Assembly (NCBI GenBank): GCA_964422635.1
Contig: CAYRBY010000003.1
Span: forward strand, 1 to 57,016
Direction: 5' to 3'
Source: an uncultured bacterium
GTDB lineage: Bacteria > Omnitrophota > Omnitrophia > Omnitrophales > Aquincolibacteriaceae
Length of the DNA: 57,016 nucleotides
Part shown: in pieces, positions 1 through 57,016 of the stretch
Numbering within the stretch: the stretch's first letter is position 1
How the letters are laid out: each line of letters starts with the position of its first letter
Notes under the pieces: generated by a model
Seen by the model: the letters and a program-made list of their open reading frames with translations, nothing else
Databases searched by the model: none
What the model was told of the DNA's origin: nothing
Program-made: the position numbers and the translations under genes

Positions 1-4
1 CCTT

Positions 5-784
5 TTAAATGTCTTCGAGAAAATTTTTAACCTCCTTTACAGACGTAAGATAGAACTCAGCGGAAGAGCTTTTCAATGGTTTTGCTGTGATTCGGATTCC
101 AACTCCCGCTTTTTTTAACGCACGAAATGCATCCTCATCGGTTTCGTCATCCCCCAGATAGATGGGAAATGCATTTTTAACCCGGTTCTCTTTTCGGGAA
201 ATAATCCATAAAACACCATCTCCCTTGCTCCACGCCCCGGAGGCTCGAAACTCCCAGACCTTTTTCCCCTTCGTTAAAAGGATATCCTCTTTAAAGAGCT
301 GCGTTTTCAAGTCCCCCTGGACAAACTTACGGATCAGCCGGACATCTTTTCTGGAAACCTTGTTGTAATTTATTGTCAAACCATAAGTCTTATGCTCAAA
401 AATGATCCCCGGAATACCCCGGAGTTTTTTTTGTAAAAGCTTTTTCAGGTTTGGAATTTTTTTTTGGAAAGCCGCAGCCTCCGGGTTAATGACTTCCCGC
501 GATGGGCCGCTAATATGGCAGCCGTGATCACCGGCGAGGAGAAGCGACTGAATTTTGAGAAACCTTCGAAGGGTCGTGACTGAACGCCCGCTGACTACAG
601 CGACAGAGATCCCTGGAGTTTTGATAAGCCGCAGAAGCAGGCGGCGCATGGCACCCGGCAATCTGGCTTTCTCGGGGGATGGGACAATAGGCGTCAAAGT
701 TCCATCATAGTCGAGAAACAGGAAAACCCCTCGCCTTTGGATCTCTGCAGAGTGTTCATGCCAAAACCTGCGGATGCTTTTCAT
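5..784 (-). CDS. otsB: trehalose-6-phosphate phosphatase (HAD superfamily)
   Basis: ORF 5..787. HAD motif I FLFLDYDGTLTP lies near the N-terminus and GDDETDEDAF near the C-terminus. The likely ATG at 784..782 forms an ATGA overlap with the stop of the upstream otsA-like gene. The 787 start in the ORF track is a TTG. Confidence 0.8.
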   Translation of the reverse strand: MKSIRRFWHEHSAEIQRRGVFLFLDYDGTLTPIVPSPEKARLPGAMRRLLLRLIKTPGISVAVVSGRSVTTLRRFLKIQSLLLAGDHGCHISGPSREVINPEAAAFQKKIPNLKKLLQKKLRGIPGIIFEHKTYGLTINYNKVSRKDVRLIRKFVQGDLKTQLFKEDILLTKGKKVWEFRASGAWSKGDGVLWIISRKENRVKNAFPIYLGDDETDEDAFRALKKAGVGIRITAKPLKSSSAEFYLTSVKEVKNFLEDI

Positions 785-2265
785 CAATTGTCCTGAAAAT
801 CAAACTTTAACAATTCCGACATAACTTTGCCTGCCCACCTGTAAATATTGTTTTGCCCGACCGCTTCTCGCATTCTTCGCATACGCCGCTCCAGCTCTTT
901 ATCTGGCGCCTGAAATGACTCATACAAAATGTCGGCAAAAGCTTCTGCATCGTAAGGATTTACCAGAAAAGCGTCCGTAAGTTCGCGGGCCGCGCCTGTG
1001 AATTGTGACAGAATCAACCGTCCGCCAAGATCTGACCGCGCAGCGACAAACTCTTTAGCTACGAGATTCATTCCGTCATGGAGAGACCCCACCAAGCATG
1101 CGTCTGCCATGCGGTAAAGTGCCAGAATGTTTTCATAACTCATGTAAGAGCGCGTCAAGATTACCGGCGTCCAATCGTCCCGCGAATATTTCCAATTGAT
1201 ATTATTCACAAGTGCGTTGATTTCATCATTAACCTGCTTGTAACTTTGAATATGAATACGGCTGATCTGGCCAAGTTGAAAAAAAACAGCTTTCCCCTGA
1301 AACTCCGGATATTTTTCCAGAAACCTGTCAAAGGCCCTTATCTTGTCGGGAATTCCCTTGGTGTAATCAACTCTGTCCACGCTCACGATCAGCTTTTTTC
1401 CTTCAAACCTATGCTCCCCACGGAGATGCTGAATACCCTCAGCCGTTTGCGGAGAATCCACGGCCGCGCTGATGGCTTCGAAATCCACGGAGATGGGATA
1501 GGCCCTGACCAAAGTTTCATGACTTTGAAAAGTAACGGAATTTTTTTCACGATCAATGCGTGTTTCCATTTCCCGGTCAACAGCAGCCAGAAAATTGTCA
1601 GCATGATACCGAATCTGAAATCCCAAAAGATCATAGGCCAGGAGACCTTCCAGAATTTCTTTTTTCTGGGGGCATATACGAAACACTTCGGGATTAGGCC
1701 AGGGAATATGCCAGAAAAGAGAGGTCACGATATTGGAAGCGCCAGAGTCTTTAAGGTATTTTGCGACGAGGGCTAAATGAAAATCCTGAACCCAGATGAA
1801 CGCCTTGCGGCCCTGAACCTCTTCGAGGATCTGGTCGGCAAAACGCCGGTTCACCTTTTGATAAGCTTCCCAGTCAGGAAAAGAAAAAAAGGGCCTTGTA
1901 AAAGTAACATGAGAAAGCGGCCACAGCCCTTCGTTACAGTACCCGTAGTAATAGGCATCCGCCTCTTCCTTTGAAAGAAAAACTCGTTTTAAAAAGTAAC
2001 TGGGGGTATCGGAAGGGACAGCCACTTTGTTATCAGCGTCTAGGACGGCTCTATCCTCGACAGAACCGCCTGTGGCCACCCAAGTACCTCCGACAGCGCT
2101 CATAACCGGGTTGAGTGCTGTCACGAGCCCGCCAGGCTGGCGCTGACAAACCACTTTCCCCGATTTTTGTATGTGACTAAAGGGCTGACGATTAGAAACG
2201 GCCACAAGCAGATAGTCTGACATTTTGGTGCGGACAATTGTTTCAAGCCTCTCACGTGTCCACAT
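784..2265 (-). CDS. otsA: alpha,alpha-trehalose-phosphate synthase (GT20)
   Basis: ORF 784..2286. GT20 hallmarks are present: GLWPLSH, IWVQDFHL, VDRVDYTKGI, SLHDGMNLVAKEF. The ATG at 2265 is preceded by AAGGAGG about 7 nt upstream. The track start at 2286 is a TTG. Confidence 0.85.
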   Translation of the reverse strand: MWTRERLETIVRTKMSDYLLVAVSNRQPFSHIQKSGKVVCQRQPGGLVTALNPVMSAVGGTWVATGGSVEDRAVLDADNKVAVPSDTPSYFLKRVFLSKEEADAYYYGYCNEGLWPLSHVTFTRPFFSFPDWEAYQKVNRRFADQILEEVQGRKAFIWVQDFHLALVAKYLKDSGASNIVTSLFWHIPWPNPEVFRICPQKKEILEGLLAYDLLGFQIRYHADNFLAAVDREMETRIDREKNSVTFQSHETLVRAYPISVDFEAISAAVDSPQTAEGIQHLRGEHRFEGKKLIVSVDRVDYTKGIPDKIRAFDRFLEKYPEFQGKAVFFQLGQISRIHIQSYKQVNDEINALVNNINWKYSRDDWTPVILTRSYMSYENILALYRMADACLVGSLHDGMNLVAKEFVAARSDLGGRLILSQFTGAARELTDAFLVNPYDAEAFADILYESFQAPDKELERRMRRMREAVGQNNIYRWAGKVMSELLKFDFQDN

Positions 2266-2295
2266 AGAAATTCCTCCTTGCACCAAGGTGCTCTT

Positions 2296-3960
2296 TTATT
2301 TTTGCGCGGTCTCACGCTCCTGCGTTTGAAGTTTAAACCAATAAAAACCATGGGGACCGAGTGTCAGTAAATACGGCAGGTCCCCTATTTTTGGAAAAAC
2401 AACGTTTCCAAAAAGCTCTACAGGAATTTTCCCTTTGTAACTTTTTAAATCCAGTTCGACAGGCTGGGGGTAACGCGACAAATTTGAGACAATAAGCAGC
2501 GTTTCTTTTTCATAACTTCTGATAAACGCAATAACCTTCAGATTAGCGGCCGGCAAAACGTTTAAGTCGCCCCGTCCGAAAGATTGATGCTTCTTACGGA
2601 TTCCGATCAATCGCTTCATCCAGTGAAGAAACGAGGTCGGAACACGTGTCTGAGCCTCAACATTTACAGCCTGATAACCATATACTGGGTCTTGAATAAC
2701 GGGCGAATAAAGCTGCGCCGGATCAGCCGCGGAAAACCCGCCGTTTTTGTCCCCGGACCACTGCATGGGTGTCCGAACCCCATTACGGTCCCCAAGGTAA
2801 ATGTTGTCTCCCATCCCTAATTCATCGCCATAATAGATCACGGGACTCCCTGGCAGGCTGAAGAGAAGGCTGTTGATCAATTCCATCTGCCTTCTTCCTC
2901 CGCTCATCAAAGGCGCGAGTCTTCTGCGGATACCGAGATTAAGTTTTGCCTTTGGATCAGCGGCATATTCCTTATACATATAATCCCGCTCTTCCTGTGT
3001 CACCTTCTCCAGGGTTAATTCGTCGTGATTTCTAAGGAAAAGCGCCCATTGTGAGTTGTCGGGGATATTCGGGGTTTGCGCGAGAATATCCACCACCGGG
3101 GTTCTGTCCTCTTTCCGGATTGCCATAAAAATACGCGGCATAAGCGGAAAGTGGAATGCCATGTGACACTCATCGCCATCACCAAAATAAGGCCTGACAT
3201 CCTCCGGCCATTGATTAGCTTCCGCAAGAAAGATCCTGTCTTTGTACTTTTCTTCCATCCTTTTTCGAAGTTCTTTCAAGAAGGCATGTGTTTCAGGCAG
3301 ATTCTCGCAGGACGTTCCCTCTCGTTCGAAAAGATACGGAACTGCGTCCAGCCTGAAGCCGTCAACGCCTCTATCAAGCCAAAAAGAAAGGACATCAAAC
3401 ATCTCGCTGATAACTTTTGGGTTGTCATAATTCAGATCGGGCTGATGATTAAAAAAACGATGCCAGTAGTATTGATGCGCCTCGGAATCCCAGGTCCAAT
3501 TTGATTTTTCTGTATCCGAAAAAATAATTCGGGCGTCACGATAACGCCTGGGGTCTTCGGTCCAGACATAGTAATCGCGTTTGCTTCCTCTTTTTGAAGC
3601 ACGGGCTGATTTAAACCAAGGATGCTGGTCAGATGTGTGGTTCATAACCAACTCGATAAGGATCCTGATGCCGCGGGCATGCGCCTCACGAACTAGCCGC
3701 CGGAAATCGCCCATGGTTCCGTACTCAGGCAAAATACTCCGGTAGTCCGAAATATCGTAGCCGTCATCTTTCAATGGGGATTTAAAGAATGGAAGCATCC
3801 AAAGGCAGGTAATCCCGATATCCTGAAGGTAATCCAGTTTCTGAATCAGCCCTCGAAAATCCCCATACCCATCGCCGTTAGAATCGTAGAAAGACTTGAC
3901 CGAAACTTCATAGATGATCGCATCTTTAAACCAAAGAGGGTCGGACATAATCCCCTTCAC
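2296..3960 (-). CDS. treS: trehalose synthase / maltose alpha-D-glucosyltransferase (GH13)
   Basis: GH13 catalytic motifs are present: DAIIYEVSVKSFYDSNGDGYGDFRGL, GFRLDAVPYL, LAEANQWPED, FLRNHDELTLE. There is no fused maltokinase. The start is GTG at 3960 or ATG at 3948. Confidence 0.8.
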   Translation of the reverse strand: MKGIMSDPLWFKDAIIYEVSVKSFYDSNGDGYGDFRGLIQKLDYLQDIGITCLWMLPFFKSPLKDDGYDISDYRSILPEYGTMGDFRRLVREAHARGIRILIELVMNHTSDQHPWFKSARASKRGSKRDYYVWTEDPRRYRDARIIFSDTEKSNWTWDSEAHQYYWHRFFNHQPDLNYDNPKVISEMFDVLSFWLDRGVDGFRLDAVPYLFEREGTSCENLPETHAFLKELRKRMEEKYKDRIFLAEANQWPEDVRPYFGDGDECHMAFHFPLMPRIFMAIRKEDRTPVVDILAQTPNIPDNSQWALFLRNHDELTLEKVTQEERDYMYKEYAADPKAKLNLGIRRRLAPLMSGGRRQMELINSLLFSLPGSPVIYYGDELGMGDNIYLGDRNGVRTPMQWSGDKNGGFSAADPAQLYSPVIQDPVYGYQAVNVEAQTRVPTSFLHWMKRLIGIRKKHQSFGRGDLNVLPAANLKVIAFIRSYEKETLLIVSNLSRYPQPVELDLKSYKGKIPVELFGNVVFPKIGDLPYLLTLGPHGFYWFKLQTQERETAQK

Positions 3961-4078
3961 TTCGCTGGGGATACCTCTGTGCCTGGAGGCATCATGATGA
4001 AAAACGTGTGCTTCTTTCTTTAAACTGCTGGAGGAGGGAAAACGGAATTGCGGCCGCTGGCCGTGATTTTAAGAAAAA

Positions 4079-4164
4079 TGGTGGGGAGTAATGGATTCGA
4101 ACCATTGAAGGCATAAGCCAACAGATTTACAGTCTGTCCCCTTTGGCCGCTTGGGTAACTCCCC
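4079..4164 (-). tRNA. tRNA-Tyr (anticodon GTA), CCA encoded
   Basis: Cloverleaf read by hand on the minus strand. Acceptor GGGGAGT/ACTCCCC, anticodon stem ACAGA/TCTGT with loop CTGTAAA, long variable arm, T-arm AATGG-TTCGAAT-CCATT, then ACCA. Confidence 0.85.
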
Positions 4165-4223
4165 GGTAAAGCGAATTAGAAAAGACCAGGTATCATACAG
4201 CTAAAAACGAAAGCTGACTCTCT

Positions 4224-4252
4224 ATTATTTCCTGGATGAGAAAAATATTCAA
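4224..4252 (-). promoter_or_regulatory. candidate sigma70-type promoter upstream of tRNA-Tyr
   Basis: The minus strand reads TTGAAT-17 nt-AATAAT, about 60 nt upstream of the tRNA-Tyr 5-prime end. This is a sequence match only. Confidence 0.25.
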
Positions 4253-4381
4253 GCTGTCGGAGGCCGGAAGCCCATTGCTTCCGGCATTTCGCTCGGCCTT
4301 GACGGCCATCGCTTCAGGCCTCTTGTACCCGCCAGCCGGAGTACTGCCTTGAACCTCTTTATCAATTGGCGCAGTTTAATA

Positions 4382-4453
4382 AGCTGGCGGAGGGATTTGA
4401 ACCCCCGACCGGCTGTTTACAAAACAGCTGCTCTACCCCTGAGCTACGCCAGC
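4382..4453 (-). tRNA. tRNA-Thr (anticodon TGT), CCA not encoded
   Basis: Acceptor GCTGGCG/CGCCAGC, D-arm GCTC-AGGGGTA-GAGC, anticodon stem GCTGT/ACAGC with loop TTTGTAA, T-arm GGGGG-TTCAAAT-CCCTC. Confidence 0.85.
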
Positions 4454-4524
4454 GCAAATGAATAGTTCCTGATCAAAAGGAGGCGCATTTTACCCGAAAC
4501 CTTAAAAAAAATAAAGCTTTGAAA

Positions 4525-4941
4525 TCAAACACTCTTTGGCGGGCAGCGTACAAGGCGGCAGCCTAAACTGTCATTAATGAGAATGGCGTATTGTTCAAAA
4601 AGGCTTCCCATGCGTACAGCTTCGGACTCAGGAATCTTTTCCACAGTAAAACTCTTCTCAAAATGCTCTCCCAGAACACCGATGGTCGGGTAAAAAACAT
4701 AAGGGGTTTTCTGTAGTTCACTCTCAAGCTGTTCGTTTCGCACTTCGTTCTCATGATCGCTGAGACGCCGATTCATTGGATTCCAGGCGGTCACAACCGC
4801 AAATTGTTTTCGCCTCAACAGCGGCAATTCCTTCGCTGATTTGAGATTAAAAAAAACTTCCTGTCCCGATTCGTCACGCACTGTATATGTGGTTCTGGCA
4901 TACAAATCGTAAATCACAGGATCAAAATTCTCATCGGACAT
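4525..4941 (-). CDS. DUF3293-like hypothetical protein
   Basis: ORF 4525..4983, whose track start is a TTG. An ATG at 4941 gives MSDENF.... The motif FAVVTAWNP resembles the xITAxNP signature I associate with DUF3293. The family assignment is from memory only. Confidence 0.5.
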   Translation of the reverse strand: MSDENFDPVIYDLYARTTYTVRDESGQEVFFNLKSAKELPLLRRKQFAVVTAWNPMNRRLSDHENEVRNEQLESELQKTPYVFYPTIGVLGEHFEKSFTVEKIPESEAVRMGSLFEQYAILINDSLGCRLVRCPPKSV

Positions 4942-5089
4942 TGAAGAAGCCTCATTTTTGAGTTTCAAATTTTCTTGTATCAAAAAACAGATAGACCCCG
5001 GTGAGGGCTGGCCTTATACTAACCGCTAAAGCTTTGGAACAACTGCAATCAAAGCTTATCATTTCAAACTTGATGGGAAAGGGAAAATC

Positions 5090-5380
5090 ATGAAAAAAAC
5101 AATCGCTATGGCAATGCTGGCTTTTGCTATGTTTGCCGCCGTTCCTTCTCACGCCTTTGCCGCAAATACGGCAAAACACGGAAAAATCACAGGGAAAACC
5201 GTAGTGGCCGGTGCAACATCCCTGCTTCTCTGGCCGGGTATCGGACAATATCTTAACGATAACGAGACCAAGAAAAATTGGACCCATGCCCTTCTCGGCA
5301 TCACGCAGGTGTTCCGCTTCTGGTCGGGCTGGGACGCTCTCATTGACCGTCAAGGCGGCCGTTGGGACGGGAAAATTTAA
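5090..5380 (+). CDS. small secreted hypothetical protein
   Basis: Classical signal peptide MKKTIAMAMLAFAMFAAVPSHAFA. A purine-rich stretch precedes the ATG, and a strong terminator hairpin follows the ORF. Confidence 0.5.
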   Translation: MKKTIAMAMLAFAMFAAVPSHAFAANTAKHGKITGKTVVAGATSLLLWPGIGQYLNDNETKKNWTHALLGITQVFRFWSGWDALIDRQGGRWDGKI

Positions 5381-5402
5381 CCTTTCTTTTCCTTCAAAGA
5401 AA

Positions 5403-5437
5403 AACCCCATGGGATCATTCCCATGGGGTTTTTTTAT
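5403..5437. terminator. bidirectional rho-independent terminator
   Basis: Perfect hairpin CCCCATGGGA-tcatt-CCCATGGGG, flanked by an A-run upstream and a T-run downstream. It sits between the convergent ORFs 5090..5380 (+) and 5462..6325 (-). Confidence 0.7.
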
Positions 5438-5461
5438 GCCTTGATTTTGACGTTTGTTAAA

Positions 5462-6325
5462 TTACTGGGGAGCTTCTTCCTTTTTACCAAAGGGCAGCTT
5501 AACATTATTTTTTAATGAAGAACCCAGAGCCCCCGCAAGTTCTTTGGACTTCTCTCCAACCACCCCTGTCGTTTTGCCCAGCGTCTCCTCGACGGTACCG
5601 ACGGCCTTGTTTCCGAGATCGGTGACGGTTTTGTTGGCCACCGTACCGACATCAAAGACGTTCTGCTGGAGAAAATCCATATTGATGTTTGTCAAACGGG
5701 CAATCGTGGTGTTTCTGAGTGCCTTTGTAATAATGAGGCGAACCAGAACATCCGGGTTGGTGATATTCTCGTGGTGCTCGTCAATATTGACATCAAAGCT
5801 CTGGACAATCGGCTGCCCGGCTATTGAGTAATCTTTAAAAATAACCTTTTCGATCTTCAGATCCAGCGAATCAATCTGGATTTTTGCCGGAGGAGCAGGC
5901 TGTTTGCCTGTTTCCGCGGGCTTGGCGCCACCCTTGGGAGCTGCCGGAGGCTGGGTTCCTTTAAGAGCATCCAGATTCAGCTTTCCTTCCTTATTCCTTA
6001 TAACCGTTACTTCTTTGAGGTGCAGCTTGAGAGCTTCCAGATGAATATTGCCTTTCAGAATATCCGCAAGTTTGTAATCAATATAAACAAGCGGAAGATC
6101 CACCATGGTTCTGTCTTCGAATCCAGCCGGGTTTTCAAGGCGAAGTCCGCCAACTTCGACAAAAGTCTTCTCGGTGTTCAGATCAAGCTTGGTGATCGTG
6201 AGGTTCAGCCCCGTCAGCTGCTTGGCGCCAAAAGTAACAGCCGCTTTGACAACCTGATTCCTGAAAACAAAGATTACTGCCACGAGGACTACAAGTCCCA
6301 GGATAAGACGCAAAAGCCATTTCAT
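5462..6325 (-). CDS. N-terminally anchored envelope protein (AsmA/DUF748-like N-terminus, tentative)
   Basis: Single N-terminal TM segment WLLRLILGLVVLVAVIFVF, followed by a beta-rich region and a Pro/Ala/Lys-rich linker (PPAAPKGGAKPAETGKQPAPPAK). The ATG is at 6325. Confidence 0.5.
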   Translation of the reverse strand: MKWLLRLILGLVVLVAVIFVFRNQVVKAAVTFGAKQLTGLNLTITKLDLNTEKTFVEVGGLRLENPAGFEDRTMVDLPLVYIDYKLADILKGNIHLEALKLHLKEVTVIRNKEGKLNLDALKGTQPPAAPKGGAKPAETGKQPAPPAKIQIDSLDLKIEKVIFKDYSIAGQPIVQSFDVNIDEHHENITNPDVLVRLIITKALRNTTIARLTNINMDFLQQNVFDVGTVANKTVTDLGNKAVGTVEETLGKTTGVVGEKSKELAGALGSSLKNNVKLPFGKKEEAPQ

Positions 6326-6427
6326 AACATACCCTTTCTGTTCTAAGGAGGATTGCTATTCTTCACAAGGAAGCGGTAGTGTAACGTTTGCCTCAAGTGT
6401 TTTCAACGGCGAATAAACGGCCGGCAA

Positions 6428-9049
6428 TTAGACCCCTTTGGCGTGGGAAACCGCCTTTCCCGGCAGGATTTCCAATTTCCCGGATTTTTCAATAATTTTA
6501 ACCTTTGTCCCATCAGGAATCTCGCCCTTCAAAAGCATACGGGCGAGGCGCGTCTCGATCTCCTTTTGAATATATCTTTTAAGCGGCCTCGCTCCATAAA
6601 CCGCGTCATACCCCTCGCTTGCAATAAAGCTCTTGGCCGGATCTGAAAGCTCTATTTCAATCCCCCGCTCAGCCAGGCGATTCCCGAGGCCCGTAACCAG
6701 AAGGTCAACGATCATCTTGATTTCCTCCTGCCGGAGCGGCTTAAACAAAACAATTTCATCCAGACGATTCAGAAATTCCGGACGAAAATGGGAACGAAGA
6801 GCCCCCATCACCCGTGTGCGGGCTCCCTCGTCAATTTCCCCGTCCTCGCTGATGCCTTCCAGCAGATGGGAAGATCCGATGTTACTGGTTAAAATAACGA
6901 CTGTATTTTTGAAGTCCACCGTCCGCCCCTGAGCATCGGTAAGACGGCCGTCATCCAAAAGCTGCAGAAGAATGTTGAAAACTTCTGCGTGTGCTTTCTC
7001 AACCTCATCGAAAAGAATAACCGAATACGGTTTGCGGCGGACAGCTTCTGTAAGCTGCCCCCCTTCTTCGTACCCCACATACCCGGGAGGTGCCCCGATC
7101 AAACGAGCTACAGCATGACGCTCCATGTATTCACTCATATCGATTCTGATCAAATTGTTTTCAGAATCAAAAAGCGCTTCAGCAAGCGTTTTGGCTGTTT
7201 CCGTTTTTCCTACTCCAGTCGGCCCCAGAAAAAGAAAGGAGCCGATGGGGCGCCGCGGATCTTTGATACCGGCCCGGGCACGAATAACCGCGTCTGAAAC
7301 CGCCTGCACAGCCTCATTCTGACCAATCACTCTTTTATGAAGAAGATCTTCCAAGTGAAGAAGTTTCTCTTTTTCTCCTTCCAACAGCCGCGAAACAGGA
7401 ATGCCCGTCCAACGGGAAACGATTTCTGAAATTTCCGACTCCGTGACTTCTTCGCGGAGCAGCCGGGTTCCGGAAACCTTATCCTGCGCGGCTTTCAGTT
7501 TTTTCTCCAGCTCCGGAAGCCTGCCGTGGCGCAGTTCAGCGGCCTTGTTCAAATCATATTCCCGCTCCGCTTTTTCAATATCGAGCTTGGTCTTTTCAAT
7601 GGTCTCACGAAGGTTCCGCAGCCCCTGAATTTCTTTCTTCTCGCTCTCCCACTGAAATTTCAGAGTATTCATTTTTTCACGCAGCGTGGAGATTTCTTTT
7701 TTGATGACCGCAAGCCGATCCTGGCTGGGTTTGTCATTTTCTTTTTTCAGAGCAGCCTCTTCAATTTCAAGCTGCATCACTCGGCGGGACACTTCATCAA
7801 GTTCTGACGGAAGGGAGTCTATCTCTGTCCTGATCATCGCGCAGGCCTCATCGACAAGGTCAATGGCCTTGTCTGGGAGAAACCGGTCTGAAATGTAACG
7901 GTTTGAAAGCACCGCACTGGCGACCAATGCATTGTCCTGAATTCTTACGCCGTGATGAAGCTCGTAGCGTTCCTTAAGCCCGCGCAAAATCGAAATCGAA
8001 TCTTCGACGGTCGGAGCATCAACAATGACGGGCTGAAAGCGCCGTTCTAAAGCAGCGTCTTTTTCAATGTATTTCCGGTATTCATCAAGCGTAGTGGCTC
8101 CAATGCAATGAAGCTCCCCCCTCGCCAGCATGGGCTTAAGCATGTTCCCTGCGTCCATGGCACCTTCTGTTTTCCCGGCGCCAACAAGCGTGTGAAGCTC
8201 ATCGATAAAAAGCAGAATTCTGCCTTCGCTCTTCCGGATCTCCTGAAGAACCGCCTTGAGCCGCTCTTCAAACTCACCCCGGTACTTGGCTCCAGCAATA
8301 AGGGATCCGAGGTCCAAAGCAAAAACCAGCTTGTCTTTCAGCCCTTCAGGAACATCGCCTCGGACCATACGCTGGGCAAGCCCTTCTACAATTGCAGTTT
8401 TGCCAACTCCAGGTTCTCCGATAAGAACCGGATTATTCTTTGTTTTTCTTGAAAGGATCCTGATGACACGACGGATTTCTTCATCGCGGCCAATGACGGG
8501 GTCTAGTTTTCCTTTTCTTGCTTCAGCCACAAGTTCGCGGCCATATTTTTCAAGCGCCTCATAACTGGCTTCGGGATCGGCACTCGTTACTCGCTGGTTT
8601 CCCCGGATTTGTGTTAACGCTGAAAGAATTTTGTCGCGGGTCAATCCGAAGGTTTTAAAGATCTTTCCGGCAGGCGAGGCATTTCCCTCATCAGAAAGGG
8701 CAAGCGCAAGATGCTCAACAGAAACATAGTCATCCTTCATGCGCTCAGCTTCTTTAGCGGCTTTCACAAGAAGCTGGTTTAAGCGCTGCGTTACGTACAC
8801 TTTTCCCGCTTCAGCTCCGGGTCCGGAAACCTTGGGCCGTGCGGCGAGTTCCTTTTCAACAGAGCCTTGAAGGCTTTGAGAGCTGATTTCCAGTTTTTGA
8901 AGCAGCCGCGGGAAAAGACCTTCAGCCTGCTCCAGAAGTGCCAGTAAAAGATGTTCTCCGTCCACTTCCATGTGCCCGTACTCAACGGCTTTTTTCTGGG
9001 CTAAAGCAAAGGCTTCCTGGGACTTCATCGTTAATTTATTGAGATCCAT
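6428..9049 (-). CDS. clpB: ATP-dependent chaperone / disaggregase ClpB
   Basis: N-terminal Clp repeat domain. Two AAA+ Walker A sites ([16 protein letters not shown]) with a long coiled-coil middle domain between them. GAGGAGG precedes the ATG at 9049. Confidence 0.95.
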
Positions 9050-9215
9050 AAGTCCTCCTCAAAAGAGTTATCCGCTTTAAACTCTCAAGGAACGTGCCAG
9101 GATCTTGATGGCTTTTATGAAGAAGCTTTGGGGAAGAATGCCTTTTTTGAGTCAAAAGGAGCCACATTAAAGGCTCACTATTGACACATCAAAAATGCAT
9201 TAGATTAAGAGAAGA

Positions 9216-10421
9216 TCAGCGGGCAGCTGGGATTTGTTCTACGGAAAGCTGAGCCGGAGGAGCCGGCATTTCAGTCTTAAGAGAAGTCAGCTTTTCATCG
9301 ATCCGTTTGCGGACGCTGGCAAGCTCCAGCTTGGCATTACGAAGCTGCCTTGAAAACTGGTCTTTAAGGGCCTCAATGTGTTCGCGTTCCGCTTCCGTAA
9401 GATCAAAAAAGGAAACGCAGAGAAGATACCGCTGATTGTCTTTATCTAGCTTTCGGTAAATCTGATCCGCCTTCTTGTAACGCTCTTCGACTTTGCGAAG
9501 ATCCATTTCGGAAGGTTTACCTTGCGTCACAGCAGCCAGAGCTTCATGAGTATAAGTGGCAACTTCATGTGCAAGTGAGGCCACCCGGTGAGACAAGTGC
9601 TTAACCCAGGCCGCAAGACGGCGGGACACAAAGGCTTCTTTATAACGGACAAGAATATCTTCGTTTCTTTCCAGGCGGCCCGAGGCCACTTCAAACTCAA
9701 GGTTTGAAAGTCCAGGAACAGAGGATTCCTTGAGGACATTCCCGACAAAAAACAGCAGCGCTCCTAACGCTATCGAAAAAACACCTGCGATACGGAACTG
9801 CTCAAAAAAGGTCTGTGATCCAAGGCCCACCGCTTCGCTATAGCCAATCCCAAGAAGAAGGGCAAGAGAGGCATGAACCCCCAGAAGAACATAAGCAGTC
9901 CGGGATCCCTTTTCGATCAGCCGGATCATCGCCTGCGGGAAAAAGAAGAGACTTGCGAAGTAAAAAACCCCTCCAGCAAGATACGCGGCAGAAAGCACAA
10001 AGTTAATCCAGGCCACAAGGCTGAAAAAACTCGAAGCGGAAGCCCGGCCGAGAGCAGAAACGACCTGAAAACTCAGCATGGTTAAAACAACTGCCAGAAA
10101 AGTCATCGTAACGGCATTCAAAATAAGACTGGTCAAGTTCCGAACCCCCAGAAGACGCGCCACAGGGTGGTCCCCCTTTTCAAGAACGGCCGGGAAATAA
10201 AAGCAAAAAAGAATGAACAGGTGGGAAATGATCAGAAAGAGAATTTTGGTATTGTTAAGAAAATTCTCCCCAGCAGGCTGACTCACCGCATGAAACCCCA
10301 TGCCGAGCGCCATGACAGCGACAATTGCAAAGGCCCAAGTTTGAACCTTTGCAGCTGTTTCAAGAGAAATTTGGGATCTGAGTTTATTCGTAAGGAAGGT
10401 AAGCCAGTTTTTGTTTTCCAT
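9216..10421 (-). CDS. polytopic membrane protein with C-terminal coiled-coil, unknown function
   Basis: Several hydrophobic segments in the first ~230 aa, then a charged helical tail (EALKDQFSRQLRNAKLELASVRKRIDEKL). I recognise no family. Confidence 0.6.
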   Translation of the reverse strand: MENKNWLTFLTNKLRSQISLETAAKVQTWAFAIVAVMALGMGFHAVSQPAGENFLNNTKILFLIISHLFILFCFYFPAVLEKGDHPVARLLGVRNLTSLILNAVTMTFLAVVLTMLSFQVVSALGRASASSFFSLVAWINFVLSAAYLAGGVFYFASLFFFPQAMIRLIEKGSRTAYVLLGVHASLALLLGIGYSEAVGLGSQTFFEQFRIAGVFSIALGALLFFVGNVLKESSVPGLSNLEFEVASGRLERNEDILVRYKEAFVSRRLAAWVKHLSHRVASLAHEVATYTHEALAAVTQGKPSEMDLRKVEERYKKADQIYRKLDKDNQRYLLCVSFFDLTEAEREHIEALKDQFSRQLRNAKLELASVRKRIDEKLTSLKTEMPAPPAQLSVEQIPAAR

Positions 10422-10592
10422 AAGATTTCTCAGGTTTTGATTTCGGTTAATTCCTGAATAACACGGGGACCAGATTTTAAAATTTTAATGTGTAAACGAT
10501 GTCTGAATCAGGCAAAGGAGAACCCGCCGCATTTTTACTTGTCGGCACCCTTCGGAGGATGCTGGGGGTACAGCCGGGTTCGAAATAGTAAA

Positions 10593-10668
10593 TGGTGGAC
10601 CGGACGGGGATTGAACCCATGACCTCCACAATGCCATTGTGGCGCTCTCCCAGCTGAGCTACCGGCCC
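10593..10668 (-). tRNA. tRNA-Ala (anticodon GGC), CCA encoded
   Basis: Acceptor GGGCCGG/CCGGTCC gives the G3:U70 Ala identity pair. Anticodon stem CCACA/TGTGG with loop ATGGCAT. T-arm with TTCAATC loop, then ACCA. Confidence 0.85.
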
Positions 10669-10794
10669 TCTATCAAAATAAAAGAATGATATCTATTACC
10701 GCAAGCGGTCCAAAGGAAGACCCTTGAGAAGGTTCATGATCATACTTAAATCCCCGCTTTTTTCAAGTAATTTGATAGGGAGGCCTGCGGGGGT

Positions 10795-13700
10795 TTAAGC
10801 GGCGCTGGCAACAGCCTGACGGGCAGCTTCGGTCGTCATAAGGTCTTCAAGCAATCCGAAAATGGCTTGTAGAACATCTGCGGTCAGTTCCGGAAACAAG
10901 GAGCCCGGCTCATCCTTAAGCTGTTTGCGCAAGGATTCAACACTCAATGCGAGCTGAACAGCCCCCTCAAATTCAGGCGTATTCAGACCAGCTCCCAAAT
11001 AAACCTGCCTTGAAACAAAAACACCCGGCGCAGCTCGAATCTCCCCCTTAGCTTCGACGAGGGTGCCACTCACAAGGATGTGTGTTGTTTGGCTCGCCTC
11101 GTCCGGTTTAATGAGAAGCGGAGTATCCACGGTATAAAAATGTCTTTCCAACCCCGGAAGTCGGAACACCTCCGCCAGCCCCGGCGATGTTTCCGTCGAT
11201 TTCAAATAGGCCAACGCCACTTTTCCCAAAGCTAGTTTCTGCTCCACAAAACCCCGCGCAGTCAAAAACGGCGTCCCCTCAAAAAGCGAGAGGTCGATCA
11301 TGAGCCGTTTGCCTTCCTGAAGTTTCACTTCGCGGCCAAAATGCTGCGCCAGGGCTTGCAGCAAAACAGTTCTCCTGGATGGGTTAAGAAAGAAGTCTGC
11401 GGCAGTACGCTGCGCCGCTGAAACTTTAAAATGAGCTGACGTTCCGGGAGAGCTTTCTCTGCGGCCCTCTGCAAGAAGTGAGGCTCGGGAAATCAACCGG
11501 TCCCTCAAATTGTAAACGTTTACAGGCCCTTTAATGCCGGACAACTGCCCTGCCAAATATTCGGGAGCAAAAACGTCTTCGTCAAAAATGATGTTGAAGT
11601 CCCCGCTTCCGGCTTCATTCCCGCGTTCAAGCTGCCCCAGCACAGCTTCTTCCAGTGCATGGCCAAGCTTCTGCCCTTCTGCATCAATATTTTCTTCCCC
11701 CTCTTTTTTCCACACTTGATCCGCAGCTTTTTCAACGCCTCCAGTCTCCGCAATGTCGTGAAGGGCATTGGCCGCATTCAAACGAGGAAGCCATGGCAGA
11801 ACATTCCGCATGCTGCCCGAGCCAGGCTGTAAAGTTTCCTGGGCGGGCTCTTCTGGGCTTCGAAGCTCTGAACGGTCCACCGGCCCGCCGTAAAGGCGTT
11901 CAGCCTCCGCCTGCACCCACTCCCAGGCCCCGTTTCTTCCAACCTGCGAAAAAATCCCCTGAAGCTGGCGCCTCGACTGGGGAACCGTCTGACCCCGGTC
12001 AGCATTTCCCTGAAAATAAACCCAAAGAACATTTTCAACATATCCAGCATCCTGATCTGTAAGCGGCGGGTTGACGTCCTCATGATGCACAAAGCTGCTC
12101 ACCCATCCATGAGCTTCCCTTACCGCAGGCTCCACTTTGGGTTTAGGCTGAGGACGGGATGATGGCGTTTGCGGTTTTTGAACTTTAGCGGCCTTGGGTT
12201 CCGCCTGCTGGGATTTCTGAAACTGCTCTTTCAGCCACGTCCAGGCATGCTCCCTGCTGAAAGATGCTGCAGAGGTAATCTGTAATTCATGCACATCCTG
12301 AGCTTCGTCGGTCGAGGATGCTTCCCGGATGGGCAGCGTAAGAGTTTCGGGCGATTGCTTGGGCGCATAAGAAGCCAGATGCAAATCGTTTCTCAAAATC
12401 TCAAGCGGGATACTCCTGCGGTTAAAATACCAGCTCAAAACTGTTTTCAACAGTAAGGGCTCCGCTTTGATTTCCGGGTCAGCAAGGGTTTCAAAGGCGT
12501 CCCCCCACCCCTCGATTTCACGAGCTCGACGCTCCAGCTCATGATACAAGGCCTCCCTTTCCTTTTTCTTGCGCTGAATGTTCCTCCTCGCAATGTCCCG
12601 CTGAATCTTTTCGCGCCGCTCCAATTCCCGAAGCGCTGCGTTACGCCGTTCGCCCTCAGCTCCCATCACCAGCGGTGAAAGACCAAAAGCCGGCAGAAGG
12701 ACTTTATAAAAAAAAGCTTCGATAAAGAGACGCTGATCGTTCCAGGCCTCGAGCTGCTGCCGCGAGGGCGCAGGCACCTGAACAGATGCTTTATTATTTT
12801 CAATAGAAAAGGCATCTGTCACAAAAGAATAAACAGGGACCGGTGAATCATCGGGTTTTTCTTCTTCCTTCAGGTTTGTCCGCTGGCTGCGTTCTCCGCC
12901 AGCGCCCACAATAGCTCCCCGAAATGGAAGCCCTGCCCTGGCCAAAAACTGCGTGTTGCGGATCTGAGCAGAAACCTGCGATTTGATGGTGTTGTTGATT
13001 AACCCCTGCAGCTGAACGCCGTCATCTTCTTTAGCTTCCAAAATATACAGTCCGCCTTCGAGAACAGGTCCCGGGATCTCGACGCCTGGCTTAGGCGTCA
13101 CTTTTAGAAAACCATCAATTTCCCTGAATCCCGCATAAAGACCGAGCCCCAAAACCTGCACATCATAAAAAGGGGCAAGCTGCTCCACTAGGCGGTCCAC
13201 GATAAACAACTCCCCGGCAACCTCATTGAAGGAAGCCCTGTTTGAGTTAAGGTAGCTGCTGGCCAGGCGGCTCACCATGCTGCGCATGCCTTTGACATCC
13301 TTATATTTCTCAATAAGCGCCTTCATTTCTCCAAATTTAAAAGCGTTTTCTCCTTCCCAAAAAAGCCGGATGCGGCTTAGCTTTTCAAGCCATTCGCGGG
13401 GCTGAAACCCGAACTCATCCGGAATTTCCTCCGGACGAGGTGTATCAATTTCCTCAGCCCGGAGTTCAGACCTCTTGGGTAATTGCAAAGACTTTTCAAT
13501 CCCATCAAAATCTGGGATGTCCTGAGCAAAACGGCTGTAGGCAAAATCCAAAGAGGCTTCAAGCCTGCCCTGGTAGCTCAGAACGGCCACCGCGCTTTCT
13601 TTTGTTAAATCCGTCGTAATTCCAATACTCGGGTATTTTGTTTCCGGAGAAACGGTTTGAATGGGCGGCAAGTCTTCATCGTAACCGGAAAGCCGCCACC

Positions 13701-16700
13701 TCATAATCGCCTGAACGCTGGGTAAAGGGTAGCCCAGCAAAAATCCAAAGATCGCATCCTGATTGGTTTGTCTTTTAGGAATGTAACCGCCGGGCCGAAG
13801 CAATTCTTCGATCAATGCCGACAGAATCGGCTCAACGGCCCTTCGTATGCTCTGGGGATCATTTGCCTGCAGCGCGTTCCGGACTTCGTCAAGCAGTGCT
13901 TTATCGCTTTCTTTTAAAATGCCTTGCTCAAAAAGAAACTGCCCTTCGCGGACAAGTCTCTCAGCAACACCACGGGAATCAAGAATCATCCCCGGATCCA
14001 TAACCGAAAAATAATCGACCGGGAAATCGGGCTGGTCCTCAAGTTCGGCAATGAGCTCCAAAGGATCCGGGTCTTTTCCTGAATAAGACAAAAACCCCGG
14101 TCGAAGTCCGAGAAAAACGGAGAGAATTCCGGGATAAAAAAACTGTTCGCGGGCTTCCTGACTCATGGGATGCTGCTTGTAAAAAGCACTGAGTTCCTTA
14201 ACCCGTTTTTCAAGCACGGCTGTCTCTTCCGGGCCCAAACTTACAGCTAATGGATTTGAATCGCTTCTCAGTTCGGAGCGTCGGGGCTCATTCGGGCGGG
14301 TTGCGGCGTCCCCTCCTCGGGTCTTACTGATCGACAGGGCAAGCTGACGCAGGAGCGTGTCCACAAGCGGCTCTTCATCCATGGCTGTGAGAATCGCCTG
14401 TTTCACCTGCCTGACCTTTTCGAGCGGTGGATTTTCAATCTCCTCAGGACTCAGGTTAAGCGCACGATAAGCTGCCCGGGCCTTGCCATAAATCAAAGAA
14501 AAAGCGGCGCGTGCAGTTTCGGGATCTTGCTCCGGGAAAACAATCCTTCTAAGAAAACTAAGCCGGGCGACATCACGCTTTTTGGCCTTCTCTTCCTCAT
14601 CGGAGCTGTTTTCATAATAAAAAAAATTGCTGACGAAATGTTCTCCTGCTGAAAAATGAAGCCTGTCACTTTCTTTCAAATCACGTTTTTTCAGCCACTG
14701 GTAGATAACTTCCGGATCACTGCTGTCGGGAAGCTTATAAACAAAATCGAAATCGATAAGCCCCGCGCCCCTGGTGTCGTCACGCCGCGTGTAGATACCA
14801 AGGTTTCCCATCTTGAAATCGGCGTCAAAATAACCGGCTTTCCATAAGCCTTTCAGATTTTCCAAAACAGCTTTTGCCAAAGCCGGACGCTTCTCAGGGT
14901 TGGGGTCCCAAGCGTTATCAACCGGAATAACCTTCTTTTGCCATGACATATTGGAAGTAACTGTCCGGCCCGGTTCACTCTTCAAATCTTTTATTACGAT
15001 AGGCTTTTCCGCAACAGCTAGATCCAGATTCGAAAGTTCTGCAGAAATTTGAGCCCGCTCGTTATCTGTGTTCCAGGGAGCTTCGATCCGAAAAACTTCC
15101 CCATCCGGAATTTCTTTTTTCTTCAAAAGGTGTTGAGGATAAACAGAAGACTTGTAAATTTTTGCTGTTCCTCCGGTGGTAATTTTTTCAAGACCCAGCT
15201 GGCGGACGATCTCTGCCCAGTACTGTTCACGGGGAACATCCATTTCCAGAATCTGCGGGGGCTCTTCCTCTCGCAGCTCCGACCGGGGCAGCTCCGGAGC
15301 TGCAGTGCGGCCGGAACTCCGGATCACGAATCCATAAGCCTGGACTTCTTCGGTGGGCTTAAGATACTGAACTTCCCAGGAATCAAAAGACTGAAGCAGG
15401 TAGTCGCGGAAGGCAAGAAGCCTCGGCTCCAGTTCCTTGGATACGGCAAACGGCGTCATAAGGACAAGCACGGCGCCATCATCTTCTTTATCTGCAACAC
15501 GAAGGTGCCGGATATCAATGTCCGGTAAAAACCTTGTTAAGAGATGCGTTACAAAAACAGCGTTTGGGGCAGTTTTTCTAACATCCATGCGGCGCCCCTC
15601 ACGGAACTCCACCTGCGGGTCGAGCTCCGTCAAACTGTCGAGGTAATTGAACGGGTGGTCGCGGACAAACTCGATGACCTGATTATGCCGCTGCCGGGTC
15701 TCACTTGGGTTCCCGGGGAGTAAAAGGTCTGCCGAAACAGCAACTCTTTTGCCGCTTTGAATCTCTTCCGTCGAGATATAAACATGAACCGCATTTTTCT
15801 CTTCATCGTAGACTGAGTACACAAGAACTTCTGAAATACCGCCAGGAACACGAAAGCGGCTGGACTCGACGTTGACAGGCGCTCCAACAGATAAAGGCTG
15901 ACGCTTTAAGTTCTTTTTAGGAAGACTGAGAGTGATTTTAATTCCCCGCCGCGGCATGAGGTCGCTTGCACCTAAATCTTTTTTCCCTATTCCCGAACGG
16001 AAAAACCACAACGACAAATAGAACCATGCCGCGCGCCACAAAGGCGTCCACGCATGCAGCCAATTCCAGGCCGCCCAGTTTCTCGGATAAAACTCCTGAA
16101 CTTTCCCATCGAACTCCAGCTGAATGGTTCCCCCGAGCTGAAAAACTGCCGGCGCAATCGTATTAAAAAAGGCATGTTCCCGCTGCCCCCCGTACCCGCT
16201 CGTAAAAGACCCTCCATACATAGACTCTTCGATTCGGGAAGCATCATGGGTGTTGTAATTGCCATAGTAGTAGATAAGCTGCAGATCTTTTTCGTTCTCG
16301 TGCTTCAGTGCGAGGATGGTGCTGTTCGGCTTCATGTGAAGCTGATTGTTCTGCACAAGTTCGACGAACACTTGATGAAAATCGGAAAAATCGTAGCCGT
16401 CAAAGCGATAGAAGTTCGGCGTGGAGGGCATCTCGTCGCCATAGTCACGGGAGGCTTTATTTCCGCCCTCTTTGACAGCGGTCATAGACCGGTTGAAAGC
16501 ATCATAGATCGACCCATGGAAGAAAAAGATTCTCGGATCAACCCCAGGCATCTGCGAAATCTCAGAAAGCAGACGCCGAGCTTCCGGATGGTTGTAACTG
16601 CGTTCAAGAATCTTATAAACCTCGGCCTGATAAGCTCGGTTCGCTTCGGGGTCTAATTCTGCTTTGATATCCGGAAAGGCCTTGGCCCGGGCGTCTTCAA

Positions 16701-19700
16701 TCAGCCGGTACAAGTTGTTCTCGTGAGGCTGCCCCTTCTCATCCGCTCCGTACCAGAGCCACTGCAGCTGAACGAGCCTGCGGTTTAATTCTTTGTCAAA
16801 GTCCGGCCCCTCTAAATAGTCATGCCGAAGCTCTGAACGCGATGAAGGTGCTAACGGGCGAAGTTCATAAATACTAACCCTGCGGGATCCTTCCTTTGTT
16901 TTTTTCCATCCATAGGAATCCGCAACTGACACCTCATATTTATTTTGCGCAAGCTGTTCCCAAATCACCGCAGAAAATTCCTCCGGAAAGATAAGGTAAA
17001 CTTTTCCTCCGGGTTTGAGATACCTCGGGGCTTCAAGCAAAAACTGTCTTAGCAATGCATGGTCTTTGTCCATGCGGGCGATATCGTTTCGTTTACCGGG
17101 CCGTTCCGCGGAATACCATGGAGGGTTCCAAAAAATCACATCAAAAAGTTCCCCTTTTCGCAGCGGTGAGAAAAAATTTCCCTGCCTGATTTCAACCTGG
17201 GGATATTTTTCGAGATTCTTTTTCGCATCTCTCACAGCTTCGGGATTAATATCGATCCCCATGAAACGGGTTTCCTTTTTCCTCTGTGCTCCCTCGGCCA
17301 GAGCACCTGTCAAAACCCCGCTGCCGATTCCCATTTCAAGAATATCCGGGTTTGCAATGTTTAGAATATCCGCACCAATGACTCTATTAACCAAATGCGC
17401 CATCATGGCATCCGTGGGGTAGAGCGTCGAATCGCCTACCTGAAGCTCGCTTTCAAGTTCCCGAAGCTCCGAACGCATTCTCTTGGAAATTTCTTCATTG
17501 CCCGCTATACGCTCTCCGCCCTGTTTCAAAATTTCACGGGCCATTTCCGGAACAGGCGCAGGCAGATCTTGAAGTGCACTGCGAAGACCTTCTTTGGCTG
17601 CTCCGACATCACGCACGACAGGCGTTTCACTTCCTGGCATTGCGGATTCTGCCTGCCTGGCAATGTTTTCAAGCGTTGCCACGGATCTTCGAGCAGACTC
17701 AGTCACCGCTTCCGCTGGGGCACCTTCACGAGCGAGCTCCTGCAAGGCGCTCGTCATGACATTTCCTGGTGAAAACGGGACTTTTTCAGACGCAACGCCA
17801 GAAGTTTTTGGGAAGGAAAGAGCATGCGGTTTCTGCCAGGAAAGAACTGAACTTTGCGTCATGGCCCTCGGAATTGACAAGGCATCAGGCCGGGACCCTG
17901 AAGATGGAAAAAAAGAACTCACACTTTCAACATTCAGAGCCCCTTTTTGTTCAAGCGGCAGGAGAGCCTTTGTAAATTCTCCGAGCCCAGAAGTAAAAGC
18001 ATCCTTCCATTGCTTCACTGTATCCTTTTGAAAATTGCCAGCCTCATCCTGCAGCGCTCTCCTGACAGCTTCCTTCGTCAGCCCCGGGGATTGACCGCGA
18101 AATTTCTGCTGATACACCTTGAAAAGCAAATCAATATATCGCGTGTAATCACTGACCTGATCGATTCGGCCGTCAGCCGAAAGCCTCCGAATCACATCGT
18201 CTCGCCAAAGCTTGAGATCCTTTTTAAACTCCGGCTCTTCCACTTCTTGCATTAGCTGAATCCCCGCATGGCGGACGAACGCATCGTAATAAGTCGTTTC
18301 CAGATAACTCTTGTAAGAAAAATTTCCCTCCATCAGGCCCGCATACGTCTCATAGCCCTCCAAAGAATCGACACGGGGTGAAATCACCGCATAAGAATAC
18401 CCGCGCTTTAAAAGCTCTTCCTCAAATCCTTGTGTATGAAATCCTCCAGCGACGACCACAGCGGCTGCGGGCTTCTGCTGACGAATCAAATTTTCAAGGT
18501 TACGGTGAAAAACGCGATCTCGCTCCAAGGCGAGCCGGTAGAATTCGAGCGCCGGCATCATGCCTGCCCTCGAATCTCCCAAAAGAACCAGATGTTTTTC
18601 GGGATCCTGACGGTACCTTTCGAGTTCTTGAGGTGTCATTTCAAGCGCCGCAAGATGCTTCAAGCGCCGGAGAGCCGCACAAGCCTCCAGAATCTCCCGC
18701 TGAGGTTCGGTTGGCTTCAGTGACTTTTCCACGAGATCCAAAGCGCTTTCCAGCTCGGAAAAAACCGAAGTGCCTTTCAACATTGAAAAGCTCTCAGTAT
18801 TCAGCAAGAGACTCTGCATACCTTGGGTCAAGCGGGGCTTGAATCCGAATTTCGAGCCTTCTCGTATGAGAATACGCAGAAAATTCCCGGGGTCCAGCTG
18901 CCCGGTAAGAAAGCTTTGGTACGCAGAGGAAAACTCCGGCGTTTCCTTCTGTGGGAAATCGCGGGCTATCTTTGCCCGAAAACTTTCCGCCATTTTCCGC
19001 ACATCGGCCTCAACAGCCGCCGGCAGATTTCTGCCGTCAGCCTCGATGAGAAGGCTTAACTGCGGATAATCTTTATGAAAGAGATCTTCATGCAGTAACC
19101 CGGAGGATAGCCTTGCTTTAAAATCCTGGATCAGCTCAAACAGATTCGACTTTTCACTGTAAAAAGATTCACGAAGATCATAAAACCGGTTGAGTTCCGG
19201 ACTGAAAGCAGAATGACGTTGTTCCCCCAGCGCCAATGTGATCGACAGAAAAACCTTTTCAAGCTCAGGCTGCTGCGCGAGAGCTTCAAGGTATGCCTTT
19301 TGGTTATCTTGATACAGATTCCAATCTTCTAGTCCTGCATATTGGGATATCGAGGTTTCTGAAACTGCAGCAAGCTCTGCACCGCTCAATTCACCTCTCT
19401 CAAGATAGGCCTCTAAAACTTTTTTCTTAATAAACTTATCCGGAAAGGTTTGAAAAAAAACGGGGTCGATCTTTCCTTCACTGCCTTCGAGGGTAACAAG
19501 CCGCACCCCCTGATTCGCTTCGAGGTAGGCGATGACATTTTGGATGCTGCGCTGAGCATCTTTGACGGCATGAGCATCCTGAAGAAAAAAGATAACGGGT
19601 TTATCTTTATCTTCCCCCTGATGGAAACTCTCAACCCGTCCCAAACTTTCTGGAAAATCCTGCGGATTAAAAGCTTGAATACCCGTCTTTACCTCTAGGG

Positions 19701-19854
19701 GGATTTGAGCAAATGCACGGGGAATACTGAAATCCTTCCCGCACGAGACTGTAAAGACACAGAGAATAAGCCATGTGATAAAGGCGCGGACAGAGAACTT
19801 CCCTTTCCGGGGATGCGCAAACATAGCTTTCCTTCTGTTTGCCGGATCAGGCAA
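10795..19854 (-). CDS. giant modular protein (3,019 aa) with six RSELR-marked module junctions
   Basis: Single uninterrupted frame. The track start at 19854 is a TTG. An ATG at 19824 (MFAHPRKGK...) is preceded by AGGAAAG and is the more likely start. Amino-acid numbers used here follow the ORF-track start. See the sub-features. Confidence 0.9.
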   Translation of the reverse strand: MPDPANRRKAMFAHPRKGKFSVRAFITWLILCVFTVSCGKDFSIPRAFAQIPLEVKTGIQAFNPQDFPESLGRVESFHQGEDKDKPVIFFLQDAHAVKDAQRSIQNVIAYLEANQGVRLVTLEGSEGKIDPVFFQTFPDKFIKKKVLEAYLERGELSGAELAAVSETSISQYAGLEDWNLYQDNQKAYLEALAQQPELEKVFLSITLALGEQRHSAFSPELNRFYDLRESFYSEKSNLFELIQDFKARLSSGLLHEDLFHKDYPQLSLLIEADGRNLPAAVEADVRKMAESFRAKIARDFPQKETPEFSSAYQSFLTGQLDPGNFLRILIREGSKFGFKPRLTQGMQSLLLNTESFSMLKGTSVFSELESALDLVEKSLKPTEPQREILEACAALRRLKHLAALEMTPQELERYRQDPEKHLVLLGDSRAGMMPALEFYRLALERDRVFHRNLENLIRQQKPAAAVVVAGGFHTQGFEEELLKRGYSYAVISPRVDSLEGYETYAGLMEGNFSYKSYLETTYYDAFVRHAGIQLMQEVEEPEFKKDLKLWRDDVIRRLSADGRIDQVSDYTRYIDLLFKVYQQKFRGQSPGLTKEAVRRALQDEAGNFQKDTVKQWKDAFTSGLGEFTKALLPLEQKGALNVESVSSFFPSSGSRPDALSIPRAMTQSSVLSWQKPHALSFPKTSGVASEKVPFSPGNVMTSALQELAREGAPAEAVTESARRSVATLENIARQAESAMPGSETPVVRDVGAAKEGLRSALQDLPAPVPEMAREILKQGGERIAGNEEISKRMRSELRELESELQVGDSTLYPTDAMMAHLVNRVIGADILNIANPDILEMGIGSGVLTGALAEGAQRKKETRFMGIDINPEAVRDAKKNLEKYPQVEIRQGNFFSPLRKGELFDVIFWNPPWYSAERPGKRNDIARMDKDHALLRQFLLEAPRYLKPGGKVYLIFPEEFSAVIWEQLAQNKYEVSVADSYGWKKTKEGSRRVSIYELRPLAPSSRSELRHDYLEGPDFDKELNRRLVQLQWLWYGADEKGQPHENNLYRLIEDARAKAFPDIKAELDPEANRAYQAEVYKILERSYNHPEARRLLSEISQMPGVDPRIFFFHGSIYDAFNRSMTAVKEGGNKASRDYGDEMPSTPNFYRFDGYDFSDFHQVFVELVQNNQLHMKPNSTILALKHENEKDLQLIYYYGNYNTHDASRIEESMYGGSFTSGYGGQREHAFFNTIAPAVFQLGGTIQLEFDGKVQEFYPRNWAAWNWLHAWTPLWRAAWFYLSLWFFRSGIGKKDLGASDLMPRRGIKITLSLPKKNLKRQPLSVGAPVNVESSRFRVPGGISEVLVYSVYDEEKNAVHVYISTEEIQSGKRVAVSADLLLPGNPSETRQRHNQVIEFVRDHPFNYLDSLTELDPQVEFREGRRMDVRKTAPNAVFVTHLLTRFLPDIDIRHLRVADKEDDGAVLVLMTPFAVSKELEPRLLAFRDYLLQSFDSWEVQYLKPTEEVQAYGFVIRSSGRTAAPELPRSELREEEPPQILEMDVPREQYWAEIVRQLGLEKITTGGTAKIYKSSVYPQHLLKKKEIPDGEVFRIEAPWNTDNERAQISAELSNLDLAVAEKPIVIKDLKSEPGRTVTSNMSWQKKVIPVDNAWDPNPEKRPALAKAVLENLKGLWKAGYFDADFKMGNLGIYTRRDDTRGAGLIDFDFVYKLPDSSDPEVIYQWLKKRDLKESDRLHFSAGEHFVSNFFYYENSSDEEEKAKKRDVARLSFLRRIVFPEQDPETARAAFSLIYGKARAAYRALNLSPEEIENPPLEKVRQVKQAILTAMDEEPLVDTLLRQLALSISKTRGGDAATRPNEPRRSELRSDSNPLAVSLGPEETAVLEKRVKELSAFYKQHPMSQEAREQFFYPGILSVFLGLRPGFLSYSGKDPDPLELIAELEDQPDFPVDYFSVMDPGMILDSRGVAERLVREGQFLFEQGILKESDKALLDEVRNALQANDPQSIRRAVEPILSALIEELLRPGGYIPKRQTNQDAIFGFLLGYPLPSVQAIMRWRLSGYDEDLPPIQTVSPETKYPSIGITTDLTKESAVAVLSYQGRLEASLDFAYSRFAQDIPDFDGIEKSLQLPKRSELRAEEIDTPRPEEIPDEFGFQPREWLEKLSRIRLFWEGENAFKFGEMKALIEKYKDVKGMRSMVSRLASSYLNSNRASFNEVAGELFIVDRLVEQLAPFYDVQVLGLGLYAGFREIDGFLKVTPKPGVEIPGPVLEGGLYILEAKEDDGVQLQGLINNTIKSQVSAQIRNTQFLARAGLPFRGAIVGAGGERSQRTNLKEEEKPDDSPVPVYSFVTDAFSIENNKASVQVPAPSRQQLEAWNDQRLFIEAFFYKVLLPAFGLSPLVMGAEGERRNAALRELERREKIQRDIARRNIQRKKKEREALYHELERRAREIEGWGDAFETLADPEIKAEPLLLKTVLSWYFNRRSIPLEILRNDLHLASYAPKQSPETLTLPIREASSTDEAQDVHELQITSAASFSREHAWTWLKEQFQKSQQAEPKAAKVQKPQTPSSRPQPKPKVEPAVREAHGWVSSFVHHEDVNPPLTDQDAGYVENVLWVYFQGNADRGQTVPQSRRQLQGIFSQVGRNGAWEWVQAEAERLYGGPVDRSELRSPEEPAQETLQPGSGSMRNVLPWLPRLNAANALHDIAETGGVEKAADQVWKKEGEENIDAEGQKLGHALEEAVLGQLERGNEAGSGDFNIIFDEDVFAPEYLAGQLSGIKGPVNVYNLRDRLISRASLLAEGRRESSPGTSAHFKVSAAQRTAADFFLNPSRRTVLLQALAQHFGREVKLQEGKRLMIDLSLFEGTPFLTARGFVEQKLALGKVALAYLKSTETSPGLAEVFRLPGLERHFYTVDTPLLIKPDEASQTTHILVSGTLVEAKGEIRAAPGVFVSRQVYLGAGLNTPEFEGAVQLALSVESLRKQLKDEPGSLFPELTADVLQAIFGLLEDLMTTEAARQAVASAA
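10798..11859 (-). other. C-terminal tail domain shared by the three large proteins (aa 2666-3019)
   Basis: Follows the last RSELR. The end ...ALSVESLRKQLKDEPGSLFPELTADVLQAIFGLLEDLMTTEAARQAVASAA aligns by eye with the ends of the 4,555-aa and 1,350-aa proteins. Confidence 0.6.
11860..11874 (-). other. RSELR junction motif (3,019-aa protein, copy 6, aa 2661-2665)
   Basis: Coding strand cgt tca gag ctt cga. Context GPVD-RSELR-SPEEPA. Confidence 0.95.
11875..13458 (-). other. module of unknown function (aa 2133-2660) with a possible PD-(D/E)xK-like core, coiled-coil and Pro-rich linker
   Basis: REIDGF...(27 aa)...YILEAKEDD gives a D...ExK pattern. Arg/Glu-rich coiled-coil ERRNAALRELERREKIQRDIARRNIQRKKKEREALYHELERRAREIE. 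Pro-rich segment KVQKPQTPSSRPQPKPKVEP. The nuclease-fold idea rests on this motif only. Confidence 0.3.
13459..13473 (-). other. RSELR junction motif (3,019-aa protein, copy 5, aa 2128-2132)
   Basis: Coding strand agg tct gaa ctc cgg. Context QLPK-RSELR-AEEIDTP. Confidence 0.95.
13474..14265 (-). other. module of unknown function (aa 1864-2127)
   Basis: Bounded by RSELR copies 4 and 5. I recognise no motif. Confidence 0.4.
14266..14280 (-). other. RSELR junction motif (3,019-aa protein, copy 4, aa 1859-1863)
   Basis: Coding strand cgc tcc gaa ctg aga. Context NEPR-RSELR-SDSNPL. Confidence 0.95.
14281..15270 (-). other. protein-kinase-like module (aa 1529-1858)
   Basis: Gly-rich loop plus Lys (TTGGTAKIYK). 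Catalytic-loop-like DADFKMGN, compare HRDLKxxN. DFG-like LIDFDF about 18 aa later. Confidence 0.45.
15271..15285 (-). other. RSELR junction motif (3,019-aa protein, copy 3, aa 1524-1528)
   Basis: Coding strand cgg tcg gag ctg cga. Context PELP-RSELR-EEEPPQ. Confidence 0.95.
15286..16824 (-). other. module of unknown function (aa 1011-1523) containing a Trp-rich hydrophobic segment
   Basis: WAAWNWLHAWTPLWRAAWFYLSLWFF (nt ~15993-16083) has 7 Trp in 26 residues. A weak GHKL-like N-box (FVELVQNNQLH) was noted but is not convincing. Confidence 0.35.
16825..16839 (-). other. RSELR junction motif (3,019-aa protein, copy 2, aa 1006-1010)
   Basis: Coding strand cgt tca gag ctt cgg. Context APSS-RSELR-HDYLEG. 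Confidence 0.95.
16840..17460 (-). other. HemK/PrmC-like SAM-dependent methyltransferase module (aa 799-1005)
   Basis: SAM motif I DILEMGIGSGVL. Catalytic motif IV FDVIFWNPPWY, an NPPW variant of NPPY as in N5-glutamine / N6-adenine methyltransferases. Confidence 0.6.
17461..17475 (-). other. RSELR junction motif (3,019-aa protein, copy 1, aa 794-798)
   Basis: Coding strand cgt tcg gag ctt cgg. Context SKRM-RSELR-ELESELQ, where a degenerate echo ESELQ follows. Confidence 0.95.
17476..19854 (-). other. signal/anchor plus N-terminal domain shared with the 4,555-aa protein (aa 1-793)
   Basis: Hydrophobic N-terminus AFITWLILCVFTVSCGKD, a possible lipobox. FLQDAHAVKDAQRSIQNVIAYLEAN (QDAH at nt 19570-19581), LEGSEG, and VVVAGGFHTQGFEEELLKRGYSYAVISPRV (GGFH at nt 18436-18447) all align by eye with the paralogue. 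Confidence 0.7.
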
Positions 19855-20016
19855 ACCAATATCTAAATTATTGATATGACGAGCACTTAAAGACTTTAAA
19901 AATCTTATACGGAAAGTTTAGCACGTGGATATCGGAGATTGAAGGGTGTAAAGGAGAAATAACGATATTAATGCTACTTTTTGAGCTTTAAAGAGTGCAA
20001 AAGAGTCTTGAGGGGA

Positions 20017-20349
20017 TTAAAACAGGGTTTCAGGCTTTACAGGGATCCCATCCTGCATGCCGGGGAGAAAAGCTGCAAACAAATCAACCAAGCCGCTGGC
20101 GGCGCGTTCCACCATTTGGCAGGTTCCATCAACAAACCCTGCGCTCTGGCGGACAAAGGGGCGGCCGGCCTTTTCGTGGTACTCCTGCATGGTGACGGGA
20201 ATTTCCAACGGTGACGTTAAAACATTCGTGAACCCGCGCTTCCAGGTACGCACAAAATTCTTGCCATAGGAATCGCCTTCCGCCGCAAAGACAGCCGGAG
20301 AAACAAGCGCAAGGCAAAGGAGTATTAAAGCGAATCTTTTTGTCTTCAT
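20017..20349 (-). CDS. small secreted protein, possibly the exosortase-system-associated TIGR04073-like family
   Basis: Signal peptide MKTKRFALILLCLALVSPAVFA. The segment WKRGFTNVLTSPLEIP resembles the K-x-x-RG-x-x-N...EIP signature I recall for that family. It lies 162 nt upstream of the giant ORF on the same strand. Confidence 0.4.
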   Translation of the reverse strand: MKTKRFALILLCLALVSPAVFAAEGDSYGKNFVRTWKRGFTNVLTSPLEIPVTMQEYHEKAGRPFVRQSAGFVDGTCQMVERAASGLVDLFAAFLPGMQDGIPVKPETLF

Positions 20350-20536
20350 TTAGAGGTTATCTTATCGGCCGTCCAAGATAAATATCAAGCAAAAAGAACC
20401 TGGGCTTTCCTTTTTTTAAAAAATTCCCAAGAGAGTTTCCTCGGTTTTGGAATTGACCGTTAAGTTTTGTTTTTAGCAGGCCGATTTTTGTAGACACACT
20501 AGACCCGGAAACAGAGCCAAGACGGCTTGAGACAGG

Positions 20537-20758
20537 ATGAAACCTATGGAAGACAATGAAATCCCTTTAAAACCTCTCTATACCTGCTCGAGCTGCAGCT
20601 GGTCCGGCAATGAATCCAGCTTTGTCACCAAGATCCTCTCCATAATGTATCGCCCCAAACATGACAACATCCAGGCCTTCAAGCAGATCAAATGCCCGAA
20701 GTGCCACAATCTTGTCACGATTATTTTTGAAACTCTGGATGGTTCAGTAGCAAAATAG
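20537..20758 (+). CDS. small zinc-ribbon-like hypothetical protein
   Basis: Two CxxC pairs (CSSCSW ... CPKCHN). It is an isolated plus-strand ORF in an intergenic gap, so its coding status is uncertain. Confidence 0.4.
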   Translation: MKPMEDNEIPLKPLYTCSSCSWSGNESSFVTKILSIMYRPKHDNIQAFKQIKCPKCHNLVTIIFETLDGSVAK

Positions 20759-20790
20759 TCGAGCTGCTGAAAAAAATAAATCCCGGCACC

Positions 20791-22146
20791 TTAGCTCAGC
20801 TTGCGAAAAACCCCTTCAAGCATTTCAAGCGCAGTATCGACCTCCCGCGGCTTCAAAACCAAGGGTGGAGAAAACCGGATAGAACTGTCTCCGCAAGGCA
20901 GAAGAAGAAGTCCCCGGCGAAAGGCCTCGTCAATAATACGGTCCCGCAGCTGAGGCGCAATCTCCCGGGTTTCACGATCTTTAACGATTTCAATTCCTAC
21001 CATAAGTCCAATCCCGCGAACATCCCCAATGACAAGAAATTGCCTGGATAAGGCTTCCAGGCCTTTGAGAAGGTATTCTCCTGCTTTGGCGGCATTCTGA
21101 AGAAGCCCTTCCTCAAGGAGCCGGATCGTTTCAAGAGCCGCGGCGCAGGCGATTGGATTACCGCCAAAAGTGTTGGCATGCGCCCCTGGTTCCCAATCCA
21201 TCACATCGGCTCTCGCCACCAAAGCACCCAAAGGAAGCCCTGACGCAATCCCCTTTGCAATCGTAATCATATCGGGCTCCACGTCCCAGTTTTGAATCGC
21301 AAACATTTTTCCTGTGCGCCCCATCCCCGCCTGAACTTCATCAACAATCAAAAGGATTCCGTGTTTTTTTGTCAGCGCACGCAAACGTGCATGGAAATTA
21401 GGCGGCGGCACAACATACCCGCCCTCCCCCTGAATAGGTTCTACAATTACGGCCGCGACTTCATCCGGCGGAACCGTCCGCTTGAACAAAGTGTTTTCAA
21501 TATAATCCACACACTCTTCGCCGTACTTCAACAAATCATCATGCTTGCAAAGGCGGTAAAAATAAGGGTATTCAATATGGGACACGCCCGGAACGAGCGG
21601 GCCGAATTTTTTCTTCTGCCTGATCTTGCTTCCGGTAAGGGAAAGCGAGCCCATCGAGCGCCCGTGAAAGGCTCCAAAAAAAGCGATCATTCTTTCGCGT
21701 CCGGTTTTGTAGCGGGCGAGTTTAAATGCGGCCTCCACAGACTCCGTGCCTGAATTGGTAAAGAAAACTCTTTTTTTGAAATTTCCAGGCGCAAGTGAGG
21801 CAAGCTTTTCTGCGAGTTTGACCTGAAGTTCGTAATAAAAGTCGGTCCCGGACATGTGAATGAGTTCGCCCGCCTGATGCTGAATAGCGTGAACGACTTT
21901 CGGATGACAATGCCCCGTGGCGGTAACTGCAATTCCCGCAGTAAAATCAAGGAACTGATTTCCATCCACATCTTCAATCCACACGCCGCGGCCTCTCTTG
22001 GCCACAAGCGGATAAGAGCGAGTGTAGGATGGCGACATGACTTTGTCATCCCGCTTGAGAATGGCTCGTGCTTTGGGACCCGGAAGAGGATAACGGATCA
22101 TCGGTTTCTGGCTTTTGGGAGGGTGCTTCTTGGTTTTCTTTTTCAT
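20791..22146 (-). CDS. class-III PLP aminotransferase (4-aminobutyrate / acetylornithine aminotransferase-like)
   Basis: LPGPKARAILKRDDKVMSPSY N-terminus typical of GabT-like enzymes. FTNSGTESVEAAFKLAR and DEVQAGMGRTGKMFA are present. Confidence 0.8.
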   Translation of the reverse strand: MKKKTKKHPPKSQKPMIRYPLPGPKARAILKRDDKVMSPSYTRSYPLVAKRGRGVWIEDVDGNQFLDFTAGIAVTATGHCHPKVVHAIQHQAGELIHMSGTDFYYELQVKLAEKLASLAPGNFKKRVFFTNSGTESVEAAFKLARYKTGRERMIAFFGAFHGRSMGSLSLTGSKIRQKKKFGPLVPGVSHIEYPYFYRLCKHDDLLKYGEECVDYIENTLFKRTVPPDEVAAVIVEPIQGEGGYVVPPPNFHARLRALTKKHGILLIVDEVQAGMGRTGKMFAIQNWDVEPDMITIAKGIASGLPLGALVARADVMDWEPGAHANTFGGNPIACAAALETIRLLEEGLLQNAAKAGEYLLKGLEALSRQFLVIGDVRGIGLMVGIEIVKDRETREIAPQLRDRIIDEAFRRGLLLLPCGDSSIRFSPPLVLKPREVDTALEMLEGVFRKLS

Positions 22147-22228
22147 AGTGCCCCCTGTCCTCGCTGATTAATGTTTCGATCGCTGCAGCATCTTAAGTGT
22201 GGCCGGCTCTTCAAAGCTGTCTTACTCA

Positions 22229-22261
22229 AGATCAATCTGTGCTTTTTGAAGTTTGCCGCTG
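22229..22261. repeat. 33-bp direct repeat, downstream copy (duplicate of the ALDH gene 3-prime end)
   Basis: AGATCAATCTGTGCTTTTTGAAGTTTGCCGCTG is identical to 22335..22367. On the minus strand it encodes SGKLQKAQIDL followed by E-stop. Confidence 0.9.
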
Positions 22262-22327
22262 CACCTTAGTTTAGGATGGCTCCGTGGGAGCCATCGAAAA
22301 GCGTCAGGGACCGGCACTGCATCAAAC

Positions 22328-23809
22328 TCAATCCAGATCAATCTGTGCTTTTTGAAGTTTGCCGCTGTAATCCACGTACACGCTTTTCCACTCACTAAAA
22401 ATATCGAGGCCTGCTTCACCCGCTTCCCGGTGTCCATTCCCTGTCTGTTTAATACCGCCGAACGGCATGTGCACTTCCGCTCCGATGGTCGGCCCATTCA
22501 CATAAGTAATTCCGGCCTGGATATCGCGGATCGCTTTCATCGCGCGGTTCACATCGCGCGTATAGATGGAGGAAGACAGTCCGTATTTCGTGTTATTGAG
22601 GTATTCAACAGCCTCCTCAAAACTATTGACCGCCATGATGCAAACGACGGGGCCAAAAATCTCTTCCTGCATAATACGCATTTTCGGGTGCACGCCTGAA
22701 AAAACGGTCGGCTCAAAAAAAGAACCTCGCTTCAGCGCCCCTTTAGTCATACGCTTTCCCCCGCATTCAAGACTGGCCCCTTCTTCAATCCCAAGCGCTA
22801 CGTATTCCTTCACACGAGCGAGCTGTTTTTCATTCACAAGGGGTCCCATTTCGATCCCCGCATCAAGACCGTTGCCTGTGCGGATCTTTTGGGCACGCAT
22901 CACGAAGTTTTTGAGGAATATTTTAAATACTTTTTTGTGAACGAAGATCCGGCTAGTGGCCGTGCAGCGCTGTCCCGTGGTTCCGAATGCCCCCCAAAGA
23001 GCGCCCTCCATCGCCAAAGCCAGATCAGCATCCTCCATCACAATCTGCGCATTTTTTCCGCCCATCTCAAGCGAGCATCTCTTGAGCGAGCGTCCGCAAT
23101 GGCCGGCCACTTCCCGCCCCACCTCCGAGGAACCTGTAAAAGAAATCAAATCCACTCCAGGGTGATGAACCAGCGCGGCGCCCGCAGAACCGTCACCATG
23201 CACAAGACTTACAACACCTCGGGGCACGCCCGCCTTTTCCAAGATTTCAACGAAGCGGGATGCGCACGCGGGTGTGTCTTCAGAAGGTTTCAAAATAACC
23301 GTGTTTCCACACATCAATGCAGGGAAGGTTTTCCACGAAGGTATTGCAACCGGAAAATTCCAAGGGGTAATCAATCCGCAAACCCCCACGGGCCTGCGCA
23401 TGGACATCACGAACTTGTTGCGGAGTTCACTTGTTGATGTTTTCCCAAAAAGCCTGCGCCCTTCCCCCGCTGTATAAACCGCCATATCAATAGCTTCCTG
23501 AACATCGCCCCGAGCCTCCTTGAGAACTTTGCCCATTTCCCGCGTCATAAGACGGGCTATTTCTTCTTTCTGATCTTCCAGAAGTTTAGCGGCCCTCATC
23601 AAGATGCCGCCCTTTTTAGGCGGCGGGACAAGACTCCAGGAGGGAAAAGCTTCACGGGCTGCGAGAACGGCCGCGTTAATGTCTGCGGACGTGGACTCAG
23701 GAAAAATCCCGATAACATCGGAAGGGTCTGCAGGGTTCGTACTTTGAAAGGTTCCGCGGCTCTTTGTTTTCAGCCAGCCTCGGATATAGTTGCGGTAAAT
23801 CTTCGCCAT
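22328..23809 (-). CDS. NAD(P)-dependent aldehyde dehydrogenase (semialdehyde dehydrogenase-like)
   Basis: FTGSSEVGREV, the catalytic Glu region LEMGGKNAQIV, and the catalytic Cys region GQRCTATSRIFV. By my reading of the printed sequence the ATG is at 23808, so there is a 1-nt uncertainty at the start. Confidence 0.85.
   Translation of the reverse strand: MAKIYRNYIRGWLKTKSRGTFQSTNPADPSDVIGIFPESTSADINAAVLAAREAFPSWSLVPPPKKGGILMRAAKLLEDQKEEIARLMTREMGKVLKEARGDVQEAIDMAVYTAGEGRRLFGKTSTSELRNKFVMSMRRPVGVCGLITPWNFPVAIPSWKTFPALMCGNTVILKPSEDTPACASRFVEILEKAGVPRGVVSLVHGDGSAGAALVHHPGVDLISFTGSSEVGREVAGHCGRSLKRCSLEMGGKNAQIVMEDADLALAMEGALWGAFGTTGQRCTATSRIFVHKKVFKIFLKNFVMRAQKIRTGNGLDAGIEMGPLVNEKQLARVKEYVALGIEEGASLECGGKRMTKGALKRGSFFEPTVFSGVHPKMRIMQEEIFGPVVCIMAVNSFEEAVEYLNNTKYGLSSSIYTRDVNRAMKAIRDIQAGITYVNGPTIGAEVHMPFGGIKQTGNGHREAGEAGLDIFSEWKSVYVDYSGKLQKAQIDLD
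22335..22367. repeat. 33-bp direct repeat, copy inside the ALDH gene 3-prime end
   Basis: Identical 33-mer encoding the last residues SGKLQKAQIDL(D) of the aldehyde dehydrogenase. The two copies start 106 bp apart. Confidence 0.9.
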
Positions 23810-23866
23810 AAGCTCCTCCCGGCAAAGAACGCCTTGCGGAAATTCATTCAGCGCAGACGGGTCTTT

Positions 23867-24622
23867 TTACCCGCGCTTCAACCAATCTTCAAAAATCCGA
23901 ATGGCCTGGTAATCTGTAACATCAAGCTTGAGGGGGGTAATCGACACATATCCATTCATGACAGCTTCTTCGTCGCTCGTGCCGTCGGTGTCATAAACCT
24001 CAATTTCACCGGCCAAAGAGTAGACGCGTTTCCCATCATGCTCTTTTTCTTTCACGAATTCTTCCACGAAACGGGAGGATGCCTGTTTGGTAATTTTTAC
24101 GCCTCGCATCTTTTCAAAAGGGATAGGAGGAATGTTAACGCTGACCAGAGTCTCGGGAGGAAAGGCGTTGGCGGCATAGCCCTCAATCACGCGCGCGGCA
24201 ATCTGGATGCTGGCCGAGAAGTCATCAAACACGCGGCTGCAAAGAGAAAAAGCGGCTGCAGGAATATGATTTATGACCGCTTCGCGCGCAGCGGAAATTG
24301 TTCCCGAGTAATAAACACTGACGCCCGTGTTGGCCCCCTGATTCACACCTGAAACTACAAGATTCGGCATAAAATATTTGAGCTCTGAGATTGCAAACTT
24401 GATGCAGTCCGCCGGCGTACCGTGAACCTTGTAATGATCAATTCCATGATCGCGGTACTCTTCAATGCGAAGTTTTTGACCAAGGGAAATGGAATGACTG
24501 CAAGCTGAACGCTCACTGGCGGGTGCCACTACAATCGCATTCACGCCCTGCGGGACATTCCGGATCAGAGCCTGAATGCCTGGCGCATCAATACCATCAT
24601 CATTTGTATAGATTACGTTCAT
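23867..24622 (-). CDS. surE: 5-prime/3-prime-nucleotidase SurE
   Basis: N-terminal NDDGIDAPGIQAL and SGVNQGANTG motifs. Length is typical for the family. Confidence 0.9.
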   Translation of the reverse strand: MNVIYTNDDGIDAPGIQALIRNVPQGVNAIVVAPASERSACSHSISLGQKLRIEEYRDHGIDHYKVHGTPADCIKFAISELKYFMPNLVVSGVNQGANTGVSVYYSGTISAAREAVINHIPAAAFSLCSRVFDDFSASIQIAARVIEGYAANAFPPETLVSVNIPPIPFEKMRGVKITKQASSRFVEEFVKEKEHDGKRVYSLAGEIEVYDTDGTSDEEAVMNGYVSITPLKLDVTDYQAIRIFEDWLKRG

Positions 24623-24687
24623 AAAAGCCTCACATCCTTAAAAGCACTTATCATTTTTTATCAAAATGTAGTGATATTATAAAAGCC

Positions 24688-25488
24688 TTACCAATTATAG
24701 CACATGCCATAATGAGTTAGCCTGATCCTCTGTACGGCGACCCAGCGCCTTAGAAGCGGGGAGCGGAACAGGCGGAATTCATGTGCCCGGCCCGTCGTAA
24801 AAGACGTAATTTTTCTTAAATCCGAGTCGACTATTCCCGGGTGGCACATCACCTCACTTATGCCGGGTGCAAGGCTGCGAAGCACAGAAAGAAGAGCGTT
24901 TTTTCTCCAGTAACCTTCCGGGTTCAGATCCCCCAAAAGCCGCGCTGCGCATGCAGGCATCGCGTGCTTCATTTTCCCGCTAAGCAGGGAGCGTCTCACG
25001 GGAAGCCTGAAGTACTTTGCGGTTTTGATGAGCGCGTCCCAATACAAAGGATGATCGTGGACCTGATGGTGCGTGTCCATATGTGTGGGCAGACGTCCAA
25101 AATGCTTTTTAAAAAGAAGAATCTGGTTTTTATATTCGAGGGCGACCTCTTTCTTCTCAGGCGGATGGTGCAGCTGACTATCTCGCTTCCGGAACATCCC
25201 GTCTCCGGAGATAAGCGAATTTAGTTTTTGAGGAGAAGAAACCGGGGCGCCCAGGGTGACATTCAAATGGATACCGACCCCCAAGGATTTGGCCGCTTTA
25301 AAGGCCCTGACGGTTGTTGCTTCCAGGGGAAGATTTACAAGAAGGGTCGTACTGGTAACAATACCTGTGGCATGCGCCTCAAGAATTGCTTGGCTGACGC
25401 CGGGAGTGAGGTTGGCATCATCCGCATTAACGATGAGTAAACGTGGTGCGCTGACCTGTTCTTTCATTCCCGCCTTCCGGGGATTCAC
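24688..25488 (-). CDS. YdjC/ChbG-family carbohydrate deacetylase
   Basis: LIVNADDANLTPGVSQAILEAHATGIVTSTTLLVN and MDTHHQVH motifs. The GTG at 25488 overlaps the acpS stop by 4 nt. An alternative ATG lies at 25467. Confidence 0.7.
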   Translation of the reverse strand: MNPRKAGMKEQVSAPRLLIVNADDANLTPGVSQAILEAHATGIVTSTTLLVNLPLEATTVRAFKAAKSLGVGIHLNVTLGAPVSSPQKLNSLISGDGMFRKRDSQLHHPPEKKEVALEYKNQILLFKKHFGRLPTHMDTHHQVHDHPLYWDALIKTAKYFRLPVRRSLLSGKMKHAMPACAARLLGDLNPEGYWRKNALLSVLRSLAPGISEVMCHPGIVDSDLRKITSFTTGRAHEFRLFRSPLLRRWVAVQRIRLTHYGMCYNW

Positions 25489-25862
25489 GGGATGGCGATG
25501 ACCACAGAGGCCATGGCGATTTCACGTTCGTGGGCGAGGGAAAGTTGAATTTGAGCTGCCGGGGGAAAGCGTAGTTTTTTTTTCAGCGCCGGGGACAAAT
25601 GGATGTACGGCTTTCCACTCGGCTCTTTCCGCACTTCAATATCTTTTAGATTTTTTATTTTGAAAACCGGGGAGACGGCCTTGCAGAAGGCTTCTTTTGC
25701 GGCAAAGCGGACGGCATAATGTTCGTCTCGCATACGCTTGGGCTGGCAGTACAACTTCTCATCTTCCGTGAAAATCCGGGATACGAAACGCTTTCCCTGC
25801 AGCTTCAGGACTTCCCGGATCCGGCTGACACTGGTGATATCAATCCCGTGGAGAACCTTCAC
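25485..25862 (-). CDS. acpS: holo-[acyl-carrier-protein] synthase
   Basis: GIDITSVSRI, FTEDE, FAAKEAFCKA and SLAHE motifs, in a 125-aa protein. Confidence 0.85.
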   Translation of the reverse strand: MKVLHGIDITSVSRIREVLKLQGKRFVSRIFTEDEKLYCQPKRMRDEHYAVRFAAKEAFCKAVSPVFKIKNLKDIEVRKEPSGKPYIHLSPALKKKLRFPPAAQIQLSLAHEREIAMASVVIAIP

Positions 25863-25867
25863 GGTTT

Positions 25868-26164
25868 CTATCCGCGCATGACAAAATAAATAGCCGCGCC
25901 GACAATGAGCAGCGAAAGAATATAAAAATTATTGAACCGCCAGAAATCAGCGATTTTCGAGAAAACACCAGGGCCATTCTTCTGTTTTGCGCTGGCAGGC
26001 TGAATCTGGAAACGCAGGTTCAAAACTTCTTCTTTTCTGAACCTTAAAAAGGTTCCCCCGATTTTATATGCCTGCAGTTTTCCCTGCGCGATGTACTGCT
26101 CCAGCTGCTGCTGCTCAATCGAAAGGTAATTCTTAACTTCTTCAACGGTGAGCATGTTATTCAT
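25868..26164 (-). CDS. excisionase-type HTH protein with C-terminal membrane anchor
   Basis: LTVEEVKNYLSIEQQQLEQYIAQGKLQAYKIGGTFLRFRKEEV resembles an HTH_17/MerR-like helix-turn-helix. The C-terminal hydrophobic segment is FYILSLLIVGAAIYFV. Confidence 0.6.
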   Translation of the reverse strand: MNNMLTVEEVKNYLSIEQQQLEQYIAQGKLQAYKIGGTFLRFRKEEVLNLRFQIQPASAKQKNGPGVFSKIADFWRFNNFYILSLLIVGAAIYFVMRG

Positions 26165-26254
26165 GTGACAAAAACCATCCTTTAATTCGGAATTTCATAC
26201 CGGGACAACAGGTGTTTGGCAGCAAAACCCCTGGCCCCTAGAACCAGCTGCGGG

Positions 26255-26791
26255 TTAAGAACGGACTTTTTCTTCCTGAATCCAGCGATCAACCGCAGAC
26301 TTGCTGAAAAACCAGCCGTTACCTTCCTGCTTTGCGGGAATCTTTCTCTTGTTGGCCCACTCTTCAACAATGCGCGACTCGACTTCCAGGTATTGGGCAA
26401 CATCTTTCAGCGTCATGGTAACATCCGAGGCTTCTCCGCCTGTCGGATTTCCATTCAACATCGAAATCTGCCCTTCCAAAATGGCGCCTTCGGTCACACT
26501 GAGGCGAGGTGTACGAATATTGCCGCGGATCACGGCAGGAGCAATTACAGAAACACTTTGAGTGGCATCCACATCACCTGTCACTTTACCGGCAATGATA
26601 ATGCGGTCACCGTTGATATTGGCTTTAACTTTCGCGTTTTCACCAATCGTCAAATTGCCGCGGGCATCGAGCTTCCCTTCAAAACTACCGTTGATACGGA
26701 GGTTGACAGGGTCCTTGAATGAAATGGTGCCCTGCATACTGGCATCAACATCGAGGATTTTTTCTTCCACCTGTTCGTTTTTCTTGGCCAT
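26255..26791 (-). CDS. bactofilin-domain protein fused to a C-terminal excisionase-type HTH
   Basis: Bactofilin beta-helix repeats (INGSFEGKLDARGNLTIGENAKVKANINGDRIIIAGKVTGDVDATQSVSVIAPAVIRGNIRTPRLSVTEGAILEGQI), followed by MTLKDVAQYLEVESRIVEEWANKRKIPAKQEGNGWFFSKSAVDRWI. Confidence 0.7.
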   Translation of the reverse strand: MAKKNEQVEEKILDVDASMQGTISFKDPVNLRINGSFEGKLDARGNLTIGENAKVKANINGDRIIIAGKVTGDVDATQSVSVIAPAVIRGNIRTPRLSVTEGAILEGQISMLNGNPTGGEASDVTMTLKDVAQYLEVESRIVEEWANKRKIPAKQEGNGWFFSKSAVDRWIQEEKVRS

Positions 26792-27004
26792 GTGCGGGTT
26801 CTCCTTGTGCTAGGGGTTTTTGCGGCGTGAGAATTATCCTTTTTTGACGCGTCCCTGTAAAGGGAAAAGACGCTTTAACAGCGGGGCTTTGACCTTTTTC
26901 TAACTTCTTGTAAAAACTTGGGATAGCCTTTCTCTGTTTGGCAGCACCGCCTTCAAAACATTCCCCCAAATGCCGATAATAAAAGCTCCTTAACTCCGGA
27001 GCTT

Positions 27005-28621
27005 TTGATGATTCGACCCCTTCTCGTATCGGGCATTACCCTTTTTTGGCTTTCCTCTATGGGGCAGCTTGTTTCCCGGGAGTTCTTTTCCATGACCCCG
27101 GTGAGATCACCCTATGAGGTTTTGACGGTTCAGGGGACCTCTCTTCGCGAAGAGTACCGCGGAATATACCTTGGCGGGAACCTGATTGGTTTCACCAACA
27201 CAGCATTGGAGCAAGCATCTTCGGACAAGGAGGATACTTCTGCAAAATCATCTCCAATAAAAGCTTCTCAGCCGCTTGAGAAAACAAAAGAAACCGCCAA
27301 GACGCCTGACGGCTTCGATCTTACGGAGGATTCCGCCGGGGCCGGGAAACAAAACCCGGTCGAAACAGGAGGTTTCGAACTCCGCCAGAATACGTATATG
27401 ACTTTTCTCTTTCTCGGAACAGAACGGGAGATGCTGGTTCGCAGTAAGGCTCTTCTGAACGACCGCCTTGAGCTGAAGGCTTTTGAGGTGAAAATGACCA
27501 GCGGCGGCTATTCCACTGACATCAAAGGGCGCACCCGGTCCAGTCAAATAGAACTGATCATAGAAAGCAAAGGCTCCGCACCGATCAAGAAAACCCTCGA
27601 CATCCAACAACCGCTTTTCTTTTCTGAATCTTTGCCCATGCTCTGGACACCGGAGAACTTGAAACCCGGAAAGCGCGGATCGCTCCGCGTCTGGAACCCG
27701 CTGCTTCTGAGCGTGAGCGCGATCGAATTTCGTGTCAGTTCAAAACAGCGGATTGATTTCGGCTCAGAGAATATAGAAGCCTATGTCGTCACTTTAAGTG
27801 AAAATGGTGTTGAGACCCGCTACTGGTGTACCCCCGAAGGCGTAGTGCTGAAATATGAAAGCCCAACCGGACTCCTGATGGTCAAACAGGATGCCTGGAA
27901 AATTTTTGATGCGCTTCGCGAGAAAAGAAAAGCACTGACGGATCTACCCAATCTTTATTCCATCCCTTCAAACATCACCCTGCAGAATCCGGAAAAGATC
28001 ACAGAGCTTTCCGTGCGGGTTAAAACCCCTGAAAAAGAAGAGGAGATGACCTTACGGCGCGAGAGCCTGGATGATCTCCTTCAAGCACAGCGAGGAAGTT
28101 TCACATCCCCCGACTTTCAGCCTTATTTGGGGTCCACGGAATACATCCAGTCCGATGCCGCGGGAATCAAGCGCCTGGCGGAAGAGTGGGCCGGCCCGGA
28201 CAATACAGTTTTAGGTTCTGCTCAGCGTCTTCTTGAAGGCGTCCATCAATGGATGACTCCAACGCCGACCGTCAGCATTCCTTCCGCCCTTCAAGTACTG
28301 GAAATGAAAAAAGGCGACTGCAATGAATACACCGTTCTCTTTACCGCCCTGGCAAGAGCCTTGGGGATCCCCACAAAAACAGTAGCGGGTCTCGTCTACC
28401 GGGACGGGCGATTCTTTTATCACGCCTGGCCGGAAATATATGCGGGCCGGTGGATAGGCGTGGATCCCACCTTTCTTCAAATACCCGTAGATGCAACCCA
28501 TGTGCCGCTTGTCGAGGGAAGTCTTGAAGAGCAGACCAATCTCATTCAGAAAATCGGTAAAATCAGCATAGAAATTCTGCGTGCAAAAGGATCTGAAAAG
28601 AAGGAGCCTCAAGAACAATGA
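27005..28621 (+). CDS. transglutaminase-like (Cys-His-Asp) domain protein with N-terminal anchor
   Basis: N-terminal TM segment. C-terminal core GDCNEYTVLFTALARALGIPTKTVAGLVY...FYHAWPEIY...GVDPT. The likely ATG is at 27008, after GGAG. Confidence 0.75.
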   Translation: MMIRPLLVSGITLFWLSSMGQLVSREFFSMTPVRSPYEVLTVQGTSLREEYRGIYLGGNLIGFTNTALEQASSDKEDTSAKSSPIKASQPLEKTKETAKTPDGFDLTEDSAGAGKQNPVETGGFELRQNTYMTFLFLGTEREMLVRSKALLNDRLELKAFEVKMTSGGYSTDIKGRTRSSQIELIIESKGSAPIKKTLDIQQPLFFSESLPMLWTPENLKPGKRGSLRVWNPLLLSVSAIEFRVSSKQRIDFGSENIEAYVVTLSENGVETRYWCTPEGVVLKYESPTGLLMVKQDAWKIFDALREKRKALTDLPNLYSIPSNITLQNPEKITELSVRVKTPEKEEEMTLRRESLDDLLQAQRGSFTSPDFQPYLGSTEYIQSDAAGIKRLAEEWAGPDNTVLGSAQRLLEGVHQWMTPTPTVSIPSALQVLEMKKGDCNEYTVLFTALARALGIPTKTVAGLVYRDGRFFYHAWPEIYAGRWIGVDPTFLQIPVDATHVPLVEGSLEEQTNLIQKIGKISIEILRAKGSEKKEPQEQ

Positions 28622-29388
28622 GCACGATGGTGGAACTCAAAGAAGTACGGAAAGATTACGGAAAAAAAACGGCGGTTGCGGGGCTTGACCTCGTAGTCCC
28701 CAAAGGAGAACTTTTTGTCCTGCTCGGGCCCAACGGCGCGGGGAAAACATCCACGCTTAAAATGCTTGTCGGTCTGCTCCGCATGACTGCCGGCTCGATC
28801 AAAATCGGCAGCTTTGACATTGCCAAGGAATCTGACAAAGCAAAAAGTCTGATCAGCTTTGTTCCGGACATCCCCTATGTTTACGAAAAGCTCACGCCCC
28901 GCGAGCTTCTCCGCTTCACGGGCCAGCTCCGCAGCCTCGACAGGCAGACCCTTGAAGAACGAAGCGATGAACTTCTCCGTTTTTTCTCCCTCGACCATGT
29001 CCGGGACGTTCTTCTCGAAGAGTTTTCACACGGGATGCGCCAAAAGGCCATTCTTGCGTCCGCTCTTCTGCATAATCCCGAGCTGTTGATTCTTGATGAA
29101 CCCATGGTCGGACTGGATCCCATGAGCATCAAAAGCTTCAAGGATCTTTTAAAAAGAAAATGCGCTGAAGGCATGACGATCATTTTTTCAACACACACCC
29201 TTCCCCTTGCTCAGGAACTCGCCGACCGGATCGCCATAATGCATCAAGGCCAGCTCGTGGCCCTTGGAACGCTCGAAGACCTTCAAAAGAAATTCGGCAC
29301 ACGGGAGAATCTGGAAGCCATGTTTCTTAGGCTGGTCGAAAAGGAAGAGGCCCCGGGTGCCGCTAAACAAAAACTCATCCGGTCATGA
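28618..29388 (+). CDS. ABC transporter ATP-binding protein
   Basis: Walker A GPNGAGKTST, a degenerate signature FSHGMRQK, and Walker B LLILDEP. There is a 4-nt start/stop overlap with both neighbours. Confidence 0.9.
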   Translation: MSTMVELKEVRKDYGKKTAVAGLDLVVPKGELFVLLGPNGAGKTSTLKMLVGLLRMTAGSIKIGSFDIAKESDKAKSLISFVPDIPYVYEKLTPRELLRFTGQLRSLDRQTLEERSDELLRFFSLDHVRDVLLEEFSHGMRQKAILASALLHNPELLILDEPMVGLDPMSIKSFKDLLKRKCAEGMTIIFSTHTLPLAQELADRIAIMHQGQLVALGTLEDLQKKFGTRENLEAMFLRLVEKEEAPGAAKQKLIRS

Positions 29389-31040
29389 ACTCGATTTCCG
29401 CACTCTTATATCTGAAGTCCGCCTTGTTCAAGAATGGCCTGCTGCGGCTTGCCAGAAAATCGCGCGTTGAGTTTTTGACACTGCTCGTGTTTTTTACGGC
29501 AACAGCAGCGGGCTTGTATTTTTTCTTTTCCTGGAGCCTCGGTTTCTTTCAGTCCCAGGAGCCTTTTGGGGCCATCCTTATTGACGAAACGCTATACCTT
29601 TTTACTCTGGCCCTGATGTCCATGCTTTTCGTTTCCTCTGCAGTATCTGCCTACGCCTCACTGTTCCGCTCCGGAGAAGTCTCGTTTTTGGCTGTTCAGC
29701 CTCTTGCCTGGAACCGCATCTTCTTTCTAAAACTGGGCGAAGGGGTCTGGCTAAGCTCCTGGTCACTTCTCTGGGTCGCACTGCCTTTTGTTATTGCCTA
29801 TGGTCAAACCAAACATTCTGCTCCATGGTTTCCTTTGCTGTGCTTCTCCTACTTTATTCCTTTCATTCTTTTAACAGGAACTTTGGGAACATTGACCACG
29901 GTCCTCCTGATGGGCCTCCTGCCGAACCGGAAACGCCGCAGGATCGCATTGGGCTTGGGCCTGTTCACGGGCATTGCCCTCCTCGCTCATATTCAGCCGG
30001 AAATCATTAAAGAGCAAGGTTCCTTGGCAGGCGTTTTAAGCGGGTATTTACCGCATGTAGCGATGGCAAAAAATGGGTTTCTTCCTTCCAGCTGGGTGGC
30101 CCGCGGCATCATCGAATCCGCACAAATAAGGACTTTAAGTATTCTTCCCGTCAGCGATTCTTTTTTCTACTTTCAGCTGTTGTTATCGAACGCTCTTTTC
30201 CTGTTACTGCCCGCAGCCTGGATCGGAAGCCGCCTCTACCCTGCCATTTTCTTCCGTGTTCAAGATCATGGCGAGGGCGAAAAACTGCGCAGGGCTTCAG
30301 GAAGCTCCGCCTTTGAAAAATTCATCGATTCCCTGCCTGGAGTTTCCCGCCCGGCACTGGCTCTTTTCGAAAAAGATGTTAAAACTTTTTTTCGTGATCC
30401 TTCCGAATGGTCCCAGATGCTTATCTTTTTCGGTCTGCTGGTTCTATACTTTGCAAACCTGAGAAACCTGGAATTTCACATCCTGAAAGACATGTGGAAA
30501 AACCTGGTGTTCGTTTTAAACACGCTGGGAACCTATATTGTTCTTTCAAGTTTCAGCATGCGTTTTATTTTCCCCATGCTGTCACTGGAAGGAAACCGCT
30601 TCTGGCTGATCAGCCTCTCGCCCCTGCGTTTTTCTGAAATTTTAATGGAAAAACTGGTGTTGGGCGTTTTGCTTTCGGGGGCTTTAACGCTTCCTCTTGT
30701 TGTTTTGTCCGGAGTCATGCTTGAAATGCCGGGGGAAAGAATTATCTTCACGGCCGGGCTCGGCTTTTTCGTGTGTATTGCGCTTACCGGACTATCCGTG
30801 GGCTTCGGGGCACTGTTCCCCAATTTTAAATCCACAAATCCCTCTGAAATAATTTCAGGGGCCGGCGGCTCCCTTCTTCTGACGGCTCATCTTTCCTACC
30901 TTGCCCTCGTCGGATTTTTTCTTGCCTTTTCCCAGGAACCGCGCATGCTGACTTTTGTACTTGCGGCCTTGGGAAGCTTGATCACAGGCTTTGTGCCGAT
31001 GCAGGCCGGCATTCATCAGCTGAAAAGAAGGGATTTCTAA
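29385..31040 (+). CDS. polytopic ABC-exporter-type permease (putative)
   Basis: At least 10 hydrophobic segments. The gene is translationally coupled to the ABC ATPase by a 4-nt overlap. Confidence 0.6.
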   Translation: MNSISALLYLKSALFKNGLLRLARKSRVEFLTLLVFFTATAAGLYFFFSWSLGFFQSQEPFGAILIDETLYLFTLALMSMLFVSSAVSAYASLFRSGEVSFLAVQPLAWNRIFFLKLGEGVWLSSWSLLWVALPFVIAYGQTKHSAPWFPLLCFSYFIPFILLTGTLGTLTTVLLMGLLPNRKRRRIALGLGLFTGIALLAHIQPEIIKEQGSLAGVLSGYLPHVAMAKNGFLPSSWVARGIIESAQIRTLSILPVSDSFFYFQLLLSNALFLLLPAAWIGSRLYPAIFFRVQDHGEGEKLRRASGSSAFEKFIDSLPGVSRPALALFEKDVKTFFRDPSEWSQMLIFFGLLVLYFANLRNLEFHILKDMWKNLVFVLNTLGTYIVLSSFSMRFIFPMLSLEGNRFWLISLSPLRFSEILMEKLVLGVLLSGALTLPLVVLSGVMLEMPGERIIFTAGLGFFVCIALTGLSVGFGALFPNFKSTNPSEIISGAGGSLLLTAHLSYLALVGFFLAFSQEPRMLTFVLAALGSLITGFVPMQAGIHQLKRRDF

Positions 31041-31062
31041 TTCCATTTTTTGGGGATCCATT

Positions 31063-32496
31063 ATGATTCGAATCCGATCGATTTCCGGATTTTTTTTCAT
31101 TTTCTTGTCAGGACTCATTCTGGCCGCGGCGCTGGCTTCCTCCGCTGCCGCATCACCTCTCCAGCCTTATCATCATGAAATCCTGATGTCCTCAGGGCTC
31201 CGGCTTGGGGCGCTCTGCCTGGGTTGCCTGCTGCCGCTTCTTTGTCGAGGGTTCTTTCTGAAAGTTTCCGTTTTTTTCTCTGAGAGGAAGAACAAAAATC
31301 TCATCCTGGCTGTGTCCGTAATAGGAATCGATTTTCTAGCTCGTTTAACAACACCGCAAATCGCATTTGGAAAAGGCTTGCTGGGGCTTGGCTATGGCCA
31401 CGACGGCACCGTATACGGCTGGATGACGGAACATTTCGCCTGGTTCAAGCACTCCGTTCAGCCCCCCTTCAACGGCCGCATCCTGATGCCCTGGCTTGTT
31501 CACGTTTCAGGTCTTTCAACCTTTTCAGGGTACGGTCTCTTCAACGGTCTTTTTTATTTTGCAAACGCATGGCTTGTCTTTCAACTGATGCGCTTTTATA
31601 AAGCAAGTGAAGGCGTCTGCTCCGCGGCTGTCATTTTGTTTTGCCTGGTTCGTTTCTATGAAAAATTTTCCGTCTATTACCCTGTTTTGACCGATATGGC
31701 CGGCGTGTTCTTTCTTCTTGCAGGTATTAACGCTGCTCTCCGGGGAAAACCATTTCTCTTCGCCCTCACTTTAACCCTGGGTGTTTTGTGCCGGGAAAAT
31801 ATTCTAGTGCTGATTCCTTTTTTCCTGATCTGCGTCTGCAAAGCAGACGCTTGCAAAATCACCCGGCTGAAAGCAGCAGGATTTACCCTGATTCCGTTGT
31901 TACTCTTTGGGGTTCTCCGGATGCACCCGGTTTTTCAACCGTCAGGATCCAGCTCCGAGACGGACCCCCTGTCCTTTCTTGCGGGTTATTTCCAGGAGCC
32001 CAGACGCTTCCTTGCCTTTGGGCTCGCACATGCAAATACGCTGGGCCTTATTTTCTTTTTGCCGCTTTTTCGATTCCGCCAAAGCCTGGAATTTTTGCGA
32101 AAACATCCTGAATGGCTTTATTATGGAACCGCCACGGTTTTTCTGTCCCTGGCTGGCGGCATGGATTATGACCGCTTTGCCGTGTGGCAGGCTCCTCTGG
32201 GCCTGGTCCTCATGGCTTCGATGGCACAGAGTTTTTCTTCAGTCTTTTGGGTCATGGCGGTTTGGATTCAGTTTTTGATAACGGAGCTCTGGAACCCTTG
32301 GTTCCCGGATGAAATGTTTTACCTTTCCCGGTACAGCTGGTTCCCTCACAGCCAAATGCTTGAAAGGATTTTCTCCTTGCCGCACTCTTTTGATTATCAG
32401 GCCGCAGCCGGTCTTTTTTTCCTTTTTGCGCTTGCCGCAAGCATCCTGCCGATGTGGACTGTTTTCCAATCTAAAAACGAAGGCAATGCGGGATGA
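31063..32496 (+). CDS. polytopic membrane protein, possible GT-C-type glycosyltransferase
   Basis: Many TM segments throughout. It lies in an operon with GT2, DegT and acetyltransferase genes. The family was not recognised from motifs. Confidence 0.45.
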   Translation: MIRIRSISGFFFIFLSGLILAAALASSAAASPLQPYHHEILMSSGLRLGALCLGCLLPLLCRGFFLKVSVFFSERKNKNLILAVSVIGIDFLARLTTPQIAFGKGLLGLGYGHDGTVYGWMTEHFAWFKHSVQPPFNGRILMPWLVHVSGLSTFSGYGLFNGLFYFANAWLVFQLMRFYKASEGVCSAAVILFCLVRFYEKFSVYYPVLTDMAGVFFLLAGINAALRGKPFLFALTLTLGVLCRENILVLIPFFLICVCKADACKITRLKAAGFTLIPLLLFGVLRMHPVFQPSGSSSETDPLSFLAGYFQEPRRFLAFGLAHANTLGLIFFLPLFRFRQSLEFLRKHPEWLYYGTATVFLSLAGGMDYDRFAVWQAPLGLVLMASMAQSFSSVFWVMAVWIQFLITELWNPWFPDEMFYLSRYSWFPHSQMLERIFSLPHSFDYQAAAGLFFLFALAASILPMWTVFQSKNEGNAG

Positions 32497-34160
32497 AACC
32501 GGCCCCAGCCTCCTTTCAACGAATGAAAATTCCCGGCTGGAATGCGGATACTCTGTTCCTGATCCTGGTGCTGTTACAAACCTCAGTGTTCTGGCTTTTT
32601 CCAATGATCCCAACCAGCGATGGCCCTGTCCATCTCTACAATGCCTTGATTCTGAAAAATTATTTTCTTCCCGAAAGTGCCCCACTAAGAGAATTTTTCA
32701 TTTTAAACCTTCTTCCCAACCCCAACTGGCTGATCCAGCCGATTCTCTCTTTGCTGCTTTTTGTTTTTTCACCCAACACAGCAGAAAAGATTCTGGCAAC
32801 GGGTTACCTCATCGGATTCCCTTATGCGTTCCGCTTTGCCCTCCGTCAAATGCGCCCGTCTTCAGAGTTTTTGGCTTTCCTAGCACTGCCGCTGACGACT
32901 CAGTGGCTTTTCTTTCTCGGTCTTTATAATTTCTTTTACGGAACCCTTTTGTATTTGATGATCCTTGGCTATTCGGAAAAATACTGCCGTTCGCCCGCCA
33001 GGCATCACACTTTCATTCTTTCATGCCTGATGGCGCTTCTAAGCCTGACCCATCTGGTACCCTGCATTCTGGCGGCCGTCACGCTGATCGTGCTGGAGGT
33101 TTGGCGGTTTCTGGCAGCACGCATTCCCGCGGCAAGCGGCGGAAGCACCCGACAAGAGCCCCCTCCGCCCCAAACCGGAAGGATTCTGACATCGCTTGTA
33201 ATTCCCGCACTTGTGATTGGCTTTTTTCTGATCCGCAAAGGAACGGGTGAGGTTTTCGGGTTTCCTGATTACCCAGAAATGATGAAAAGACTTCAAATCA
33301 TTCTTTCTCCGAAATGGCTTTCGGCTTTCACGCAAAGCGAATTTGTTCCTTACGGAATTCTGCTGACCGCATTTCTCTCTCTCTTCTTTTACGTCTTCCT
33401 CCAGCGCAGGTTTCATTCGAGCGTAAGACTTTGGGGAGGTTTTTTTCTGGTTTTTTTCCTGCTTCTTGCACTCACCCTGGCCGTTCCATCGGCTGCTTCC
33501 GGAGGAACCGTCATTTACCCCAGAACGGCGCTCTACATGCTTTACATGGTTTTGTTCATGGCCTCCTTTGCTGCATATTCTCAGGAGGGGCGGAACTTTA
33601 TTGTGCTTTTATCCGCCTTTCTGGTTTTGATACTCGCGGGCCTTCACATCCATAGTTTCCGGAGCCTGAATCAGCTTCTGAAAAATTATCATTCCTGCGA
33701 TGCATCGATCTCACCGGGAAGCCTTTTAGTTCAGGTGAATTTTCCATCAGACACCCGATCAGCAAAGAAAAGAGCCTGGGCAGAGCGGCTGGATCCGTTT
33801 TATCATCAGGTGATGGCTTCCGCCCACAAAAGCGCCGCGATCCCGCTTACTCATTTCACAGCACATTGGGATCACCACACTGTTTCATACCGGAAGCAAT
33901 GGGATCTGTATTCAATCGTGGGGAAATCCCTGGATGAAATGGAGCTAAAACCCTTGGAAGCCGACCTGTCCTTGTTTGAACTTAAAACCGGCCGGGCGAT
34001 TGACAACATTCTTGTGTGGGACATTGCTCCTGAAAATCTGCGATCCGTAGAAAACACATCGCTTTTTCAATGGATCGGAAACAATTATACGGCAGTCTGC
34101 AGCTCTGATACTCCCGGCGCCCTGCGGCTCTATCAAAGGAAGAGCGAAAAAACGGCTTAG
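32493..34160 (+). CDS. polytopic membrane protein with C-terminal soluble domain, possible GT-C-type glycosyltransferase
   Basis: About 10 TM segments, then a soluble tail of roughly 180 aa. There is a 4-nt overlap with the preceding gene. Confidence 0.45.
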   Translation: MKPAPASFQRMKIPGWNADTLFLILVLLQTSVFWLFPMIPTSDGPVHLYNALILKNYFLPESAPLREFFILNLLPNPNWLIQPILSLLLFVFSPNTAEKILATGYLIGFPYAFRFALRQMRPSSEFLAFLALPLTTQWLFFLGLYNFFYGTLLYLMILGYSEKYCRSPARHHTFILSCLMALLSLTHLVPCILAAVTLIVLEVWRFLAARIPAASGGSTRQEPPPPQTGRILTSLVIPALVIGFFLIRKGTGEVFGFPDYPEMMKRLQIILSPKWLSAFTQSEFVPYGILLTAFLSLFFYVFLQRRFHSSVRLWGGFFLVFFLLLALTLAVPSAASGGTVIYPRTALYMLYMVLFMASFAAYSQEGRNFIVLLSAFLVLILAGLHIHSFRSLNQLLKNYHSCDASISPGSLLVQVNFPSDTRSAKKRAWAERLDPFYHQVMASAHKSAAIPLTHFTAHWDHHTVSYRKQWDLYSIVGKSLDEMELKPLEADLSLFELKTGRAIDNILVWDIAPENLRSVENTSLFQWIGNNYTAVCSSDTPGALRLYQRKSEKTA

Positions 34161-34188
34161 CTCCGCGCTCCTGAAAAATGTTACACTC

Positions 34189-34764
34189 TTGTTTTCAAAC
34201 AAACGAAAGTGTGCGAAAAACATGCCCAACTCAAATCCTTTCATCTCCCCGCTGGCCCACGTAATCAATACTTCTCTGGGAGAAAACTCCAAGGTCTGGC
34301 ATTTCTGTAATCTTTATGACTGCACAGTAGGCCGGGATACTCAGATTGGAAGTTTTTCTGAAATCCGCAAGGGGGCAACGGTCGGTGATCATTGCCGCAT
34401 TCAGTCGTATGTCCACATCCCGGAATCCTGCCGCGTCGGAAATTTTGTCTTTCTCGGACCTGGGGTTATCCTGACTAACGACGCCTCTCCCTCTGCGCTC
34501 AAAGCAAAATCCGGCCAGTGGAAACTTGAACCCGTTATCATCGAAGATCACGCGGTCGTAGGCGCGGGTTGTGTCATTGCTCCCGGTGTTGTGATTGGGA
34601 CTAAAAGTTTTATTGGTGCCGGAAGTCTTGTACTTCAAAACACAGAACCTTATGGCGTTTATTATGGCCACCCGGCTGTTAAAAAAGGGGATCTTCGGGA
34701 CAAGAAATTTGCCGGTCGATTTCCTGAGATCGTCAACAGGGAACCCGCACCGCCCTCGCCATGA
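34189..34764 (+). CDS. hexapeptide-repeat (LbH) sugar N-acetyltransferase
   Basis: Left-handed beta-helix repeats: IGSFSEIRKGATVGDHCRIQSYVHIPESCRVGNFVFLGPGVILTND and VVGAGCVIAPGVVIGTKSFIGAGSLV. The track start is a TTG and the probable ATG is at 34222. Confidence 0.75.
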   Translation: MFSNKRKCAKNMPNSNPFISPLAHVINTSLGENSKVWHFCNLYDCTVGRDTQIGSFSEIRKGATVGDHCRIQSYVHIPESCRVGNFVFLGPGVILTNDASPSALKAKSGQWKLEPVIIEDHAVVGAGCVIAPGVVIGTKSFIGAGSLVLQNTEPYGVYYGHPAVKKGDLRDKKFAGRFPEIVNREPAPPSP

Positions 34765-35483
34765 GAACCCTCGTAGCACCCATAGTTTTTAATGAAATGC
34801 CACGGGCGCTCACGCTCTGGGATAAATTCCGCCTCTCCCCTGCGCATGAAACCTGTGATTTTGTAATGATGAATGATGGCTCTGAGGATGGCTTTGAAAA
34901 AGCCTGCCGGGAAAAAGGAATTCCTATTTTGAGTCACTCGAAAAGACAAGGCGTGGGGGCCGCAATCCGGACAGTTCTCAAAGAAGGGCTGTCGAAGGGC
35001 TATGACTCGGTTGTGATTATGGCCGGAAACACAAAGGATGATCCCGCTCAAATTCCTCTGCTTCTGGAACCTCTTCTCAAAGACAAGGCTGACTTTGTTC
35101 AAGGCTCCCGATTCCTCAAAGGCGGCCGTTATGACGGGCTGCCTTTCCATCGGCTTCTTGCAACACGCTGGCTTCATCCGGCGCTTATGTCTTTTTTTTC
35201 GGGAAAAAAAGTTACTGACAGCACCAACGGCTTTCGGGCCCTCAAGCTCGCTTTGCTGCGGGATCCCCGCATCCAAATAGATCAACCCTGGCTTGACCGT
35301 TACGAACTGGAGCCTTATCTATTATTTAAAACTCTGACCTGCGGCTTCCGCTATCAAGAAATTCCCGTGAGCAAAATCTATCCTCTCAGTGATAAGATGC
35401 CTTATTCTAAAATGAAGCCATGGAGCGATTGGTGGTCGATCCTCCGCCCTGTGTTTCTGCTGGGGCTCGGACTCAGGAAATAA
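34761..35483 (+). CDS. GT2 glycosyltransferase (polyprenyl-phosphate sugar transferase-like)
   Basis: VMMNDGSEDG, GVGAAIR and MAGNTKDDP motifs. The small DPM1/ArnC/GtrB-like size (240 aa) fits. There is a 4-nt overlap with the upstream gene. Confidence 0.7.
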   Translation: MRTLVAPIVFNEMPRALTLWDKFRLSPAHETCDFVMMNDGSEDGFEKACREKGIPILSHSKRQGVGAAIRTVLKEGLSKGYDSVVIMAGNTKDDPAQIPLLLEPLLKDKADFVQGSRFLKGGRYDGLPFHRLLATRWLHPALMSFFSGKKVTDSTNGFRALKLALLRDPRIQIDQPWLDRYELEPYLLFKTLTCGFRYQEIPVSKIYPLSDKMPYSKMKPWSDWWSILRPVFLLGLGLRK

Positions 35484-35486
35484 ATC

Positions 35487-36590
35487 ATGAAAATTCCTCT
35501 TGTCGATTTAAAAGCGCAGTATGGGCAGATAAAACGGGAAATAGAACAAACCGTTCTCACGGTCCTTTCCGATCCGCACTATGTTTTGGGGCCTTCGGTC
35601 GCAGCATTCGAAAAAGCCTTTGCCCGCTACACCGCGACACGACATGCCGTTGGAACAGCATGCGGCCTTGATGCGCTTTATCTGGCGCTGACAGCCTCTG
35701 GCATTGGCCGGGGCGATGAGGTGATTGCGCCTGCCCACACTTTTGCCGCCACCACCCTGGCAATTCTCCGAACGGGTGCCCGCCCTGTTCTTGCGGACTG
35801 CGACCCCGTTACTTTTAATATCCAAACACAGGGGCTTGAAAAGAAAATCACGCGGCGGACAAAAGCCATCATCCCCGTTCACCTTTATGGCCAAATGGCC
35901 GACATGCCCGCCATCCTTAAAATTTCAAGGAAGCACAATCTCAGGGTGATCGAAGATGCCTCACAGGCGCACGGTGCTGAGTGTCACGGGGAAAAGGCTG
36001 GAAGCTTGGGGGATTTTGGCTGTTTCAGTTTCTACCCCAGCAAAAATCTAGGCGCTTACGGAGATGCGGGCTGCCTGGTCACAAACTCCAAAAAGATGGC
36101 GGATCTTGTTAAAGCACTCGGAAACTACGGATCATTTGTGAAGTACCGGCACGACCTTAAAGGGGTAAATTCGCGGCTTGATTCCGTGCAGGCCGCGGTT
36201 CTCAGTATCAAATTAAAATATTTGGACCGGTGGAATGCAGCAAGAAGAAAAGCGGCAGCGCTCTACAACGAATCTTTCAAAAAAATTTCAGGGGTGCAGA
36301 TCCCTGAAATTATGCCGGGCATGACGCCGGTTTACCATGTCTATGTCATCCGGGTTCCCAAACGCGACAAAGTTCTGAAGTCCCTTCTCAATAAAGGCAT
36401 TGGCGCGGGCGTCCATTACCCTCAGCCGGTTCATCTGCTAAAGTGCCACAAGGATCTGGGCTATCGCCCGGGGGATTTTCCTCACGCAGAAATGGCCGCG
36501 AGATCGATCCTTTCTCTTCCATTGTTCCCGGAAATCACGCCTCGGCAGATCCGGCAAGTGGTTCAAGCTGTAGGCTCAGCCCTCCAGTAA
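35487..36590 (+). CDS. DegT/DnrJ/EryC1/StrS-family sugar aminotransferase
   Basis: [12 protein letters not shown] start, [11 protein letters not shown], and [16 protein letters not shown] containing the PLP lysine. Confidence 0.85.
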
Positions 36591-36611
36591 CTGTCCCGGT
36601 CTGTGGCGGTA

Positions 36612-37844
36612 TCAGGCGGGCGGTTTGTTCAGAGGCGGGACTGGAACATCCTGATAATGCGTCGATGAAGGCGCCAGTTTAAGGAAGAGCATAAGCAGCA
36701 CACTTGCGGTTGCCGCCAATACGGCTCCCATCAAAAATGCCGCATGAGATCCATAGAACTGCCAGACAAACCCAAAAATAAGACTCGCAGGAAGTGCCGC
36801 TGCACCAACAATAAAATAGTACCAGCCAAAAGCCCGACCTTTCCCCGATTGCCCGGCGTAATCCGCCAAAATGGCCCGTTCTCCGCCCTCAGTAAATCCG
36901 TAGAAAAGACCGTACACGGCAAAGAGAACCCACGCATGAAGGGGTGTTGAGGCAAAGGCAAAGCCCGTATACACGAGCGTGTAAACCACCCACCCCATCA
37001 GGATCACACGTCTTCTTCCGAGACGGTCTGACAATGCGCCTAAAGGTAGCGTCGTGAGGGCTTTCACTAAATTTAAAACCAGCCAAAGCATTGGCATCAG
37101 AGAACTCGGAACACCCAGCTGCGCTGCTCGTAATAGCAGAAAAGCATCGGATGAACTACCCAGAATGAAAAGGAAAAGAATGGCGAGATAGATCCCAAGC
37201 TTTCCTGAAGGCGGTTTTAAAGAAACGGCTTGAGCCTGTGTGCGGGGACGGTCCATAGCGACTTCGCGGACTTTCCACATAATCAGAAGAACCCCCAGTA
37301 TTCCAGGAATTGCCGCAATCAGAAAAAGGTGCCGGAGATCCTTGATCCAGAAAGAAAGCAGGAGCGTTGCCAAAATAGGTCCCGTGACGGCTCCTGCGTG
37401 GTCAAGAGATCTCTGAAGTCCATACGCTTTTCCCCGGTGATGAGCGCTTACGGAATCCGCAATCAGCGCATCCCGGGGAGAGGTCCGGACGCCCTTGCCA
37501 ATCCGGTCCGCAAACCGGACAAATAAAACCACCCAAGGGGTCCATGCGAAGGCCATCAAGGGCTTGGAAAATGCGGAAAAACTGTACCCCGCCAAAACCA
37601 GCTTGCTGCGGTCCTTTACGCGATCCGCCCATAAGCCCGACAGAAGCATAAAAAAAGCAGCTGTCGACTCCGCAAGCCCCTCGACGAGCCCCAGAAATCC
37701 CTGCCCCGCACCAAGGACTTGGGTTAGAAAAACAGGAAGAAGCGGAAAAATCATATCGCTTGAAACGTCGGTCAGAAAACTGACGACGCCAAAAATAAAA
37801 ACATTCCGGGGGACTCCGTGGAGAGGATTTTTCTTTTTATCCAT
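36612..37844 (-). CDS. MFS transporter
   Basis: About 12 TM segments. FGVVSFLTDVSSDMIFPLLPVFL and DRLGRRRV-type loop motifs are present. Confidence 0.8.
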   Translation of the reverse strand: MDKKKNPLHGVPRNVFIFGVVSFLTDVSSDMIFPLLPVFLTQVLGAGQGFLGLVEGLAESTAAFFMLLSGLWADRVKDRSKLVLAGYSFSAFSKPLMAFAWTPWVVLFVRFADRIGKGVRTSPRDALIADSVSAHHRGKAYGLQRSLDHAGAVTGPILATLLLSFWIKDLRHLFLIAAIPGILGVLLIMWKVREVAMDRPRTQAQAVSLKPPSGKLGIYLAILFLFILGSSSDAFLLLRAAQLGVPSSLMPMLWLVLNLVKALTTLPLGALSDRLGRRRVILMGWVVYTLVYTGFAFASTPLHAWVLFAVYGLFYGFTEGGERAILADYAGQSGKGRAFGWYYFIVGAAALPASLIFGFVWQFYGSHAAFLMGAVLAATASVLLMLFLKLAPSSTHYQDVPVPPLNKPPA

Positions 37845-37916
37845 GAAGAGACAAACTACATGAAAAGGCGTTTGAAGGGAAGCTCATCTCTCTGACCAGG
37901 ACACGCCTTGGGGCCA

Positions 37917-38888
37917 TCACATGCTTTGACGGGAGTGAGAAGCTCTTTTGAGGCGGTCCATAATCGCAAGACCTAAACCGGTTTCCGGAACCGGCTCTGC
38001 AAGAATGATCTCTGCCCCGCTCGCATCAAGGCGGTGGAGCGCGGCAAAAAGGTTCTGAGCCGCTTCACTCAAGGATCCCTGAGCGGACAAAACCTCGCAG
38101 GCCTTTGCCGGAATTTTTTCCGGGGCGGTTTTCAAAAGAAGAACGCCTGCCTTTGAAAGTCCGGGATATGTCAAAATCTGCGCCAAGGGTAGAATTTTGA
38201 GCGCCGTCCTCGGCGCATAATGCTGAAGAAGCTGTCCGGGCGCTGTAGGCTTTGCGCTTACAGCTGCGGCACTGAGCGGGCCTATCTTACTTTCAATTTC
38301 TTCCGCGGCAAGGCCGCCGGGTCTAAGAATCGCGGGGTTTTCACCGGATAAATCCACGATCGTAGATTCCACCCCCGTTTCGCAGGGGCCTCCGTCAAGA
38401 ATCATGTCAACTTTTGAACCCAGAGATTCCTCGACATGGACAGCCGTTGTCGGACTTAGAAAACCGAACGGATTAGCGCTCGGAGCGGCTATCGGAAAAC
38501 CGCATTCCCGGATCAGAGCCAGCGCTACAGGGTGGGCAGGAACGCGGATGGCAACAGTGGGAAGACCTGATGTCACCAGATCTGCAATGGCGTCTTTGCG
38601 GGGCAAAACAAGTGTCAGGGGCCCTGGCCAGAACGCTTGCATCAAAAGCTCTGCCTTTTCCGAAACAACCGCATATTTTTCAACCTCGCTGCGGTTTGCG
38701 ACGTGCACGATGAGGGGGTCAAAAAAGGGTCGATTTTTAGCTTCGAAAATCCGGACAACTGCGGCGGAATTCAAGGCATCGGCCCCTAAACCATAGACCG
38801 TCTCGGTCGGGAAGGCCACCAGACCTCCTTGCCGCAATATTGACGCTGCCCTGCGAACAGCTTCCGGGTTTGCTTTTTGAAGAATCAT
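37917..38888 (-). CDS. tsaC: L-threonylcarbamoyladenylate synthase (Sua5/YwlC type, with C-terminal Sua5 domain)
   Basis: GGLVAFPTETVYGLGADA, FEAKNRP and PSANPFG motifs. The track ORF (to 38984) runs through a terminator hairpin into tRNA-Glu. The ATG at 38888 (MILQKANPEA...) gives a canonical N-terminus. Confidence 0.85.
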   Translation of the reverse strand: MILQKANPEAVRRAASILRQGGLVAFPTETVYGLGADALNSAAVVRIFEAKNRPFFDPLIVHVANRSEVEKYAVVSEKAELLMQAFWPGPLTLVLPRKDAIADLVTSGLPTVAIRVPAHPVALALIRECGFPIAAPSANPFGFLSPTTAVHVEESLGSKVDMILDGGPCETGVESTIVDLSGENPAILRPGGLAAEEIESKIGPLSAAAVSAKPTAPGQLLQHYAPRTALKILPLAQILTYPGLSKAGVLLLKTAPEKIPAKACEVLSAQGSLSEAAQNLFAALHRLDASGAEIILAEPVPETGLGLAIMDRLKRASHSRQSM

Positions 38889-38902
38889 GGGACACTGTGG
38901 AA

Positions 38903-38935
38903 TAAAAAAGGCTGGCGGCATGCCAGCCTTTTTTA
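38903..38935 (-). terminator. rho-independent terminator downstream of tRNA-Glu
   Basis: Hairpin AAGGCTGGC-(5 nt)-GCCAGCCTT, with T-runs on both strands. Confidence 0.65.
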
Positions 38936-38975
38936 ACATTGGCTCAGCTTCGTTTGTCCAAAGCTGAGATAAAAA

Positions 38976-39050
38976 CGTCCCCAAGGGGATTTGAACCCCT
39001 GTCGCTAGAATGAAAATCTAGTGTCCTAGGCCGAGCTAGACGATGGGGAC
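38976..39050 (-). tRNA. tRNA-Glu (anticodon TTC), CCA not encoded
   Basis: Acceptor GTCCCCA/TGGGGAC, anticodon stem CTAGA/TCTAG with loop TTTTCAT, T-arm AGGGG-TTCAAAT-CCCCT. Confidence 0.85.
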
Positions 39051-39134
39051 ATAAAGGAGGTCTAATAGGCCCGAATAAGAGGGGGTATTATACTGATTTC
39101 GCTCCGGGAAGCAAAGGCCATTTTTGATGCTTGT

Positions 39135-42100
39135 TTAAGCCGCGGCTGCGATACGCGCCTGAGCCGCAAGATAGGTCGAAACAGCCTGTACCACAGCCTG
39201 GAAATTCTGCGGGAAAAGGCTCCTGGGATTCAACACATGGAAATAATCCTCAGGCTGCTTTCCAAGCGCCATCGCCTGAAGAACCGTGATGACAGTTGAT
39301 GCAAAAAGCCCTGGATCCGACATCGCCGCCGGATCAAGGCTGAAAAGGTTCAAGCCCCTGCGCTTCGGGAAACTGCTAAAGACATCTTCTTCGCCAAGCA
39401 GCGCATGATGCTCAGCGGCTGCAAGTTTCGAATGCGGCACAGTCGCAAAAACAGATGCCCCCATTCCCCCTCTTACCTGAAGTTGTCCTCTTTTTAATTG
39501 AATCCCTTTTCCAGCGGCTAAACTCAAAATTTGTTTTTCGAATTTTCCAGCACCTTCCTCGTTCAGTGACGCCATATTCAAATGCAAAGCGCCGTTCACA
39601 GAAGCAACGACAGCGAGTACAGGAAGAAAACCAGCAAGATTTTCTGGCACTTTCGGCATTTGAACATGAACCACGGCCGAAAGCCCCGCAGCACCCTGAT
39701 CTTCGGGACTGCGCACAGGCAAACCTGAAATTTCTGACATCATTTTCTGAAGAGCCGGATCAGAAACCCCCGCCCGTTCAAAAAGTCCTGCATCATCCAT
39801 CACTTGCCGCTCCACCCATCTTTGAGCCGCTTGTTCCCGAGGAAGTTCGGCAGCCCCTTCTCGATCATCGTCTACAGCAACTTGCGCCGGCAGGCGGTCT
39901 GCAATTTGTTTAGAGGCATACACCCCTCCAAGGTCACGAGAAACATTGACCACAGAAGCCTGAACATCCGGCCCAAAAAGGCCGGGCGAGCGGAGCGCAA
40001 ACCGCGGGCTCACAGTTTCAGAAAGAGTCCGCTTCCATTCTTGAGTTGAAGAAATATCAGGGGTTGCGGCCAAGCGAAGCTCCGAACGCCCAACAAGCTC
40101 CTGTCTTTCCTTCAGTGTCCGGAACCTTTGAAAATCAGCACTTGCCACAATCTTGGCTTCGATTCGGTCCTGCAGCATGGTGGCTACAAGATTCATCTCA
40201 TCGAGCTCCGGCAGATCCCCTGCTTCCATCCGGTCGATCAGCATTTTCATAGATGCCGGTTTATAGCTGGTTCCCAGATCAAAAACGTGCTCAAGATCCT
40301 GACTATCTGTCATTCGAATCATTTCAAGCAGCTCAGGAATTTTATTGGTGGGTGCCACTAGCTGCATCTTACGGCCATGATAAATTTCAAGCGCCATCGC
40401 AGCAAAAAGCATACGGGCCGATCCGCCCCACTGACCTTCAACGGTTAGATGAAGTCCCAGTTCACGGGCTGAACCTTCAAGATCCGCTATCGCTTTCACA
40501 AGCCCCGGGTGGAGCTTGTTCATCTCATCGCTTCCTTCATCCCGGGATTCAAGCACAGACTTTTGAAGGTCATTGGTCCCGATTCCAAAAAAAGGCTTGG
40601 CCTCAGAATCCTGATGCTGTTCAAGTACGGCTTTCATAATATCCATTCGCTGCTCAACGGCCGAAACCTCTTCAAACATATAGCCAAACCGGATTTTGCT
40701 CAGCCTCTGCGTGATTTTATCTCCAAAATCAGAACCGGCCACCTTAGAGAAATCCGCGTCAGACTCCTTTCCGAACAGCTCTTCATGCGGCTTCATTTCA
40801 GCCTTGCTTAAAAGTTGCTTTCTGAACCAGTCCAACCCCTTTTCAAGCCCTTCCGCTTCCAGGGCATCGATGTCTGTGACCCACCCGTGTCGGCGCACAA
40901 CAGCGGCCTCGGTTTGGACAAGTGCTTCTTCTTCAAGTTCACGGATAAGTTCCTTCCGAGCCTCTTCAAAAAGCTTCTTCAGCGCCCCCACCTCTTCTAC
41001 TTTGAGCAGGTTCGGGAGCAAAATTTGGAGGTTGTCTTTCCGTGCACGGAGATAAGCACGGTAGATCGCCTTGATCTGCATTTTTCCAAACTCACGTTGA
41101 TTGCGGAACTCCCCGCGTTCATCCAGATAAAAACGGATATTGGAATGCGTTTTAAGAATGCTCTCAATCTGTTCTTCCGTTTTTCCCTGCACAAAAAACT
41201 TTGGGCGTTTATCTCCTTGAACGTCATAAAGGCGCACGGTCAACGGTGCTTCAGGATCAGAAAACGGCAGCAGCATTTCTTCGATGGCAAGGCTCAAGCG
41301 CATCTCGTCGAACTCAATACCCGCACGGTCCATTTCCCCCATCAATTGCTCCAGCCGGAGCAGGCCAATGCCGCGGGCCCCAAACTTTTGAAATCGCGGC
41401 TGATCGCCGTCGCGTTTCAGATAATCCAAACGCGATTCATCCGCCCAAAAATAAAAAGGCCGTCCATTAACAAGGGCCGGCAGCGACACTCGAGGAAGAA
41501 AATACGCATCCAGATACTTATAAACTTTGCCGCGCTCGATCATATCCCGCTGCGCTTCCGCGCTCGGGTTCACAACAGCAATTCCTTTCTTGCCGTCCAC
41601 GAGCACAAAATCACCTTCTTTAAGTTCCCTGAAATCCATTTTGCGGTCTTCAAAATCCAGAGCTTCAATGGGAACGATACCCTGATCTTTTGAAAAAATA
41701 AACCAGTGCGGAACACGCCCCGCCGCATCGTCCGGAGCAAAGCGTTTCAGCGTTGCGATGGAAACAACCTTTCCGCGTCCCTTATTTCTCATCATAAGCT
41801 CCGAAAAATCGGCTTCATGCCGGATCTTTTCGGCGAACACGATGAGATTCTTGTCGCCCCCGCGTTTCACGATGCCGTACTGGCTGACGTTGTAAAAACG
41901 CATGAGAAAATCGAGCTGCTCGTCGGGGAGATCGCGATACTGTTCTGATCCCTTCTGACTGAAAAATTTTGCAGTGCCATAATCCAGTGTCCGGCCGCGC
42001 TCCCTGATTTCATACATCACCTGGGTTCTGAATTCTGCAATAAATGTTCTCAGTCTTTCAGATGGGGCTGGGAAGAAGTTCAGGGTGTCTTTGTAAACAG

Positions 42101-45100
42101 CTTCAAACCTTTCAAGCTCAGCCTGCTTTTTGCGATCGCGCTCTGCCTGCAGGTCTGACGAGTCATAAATAAAATCATACGTATCAAACTCATCGCGTAT
42201 TCCTTCCAAAAGGGACCTTTGCTCTTCAAAAACCTTGATCAGTCTTGAGCCAACAAGGGTATCTCCGCCCCGTTTTCTGCTGTCTTCCACCATTTTCTTC
42301 AGACGATCCAAGCCGGGCTCGATTTTATTTTTGATAACCTGATTGATGGCGAATTGGGCGCGCTTTCCCTGCTCAACGATTTTCAGAATATCCGGAAGCA
42401 AATCGCTAATCAGCATGACGCGTCGGCCCGTCGCAATCTTCCGCTCCAAATCAATAAGCTGCTTGACCCTGTCCTTTTCGTCTTCGCCGTAATCCTCCGG
42501 TGAAATGTGCAGGCCATAAGGGAGCCTGAGAATGATTTCAAAAACTTTCACCAGAACTTGATCTCTCTCCCGGTTAATAAAAAGTTTTTTCCGCTCCTCT
42601 TCATCAAGACCGCTTTCGACATAAACAAGCTCTTCACGGTTTTCCAAGGCTGGAAGAAGTCTTTTGTCAACAATCCCAGAAGCCATGGTTAAATCCAGAT
42701 CATCCCCGGATTCTTCTTTGGCGGCAGCCAGCATCTCATCTTTCACGGTCCGCAGCGCTATCTCCGCCTTGATCTCCTGGGTCCTGATCAAGTCCATAGC
42801 CCGGCGGATCATAAGCTCTACAACATCCAGGGCTTGCGGGAGATACCCTTTCTCCTGAAGCTCACCCATGACCTGCATCCAAAGAGTGTCGAGGGTTTCA
42901 AGCTCATTGTGTATTTTTTGGACAACAACCTTGTCATCATCATAAGGTCTCTTCAGAGAAGTATTCATTTGCCGCTGGGAAGGACGCCAAAAAACCAATT
43001 CACCAGCCTCTACTTTCAGCATTTCCGGAGAAACGCCGTTAAGGCGGACATTCTGAGGGGACTTCGTTTCCTCCGATCGCAGCTCGGAGCGAACTGTATA
43101 GGCTTTTGAACTCTTTGTGGGATTCAACGGGATTTCAGGAAGGCCTTCCGCGCGGCGCGTAAACCGCAGCCCTGCAAAAAAGCTGTGCGGAACCTGCTTA
43201 CCATTAATCGTAATACCGTAAATTTCGTAATCCGGGCTGAGAGATTCAAAAAACGACTTTATATCGACCTTCTTCTGCTGTTCATCCTTAATGGACATGA
43301 TGTCCAGGTCCGTGATCAGTTCCCCGCCGACTTTAAGATGTCTCGAAAGCATGCCCACCGTGCCCGGAATGTTGCGCATATATTCCATGACGGCCTGCGT
43401 CATCACGATCACGTCAAAAGATTCGTTTTCAAAAGCTCCCAGGTTTTGCTCTAAATCCATAAGGGCAAATCTCTGCCGAACGCTGACCATAATCGTTCCG
43501 GCTTCACCCGTGTCGATGCCAAGAATCTGTGAAAGCCCCTCGTTTGAAAACAACAGGTCCTCAAACGCGCCGGAATAAATCTCTGCCTGATCGCCATACG
43601 TTCTTATCAGTTCGGCAGGAACCACGCCGCGGCCCACGCCAAGAAGGAGCACTCGAGGTTTCTGGCCGCTGGCAATACGATCCGTAATGGCCTTGGTCAC
43701 GCGGCCTCCATGCATTTCATCCAGAAAGGCAAAGTTGCGGATGACATTCTCTTCAAGGCCATATGGATTAGGCTGTTCTTCGGCCCGCAATTCAGAACGG
43801 CGCGAGTGATAAACGTTGGAATTGGCCGTAGCATCAAGAGGTATTTCATTGATCTGCTCGAAGGAACGCGTAAAGTGCAAACCCGCAAGAAGGCTCGTGG
43901 GGGCCTGTTTGCCTTCCAGCGTAATCCCGTAAATCTCATAATTGGGTCCAAGGGATTCAAAGAAACTTTTCACATCGACGCTTTTGCCTGTCACAGAATC
44001 CTTGATTGAGAAAATGTCGAAGTCCGTCATGAATTCGCCTTTCAAGGCGAGCTTGGCGGAAAGCCGGTCCACAAGCCGTGGCTTGTTCTCTATGTACTGC
44101 ATCACAGTCTGAGTGATGATAATGACGTCAAAGGACTGAGAATCAAAAGCTCCGAGATCCTTCTCTGCGTTCGAGATGACATAGCGGTCACGTATTGTTT
44201 TTATGATGGCCTCTGTTTCCGCCGCGCTTACCTTGCCCTCCCAGAACGATGCCAACTGTTCGGGTGAAAAAAGAAGATCCTCTTTGGCGGTTGAGTAAAG
44301 CTCAATTTTATCTCCGTATTCACGCAGCATGTCCGCAGGTGCCACGCCGCGTCCGATACCAATCAAGAGCACGCGGGGTTTATCCCCAGCAGCGATCCGG
44401 CGGTTAAGGGACGCCCGGATACGGCCTCCGTGCATTTCATCAACCTGAGCAAAACCACGCGTTACGTTTTCTTCGGATTTATAAGGATTGTCTTCTTCGG
44501 ATCTCAATTCCGAGCGGTTCCGGGGGCGAAGATTGTTGAGCGTATCTATCCGGTCAGTGAGATAAGCATAATCTGTTGTAAAGGCCGCTTCCGAGGGACG
44601 AATCACCCCAGCTCCAAGCTGAAGCAAAGAAAGGTATTGGGGAATCCTGTCATGCCAGTCGTTTTGTGCATTCGCGGCACGATTCGATAATGTCTTAAGA
44701 AGACTGGGGTCACGCGCAGCCGCATCAAAAGCAGCCGCGAGGGTTCCTCTGAGAGCCGCTCCGGTAAAATCGGTAAACAGAAAGCCGTTGCCATGGTCAG
44801 GGTGATCAAAGTAATTGATCAGCGTTGCGGCAATGCCTCCCACATTTCTTGCCACCACAGGCGTTCCTGAAGCCAATGATTCCAGTTGCGTAATACCGCC
44901 CGGCTCATAACGGGAAGGCATTAGAAAGAACCGGCTTGCCAGCATGACCTGCAGGGTTGTGGCGCCAGGGATAAAGGTATACTCACCGCGGATTCTGCCG
45001 GGGTATCTCCCCTCAAGTTCACGGGTCAAATCCCTCAGACGTTCTGCCGTCCCATCCCCCTCAGCAACAGGTCCACCCAGGAATATCTGCACTTCCGGGT

Positions 45101-48100
45101 TCATTTTGAGAAGACTTTCCAACACAGTCACTCCATCTTCCGTTTCCGTCAGGAGCTGGATTCCCTTCTGCTCCGCAACGCGTCCAATCATTGAGAGAAA
45201 AATCGCATTGGGGTTCTCGGTGAAACCAAAATCTTTTTGGGTTTTAACAAGTGCCGAATTTTTATAGTCCCAAAGGTTTTTGAGGAACTCTTCGTCTGAA
45301 TAGGCATCCATCAAGGGAGGCAATTCGAGCGCCTTACGGGCCTCTTCACCTTTTTTCCAGAACGTCTTTCTCGCCGAGGCTTCATCAATGCCGTTGCTGA
45401 TTCCAAACAAAATGTCTTTCAGCGGATTCAGGATATTATCAAGACCCTCCCCCGCCTCCCGCGTCAGCATTTGCTCGGCGTAGGGGCGGCTGACAGTAAG
45501 AATCGAACGGTTTACGTGTTCCATGGCGCTTGAAGTAATGTTGAGGAACCGGTCATCGTTGGGATCGGCAACATCTTTATAAAAATCGTGGTTGAGTCCC
45601 AGAAGCGGCCAAAGATCCAACCCATACTGATTCGTAAAGATTCGGCCCTGATAATCGCGTCCGTAATTGTGAATCATGTGAACCGTCCCCACATCCTTGA
45701 GCAGCGGATCTTGCGAGTATCGGGGGTCCCGCTGAAGAAATGTCGGAATTAAACCGGTAACCCAGTCATTGGAGATGATGAGCTGCGGATCGACACCGAG
45801 CGCCCTGTTTTGAACTACTTCAAGAGCGGCACGGGATAGGAAGACAGCGCGCCGTAATTCTTCCGAAGACGGCACTTTCGCATACAGTTTGTCGGCAAGC
45901 CGGGGATGTCTCAGAAAGAGGTATCGGACCCCTTCAGCTTTGGCCTCATACACACGGCTTTGGACCGTTCTTTGAAAGGTGCGGATTTTTTCATCCGTCA
46001 AGCCGGTCATGTGTGTACCCGAATCATACATCGGGCCAAATGTCATTCCGATCTCGGCGACAGGATCAGCTTTAATGGGCACCCTTTCACCGCTCTCGGT
46101 CATGAACCCCTTTTCAATCAAAGCAGACGCGGATTCATGTTTCTTGCCCTGATTATCTTCATACAGCGGCGTAATGACCGTAACGGATACGCCGCTCTCT
46201 GACAAAGCCTTGGCAAGGCCTTCTATAACTTTGGCCAGCCCTCCGGCAATCGCATGAGGACCTTCCGGAGCTACAAAAACAATTTCTCCAATACCGAGAG
46301 TTTCCAGGGCGTGCAAAGCGGGCAGCGCTCTTTCTTTGAAGAACGGATTCCACACTTTGCTGTCTTCCTTAAGACGGGTATGAATCTTTGAGAGCGCCTC
46401 GCGGAAACGGGGAACATCCTTAACTGCCTCGTAAACAATCTTTCCCATCCCTCGCATTTCCTCTTCGGTGACAAGGCGGTGAATCGTTGAGAGAAAACTA
46501 TCGTAGGGATTCGCATCAATAAGGCTCTGGCGGATTTCCTGAATGGCTTCCTGCTTTTTAAGATTACGCCGGAGGTCTTCAAGGACTGTTTTTGGCGGGA
46601 GATCGATCCTCATGACAGCATCATCACTCCGATTTTTTCCCTGCCACACCCGTTCACCTGTTTCGCGGTTTTGGGCATAGGCCGTCACGCCAAACTCACC
46701 GATCCGTCCGGGTTGAATCACTTTGCTTGCCTTGTAAATTCCTCCTCCGAGATCCTCAATGTCCCAATTAAGGATTTCGTGGTCCGTCCAATCCAACGGA
46801 CCTTGCGTATATTCTCCCCAATGAAAAAACATCTCTGATTTTTCAAGCGTTGCGGCGTCTGTCCTGAAAGTAATTTCAACCTTGGCGGAATCTCCGGACA
46901 CAGTCACAACAGGACGGGATGTAAATTGAATCGCTTCGGAATACGGTTTCTCGGACGAGCGCAGCTCTGAGCGTATTCCCATCTCTTTGTCAAAAACTTC
47001 AATGAGAATACGCCACCGCTCAAACTCACGGACCGAACTCTGTTTCAGACTCGTCCGGACCTCCTCTGCAAATCCCAGATCCACTTGCCGGAGAAGTTTC
47101 GTCATCGCCCCCTGAACATCAACATAGCTGCCCGTTTCAAAAGTGCGGAGCGCGTCATCAATATCAGACTGTACGGCCAATGCGTATCCGGGTGTATAGC
47201 TCAAGGTTTGGGCAGCCGGATCAAAGCGAATGTCGCCCGAATCATCTAAAGAAACAGCCTCTCTGAAAGTCGACAGAATCTCAGGGTCGCCAAGAACGTT
47301 TTGAAAAGTGTCCAGCAGCTCACTGTTTTCAGTTATCTCTGCCAAACCGGCCACTTTTGCCCGTTTCTCGGCCGGCAGCTTCCAGGTAAAGTCCCCCTCC
47401 GAGATCCGGCGGACAAGGAGCTTTAAAGTCTTAACATCTTCAGAGGTTTCGATATCCAATTTTCCAATCGCATTCAGAAACGCACGATCAAGACTCTCTG
47501 TCTCTGTGCTTGTTCTGAGCTCCGAACGCTGAGCTGGTTTCACGTTTGCAGAGCCGGCAAGGGCAAGACTGCTGTAGAATGTATCCCGGCTCTTTTCAAC
47601 AGCCTGAATGACATATTCATCTTTCGGATCCAGGTAGGCGGAACCTCTCAAATAACTGACAATAGAAGCATTCGCTTTCGTAAGGCTCAAAATCTCGGCG
47701 TCCGCAGGGCCGCGCAAATCAACATATACGGGCTTCATCCATTTTTTCAGCAAATCAATGGCTGAAAATTTCAAACCAACCTTTTGTCCTGGCCTTAACA
47801 CCTCTCTGAGCCTTGAACGAAACGGGAAAGAAACTCCGTTTTCCGTTTCCGGAGATTTCCTCCATGTTTCGGCAGGCTCAAGATCGCCCGTTCTTGAATC
47901 TTTAGAATAAAGCCAGGGTTCGGTGAGATAAGAATCTTCGTCGCCATAACCAAAAGTACCGCTGGGATTGTCATAAAGGAAATCAAAAAAGCCATTTTGA
48001 ACAAGCACTAAATTCGCCAGATCATAATCATAAGCCTCAATGGAAACATTCCAGCTCTCTGCCCAGACCTGAAAAGATCCAATTCCTTCTTTTGACAGAA

Positions 48101-51100
48101 TTTCCTGATGGTGCGATTCGTAATATTTTTTTAGCCCATAATAAACAATCATTCCGAGCGTATAAGGCTCTTCACCGCTTGAAACACCGATGCTTTTTAA
48201 GGTAACGGCTTTGTCCCCTGCCCGCATTTTCTCTTCAATGAGCTGGTCCAGAAACTTTATAGTTGCAATCTGATCAAATCGGAAAAAAGCGGTTGTTGCC
48301 CTTCCAAAATCAGCAGTTTTCGAAAAAGCCCGGAGGACGTCAGCTGCGAAGGCGCTGATTTCGGCAGGTTTAGCGGACAGATTTTCTTCCAGGTAGGCTC
48401 TGAAAGAGGATTGTCCGGAAGCCTGGATACGTGCCTGGATCATACCTTCAAAGAACTGTGCATACTCATAAGGAAGTTTATCCGCGCGGATTGCCTGAAA
48501 AACACTGGCGGCCTGCGCACTTTTCTCCGGCGAAAGCTTTTCATACACGAGCTTCAGAAATTGCTGTTTTAGCGCCGTCTCATCGAAAACCCCCGTCAGC
48601 AGAGTTTGGAGCTCGGACCGGAAAGAATCGGTCTCAACACTCCGGAGTTCCGAACGTGCCGCATAGGTAAGGAGAAGAATCTCTCGGGAACTGTCATAAA
48701 GTTTCCCGGAAAAGATTGCGCCTTCGATCCCCGGAGAAAGGATGGCCTCATGAAGTTCTGCATCTGTTATCTGATCAATAGAAGATACATGCAGGACTGC
48801 GATAACCGGTTGATCTGAAGCATCACGGCCTGCGATCACGGCATGCTGCATACCCTGATGCTCAAAGAAGCCACGGTACTGAAGGTCTGAAATACTAACG
48901 CCTGCGATTTGTGCGCTGCGGTTATCTTCCGCCAGACGGATAAGGTAGGCCGCAGATCCAAACGCTAATAAATTTTCGTACATGGCCCGGCGCCACAAAA
49001 GCTTGGCATCTGAAGATTCCGTTGTTCTCAAAACAACGTCTTCTCCCAGAACCGGCACGCCTGCAAGAATATGCCCGGAGGATATAACCAGCGGCGCAGA
49101 GAGTTTCAGCTGATAAGCAATCCCATGTTCGGATTTCACCATAAGCGGTGCCTGCGGCGAAGTGCTTTCATTTGTAATTCCGTAAAGAAAACTATCTGAG
49201 ACCTCAAGATTGAAAGCTCCACGCATGCCCGAAACAACGGAATTCTTAATAACACCTGTCGAACCGGGCAAAACTTCAGAAGCTGTAATGATGGAATTCT
49301 GGACCTCAACCTGCGTCCCGGGCAATGTTCCTGTAAATAGTTCCGGCACTCCCCAGAACTGCCGCGCCAAACGACCTTCGGCTGTATCCTGAAGAAGAAC
49401 AAGGATGTTCCGTCTGAAGATTCCTTCCGTCGTACCTTCCTCAATTCCTACATTCCCGAAATCCCACCAAAGAGACTTGGCTCCAGCATTAATGACCTTC
49501 ATGAAGGGCTGAGAAGAGTTTTTCCGTGAGCTCAGATAAAGGCTGAGTACGCGCTCCGTAAACTCCGGCTGATCAAGCCTTTCTTTCGCAAGAAATTTTT
49601 TCAAAGATTCTGCATTCTTGAATTGCGAAACATCAGCGGCAGCATTCTTAAGAACAAACTCCAAGCGAGTGAGAGGGATCCACCAATCCCCGTCGGTATC
49701 AGCCCGGTTCTTTGACTGTTCCAGGGGATTTTCCTCACTCAGCTCCTGCCGGTAAGAACGCATCATGCTGTCCCAGAAACGGCGGTCCACCGTAAAAGAT
49801 CCCAGGCTTTTGCCCATTCCGGAAACCTGGCTGTGCGCAGCTATGAACTCCTGGGCTTCCTGCACTGTTTTTGGTTTCTGCATGAGCCGTGCAGCCGTCC
49901 ACACCCCCGGCCCCTGCGCTTCAAGTGCAATCAACCCGTATTTATTGATAATGTCTTCGTACGGAAACTGCCCCACCAATGCCAAAATCTCGACAGGAGA
50001 ATCGCTCGGACTTTGAAGCTCCTGGAGCGGCACCGTCGGCACAAACACCTGATCTCCCCAAAACACCATGACGCGGCCAGGACGGTTCTTGGCAAAAATA
50101 GCGCTTTGAAAAATGGTCGACTCAAGAAGCGTCATCGGCACTTGACTTCCTTCTTTGTTCAGATAGCGGGGCATTGTGATACGGCTTTTAGAACCGTATT
50201 CGGAACCCGTAATCGGCCAAACACGGCTTCCAAAACCTGCCGTATGATAAATCGCGATGGTGGCTTCCCTTCCCTTTTCACGCCTAACTTTGTCCATCAG
50301 TGATTTCCAGCTGATCCCAGCCTGTTCTTTACTTTCCTGCCGGGCGCTTTGGTAGGCCAGAAGACTGCCCAGTCCGTTTCCGGGAGGAGAACCAGCACCG
50401 TAACTTTCCAGGACTGAAAACACCGTCGTATCTTTTCCGATAACCTGTCCGCGCATGCTTTCAAGTCTCTGCTTCCAATAACGCCGTTCGCTTTCCTGCG
50501 CCGAAACGACGATCACAATGTCGGGACCTTCGGAGTTTTCAACAGCGTTGTACATGGCCTGAATGTTTTGCTGTGCAAACGCCTGCTCCTCCAAACTCAG
50601 TCCGGCAGAGTCCGTGGCTCTCAGCTCTGAACGCGGCAACGCACCAGCTTGCGTTTGCTGAGGGACTTTTGCGCTGTCAGGAAGTGACACGGCCGAAGGC
50701 TTCCATTTAAACTCTGAAGAGGCGGAATCCGGCCGCCGGCCTTCCACCGCCCGGCTAAAACCAATATCTGACGAGGACAAAACCGCGCTGATGGTAGAGT
50801 TATTCGGAAGCAAGGCTTCAAGGTTCGGTTTTGCAGAAAATGTAAGAGCCGGCGATGAGGCGGTTTCAGGAACCTCGACATCCAAGACCTGGGATAACAC
50901 GGGATGGCTTTTAAACGCTGCTCTGACACCATTCAAAGAGTCGGAAGTCAGTCCCTTTTCCTTCATCCACAAAGGCAGTGCGACCTCGACAGCTTCTTTA
51001 AAAAGAAGCGCTTCCTGTTTGGTCAGAAAAGGGTTGGCATTTTTGAAATAGATTTTAAGGTCTGCGTTTTCTCCTCCCATGACCCGGGCATATCTTTCGC

Positions 51101-52802
51101 CGCGGTCAATCTCTCCAACGCGGGGCATCACAGAGGCAAAGGACAACTTTCTTTCTCTCAGGACATCCTGAATTCCCTGAGAGTGAAACCCTCCGCTGAC
51201 AATCACAAGAACAGGCCGCGAATCCGGGGTTTCTTTTTTCGAAAACACTTCGCGGCCAGGCTTGTTCATTTCCTCCCGCACAAAGCTCAGGGCATTTGAA
51301 ACCAAAGCTTCGTCACGCTCCCGGGCCTGCTGGTAAAAGAAAAATGCACGCCGGGTCAGCTCGGTCAATTTCGCAAGATCATCTTGATCTAAAACACCTT
51401 TGAGCAGCACCTCAAGATCCGGCTTTTGAGAATCCAGGAGCTCAAACTCCTGACGCGTCATCTCAAGATACAAAAGTTTCTGGAGGCGCTCATAATTGCG
51501 CACCCTCTCGACCCATTCCTTTTCTGCCGGGCCTGCAGCCAAGCTGTTGAGAATACCGTTTTCAAGCCGGTCCATTTCATCGAACAACCCTTGGACATCC
51601 AGTTCAGACTGAAAAACAACAGCCTTCATGGCAGACTTAAAAGACTGGGCTGTCTTTTCGTCTGCGGCTTTAAAGATCCCCTTGATCTCAAGTTCTTCGA
51701 GAATCCGTCTTGGAGAAAGTTCCTGCTTTTCAGCAGCTGGGTATCTCGATAGATCTTCTGCACTTAAAAAACCCTGGCGGTTCGCCAGATCTACCAGCGC
51801 AGAAAGAATTTCTTTGTTCTGAGATGAGCTCGAAAGAATATTCAGGATCTGCTTCCAGCTTTGAACAACTGCTTCGCTGCGAAGATTCGCTTTTACTTTC
51901 TTGAGTTGAAGCAATCTTGCAAAGTTGGGGAATCGCAGCTGCTCTATAGTGTCATCCAGATCGACATGCAAAGTCTGAAGGCTTTGGGCCTTGAGAGCAT
52001 CTGCGTAAACGCTCAAATCGCCGCTGCCTGCGTCTTTCCGGCGTATTCCAAATTGCCCATGCCTGCGCTTTTCCCGCTCCTTATAGAATCGCACCAGTTC
52101 AGGATTCAGTGTCTGCGTCATCGCGCTTTGCAGAGCCTCTTTGCCCTTTTCAAGGACCTCGGATACCCAGGGACGGACATTAAGCAAAGTCCGGTATGAT
52201 TCTAAATTCTCGCGGTAAAGCGGTGTTGTCTCCACCCCTTGAATTTTTACAGCTCGTAAGGTTCCAGTCTCCCGTGTCTCTGTTTGCTTCTGATACTGAG
52301 ACCACGCAAAAAGTTCAACCCCGGAGACTTCCCCCTTTTCGAACAAATCCTGGACAACTGCTTCGCCGGCGGCGGAAAGCTCCGGGAAAAAGTCAAAATA
52401 CTCAGGATGCAAATTGCCGCGGGCACCTTCTACAGCGATATAAAGATCAGAGTTGCGGGCTGCTTGGTTTTCAGCGAGAAACGTAAGGATTTCCTGAATG
52501 TGTTTTTGAGCATCGGGGTTAGCGTGAGCATCTTGGAGATGAATGACCCTGGGAGTTTCCGCACTTCCAGCTCCCTCTTCAATACTCTGAACAGCGCCCG
52601 CTGTTTCAGGCAGATTCTTGAGAAGTGCTGACAAAGCCCCTTTTTCTTCATAGGCAGGGCTGCGCGAAACCGCTGCGGGCATATCACCGGCATACGCTTG
52701 ACGGACAGTCCCCGGCCCCGTTGTCTCAGAACAGAGAAAGACAATGAGCAAAGGCCAAGCAATGAGCCGGGCCCACCCGGTTTTGATTTTGAACAAATTC
52801 AT
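39135..52802 (-). CDS. giant modular protein (4,555 aa) with eight RSELR-marked module junctions
   Basis: Single uninterrupted frame. The ATG at 52802 is preceded by GGAG. See the sub-features for modules. Confidence 0.9.
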   Translation of the reverse strand: MNLFKIKTGWARLIAWPLLIVFLCSETTGPGTVRQAYAGDMPAAVSRSPAYEEKGALSALLKNLPETAGAVQSIEEGAGSAETPRVIHLQDAHANPDAQKHIQEILTFLAENQAARNSDLYIAVEGARGNLHPEYFDFFPELSAAGEAVVQDLFEKGEVSGVELFAWSQYQKQTETRETGTLRAVKIQGVETTPLYRENLESYRTLLNVRPWVSEVLEKGKEALQSAMTQTLNPELVRFYKEREKRRHGQFGIRRKDAGSGDLSVYADALKAQSLQTLHVDLDDTIEQLRFPNFARLLQLKKVKANLRSEAVVQSWKQILNILSSSSQNKEILSALVDLANRQGFLSAEDLSRYPAAEKQELSPRRILEELEIKGIFKAADEKTAQSFKSAMKAVVFQSELDVQGLFDEMDRLENGILNSLAAGPAEKEWVERVRNYERLQKLLYLEMTRQEFELLDSQKPDLEVLLKGVLDQDDLAKLTELTRRAFFFYQQARERDEALVSNALSFVREEMNKPGREVFSKKETPDSRPVLVIVSGGFHSQGIQDVLRERKLSFASVMPRVGEIDRGERYARVMGGENADLKIYFKNANPFLTKQEALLFKEAVEVALPLWMKEKGLTSDSLNGVRAAFKSHPVLSQVLDVEVPETASSPALTFSAKPNLEALLPNNSTISAVLSSSDIGFSRAVEGRRPDSASSEFKWKPSAVSLPDSAKVPQQTQAGALPRSELRATDSAGLSLEEQAFAQQNIQAMYNAVENSEGPDIVIVVSAQESERRYWKQRLESMRGQVIGKDTTVFSVLESYGAGSPPGNGLGSLLAYQSARQESKEQAGISWKSLMDKVRREKGREATIAIYHTAGFGSRVWPITGSEYGSKSRITMPRYLNKEGSQVPMTLLESTIFQSAIFAKNRPGRVMVFWGDQVFVPTVPLQELQSPSDSPVEILALVGQFPYEDIINKYGLIALEAQGPGVWTAARLMQKPKTVQEAQEFIAAHSQVSGMGKSLGSFTVDRRFWDSMMRSYRQELSEENPLEQSKNRADTDGDWWIPLTRLEFVLKNAAADVSQFKNAESLKKFLAKERLDQPEFTERVLSLYLSSRKNSSQPFMKVINAGAKSLWWDFGNVGIEEGTTEGIFRRNILVLLQDTAEGRLARQFWGVPELFTGTLPGTQVEVQNSIITASEVLPGSTGVIKNSVVSGMRGAFNLEVSDSFLYGITNESTSPQAPLMVKSEHGIAYQLKLSAPLVISSGHILAGVPVLGEDVVLRTTESSDAKLLWRRAMYENLLAFGSAAYLIRLAEDNRSAQIAGVSISDLQYRGFFEHQGMQHAVIAGRDASDQPVIAVLHVSSIDQITDAELHEAILSPGIEGAIFSGKLYDSSREILLLTYAARSELRSVETDSFRSELQTLLTGVFDETALKQQFLKLVYEKLSPEKSAQAASVFQAIRADKLPYEYAQFFEGMIQARIQASGQSSFRAYLEENLSAKPAEISAFAADVLRAFSKTADFGRATTAFFRFDQIATIKFLDQLIEEKMRAGDKAVTLKSIGVSSGEEPYTLGMIVYYGLKKYYESHHQEILSKEGIGSFQVWAESWNVSIEAYDYDLANLVLVQNGFFDFLYDNPSGTFGYGDEDSYLTEPWLYSKDSRTGDLEPAETWRKSPETENGVSFPFRSRLREVLRPGQKVGLKFSAIDLLKKWMKPVYVDLRGPADAEILSLTKANASIVSYLRGSAYLDPKDEYVIQAVEKSRDTFYSSLALAGSANVKPAQRSELRTSTETESLDRAFLNAIGKLDIETSEDVKTLKLLVRRISEGDFTWKLPAEKRAKVAGLAEITENSELLDTFQNVLGDPEILSTFREAVSLDDSGDIRFDPAAQTLSYTPGYALAVQSDIDDALRTFETGSYVDVQGAMTKLLRQVDLGFAEEVRTSLKQSSVREFERWRILIEVFDKEMGIRSELRSSEKPYSEAIQFTSRPVVTVSGDSAKVEITFRTDAATLEKSEMFFHWGEYTQGPLDWTDHEILNWDIEDLGGGIYKASKVIQPGRIGEFGVTAYAQNRETGERVWQGKNRSDDAVMRIDLPPKTVLEDLRRNLKKQEAIQEIRQSLIDANPYDSFLSTIHRLVTEEEMRGMGKIVYEAVKDVPRFREALSKIHTRLKEDSKVWNPFFKERALPALHALETLGIGEIVFVAPEGPHAIAGGLAKVIEGLAKALSESGVSVTVITPLYEDNQGKKHESASALIEKGFMTESGERVPIKADPVAEIGMTFGPMYDSGTHMTGLTDEKIRTFQRTVQSRVYEAKAEGVRYLFLRHPRLADKLYAKVPSSEELRRAVFLSRAALEVVQNRALGVDPQLIISNDWVTGLIPTFLQRDPRYSQDPLLKDVGTVHMIHNYGRDYQGRIFTNQYGLDLWPLLGLNHDFYKDVADPNDDRFLNITSSAMEHVNRSILTVSRPYAEQMLTREAGEGLDNILNPLKDILFGISNGIDEASARKTFWKKGEEARKALELPPLMDAYSDEEFLKNLWDYKNSALVKTQKDFGFTENPNAIFLSMIGRVAEQKGIQLLTETEDGVTVLESLLKMNPEVQIFLGGPVAEGDGTAERLRDLTRELEGRYPGRIRGEYTFIPGATTLQVMLASRFFLMPSRYEPGGITQLESLASGTPVVARNVGGIAATLINYFDHPDHGNGFLFTDFTGAALRGTLAAAFDAAARDPSLLKTLSNRAANAQNDWHDRIPQYLSLLQLGAGVIRPSEAAFTTDYAYLTDRIDTLNNLRPRNRSELRSEEDNPYKSEENVTRGFAQVDEMHGGRIRASLNRRIAAGDKPRVLLIGIGRGVAPADMLREYGDKIELYSTAKEDLLFSPEQLASFWEGKVSAAETEAIIKTIRDRYVISNAEKDLGAFDSQSFDVIIITQTVMQYIENKPRLVDRLSAKLALKGEFMTDFDIFSIKDSVTGKSVDVKSFFESLGPNYEIYGITLEGKQAPTSLLAGLHFTRSFEQINEIPLDATANSNVYHSRRSELRAEEQPNPYGLEENVIRNFAFLDEMHGGRVTKAITDRIASGQKPRVLLLGVGRGVVPAELIRTYGDQAEIYSGAFEDLLFSNEGLSQILGIDTGEAGTIMVSVRQRFALMDLEQNLGAFENESFDVIVMTQAVMEYMRNIPGTVGMLSRHLKVGGELITDLDIMSIKDEQQKKVDIKSFFESLSPDYEIYGITINGKQVPHSFFAGLRFTRRAEGLPEIPLNPTKSSKAYTVRSELRSEETKSPQNVRLNGVSPEMLKVEAGELVFWRPSQRQMNTSLKRPYDDDKVVVQKIHNELETLDTLWMQVMGELQEKGYLPQALDVVELMIRRAMDLIRTQEIKAEIALRTVKDEMLAAAKEESGDDLDLTMASGIVDKRLLPALENREELVYVESGLDEEERKKLFINRERDQVLVKVFEIILRLPYGLHISPEDYGEDEKDRVKQLIDLERKIATGRRVMLISDLLPDILKIVEQGKRAQFAINQVIKNKIEPGLDRLKKMVEDSRKRGGDTLVGSRLIKVFEEQRSLLEGIRDEFDTYDFIYDSSDLQAERDRKKQAELERFEAVYKDTLNFFPAPSERLRTFIAEFRTQVMYEIRERGRTLDYGTAKFFSQKGSEQYRDLPDEQLDFLMRFYNVSQYGIVKRGGDKNLIVFAEKIRHEADFSELMMRNKGRGKVVSIATLKRFAPDDAAGRVPHWFIFSKDQGIVPIEALDFEDRKMDFRELKEGDFVLVDGKKGIAVVNPSAEAQRDMIERGKVYKYLDAYFLPRVSLPALVNGRPFYFWADESRLDYLKRDGDQPRFQKFGARGIGLLRLEQLMGEMDRAGIEFDEMRLSLAIEEMLLPFSDPEAPLTVRLYDVQGDKRPKFFVQGKTEEQIESILKTHSNIRFYLDERGEFRNQREFGKMQIKAIYRAYLRARKDNLQILLPNLLKVEEVGALKKLFEEARKELIRELEEEALVQTEAAVVRRHGWVTDIDALEAEGLEKGLDWFRKQLLSKAEMKPHEELFGKESDADFSKVAGSDFGDKITQRLSKIRFGYMFEEVSAVEQRMDIMKAVLEQHQDSEAKPFFGIGTNDLQKSVLESRDEGSDEMNKLHPGLVKAIADLEGSARELGLHLTVEGQWGGSARMLFAAMALEIYHGRKMQLVAPTNKIPELLEMIRMTDSQDLEHVFDLGTSYKPASMKMLIDRMEAGDLPELDEMNLVATMLQDRIEAKIVASADFQRFRTLKERQELVGRSELRLAATPDISSTQEWKRTLSETVSPRFALRSPGLFGPDVQASVVNVSRDLGGVYASKQIADRLPAQVAVDDDREGAAELPREQAAQRWVERQVMDDAGLFERAGVSDPALQKMMSEISGLPVRSPEDQGAAGLSAVVHVQMPKVPENLAGFLPVLAVVASVNGALHLNMASLNEEGAGKFEKQILSLAAGKGIQLKRGQLQVRGGMGASVFATVPHSKLAAAEHHALLGEEDVFSSFPKRRGLNLFSLDPAAMSDPGLFASTVITVLQAMALGKQPEDYFHVLNPRSLFPQNFQAVVQAVSTYLAAQARIAAAA
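39138..40073 (-). other. C-terminal tail domain shared by the three large proteins (aa 4244-4555)
   Basis: Starts RSELR-LAATPD. Ends ...VLQAMALGKQPEDYFHVLNPRSLFPQNFQAVVQAVSTYLAAQARIAAAA, which aligns by eye with the tails at 10798-11859 and 52961-53857. Confidence 0.6.
40074..40088 (-). other. RSELR junction motif (4,555-aa protein, copy 8, aa 4239-4243)
   Basis: Coding strand cgt tcg gag ctt cgc. Context ELVG-RSELR-LAATPD. Confidence 0.95.
40089..43076 (-). other. PEP-utilizing-enzyme-like module (aa 3243-4238; Enzyme I / PPDK / PEP synthase family)
   Basis: Swivel-domain-like GDFVLVDGKKGIAVVNPS. TIM-barrel motifs FGARGIGLLRLEQLM and FFGIGTNDLQKSV. I could not find the canonical phospho-His motif (G-G-x-T-S-H) or the catalytic Cys context. 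Confidence 0.55.
43077..43091 (-). other. RSELR junction motif (4,555-aa protein, copy 7, aa 3238-3242)
   Basis: Coding strand cgc tcc gag ctg cga. Context AYTV-RSELR-SEETKSPQ. Confidence 0.95.
43092..43784 (-). other. class-I methyltransferase-like module, second copy (aa 3007-3237)
   Basis: PRVLLLGVGRGVVPAEL (a GxGxG-type motif I) and FDVIVMTQAVMEYM. This is a paralogue of the preceding module. Confidence 0.45.
43785..43799 (-). other. RSELR junction motif (4,555-aa protein, copy 6, aa 3002-3006)
   Basis: Coding strand cgt tct gaa ttg cgg. Context YHSR-RSELR-AEEQPNPY. Confidence 0.95.
43800..44501 (-). other. class-I methyltransferase-like module, first copy (aa 2768-3001)
   Basis: PRVLLIGIGRGVAPADM and FDVIIITQTVMQYI. 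It begins SEEDNPY...EENV.R.FA..DEMHGGR, as its paralogue does. Confidence 0.45.
44502..44516 (-). other. RSELR junction motif (4,555-aa protein, copy 5, aa 2763-2767)
   Basis: Coding strand cgc tcg gaa ttg aga. Context RPRN-RSELR-SEEDNPY. Confidence 0.95.
44517..46958 (-). other. glycogen/starch-synthase-like GT5 module with an N-terminal beta-sandwich-like region (aa 1949-2762)
   Basis: IVFVAPEGPHAIAGGLAKVIEGLAKALSESGVSVTVITPLYE (the GlgA KxGGL-type motif region), SMIGRVAEQKGIQLL, and PSRYEPGGITQLESLASGTPVVARNVGGI. The N-terminal ~120 aa (EITFRTD...MFFHWGEY...IYKASKV) resemble a carbohydrate-binding-type sandwich, with low confidence. Confidence 0.7.
46959..46973 (-). other. RSELR junction motif (4,555-aa protein, copy 4, aa 1944-1948)
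   Basis: Coding strand cgc tca gag ctg cgc. Context EMGI-RSELR-SSEKPY. Confidence 0.95.
46974..47513 (-). other. small module of unknown function (aa 1764-1943)
   Basis: Bounded by RSELR copies 3 and 4. I recognise no motif. Confidence 0.4.
47514..47528 (-). other. RSELR junction motif (4,555-aa protein, copy 3, aa 1759-1763)
   Basis: Coding strand cgt tcg gag ctc aga. Context KPAQ-RSELR-TSTETE. Confidence 0.95.
47529..48641 (-). other. CheR-like SAM-dependent methyltransferase module (aa 1388-1758)
   Basis: LKSIGVSSGEEPYTLGMIVY matches the CheR-type xGCSxGEEPYSxAM motif. It is followed by SIEAYDYDLANLVLVQNGFF, compare atDid...l..A..G.Y. Confidence 0.55.
48642..48656 (-). other. RSELR junction motif (4,555-aa protein, copy 2, aa 1383-1387)
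   Basis: Coding strand cgt tcg gaa ctc cgg. Context TYAA-RSELR-SVETDS. A degenerate echo, RSELQ, lies 8 aa downstream. Confidence 0.95.
48657..50618 (-). other. NDP-sugar pyrophosphorylase-like module (fucokinase / GDP-fucose pyrophosphorylase N-domain-like) plus beta-helix-like region (aa 729-1382)
   Basis: DIVIVVSAQESERRYWKQRL...GNGLGSLLAY and IYHTAGFGSRVWPITGSEYGSKSRITMP resemble the motifs I recall for that family (IVLTA..Y..QL ... GSGGATL ... HsGG.SkRlP). WWDFGNVG is followed by short repeats such as VQNSIITASEVLPGSTGVIKNSVVSG. Confidence 0.4.
50619..50633 (-). other. RSELR junction motif (4,555-aa protein, copy 1, aa 724-728)
   Basis: Coding strand cgt tca gag ctg aga. Context GALP-RSELR-ATDSAG. 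Confidence 0.95.
50634..52802 (-). other. signal/anchor plus N-terminal domain shared with the 3,019-aa protein (aa 1-723)
   Basis: Hydrophobic N-terminus WARLIAWPLLIVFLCSE with an AYA-G site. IHLQDAHANPDAQKHIQEILTFLAEN (QDAH at nt 52524-52535), VEGARG, and VIVSGGFHSQGIQDVLRERKLSFASVMPRV (GGFH at nt 51183-51194). Confidence 0.7.
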
Positions 52803-52855
52803 ATCGCTCCGCGATGGTTTTACGCGTGTTGGGGCCTTTTTAAAAGTCTTACAGA

Positions 52856-52884
52856 AAGATACCCTACGAAACGGCTTGGGTCAA
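52856..52884 (-). promoter_or_regulatory. candidate sigma70-type promoter in the gap between the two large ORFs
   Basis: The minus strand reads TTGACC-17 nt-TATCTT, about 55 nt upstream of the 4,555-aa ORF start. A second candidate, TTGCAA-17-TATGTT, lies further upstream. These are sequence matches only. Confidence 0.25.
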
Positions 52885-52957
52885 ACCAGGGGGGAAACTT
52901 TATCTGCTTAAAACATAAGGGGTTGTAAAAAACTTTGCAATCCGGAAAAGACGTCTT

Positions 52958-55900
52958 TTAAGCTTGGGTCGCCAGATGGTTGATCACCTGAATCATCCGG
53001 GAAACATTCTCAACAAGTTCATCCAGATTAATATCGAATTTTTTAAGAAGATCGTCCATTCGAACAACATCATATTGATCACTCAGCTGCCGCAAAAGCG
53101 CTGAGGCCACAAGAATAGCCGTATTTCGATCCAGGCGCTCGTTAAAAATTCTCTGCATACGCGGAATATAGCCGAGCTTGTCCAGCCAATCCATGCGTTC
53201 GCCTACAACAGCCGAATCCAGCTCCTTGTTTTCAGAGTAGAGCTGCTTCACGGCCCGGACGTAACTGGCAGGGCTTCCATCTGTAGATACGAACTTGAAT
53301 TGTTCGATCACCCTGGAAGCAGAAATCTTGAGCTCGTCCTGACGGGCAGCGACGCGTGAGGCCTGAGACCTGGCCTGCTGAGGCGAACCATTCACAAGAA
53401 AAGCAAAAAGGTTTCCTCTGTCTGCTGCCGCCAAAACAACAGCTACGCGGAAAAGTTCATCACTGGATTGATCCTGCTCTAAAGGCAGGACAATCTGGCC
53501 CGGAGTTTTTGCGTGATCCAGGAGCCAGCTATATTTTCCCAAAGCAGCGCGGGCCTCTTTGAGAACGACGGGTTCCTCTTCAGCAGTCTCTGGCGGAGAG
53601 GAAAGCCTCAGGCGAACGTATTCCAAAGAAGCAGGATCTTCCGAACGGATCAGTTCATCGGAGACAAACGCTGCAGCAACCGCTCCAGCCACCTGATCTT
53701 TAGGGATAAAATCAGGGTGATGTTCCAAGAATTGCCCCACATCAACCGACTCAGGAGCCGGAAGAGATAAGACTTTTGCGTGGAAATCTGCAGTCGTTGC
53801 CGGATTGACTCCATCGGCCTGAACAAGACTTTCAAAGACAGAACTTGTTTCTGCGAGCCGAAGCTCCGAACGGATCGAACCCAAAGGAGGTGTCCGGCGT
53901 CCGGGGCCGATAAGATTAATATTTAAATCTGCTGTCAGCTTGGGCGCCCGGGAATAGAGCGTGTTCCGGGTATCAATCAAGAGCTGCCCTGAAAATTTTG
54001 CATAATCCAGCTTTTTGTATTCATCCCAATCCGTAATCAGAAGGGCGGCATCTGCAGGCTTGCTGCCGGCAGGAGTTTCATAAGACAGAGCCTCTTCAGC
54101 TTGATTGACAAACACAACTCTGTTTGTCGCTTCATATCTTTCCTTGAAAAATATTTCACGGAAGTAAAACTCTTTGATAACCGAAAGATCCAGACGCTTA
54201 TCTCTGAGCAGATTTTGAAAAGATTGAATCAGGGGGCGGGTCAAAAACTGCGCACTCTGGTCATCCTCCCACGGATCCTTCGGGCTGCGCGCATCAAAAT
54301 AGTTTCCGTAGCTTTTCCGAAAAGCCTCTTCACTAAGAGTCAGTTTATGGTCCGCAACCATTCTTTCCCTTAATTGCCTTTGAAAAACCGGATTAAAACG
54401 AAGGCGGGCAAATAGCTGCCGCTGCGCCGATTGGTCCTCTAAAGCACCCGATTTCAGATAGCCATCAAAGGCCTTTTCAAAATCGCCGTCATACTTGAAG
54501 TGCTTATAAAGTTCGCCAAGATAATTTGAGATAATCGCCTCTTTGCGCGGCGCGTCGGGTGTTCTGAAAATAGGGTCATCAATTCTGACCTGCTGGACTT
54601 CAAGTTTTAGAAGTTCATAAAGTACATGCGCACTCGGCGCTTCTCTCATATCGTCTGTTTCAGCTTTAAAGGCCATTCCAAGAAGCGCGATCACCTTGCC
54701 CTGGAGAATCGCTTTGGTTCCAATCGCCTTGGCGCCGCGGAGCTGCTCAATAAGCCTCTTAACATCCGCTGTTTTAAAATATTGATTCAATTGGTCCGCA
54801 AGAACAATCATGAGAAGCGAACGGCCTGCTTGTTCGTCTGAAAGATAATTCACGGCGCGGACGTCCTTAGGGAAACAGGAACCGCCGTAACCGCAGCCCT
54901 CATTCAGGAAGGCGTTGCCGCCGACCCGTTGATCTTTCCGCAGGCGGGGAGCAATCTCACGGAAGTTCGAGCCCTCGATTTCAAGAGCAGCATCCTGCGC
55001 CATCACATTTGCAGTTGTAATGGAAACAGCCAGAAAAGCGTTCGCAGCGTACTTGATCAATGTGGATGTGGCAGTATCAGTCAACAGAACCGTGTGCGGG
55101 GTGCGCAGCATGAGCGGGTACCAAAGCTCCAACAGGTCTTTCTCGACCCGTTTCCGGGCCTCCGGAGGCATAGACGAATAAAAGCCCAAAACGGTCCGGT
55201 CAAGATCGGTCGTAATATCTTTAATGGCCTGACCTTCTCTTAAAAATTCAGGGTTACTGACGAACCCGTAGTCAATCCCGGGCTTAAGCCCAAACTCTTG
55301 CTCCAGGATTTTAACAGCATCTTCAAAAACCCTCGGCGTAACCGTCGATTTAATTACGATTGTCTTGAAGGCCGCTTCCCTTCCGGACTCAGCGGCCTGC
55401 CGCTTGATAATCGCCGCGATATCACGCATGGCTCCGTTAATATAAGAGGGGTCTTGGGCACCGTTGTCTTGCTGGGGTGTCCCGACGGCCAGATAAACGA
55501 TGCTCGCTTCGCGAACACCTTTTTCGTATTCTTCAGGCGATGCCTGAAACCGAATCCTTCCTGACTCCTTACCTTTGATAATCAGATCGCGCAATCCGGG
55601 CTCATGAATAGGGACTTCCGTCGCTTGCGAGTTAAGCGCATCCATGGCCCGCTTTCTCTGCGGAATGTCCAAAACAGTGACATCATTTCCAAGATCCGCA
55701 AGATTCGCGCCCGTAGTCAGACCCACATAGCCTCCGCCGATCACAGCAACCCTTTTCTGAGTGACTGGAACAGCCTTCGCCTCACGCTGATCCAGTTCAG
55801 GCGTTCCAAAGATGTCTTCCAGTTTCTTCTTGCGCGCGTCATCGGTTTCCAAAGATAAAAGATATGCCTCATATTCTCCAATGGCTTTTGCCGCAAGCTG

Positions 55901-57016
55901 CGGACTCCCTCGCTCATAATCATCCGCAATCACATGACTGTCGGCTAACGTATAATCGGCCTGCCCGTCCAGAACGGGCCGGCCGACACTGACGTAATGG
56001 ATACCGGCGGTTTTCAAACTTTCAAGCGTGTAAAGAGTTTCACCGTTGGCACGAAGCCCAAAAAGGTTAATCCCATCAAACAGATACTTTGCTCCGAGAC
56101 TCTGTTTAAGCTTGGGCAAATCGAGTTTCTTTAAATCCGTATTGGCGTCGGTAGGAATGACTACAAAATCCGCACTGGCTGAGGCCGTGTAAATATCAAG
56201 ATCGGGTGTCCCCTCGTCGACTCCATAAAAACGAACTCGACGGTCTTTGAGAATTTTGGCCATAGAATCATGCTCATTAGCCTTAATTCTATCGAGCCAC
56301 TCTTTTAACGATTGGCGGGCAAGCGGATCAGCGACATAAAACTCTGTAACACCTGAGGAAACCAGCTGGCGGATAATACGCTTGGCCGGCGATTTGGTCA
56401 CCCGGGTGTCCCCTTCGCGATACCCCACACCAATGAGCGCTGCCTTGCGCCCTTTCAGGTCTCCGACATAGGCGGATATTTTGTCTGAAAAATCCTGCAG
56501 ATTGCGCTTATTGATATCGGTAATTGTTTCCAACTCAAAAAGAAAGTGAAGAATAGGCGGGAGTTTATCAAGAATGTCTTTAACGGTTAGATCGCTTTCG
56601 GGATCCTCGGCGATTTCCCGGAGCATGGCAACGCTGTCAGAAAGCCGCCGCTCAATAATTTCAAGTTTCTTTTGCTTCGTGTCCTGCTTTTCGCGTTCCG
56701 TGAAAAAGTCAGGCCGGGCTTCAAGAGAAGCAAGAACCTCTTCCAGGCGCTCCTCCCTGACCCATTCCAAAAATTGAGCGAGACGTCCGCCAAACCCCAA
56801 AGAAGGATTCGTGAAAAGTTTCCGGATGCGTTTGTCTAGCCCCGCGCCGTAAGCCACAGCACTGAGATCTGCGCCATAGCGCTCAGATACTTTGGCCAAA
56901 TCATTAAAGTGCGCGAGTTTTGCAGCCAGATAGAGAAACAAATCATTCTTGGTCTGCTCCGCGCTCGGAGCACTCATAAAGTCAGGGTTGTCAAAATTAG
57001 CCCTGAGCATTTGGAG
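52958..57016 (-). CDS. large modular protein (at least 1,350 aa, 5-prime end outside the window): tandem UDP-glucose-dehydrogenase-like modules, RSELR, shared tail
   Basis: The frame is open to the window edge (codons LQ precede the first Met at 57010). The first residues already lie in the middle of a UDPGDH-type central domain, so the true start must be upstream of the window. Confidence 0.85.
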   Translation of the reverse strand, partial: LQMLRANFDNPDFMSAPSAEQTKNDLFLYLAAKLAHFNDLAKVSERYGADLSAVAYGAGLDKRIRKLFTNPSLGFGGRLAQFLEWVREERLEEVLASLEARPDFFTEREKQDTKQKKLEIIERRLSDSVAMLREIAEDPESDLTVKDILDKLPPILHFLFELETITDINKRNLQDFSDKISAYVGDLKGRKAALIGVGYREGDTRVTKSPAKRIIRQLVSSGVTEFYVADPLARQSLKEWLDRIKANEHDSMAKILKDRRVRFYGVDEGTPDLDIYTASASADFVVIPTDANTDLKKLDLPKLKQSLGAKYLFDGINLFGLRANGETLYTLESLKTAGIHYVSVGRPVLDGQADYTLADSHVIADDYERGSPQLAAKAIGEYEAYLLSLETDDARKKKLEDIFGTPELDQREAKAVPVTQKRVAVIGGGYVGLTTGANLADLGNDVTVLDIPQRKRAMDALNSQATEVPIHEPGLRDLIIKGKESGRIRFQASPEEYEKGVREASIVYLAVGTPQQDNGAQDPSYINGAMRDIAAIIKRQAAESGREAAFKTIVIKSTVTPRVFEDAVKILEQEFGLKPGIDYGFVSNPEFLREGQAIKDITTDLDRTVLGFYSSMPPEARKRVEKDLLELWYPLMLRTPHTVLLTDTATSTLIKYAANAFLAVSITTANVMAQDAALEIEGSNFREIAPRLRKDQRVGGNAFLNEGCGYGGSCFPKDVRAVNYLSDEQAGRSLLMIVLADQLNQYFKTADVKRLIEQLRGAKAIGTKAILQGKVIALLGMAFKAETDDMREAPSAHVLYELLKLEVQQVRIDDPIFRTPDAPRKEAIISNYLGELYKHFKYDGDFEKAFDGYLKSGALEDQSAQRQLFARLRFNPVFQRQLRERMVADHKLTLSEEAFRKSYGNYFDARSPKDPWEDDQSAQFLTRPLIQSFQNLLRDKRLDLSVIKEFYFREIFFKERYEATNRVVFVNQAEEALSYETPAGSKPADAALLITDWDEYKKLDYAKFSGQLLIDTRNTLYSRAPKLTADLNINLIGPGRRTPPLGSIRSELRLAETSSVFESLVQADGVNPATTADFHAKVLSLPAPESVDVGQFLEHHPDFIPKDQVAGAVAAAFVSDELIRSEDPASLEYVRLRLSSPPETAEEEPVVLKEARAALGKYSWLLDHAKTPGQIVLPLEQDQSSDELFRVAVVLAAADRGNLFAFLVNGSPQQARSQASRVAARQDELKISASRVIEQFKFVSTDGSPASYVRAVKQLYSENKELDSAVVGERMDWLDKLGYIPRMQRIFNERLDRNTAILVASALLRQLSDQYDVVRMDDLLKKFDINLDELVENVSRMIQVINHLATQA
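52961..53857 (-). other. C-terminal tail domain shared by the three large proteins (aa 1052-1350)
   Basis: Starts RSELR-LAETSS, compare RSELR-LAATPD in the 4,555-aa protein. Ends ...ILVASALLRQLSDQYDVVRMDDLLKKFDINLDELVENVSRMIQVINHLATQA. Confidence 0.5.
53858..53872 (-). other. RSELR junction motif (1,350-aa protein, aa 1047-1051)
   Basis: Coding strand cgt tcg gag ctt cgg. Context LGSI-RSELR-LAETSS. Confidence 0.95.
53873..55756 (-). other. complete UDP-glucose/GDP-mannose dehydrogenase-like module with a large insertion (aa 419-1046)
   Basis: Rossmann motif VAVIGGGYVGLTTGANLADLGNDVTVLDI. Catalytic Cys motif GYGGSCFPKDV. C-terminal domain VIALLGMAFKAETDDMREAPS. An insertion of roughly 170 aa lies between DDPIF and VVFVNQAEEAL. 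Confidence 0.75.
55976..57016 (-). other. partial, apparently degenerate UDPGDH-like module (aa 1 to ~345; boundaries approximate)
   Basis: Central-domain-like LYLAAKLAHFNDLAKVSERYGADLSAVAYGAGLDKRI. The catalytic position reads GFGGRLAQF where GGSCFPKD is expected. The C-terminal domain is AALIGVGYREGDTRVTKSPAKRI...YVADP. Confidence 0.5.

Follow-up and report, generated by a model that had tools for sequence, protein, structure and literature searches.

Giant proteins of an Omnitrophota genome raise the question of how cofactor-dependent enzymes of cytoplasmic type can follow an N-terminus that looks suited to export, and where such enzymes would work. We addressed it in a 57,016-nucleotide stretch of one contig (the window), which holds two complete giants, G1 and G2, and part of a third family gene, G3 (Table 1). 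The localisation of Omnitrophota giants is an already known puzzle from two preprints: it was raised by West-Roberts 2023, and the 2026 preprint discusses metabolic domains facing the periplasm in Omnitrophota. The latter found signal peptides or TM helices in 94% of Omnitrophota long proteins, so that the statement of an earlier note on this DNA, that each of its three readings would be unusual for proteins of this size, fails for Omnitrophota.

Table 1 Features of the giant genes in the window.
Feature	Position	Strand	Description
G1	39135..52802	(-)	4,555 aa: signal peptide, head, 8 RSELR joints, tail
G1 cargo between joints			GT5, methyltransferase and PEP-utilizer-like modules
Shine-Dalgarno-like GGAG	52807..52810	(-)	4 nt 5′ of G1 ATG; read directly
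G1 signal peptide, aa 1-38	52689..52802	(-)	Predicted SPase I site AYA↓GD
G1 mature N-terminus	50634..52688	(-)	Variable linker, then conserved head domain
G2	10795..19824	(-)	3,009 aa counted from ATG: signal peptide, head, 6 RSELR joints, tail
Shine-Dalgarno-like AAGGA	19830..19834	(-)	5 nt 5′ of G2 ATG (19822-19824)
G2 signal peptide, aa 1-39	19708..19824	(-)	Predicted SPase I site AFA↓QI
Lipobox-like TVSC, aa 25-28 of G2	19741..19752	(-)	
G3, 3′ part of gene	52958..57016	(-)	UDPGDH cargo, one RSELR, tail

Anatomy of the giants' N-termini

Positions 52683-52802, read on the minus strand, encode MNLFKIKTGWARLIAWPLLIVFLCSETTGPGTVRQAYAGD, which is residues 1-40 of G1 (ORF 39135-52802); G2 as read begins MFAHPRKGKFSVRAFITWLILCVFTVSCGKD... 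The possibility that the true starts lie downstream of the hydrophobic segment was checked, and in both genes an ATG backed by a ribosome-binding site precedes it. The G1 ATG (52800-52802) is the earliest start codon past the upstream in-frame stop, with none between, and the listed TTG start of G2 (19854) is probably wrong given the AAGGA ahead of the ATG. The G1 signal comprises a 12-aa n-region (MNLFKIKTGWAR, charge +3), a 12-aa h-region (LIAWPLLIVFLC, mean KD 2.75) and a 14-aa c-region (SETTGPGTVRQAYA) ending in AYA; its G2 counterpart has three parts of 13 aa each, namely MFAHPRKGKFSVR (charge +4), AFITWLILCVFTV (mean KD 2.51) and SCGKDFSIPRAFA, which ends in AFA. AFA↓QIP is kept in the G2 ortholog P0003 (65% identity). 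The exact cut site is nevertheless uncertain in both giants, since charged residues occur in the c-regions, which at 13-14 aa are long. The head domain of G1 carries the motifs QDAH ... EG ... FYxxAxxRD ... GGFH and stops at the first RSELR (50619-50633).

The lipobox-like VSC that the earlier note saw in G2 is present as a string, but Thr at −3 of TVSC↓G departs from the classic [LVI][ASTVI][GAS]C pattern and the Cys is missing in P0003, which has MTTNG there. No convincing lipobox occurred among 121 relatives, and the TVSC of G2 is probably fortuitous.

Signal layout, topology and cysteine content across the family

Signal-peptide and topology calls followed our own rules. The n-h-c layout with an AxA site was found just upstream of the conserved head in all ~22 paralogues of the genome with complete 5′ ends. 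Of 121 family proteins encoded in other genomes, 98 passed the strict signal-peptide rule, compared with 22% among background ORFs (binomial P = 4e-43); relatives failing a looser rule were visibly truncated gene calls, and all 10 of 10 family loci in other genomes showed the layout when read without a gene caller. Residue −1 was Ala in 109 of 120 relatives, a count that reflects in part a site-picking rule favouring Ala. Thus the signal layout is a rule of the family rather than chance. A strict Tat motif did not turn up in the family. In the G1/G2 genome, BamA, an Omp85 paralogue and two secretins share the N-terminal style of the giants, unlike ClpB, aldehyde dehydrogenase and Sua5. The genome also encodes LepB, LspA, Lgt, TatC, BamA, 3-4 secretins and GspF/PilC-type platform proteins. 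The export-type N-termini noted earlier on both giants, with basic n-region, hydrophobic core and AxA-type site, are therefore real and family-wide; judged by their anatomy, they are probably ordinary Sec-type signal peptides, cleaved by signal peptidase I, and we consider Sec export of the whole chain likely.

Cysteine is nearly absent from the giants. The only Cys among the 4,555 residues of G1 (C24) and two of the three in G2 lie within the signal peptides, and both Cys of the G3 part in the window (1,352 aa) lie within the active-site string NEGCGYGGSCFPKD; retention only at the UDPGDH catalytic site points to selection on catalysis. Family content was 0.07% versus 1.08% in the genome background, with 0.7-1.8% in free paralogues and 0.4-1.5% in large non-family proteins. 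Among relatives, Cys made up 2.09% of signal peptides versus 0.091% of mature chains (Fisher P = 5e-55), and 36 of 98 mature chains had none. Other signal-peptide-positive proteins of the genome were also depleted (0.55% versus 1.10%), and VKOR and a DsbA-like thioredoxin are encoded. Proteins destined for export are known to exclude cysteine as an adaptation (PMC2823432), and its exclusion here is new evidence for export of the giants. The loss of cysteine may also have some other cause.

No internal TM-grade segment was found in G1 or G2. The N-flank charge was +3 in G1 and +4 in G2 (family mean +2.9), and the charge after the core was 0 to −2 (family mean −0.4). A positively charged flank stays on the cytoplasmic side under the positive-inside rule, so the N-terminus would lie in and the bulk of the chain out. 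An uncleaved anchor keeping a cytoplasmic enzyme array at the membrane is disfavoured by this N-terminal position of the charge, by hydrophobic cores (12-13 residues) too short for a membrane span, by the conserved AxA-type site, and by near-absence of cysteine from mature chains but not from signal peptides.

Enzyme modules of the cargo

Pfam matches in the window proteins upheld most of the enzyme labels in the earlier note: GT5 (2.5e-35), Glycos_transf_1, PEP-utilizers_C (1e-16), several SAM methyltransferase models and three UDPGDH domains (1e-39 to 7e-24). Its kinases had no Pfam match in any of the three window proteins at a cut-off of E <= 0.01; Pkinase, ABC1 and APH domains are present in relatives. 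The UDPGDH module retains GxGYVG and the catalytic GGSCFPKD, and the G2 methyltransferase retains motif I and NPPW, indicating that an export signal on cofactor-dependent enzymes is a real paradox. Certain modules look catalytically altered: GT5 has IAGGL for KTGGL and NDW for HDW, and the PEP-utilizer module has zero Cys and hence lacks the catalytic Cys known in Enzyme I and PPDK. At least some modules appear fitted to cytoplasmic cofactors and still catalytic. Free-standing GlgA, two UGDH and one EI-like gene exist in the genome, suggesting that the giants' modules are extra copies, not the housekeeping ones.

Possible site of action of the probably exported cargo

Of the three readings offered earlier, action in another cell seems the best fit, because published accounts portray Omnitrophota as predators or parasites that depend on a host (PMC10066038; bioRxiv 10.64898/2026.06.07.730766) and family cargo includes types for intracellular targets (sigma-70 region 4, receiver, HPr, RNase III, Fic, Pkinase, PP2C, hexokinase). 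Other cargo types act on peptidoglycan (M23, VanY, beta-lactamase). Against host delivery, sugar-metabolism enzymes are unusual effectors. A chain of 330-500 kDa would have to cross the outer membrane and get into another cell, and the surroundings of 72 family ORFs, covered out to 5 kb, showed no conserved secretion gene. We hold only tentatively that the cargo acts within or at a foreign cell, the probability lying somewhat short of even; action in an unusual compartment is a possible alternative.

On the explanation we favour, translation would begin at the upstream ATG, and the basic n-region and strongly hydrophobic 12-13-residue core would engage the Sec translocon, probably co-translationally. 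Head, RSELR-separated cargo and tail would all be threaded out of the cytoplasm behind the signal, which LepB would cut off after AYA (G1) or AFA (G2). Being nearly cysteine-free, the exported chain would escape disulfide locking in a periplasm with a VKOR/DsbA-like oxidising system. The cargo, divergent extra copies of cytoplasmic enzymes, would act most likely within a host or prey cell or at its breached surface, with NAD, SAM and nucleotide sugars coming from that cell, and modules would come free at the R-S-E-x-R joints. This full course, from Sec export to host-cell action and release at joints, we rate just below an even chance. As presumably exported extra copies, at least some of them still catalytic, the modules probably do their work outside the producer's own cytoplasm.

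Predicted signal peptides across the family

The export-type N-termini that an earlier note had set against the cofactor-dependent enzymes of this DNA are, in the sequences compared, a rule of the whole protein family rather than a product of chance. The head domain (QDAH ... EG ... FYxxAxxRD ... GGFH) occurred in ~30 ORFs of the 2.68-Mb genome, always at the N-terminus, and every head copy with a complete 5′ end (~22/~22) was preceded by a start codon, a basic stretch, a 10–15-residue hydrophobic core and an AxA-type site. The N-terminal sequences of these ~22 intact paralogues differed widely despite the common layout. A stricter rule, adopted after a loose one had let through 37% of background ORFs, was passed by 98 of 121 relatives from other genomes compared with 22% of the other long ORFs of this genome (binomial P = 4e-43); the relatives failing the looser rule were visibly truncated gene calls. 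The same n-h-c layout with its AxA site preceded the head at all ten other-genome loci read straight from DNA (10/10). N-termini of similar style were found in BamA, an Omp85 paralogue and two secretins of the same genome, and were absent from ClpB, aldehyde dehydrogenase and Sua5.

In the window, positions 52683–52802 were read directly as codons 1–40 of G1, the larger of the two complete giants, with the translation that the note had given. The ATG of G1, preceded at 4 nt by GGAG, is the first codon after an in-frame stop at which translation could begin, and in G2, the second complete giant, an ATG ten codons beyond the listed TTG has AAGGA 5 nt upstream, so that the TTG chosen by the ORF lister is probably not the start. 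Both N-termini show the basic n-region, the core within ~7–15 residues and the small residues at −3/−1 of a Sec/SPase I signal, with predicted SPase I sites AYA↓GD (G1) and AFA↓QI (G2). A net charge of −2 (G1) and 0 (G2) over the first 15 mature residues suits Sec export; the c-regions (13–14 aa) are unusually long for an SPase I signal. No further TM-grade segment was detected in G1 or G2 beyond the signal peptide. The signal peptides of G1 and G2 themselves are predicted to be of the ordinary Sec type, and all statements on the localisation of the window giants are read from sequence.

Coordinates of the giant genes and neighbouring features, with the predicted signal-peptide regions (length and net charge of the n-region; length and mean Kyte-Doolittle value of the h-region; length and last residues of the c-region). 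C3, contig CAYRBY010000003.1
Feature	Positions	Strand	Length	n-region	h-region	c-region
G1, complete giant	39135-52802	minus	4,555 aa	12 aa, +3	12 aa, 2.75	14 aa, ends AYA
G2, complete giant	10795-19854, as listed by the ORF lister	minus	3,009 aa, counted from ATG at 19824	13 aa, +4	13 aa, 2.51	13 aa, ends AFA
G3, 3′ part of third giant gene	52958-57016	minus	1,352 residues in window			
Opening of the G3 ORF	C3:57121					
Head-bearing ORF of third giant gene	C3:56999-59732		911 codons			
Family member outside the window	C3:87337-95443		~2,680 aa			
Trehalose-related cluster, left end of window	5-3960	minus				
Two adjacent ORFs with hydrophobic N-termini	31063-34160	plus	477 and 555 aa			
GC-rich hairpin in G1 signal-peptide region	52764-52783		8 bp			

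The lipobox-like VSC reported in the note is present in G2 as TVSC, and its lipoprotein interpretation did not hold up. TVSC has Thr at −3 and the VFLC of G1 has Leu at −1, so that the pattern [LVI][ASTVI][GAS]C is matched by neither; the G2 string matches only a looser PROSITE-style lipobox pattern. In P0003, a 65%-identical ortholog of G2, this position reads LFMTTNGFSD, lacking the Cys, and AFA↓QIP is kept, and no convincing lipobox was seen among the 121 relatives. A Tat signal was likewise rejected: a lone Arg precedes the core in G1 and in G2 (motif sought, S/T-R-R-x-F-L-K), and a strict twin-arginine motif was found in none of the 121 relatives. The hairpin (GAGCCGGGCCCACCCGGTTT) lying within codons 7–13 of G1, called as a terminator on the opposite strand, is probably due to chance.

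In one subfamily, within relatives P0007–P0037, the signal peptide is unusually conserved (roughly [KR]-[ILF]-T-A-[LVF]-x-T-x-x-x-F-x-x-T-N-T-x-W-A-Q), which is more than a generic Sec signal requires; one protein of this subfamily is labelled Tat-signal by NCBI, yet has no RR. A distant branch with the same head (P0079–P0121) has a basic motif, A-E-x-N-F-W-x-[DE]-R-R, directly after the hydrophobic segment, many predicted TM segments and no RSExR joints, and the window proteins may not share its topology. In the family member located further along the contig, one module contains multiple segments of strong hydrophobicity (KD19 up to 2.28), and therefore some family members carry integral-membrane cargo. 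Counting TM segments by Kyte-Doolittle in each RSExR-delimited module gave many single, probably false, calls, from which the sidedness of the joints was not readable.

Module chains, head domain and cysteine content

The family comprises 72 ORFs or fragments with a head or an RSELR joint, which together span 319 kb of the 2.68-Mb assembly (11.9%). In those ORFs of this genome that reach 300 aa, 165 copies of RSELR were counted, and the joint generalises to R-[SA]-E-x-R. Among 201 sampled genomes of the phylum the head was found in 151, usually in many copies, and the relatives bear names that assign the family to Omnitrophota. In all three window giants the modules are strung together with the pentapeptide RSELR between them, which occurs in the window 15 times on the coding strand and once elsewhere. 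In these chains Pfam recognised a GT5 starch synthase (2.5e-35), GT1, PEP-utilizers_C (1e-16), several SAM-methyltransferase models and, in G3, all three UDP-glucose dehydrogenase domains. Kinases, which the note had named among the cofactor-dependent enzymes, were not recovered, as no Pfam kinase model matched G1, G2 or G3 at E ≤ 0.01.

A change of frame interrupts the third giant gene and could reflect faulty sequencing, a genuine frameshift or a pseudogene: the ORF of G3 and the head-bearing ORF, which has the signal peptide MSQAYFMVIISARKCAAITLFFFGVQTAASA, lie in different frames and overlap by ~120 nt. Elsewhere in the window, genes for a trehalose-phosphatase, a GT20 trehalose-6-phosphate synthase and an alpha-amylase-family (TreS-like) protein are clustered at the left end. 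The two adjacent ORFs with hydrophobic N-termini have no Pfam match and are flanked by an ABC-transporter pair and a hexapeptide transferase/GT2/DegT aminotransferase cluster, a context that suggests a surface-glycan locus.

Comparison of 21 paralogous heads revealed invariant H46, E74-G75, R396 and GGFH421-424. An AlphaFold (AF2) model of the head (pLDDT 83.5) showed a small core of alpha/beta type that carries a long helical insert. Foldseek returned no significant match to this model in the PDB, its weak non-coiled-coil leads being the EreA-like 3b55/2rad (probability up to 0.16) and HopBA1; a head profile searched against PDB sequences gave coiled-coil noise only, and the head had no Pfam match. 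The modelled fold would be compatible with the Tiki/TraB/ChaN/erythromycin-esterase superfamily, characterised by an alpha/beta core, paired GxxH-type motifs and a conserved Glu and Arg.

The composition of the chains provided a second line of evidence. The only Cys among the 4,555 residues of G1 is residue 24, within the signal peptide, and the mature chain of 4,517 residues has none; G2 has three, two of them inside the signal peptide. Over the 105,409 family residues of this genome Cys amounts to 0.07%, compared with 1.08% in other long ORFs and 0.7–1.8% in the free-standing GlgA, UGDH and EI-like paralogues. The contrast recurred in the relatives from other genomes, where Cys makes up 2.09% of signal peptides and 0.091% of mature chains (Fisher P = 5e-55), and 36 of 98 relatives have no Cys at all in the mature chain. 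The other signal-peptide-bearing proteins of the genome are depleted only two-fold (0.55% vs 1.10%), and large non-family proteins have 0.4–1.5% Cys, so size alone is not the cause of the depletion. Similar Cys paucity is known from autotransporter passengers, which must stay unfolded and translocation-competent in an oxidising periplasm. Disulfide formation in the periplasm is probable, as the genome encodes a VKOR homologue and a DsbA-like thioredoxin; keeping cysteine out of exported proteins has been described as an adaptation (PMC2823432). The depletion is equal across head, cargo and tail, which argues that the whole chain, and not the head alone, leaves the cytoplasm. As an internal compositional marker, the exclusion of Cys outside catalytic sites points to the whole chain residing beyond the cytoplasm.

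Place of action of the cargo

Machinery for the predicted export is present. Signal peptidase I (LepB; Peptidase_S26) was found at C36 (E = 4e-55), and the genome also encodes LspA, Lgt, TatC, BamA, 3–4 secretins and GspF/PilC-type platform proteins, and is therefore that of a diderm with the usual export machinery. All-against-all comparison of the 221 ORFs within 5 kb of the 72 family ORFs yielded no conserved neighbour cluster of 3 or more. The tails of G1 and G2 had no phmmer-detectable paralogue in the genome and no detectable kinship to each other, and an ATP/ADP translocase (PF03219) matched neither in this genome nor in the control genomes. The steps that exported giants would take beyond the inner membrane are those we infer.

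The cargo of the relatives includes domains sensible only outside the cytoplasm (M23, VanY, beta-lactamase-type) and domains sensible only inside a cell (sigma-70 region 4, receiver, HPr, RNase III, FHA, Fic, Ser/Thr kinase, PP2C, hexokinase, PGM, PGI and FBPase). Omnitrophota have been portrayed as ultra-small predators or parasites that depend on hosts (PMC10066038; bioRxiv 10.64898/2026.06.07.730766). The simplest account to fit all of these observations would be that the giants leave the cytoplasm by Sec, that the cargo then acts in or at a host cell, which would supply the cofactors, and that the modules would be set free at the R-[SA]-E-x-R joints. In its full form, which we put forward tentatively, Sec-exported Cys-free polyproteins making up about a tenth of a small genome would bring metabolic and regulatory enzymes of cytoplasmic type, still intact, across their own envelope into hosts and be cut at R-S-E-x-R, and the pieces would rewire the sugar-nucleotide, methylation and signalling chemistry of the host with host cofactors.

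An alternative that draws on identical evidence for export would have the producer keep the chains as a periplasmic or surface coat of enzymes, working on leakage from an attached or lysed host without entering it. According to a citation in PMC10066038, a surface coat has been proposed in print for Omnitrophota giants, and West-Roberts et al. 2023 (10.1101/2023.11.21.568195) suggest extracellular pre-processing of sugars; the peptidoglycan-active cargo of the relatives and the lack of a delivery machine beside the family genes also agree with such a coat. However, NAD, SAM, UDP-glucose and ATP would be dilute and short-lived outside cells, the sigma-70 region 4, receiver, HPr, RNase III, FHA and kinase/phosphatase cargo has no obvious extracellular targets, and G1 and G2 would be left without a membrane anchor once the signal peptide is removed. 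We regard retention by the producer as unlikely, if worth keeping in view.

No cofactors would be needed outside the cell if the modules were mostly former enzymes serving as binding, scaffold or decoy domains, and the modules differ on this point. The GT5 module has lost the Lys of KTGGL (now IAGGL) and the His of HDW (now NDW), and the PEP-utilizer module has no Cys, both in keeping with loss of activity; the same GT5 module nonetheless retains the R/K of the QKG motif and E-x7-E. The G2 methyltransferase scores above the Pfam cut-offs and retains SAM motif I and NPPW. Of the 1,352 in-window residues of G3 only two are Cys, and both belong to NEGCGYGGSCFPKD, the active site of UDP-glucose dehydrogenase, so that the catalytic Cys is one of only two kept, and this intact module also has GxGYVG and NPEFLREG; from this pattern of retention, NAD-dependent catalysis of the predicted UDPGDH module is evidently under selection. 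A general loss of enzyme function is accordingly improbable, and the cofactor paradox is real but uneven among modules. GlgA, two UGDH and one EI-like protein are encoded by separate genes of normal size, and therefore the modules are extra divergent copies and not the housekeeping set.

If the head alone were exported, the growing chain being severed at its first joint on the cytoplasmic face and the cargo left inside, cytoplasmic enzymes would no longer conflict with a real signal peptide; this would also suit a head that is always N-terminal and followed by a joint. The exclusion of Cys is as strong in cargo and tail (none in G1 residues 39–4555), no stop-transfer segment follows the head and the tail would be left without a role, all of which makes this arrangement highly improbable.

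To the first reading of the earlier note, an uncleaved N-terminal anchor holding the enzyme array at the membrane in the cytoplasm of the producer, we give very little credence. Such an anchor would dispose directly of the cofactor problem, cleavage is less certain given the long charged c-regions in G1 and G2, the distant branch combines a basic FWxxRR after its hydrophobic segment with many TM helices, and 46% of long Omnitrophota proteins fall in a TM-anchored, cytoplasm-facing class in a 2026 preprint (bioRxiv 10.64898/2026.06.07.730766). Against it, the N-flank is positive (+3/+4; family mean +2.9) and the C-flank 0 to −2 (family mean −0.4), an asymmetry that under the positive-inside rule places the N-terminus in and the bulk of the chain out, the opposite of what a cytoplasmic array needs. 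Moreover, cores of 12–13 residues are too short to span a membrane (~18 or more in a signal anchor), the AxA-type site is conserved, and a 15-fold Cys depletion limited to the mature chain has no rationale in the cytoplasm, where paralogues have 0.7–1.8%.

A true start downstream of the hydrophobic stretch, which the note had named as grounds for discarding its puzzle, is scarcely credible: G1 does have an ATG (Met41) right behind AYA↓GD with an SD-like GGTGAT before it (window 52680–52700), but such an internal start is absent from G2 and most paralogues, the hydrophobic N-terminus is in frame with its start codon across the family and at 10/10 loci in other genomes, and the first ATGs are backed by ribosome-binding sites. 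Met41 may instead give rise to a signal-less cytoplasmic isoform of G1.

Relation to known systems and significance

Giant proteins of Omnitrophota have been described as ‘Archaeovorins’ (West-Roberts et al. 2023, bioRxiv 10.1101/2023.11.21.568195) and in a catalogue of long proteins (bioRxiv 10.64898/2026.06.07.730766). Both preprints report that most long Omnitrophota proteins have signal peptides or TM helices, which would place glycolytic and sugar-metabolism domains outside the cytoplasm, and both treat this as unresolved. The window proteins resemble those giants in phylum, in their signal peptides and in their starch-synthase, GT1, methyltransferase, PGM and PPDK-type domains, and cleavage has been suspected there. 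They differ in size (3–4.5 kaa vs 10–147 kaa) and in having a signal peptide only, without TM helices. As to the grammar of head, R-S-E-x-R joint and tail, RSELR and ‘polyprotein’ occur 0 times in the two preprints, and a full-text literature search found nothing on the RSELR motif and no paper joining Omnitrophota and polyprotein.

The likeness to the MARTX toxins of Vibrio is functional only: one large secreted chain of unrelated effector enzymes that use host cofactors and are released by proteolysis. MARTX proteins are exported through type I secretion by means of a C-terminal signal and lack an N-terminal Sec signal, whereas the window giants have a Sec signal, and no Pfam family for the MARTX glycine-rich repeats, the inositol-phosphate-activated cysteine protease domain or the type I signal matched G1–G3 at E ≤ 0.01. 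Type Va autotransporters share the N-terminal Sec signal peptide and the very long passenger; no Pfam match to their C-terminal beta-barrel was found in the window giants, and the tails of G1 and G2 end in Ala-rich strings in place of the aromatic terminal residue. AB-type toxins exported by Sec, with A subunits that draw on host NAD, illustrate that a Sec signal on a cofactor-dependent enzyme is no contradiction if the enzyme acts in a foreign cytoplasm. These toxins, however, are small and single-enzyme, with dedicated B subunits and known outer-membrane routes, in contrast to chains of up to eight or more modules.

The small members with a signal peptide only make the question of localisation a clean one, as they have a defined predicted cut site and no confounding TM helices, and for them membrane anchoring is now disfavoured. 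Exclusion of Cys with retention of catalytic Cys adds compositional support for the export of still-functional enzymes. If the cargo works in the envelope of the producer, the periplasm would need to contain nucleotide cofactors, an outcome no less unexpected than the other. If it works in host cells, ~12% of the genome would be an effector arsenal of an undescribed kind, and delivery to hosts, if true, would amount to a novel class of multi-effector delivery by bacteria, one that lacks a dedicated injection system beside its genes.

Follow-up and report, generated by a model that had tools for sequence, protein, structure and literature searches.

The window analyzed here, a 57,016-nucleotide stretch of DNA from a Candidatus Omnitrophota bacterium, ends within a gene on its minus strand. 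The reading frame runs from position 57016 to a stop codon at 52958–52960, comprises 1,352 codons, and is still open at the window edge, as the first-pass annotation had noted. The open frame, together with BLASTP and DNA matches, identifies this ORF (52958..57016) as the 3′ 59% of a ~2,287-codon gene encoding a head-cargo-tail protein. It is 100% identical (BLASTP) to residues 923–2274 of a protein called at 2,274 aa (P0001), and probably corresponds to residues 936–2287 of a true protein of probably 2,287 aa. The missing 5′ end was recovered from two independent assemblies (L001 and L002, with 99.2% and 99.4% nucleotide identity over 5.5 kb), position 3151 of L001 being equivalent to window position 57016. 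Upstream of the window edge, the ORF runs on for 922 codons in both assemblies and in an 83%-identical genome, GCA_964434115.1 (L003). The full protein consists, in order, of a signal-peptide-like segment, a ~600-aa head, a disordered linker, the pentapeptide RSELR, a 1,212-aa cargo cassette, a second RSELR, and a 299-aa tail. The hydrophobic N-terminal segment, judged by eye, is MVIISARKCAAITLFFFGVQTAASA, followed by APVE.

It had been suggested from the window alone that the missing part might carry a domain with QDAH and GGFH motifs, and possibly further modules or RSELR copies. Both motifs are indeed present upstream, in a head with invariant H-x-Q-D-A-H, E-G, R-D, and G-G-F-H elements (the Asp of QDAH is replaced by Asn in some family members), which is homologous to the heads of the two giant proteins encoded in the window (30% identity, E = 1.7e-77, and 25% identity, E = 7e-18). 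One more RSELR follows at residue 754, preceded by a linker predicted to be disordered (pLDDT <50 at residues 635–753). We also looked for an in-frame stop outside the window combined with an ordinary UDP-glucose dehydrogenase (UDPGDH) start, as expected of a stand-alone UDPGDH gene or simple two-gene fusion that is unrelated to the giants and carries RSELR by chance; neither is present, and 922 more codons are found instead. Such a gene would be in keeping with the single RSELR of the window part and with the lack of any likeness between the tails in BLAST. However, the upstream codons lead into a signal-peptide-like segment, a head homologous to those of both giants, and a second RSELR, so that this scenario fails and is ruled out. 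Furthermore, 0.0033 RSELR copies are expected from the composition of the window ORF, where one is observed, and the entire architecture is kept in nine orthologues. The metagenomic origin of the sequence and a degenerate first UDPGDH copy could likewise point to a chimeric assembly or to a pseudogene undergoing decay, but the gene is also found in three independent assemblies (L001, L002, and L003), and orthologues at 38–82% identity have an intact frame across 2,237–2,328 aa, which rules this out as well. Even the degenerate copy is conserved, many alignment columns at residues 879–1270 being invariant.

The cargo cassette contains two UDPGDH-like copies in tandem, as originally annotated, but the first does not stand as a functional module. 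The window part of module 1 (55775..57016, minus strand) comprises a central and a UDP-binding domain, according to Pfam and the PDB. Residues ~18–78 of the window ORF match the central domain (PF00984, 4.3e-10), in agreement with the earlier observation that the ORF begins inside this domain, and residues ~190–320 match the UDP-binding domain (PF03720, 6.9e-7). The alignment with the best PDB match, 3gg2 (9.7e-15), places GGR opposite GGS; the catalytic GGSC is replaced by GGRL (56774–56797), and the Gly-rich NAD loop is absent from the part of module 1 beyond the window. By these features, module 1 is a catalytically dead UDPGDH copy. Module 2 (53873..55774, minus strand), described as complete and as having a GGGYVGL motif and a catalytic Cys motif, is confirmed as an intact UDP-glucose/GDP-mannose dehydrogenase-family enzyme. 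Its three Pfam domains occur in order (PF03721, 1.2e-39; PF00984, 1.6e-29; PF03720, 6.6e-24), it scores 321.7 bits against TIGR03026 (cut-off 189.8), and its closest solved structure is Burkholderia BceC (PDB 2y0e, 1.9e-60). It has every catalytic motif, none of which module 1 retains, including GGGYVGL of the Rossmann fold (55718–55738), NPEFLREG (55232–55255), KYAANA (55034–55057), and GGSCFPKD (54863–54886), all on the minus strand.

In domain order (PF03721-PF00984-PF03720, TIGR03026) and catalytic motifs, module 2 resembles Ugd, TuaD, and BceC. Unlike these enzymes, it sits inside a 2,287-aa secreted-type protein, follows a dead paralogous copy within the cassette, and carries an insertion of ~165 aa in its UDP-binding domain, where the 2y0e alignment stops at residue 403 and restarts at 569. 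The sugar nucleotide is not certain, because module 2 scores below every equivalog cut-off (for example, 308 versus 700 for TuaD). Since no RSELR lies between the two modules, they form one cassette. Once released, this cassette would be a single-chain, pseudo-dimeric, NAD-dependent UDP-glucose 6-dehydrogenase (converting UDP-glucose to UDP-glucuronate), in which the dead copy, being fused, would act as the dimer partner required by bacterial UDPGDHs. We propose that the cassette would thereby be active at 1:1, with no second chain to find.

The RSELR at the cargo/tail joint (53858–53872, minus strand; residue 1971 of P0001), a proposed processing site, is followed as annotated by a 299-aa tail (52961..53857, minus strand) that ends in HLATQA-COOH. 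An AF2 model of the tail (pLDDT 88.2) has a helical N-terminal part, a five-stranded Rossmann-like α/β core, and a long C-terminal helix, a fold that gives no clue to function. The tail was initially thought to be shared with the 4,555-aa giant. Pairwise BLASTP and hhalign comparisons of the tails find nothing beyond RSELRLA.T, but an iterated profile search links the two through intermediates over their full length (E = 7e-10, round 3; 244 decoys included, 0 recruited), so that the claim stands as remote homology. No such link was found for the tail of the 3,019-aa giant. Family-wide, the distance from the last motif to the C-terminus peaks at 280–320 aa, and the C-terminal residue is A in 119 of 149 proteins. 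Relatives with a head and a tail only also exist (P0021, P0023, and P0013).

The gene ends 155 nt upstream of the ORF for the 4,555-aa giant on the same strand (the stop ends at 52958 and the ORF starts at 52802), which agrees with the earlier reading, by which the two genes may be co-expressed. The spacer (52803..52957, minus strand) contains a promoter-like TTGACC-17-TATCTT at 52884–52856, and its length and both hexamers are conserved in GCA_964434115.1; its coding strand has no terminator-like site. The 4,555-aa protein (39135..52802, minus strand) has a head, eight RSELR sites, and a tail, and its cargo includes GT5/GT1 glycogen-synthase-like, methyltransferase, and PEP-utilising modules. 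The 3,019-aa protein (P0022; 10795..19854, minus strand) has a head, six RSELR sites, and a 354-aa terminal segment, with a HemK-like methyltransferase among its cargo. The UDPGDH protein was proposed to belong to the same punctuated system as its neighbors, and head homology and RSELR uphold its membership; the pyrophosphorylase module proposed for the neighboring giant has no Pfam match at E ≤ 0.01. Comparison of head, tail, and motif shows that the three proteins form one paralogous family.

Thousands of Omnitrophota proteins belong to this family, with single-domain cassettes set off on either side by R-[SA]-E-x-R. As defined by the head, the family amounts to 8,411 protein clusters, with proteins of up to 7,840 aa in which the head is always N-terminal. 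The family occupies more than 535 genome loci, with several per MAG, and the named ones are all Candidatus Omnitrophota. Many paralogues occur per genome, and their cargo is rapidly shuffled. The surroundings of 79 loci share no conserved neighboring gene, consistent with a self-contained system. Signal-peptide-like N-termini (positive n-region, hydrophobic core, and A-x-A, judged by eye) are present in 138 of 149 members. The family is absent from the papers and domain libraries searched.

The motif is strongly enriched. RSELR occurs eight times in the 4,555-aa giant (0.014 expected) and six times in the 3,019-aa giant (0.010 expected), while 155 family members contain 686 copies of R[SA]ExR, compared to about 30 expected (25–43 in shuffles). 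RSELR, RSEVR, RAEVR, RSEMR, and RSEAR are the commonest 5-mers, and the density is 12.7 per 10 kaa in the giants versus 0.73 in neighboring ORFs. Synonymous codons vary among the 15 RSELR copies, and the signal therefore acts at the peptide level. The cargo/tail-joint site is kept as R-[SN]-E-[LMV]-R in 10 of 10 orthologues; both sites match R-[SAN]-E-x-R even in orthologues with as little as 38% identity, and the linkers around them are otherwise unconserved. Sites bracket single domains: sites 1467 and 1606 flank a CsrA domain (1473–1521), sites 2890 and 3040 flank a receiver domain (2912–3033; another site follows at 3190), and FHA, GT5, and transaldolase domains are likewise flanked. In the tandem duplicate B5/B6 (54% identity), the unit boundaries fall exactly at RSELR. 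Individual proteins tend to use a single variant (the fraction of same-variant pairs is 0.329 versus 0.128 permuted, maximum 0.152), and in one lineage A-x-S-L-G occupies the equivalent places in the architecture, among them the end of the head and a point 296 aa from the C-terminus. These two patterns suggest that the motif serves as a recognition code and does not meet a structural requirement. In contrast, P0078, P0085, and P0147 have no recurring motif at all.

The best reading, to which we assign a probability of roughly 0.55, is that of a secreted polyprotein cut at RSExR. After export of the protein through the Sec pathway, cleavage at every R-S-E-x-R would free the head, the UDPGDH cassette, and the tail; we consider cleavage at the motif itself likely. 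A different and rather unlikely arrangement is a membrane-tethered multi-enzyme scaffold of beads on a string, in which the chain stays uncut and R-S-E-x-R is a linker or docking element that may keep the modules together by binding to head, tail, or another partner. No cleavage products have been observed, processing is deduced entirely from sequence, the head has no detectable protease homology, head and tail could serve as assembly domains, and Omnitrophota have known giant uncleaved multidomain proteins (10.1101/2023.11.21.568195), all of which would suit a scaffold. However, a charged pentapeptide that stays invariant while the disordered linkers around it are otherwise unconserved typically marks a site recognized by an enzyme, one lineage has exchanged it for the unrelated A-x-S-L-G at the same positions, and the variant preference of each protein suggests a co-evolving reader. 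Moreover, obligate homodimers and small regulators are hard to picture working when embedded in a long chain, as in the case of the CsrA domain, which is ~50 aa long and starts six residues past a site within a 2,860-aa chain.

If the chain is cut, the cutter would be either the head, acting on its own chain, or a dedicated protease whose gene lies elsewhere in the genome. In the searches performed, the head has no match to any known family, proteases included: Pfam, NCBIfam, and PDB profile searches give no match, hhalign comparison with the TraB protein YbaP gives a probability of 0.4%, and the best TIKI-type Foldseek match of the head model, EreC (6xcs), ranks only 29th with E ~1. The model nevertheless resembles the TIKI/TraB/erythromycin-esterase/ChaN superfamily in having a parallel β-sheet, flanking helices, and a large helical insert. 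Successive strands are each followed by an invariant residue, namely His (QDAH), Glu (LEG), and His (GGFH), in the same order as at a 2His/2Glu site; with no significant sequence or fold match, the resemblance is one of motif order only. RRSP, one of the MARTX effectors, is a TIKI-fold sequence-specific endopeptidase, and the TIKI active site, a 2His/2Glu site on a parallel sheet, has been described for RRSP and Bcr135 (PMC6254334). Members of this superfamily are often extracytoplasmic. Because the invariant residues lie at predicted parallel-strand ends as in TIKI-type hydrolases, the head may be the cutter, a tentative assignment that we hold to be less probable than its opposite.

The organization recalls the MARTX toxins of Vibrio and relatives, giant secreted proteins with conserved N- and C-terminal regions around variable, shuffled cassettes of cytoplasm-acting enzymes, which are released by cutting at short sites between them, as we infer for the Omnitrophota family. 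No part of the latter is homologous to MARTX, however, and Pfam scans of the window family proteins find neither RTX/glycine-rich repeats nor a Peptidase_C80 cysteine protease domain. The Omnitrophota family also has an N-terminal Sec-type instead of a C-terminal type 1 signal, R-S-E-x-R instead of Leu-X sites, and a cargo of metabolic enzymes and bacterial regulators. In viral polyproteins, for example at picornavirus 3C sites, a recurring short site splits one translation product into folded modules, and the RgpA/Kgp/HagA proteinase-adhesin polyproteins (gingipains) of Porphyromonas are secreted proteins that undergo cleavage after Arg or Lys; in both cases, the same chain can include the protease. 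A recurring short site would similarly divide the Omnitrophota product into separately folded modules, but this family is cellular and chromosomal, has thousands of members with interchangeable cargo, and differs in its motif and in lacking a recognizable protease fold and a T9SS C-terminal domain. Within the phylum, West-Roberts et al. (2023) have described giant proteins (Archaeovorins, dockerin-type) of >30,000 aa with many transmembrane segments and C39/S8 peptidase, SecA-like, and carbohydrate-binding domains; proteolytic processing was suspected, the cleavage points were stated as unknown, and a predatory or host-dependent lifestyle was proposed (bioRxiv 10.1101/2023.11.21.568195). The RSELR family, which is not mentioned in that work, shares the phylum and very long ORFs, but its members are 1–8 kaa long, have a head and a tail of their own, and are explicitly punctuated by a motif.

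The products of cleavage might also be the cell's own housekeeping proteins, forming a "protein-level operon" with fixed stoichiometry in a streamlined genome, where the hydrophobic N-terminus is only a membrane tether for processing. The cargo is ordinary enough (UDPGDH, GT5, transaldolase, PEP-utilising enzymes, CsrA, receiver domains, and methyltransferases), the orthologous gene in L003 lies among the housekeeping genes rpsB-tsf-pyrH-frr, the window family genes are near Sua5 and ClpB, and the same window holds the carbohydrate genes otsA, otsB, and an α-amylase. We nonetheless find this doubtful, given that the exported-protein N-termini predict the bulk of the chain to be outside the cytoplasm, that a dead-plus-live single-chain dimer suggests work at high dilution, and that the paralogues are many and their cargo quickly reshuffled. 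A point against the secreted polyprotein is that enzymes dependent on NAD or UDP-sugars would be of no use outside the cytoplasm unless they enter another cell. Its most likely role, itself no better than possible, would be the delivery of sets of enzymes and regulators into another cell by putatively host-dependent bacteria. This is suggested by the combination of cytoplasmic cargo types (CsrA, receiver, and FHA domains, and sugar-nucleotide and central-carbon enzymes) with export signals.

The open reading frame at 52958–57016 (minus strand), which the first-pass annotation had described as cut by the window edge, indeed belongs to a longer gene. Its frame runs from 57016 to the stop codon at 52958–52960 as 1,352 open codons, with no stop up to the edge. 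A protein search with this ORF returned a protein of 2,274 residues as called (P0001) that is 100% identical to it, together with nine further full-length relatives showing 38–82% identity along the entire alignment; the sources label the matches no more specifically than 'hypothetical protein' or 'nucleotide sugar dehydrogenase, partial'. Two independent Logan assemblies (L001 and L002) encode P0001; their identity to the window is 99.2% over 5,511 nt and 99.4% over 5,468 nt, and the match runs across a 155-nt spacer and into the neighboring paralogue of 4,555 residues (giant B, 39135–52802, minus strand). Exact look-up of giant B and Sua5 in the contig index gave no match, and the extension comes from the homologue search and its contigs. 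Given the Logan match, and since window position 57016 corresponds to position 3151 of L001, the gene extends 922 codons past the edge. The alternative of an ordinary UDPGDH start with a stop just upstream is excluded, as the frame runs on through these codons into a domain of about 600 residues with the motifs HVQDAH and TGGFH (L001, L002, and P0001; beyond the window). This domain, the head, shares 30% identity over 630 residues with the N-terminal domain of giant B (E 1.7e-77) and 25% identity with that of giant C, a 3,019-residue paralogue at 10795–19854 on the minus strand (E 7e-18). The missing part had been predicted to hold such a QDAH/GGFH domain and further RSELR copies; the domain is there, and one more RSELR lies at residue 754, the other site being at residue 1971. 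Item by item, the observation at the window edge was borne out, and its earlier interpretation was essentially right.

The public gene call begins at MFFFG, within the hydrophobic core of a putative signal peptide. An in-frame ATG lies 13 codons 5' of the called start (L001 346–384) and gives the N-terminus MVIISARKCAAITLFFFGVQTAASA, followed by APVE. This upstream ATG, and the agreement with the N-terminus of the 83%-identical orthologue, indicate that the real length is probably 2,287 residues. The protein has signal-peptide-like n-, h-, and c-regions and an A-x-A, a layout that is repeated in the orthologues; a crude rule based on hydrophobicity also assigns it to 138 of the 149 members of the family. 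On L001, the gene is preceded by a hairpin with a T-run and an AT-rich spacer of ~300 nt. The gene order in the 83%-identical genome (GCA_964434115.1, L003) is rpsB-tsf-pyrH-frr, ~750 nt, the orthologue (2,297 aa), 155 nt, and the orthologue of giant B.

The cargo consists of two UDPGDH modules. Near the start of the window ORF, Pfam finds a weaker pair of central and UDP-binding domains, in keeping with the earlier remark that the ORF opens inside a UDPGDH central domain, and the complete second module that had been annotated follows it. This module 2 (53873–55774, minus strand) is an intact enzyme of the family, matching PF03721 (1.2e-39), PF00984 (1.6e-29), and PF03720 (6.6e-24) and aligning to Burkholderia BceC (2y0e, 1.9e-60). 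It holds the NAD-binding GxGxxG as GGGYVGL (55718–55738) and, aligned to 2y0e, NPEFLREG (55232–55255), KYAANA in the context IKYAANAF (55034–55057), and GGSCFPKD with the catalytic Cys (54863–54886), all on the minus strand; its UDP-binding domain carries an insertion of ~165 residues. The module scores 321.7 bits against the TIGR03026 subfamily, above the cut-off of 189.8, but falls below all equivalog cut-offs (TuaD 308 versus 700, AglM 264 versus 670). By these matches, its membership in the UDP-glucose/GDP-mannose dehydrogenase family is secure, and UDP-glucose is most likely its substrate. Module 1 (55775–57016 and upstream, minus strand) is a degenerate copy with a fold homologous to 3gg2 (9.7e-15), in which GGSC is replaced by GGRL, NPEFLxEG by QPDFSYRSE, and the GxGxxG position, beyond the window, by KADIQD. 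Judged by these residues, module 1 is a paralogue that has stayed conserved yet lost its catalysis, a pseudo-enzyme. Bacterial UDPGDHs act as dimers via the central domain. The fused dead copy would supply the dimer partner to the intact UDPGDH, and by this analogy joining a dead UDPGDH to a live one would be an unusual single-chain solution to dimerization. Near relatives with the same head and the same HLATQA tail have little or no cargo (P0013, 1,274 aa; P0021, 1,087 aa; P0023, 1,086 aa), and these, together with the bracketing of domains by the motif, indicate that the UDPGDH pair behaves as an inserted cassette. A distant UDPGDH match from ENA (P0012, 880 aa) contains the intein domains PF14528 and PF14890; it is intein-interrupted and unrelated to the family.

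The joint between cargo and tail is marked by RSELR at 53858–53872 (minus strand), followed, as had been annotated, by 299 residues. The studied window ORF, giant B, and giant C contain 1, 8, and 6 copies of RSELR, versus 0.003, 0.014, and 0.010 expected from composition, and all 15 are the RSELR variant. Their codons vary in many combinations: CGT, CGC, CGG, or AGG for the first Arg, TCG, TCA, TCC, or TCT for Ser, GAG or GAA for Glu, and CTT, CTG, CTC, or TTG and CGG, CGA, AGA, or CGC for the last two residues. This variation among synonymous codons points to selection on the peptide and rules out a signal at the DNA or RNA level behind RSELR. In six frames, the single copy outside the three family ORFs lies at 52444 (plus strand), antisense to giant B and right after a stop; in this non-coding frame it is taken as chance. 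An alignment of ten sequences shows the two sites as RSELR, RAELR, RSEQR, RNELR, RNEMR, or RSEVR, the first site having no recognizable alignment in the two most distant sequences, and the 20 residues on each side are gapped and unconserved. Residues 635–753, which lead to the first site, have pLDDT values below 50 in the AF2 model of the head, and in the AF2 model of the tail the motif is at ~58 versus >93 for the core. The unconserved flanks and the low pLDDT values mark the motif as a conserved island in flexible linkers.

The 299-residue tail ends in ATQA, in agreement with the family's C-terminal pattern [AST]-[AQS]-A. The first-pass annotation had regarded it as shared with giant B, a claim that stands by iterated profile search but not by direct comparison. 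Pairwise BLASTP and hhalign among the three tails of the window gave nothing significant, and a word-indexed protein search with the tail alone gave no match. Iterated hmmsearch starting from the orthologue tails recruited the tail of giant B in round 3 (E 7e-10, profile positions 1–303, from its RSELR), while none of 244 shuffled or reversed decoys was recruited in eight rounds; iterated search through family intermediates gave no link to the tail of giant C. In the predicted structure (pLDDT 88.2), the N-terminal part is helical, five strands form a Rossmann-like core, and a long helix closes the chain. Foldseek returned only generic Rossmann and GT-B matches (TM 0.2–0.35), which give no function. 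In the family as a whole, the last motif most often stands 280–320 residues from the C-terminus (61 of 111 proteins, a sharp peak), and 119 of 149 proteins end in Ala, the last two residues being AA, SA, or QA after an amphipathic helix. The studied protein ends in HLATQA (52961–52978), and the two giants end in RIAAAA and AVASAA. By analogy, such Ala ends resemble a sorting signal at the C-terminus, or the non-polar C-terminal tags that Clp or tail-specific proteases recognize.

The gene end and the start of giant B, both on the minus strand, are separated by the 155 nt that had been noted (52803–52957), and the corresponding spacer in L003 (16895–17049) is also exactly 155 nt. The spacer is conserved above expectation and is kept in this 83%-identical genome; it contains a promoter-like TTGACC-17-TATCTT and, ahead of the start codon, the stretch CCCAACACGCGTAAAACC. 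No terminator-like site was found 3' of the studied gene on the coding strand. Elsewhere in the window, an otsB-like trehalose-phosphatase, an otsA-like GT20 trehalose-6-phosphate synthase, and an alpha-amylase-family gene lie together at 5–3960; once the UDPGDH and GT5 cargo is counted in, the window has many functions related to sugar storage and sugar nucleotides. A cluster at 27005–34160 (plus strand) encodes a transglutaminase-core protein (538 aa), an ABC ATPase, an ABC_tran_2 protein (551 aa), and two ORFs of 477 and 555 residues without a Pfam match; among giant adhesins, some are substrates of transglutaminase-like cysteine proteases. A 401-residue ORF without a Pfam match (9216–10421, minus strand) lies directly downstream of giant C and upstream of ClpB.

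With a HMMER profile built from seven heads, 8,411 of 1.84 billion cluster representatives matched at E <= 1e-3, of which 3,714 reached E <= 1e-30; the matches range in length from fragments to 7,840 residues. Of the 150 matches listed, nearly all begin no later than about residue 60. Scanning GTDB with one genome for each species gave more than 535 confirmed head loci, and all organism-named records among the loci listed are Candidatus Omnitrophota/Omnitrophica. Several MAGs hold at least three loci each, and giants in tandem on the same strand are common among the loci, as at 39135–57016 of the window; tandem arrays of family genes appear to be the rule. At L013, L018, L026, L037, L060, and L065, another same-strand ORF, longer than 2,700 residues, lies directly upstream of the head-containing giant. 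Around 79 genome loci, no conserved neighbor (protease or transporter) was found beyond truncated heads.

The motif was counted in 155 family proteins (428 kaa). The commonest pentapeptides are RSELR (153), RSEVR (136), RAEVR (79), RSEMR (65), and RSEAR (62), which outnumber the invariant motifs of the head itself, and R[SA]ExR occurs 686 times versus 25–43 times in shuffles. At 82 loci, ORFs of at least 900 residues carry it 12.7 times per 10 kaa and neighboring ORFs 0.73 times, where the few occurrences fall mostly in truncated giants at contig ends. The sites are flanked by small residues at −1 to −3 and by Glu-rich sequence at +1 to +8, with a median spacing of 272 residues. They mark the joints between head and cargo, between cargo modules, and between cargo and tail, and they bracket single domains. 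In P0031, CsrA (1473–1521) sits between sites 1467 and 1606, and FHA (1070–1121) between sites 1001 and 1136; in P0042, a receiver domain (1803–1882) sits between sites 1780 and 1925. Sites 2890, 3040, and 3190 of P0054 are 150 residues apart, and the receiver domain that the first two enclose (2912–3033) is one of three receiver stretches found there by Pfam. GT5/GT1, transaldolase, and PEP-utilizing modules are likewise enclosed. Residues 2763–3237 of giant B (window 43091–44516) form adjacent segments of 239 and 236 residues that share 54% identity along their full length (E 9e-90), and the unit of this tandem duplication runs exactly from RSELR to RSELR. Methyltransferase-type Pfam matches fall in the duplicated segments. 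Searches of 8 million papers and preprints for RSELR, RSEVR, RAEVR, RSEMR, or Omnitrophota polyproteins gave nothing relevant; the family is large and apparently undescribed, its head and tail are new domains, and its punctuation code is explicit.

Each protein prefers one variant of the motif, for example, RSELR at 12 of 12 sites in P0035 and 11 of 11 in P0040, RSEVR at 10 of 11 in P0057, and RSESR at 9 of 9 in P0120. The fraction of same-variant pairs is 0.329 versus 0.128 when permuted (500 permutations, maximum 0.152). P0146 lacks R-S-E-x-R and carries A-[AS]-S-L-G at 692, 1817, 2337, 2821, 3149, and 4383, the first at the usual end of the head and the last 296 residues from the C-terminus; P0110 has A-x-S-L-G six times (630, 1140, 2193, 3677, 4823, and 5968). 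In this minority lineage, A-x-S-L-G looks like an alternative punctuation code. The motif could simply meet the structural needs of a linker, but an unrelated pentapeptide in the very same places of the architecture speaks against this and in favor of a recognition site with a co-evolving reader.

The heads of seven members gave no Pfam family at E <= 10, the NCBIfam search gave none, and a profile search against the PDB, with the whole head or without its helical insert, was empty. The AF2 model (pLDDT 71.8, core mostly 75–94) predicts strands at 76–82, 113–117, 179–182, 506–512, and 530–535, interleaved with helices, and a helical insert of ~310 residues. In this model, the invariant or near-invariant residues H79, H84, E118, E184, R475, and H515 follow strands, and the family signature H-x-Q-D-A-H ... 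E-G ... R-D ... G-G-F-H is present in the studied protein. TIKI-superfamily hydrolases, which include RRSP, the sequence-specific endopeptidase of MARTX toxins, have a 2His/2Glu site on a parallel sheet (PMC6254334). The order of H84, E118, E184, and H515 after the predicted strands of the head recalls this site, as an order along the sequence only. Foldseek placed the erythromycin esterase EreC (6xcs) only at rank 29 (E 0.97), hhalign of the head with E. coli YbaP gave a probability of 0.4% with a 149-sequence profile, and with a seven-sequence profile the sole local match was GGFH to GALH. Since every naming route failed, the TIKI/TraB idea is a resemblance of motif order only, and a TIKI-like hydrolase is a tentative hypothesis for the head, with the odds somewhat against it.

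From this architecture, we infer that the protein may be exported through Sec and the chain cut at R-S-E-x-R, with either the head, acting in cis, or a dedicated protease as the cutter. Cutting would free a 1,212-residue single-chain, pseudo-dimeric UDP-glucose 6-dehydrogenase, with predicted products of about 80, 135, and 33 kDa. The cargo of the family is cytoplasmic in type, so export is sensible mainly if the modules act in another cell; their delivery there would be the weakest step of the proposal. A loose precedent is Chlamydia, which secretes enzymes of glycogen metabolism. The full reading, to which we give a probability of roughly one in five, is that these are phylum-wide secreted, self-processing polyproteins, whose TIKI-like head endopeptidase would cut R-S-E-x-R, or A-x-S-L-G in one lineage, and free enzymes and regulators in a partner or prey cell, rerouting its carbon metabolism and gene expression. 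The cargo would then include UDP-glucose dehydrogenase, glycogen synthase, transaldolase, CsrA, and receiver domains, with the studied gene as the UDP-glucuronate-producing member. Delivery of this kind fits the host-dependent or predatory lifestyle proposed for Omnitrophota (10.1101/2023.11.21.568195).

Closest in logic are the MARTX toxins, whose ends are conserved and whose effector cassettes are shuffled and split from one another by autoprocessing, cleavage being only predicted in the present family; viral and gingipain polyproteins come next. Pfam scans of P0001 segments and both giants found neither RTX-type glycine-rich repeats nor Peptidase_C80 (CPD), and, with no defining part of a MARTX toxin, the family is not a member of that group. 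If the proposal is true, a MARTX-like strategy would have been invented independently for interactions between bacteria and microbes. The known giant Omnitrophota genes differ from the family in size and domain content, and their authors call the cleavage points unknown (10.1101/2023.11.21.568195).

To the question of whether the very long Omnitrophota proteins act whole or cut, the family gives an answer that is concrete and can be tested: a motif ~20-fold above chance at each module joint, conserved phylum-wide and varying by lineage, as would be expected of a protease code. The studied gene is a handy test case, having two sites and one assayable enzyme as cargo, and the motif could serve as a rule for splitting family proteins before structure prediction. 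If the chains stay whole, the family would be less of a surprise but still a new class of modular giant proteins. Should the sites be cut, the 8,411 clusters would be a catalogue of pre-delimited modules, many of them without annotation, and the polyprotein strategy, so far tied to viruses and a few toxins, would be widespread in bacteria.
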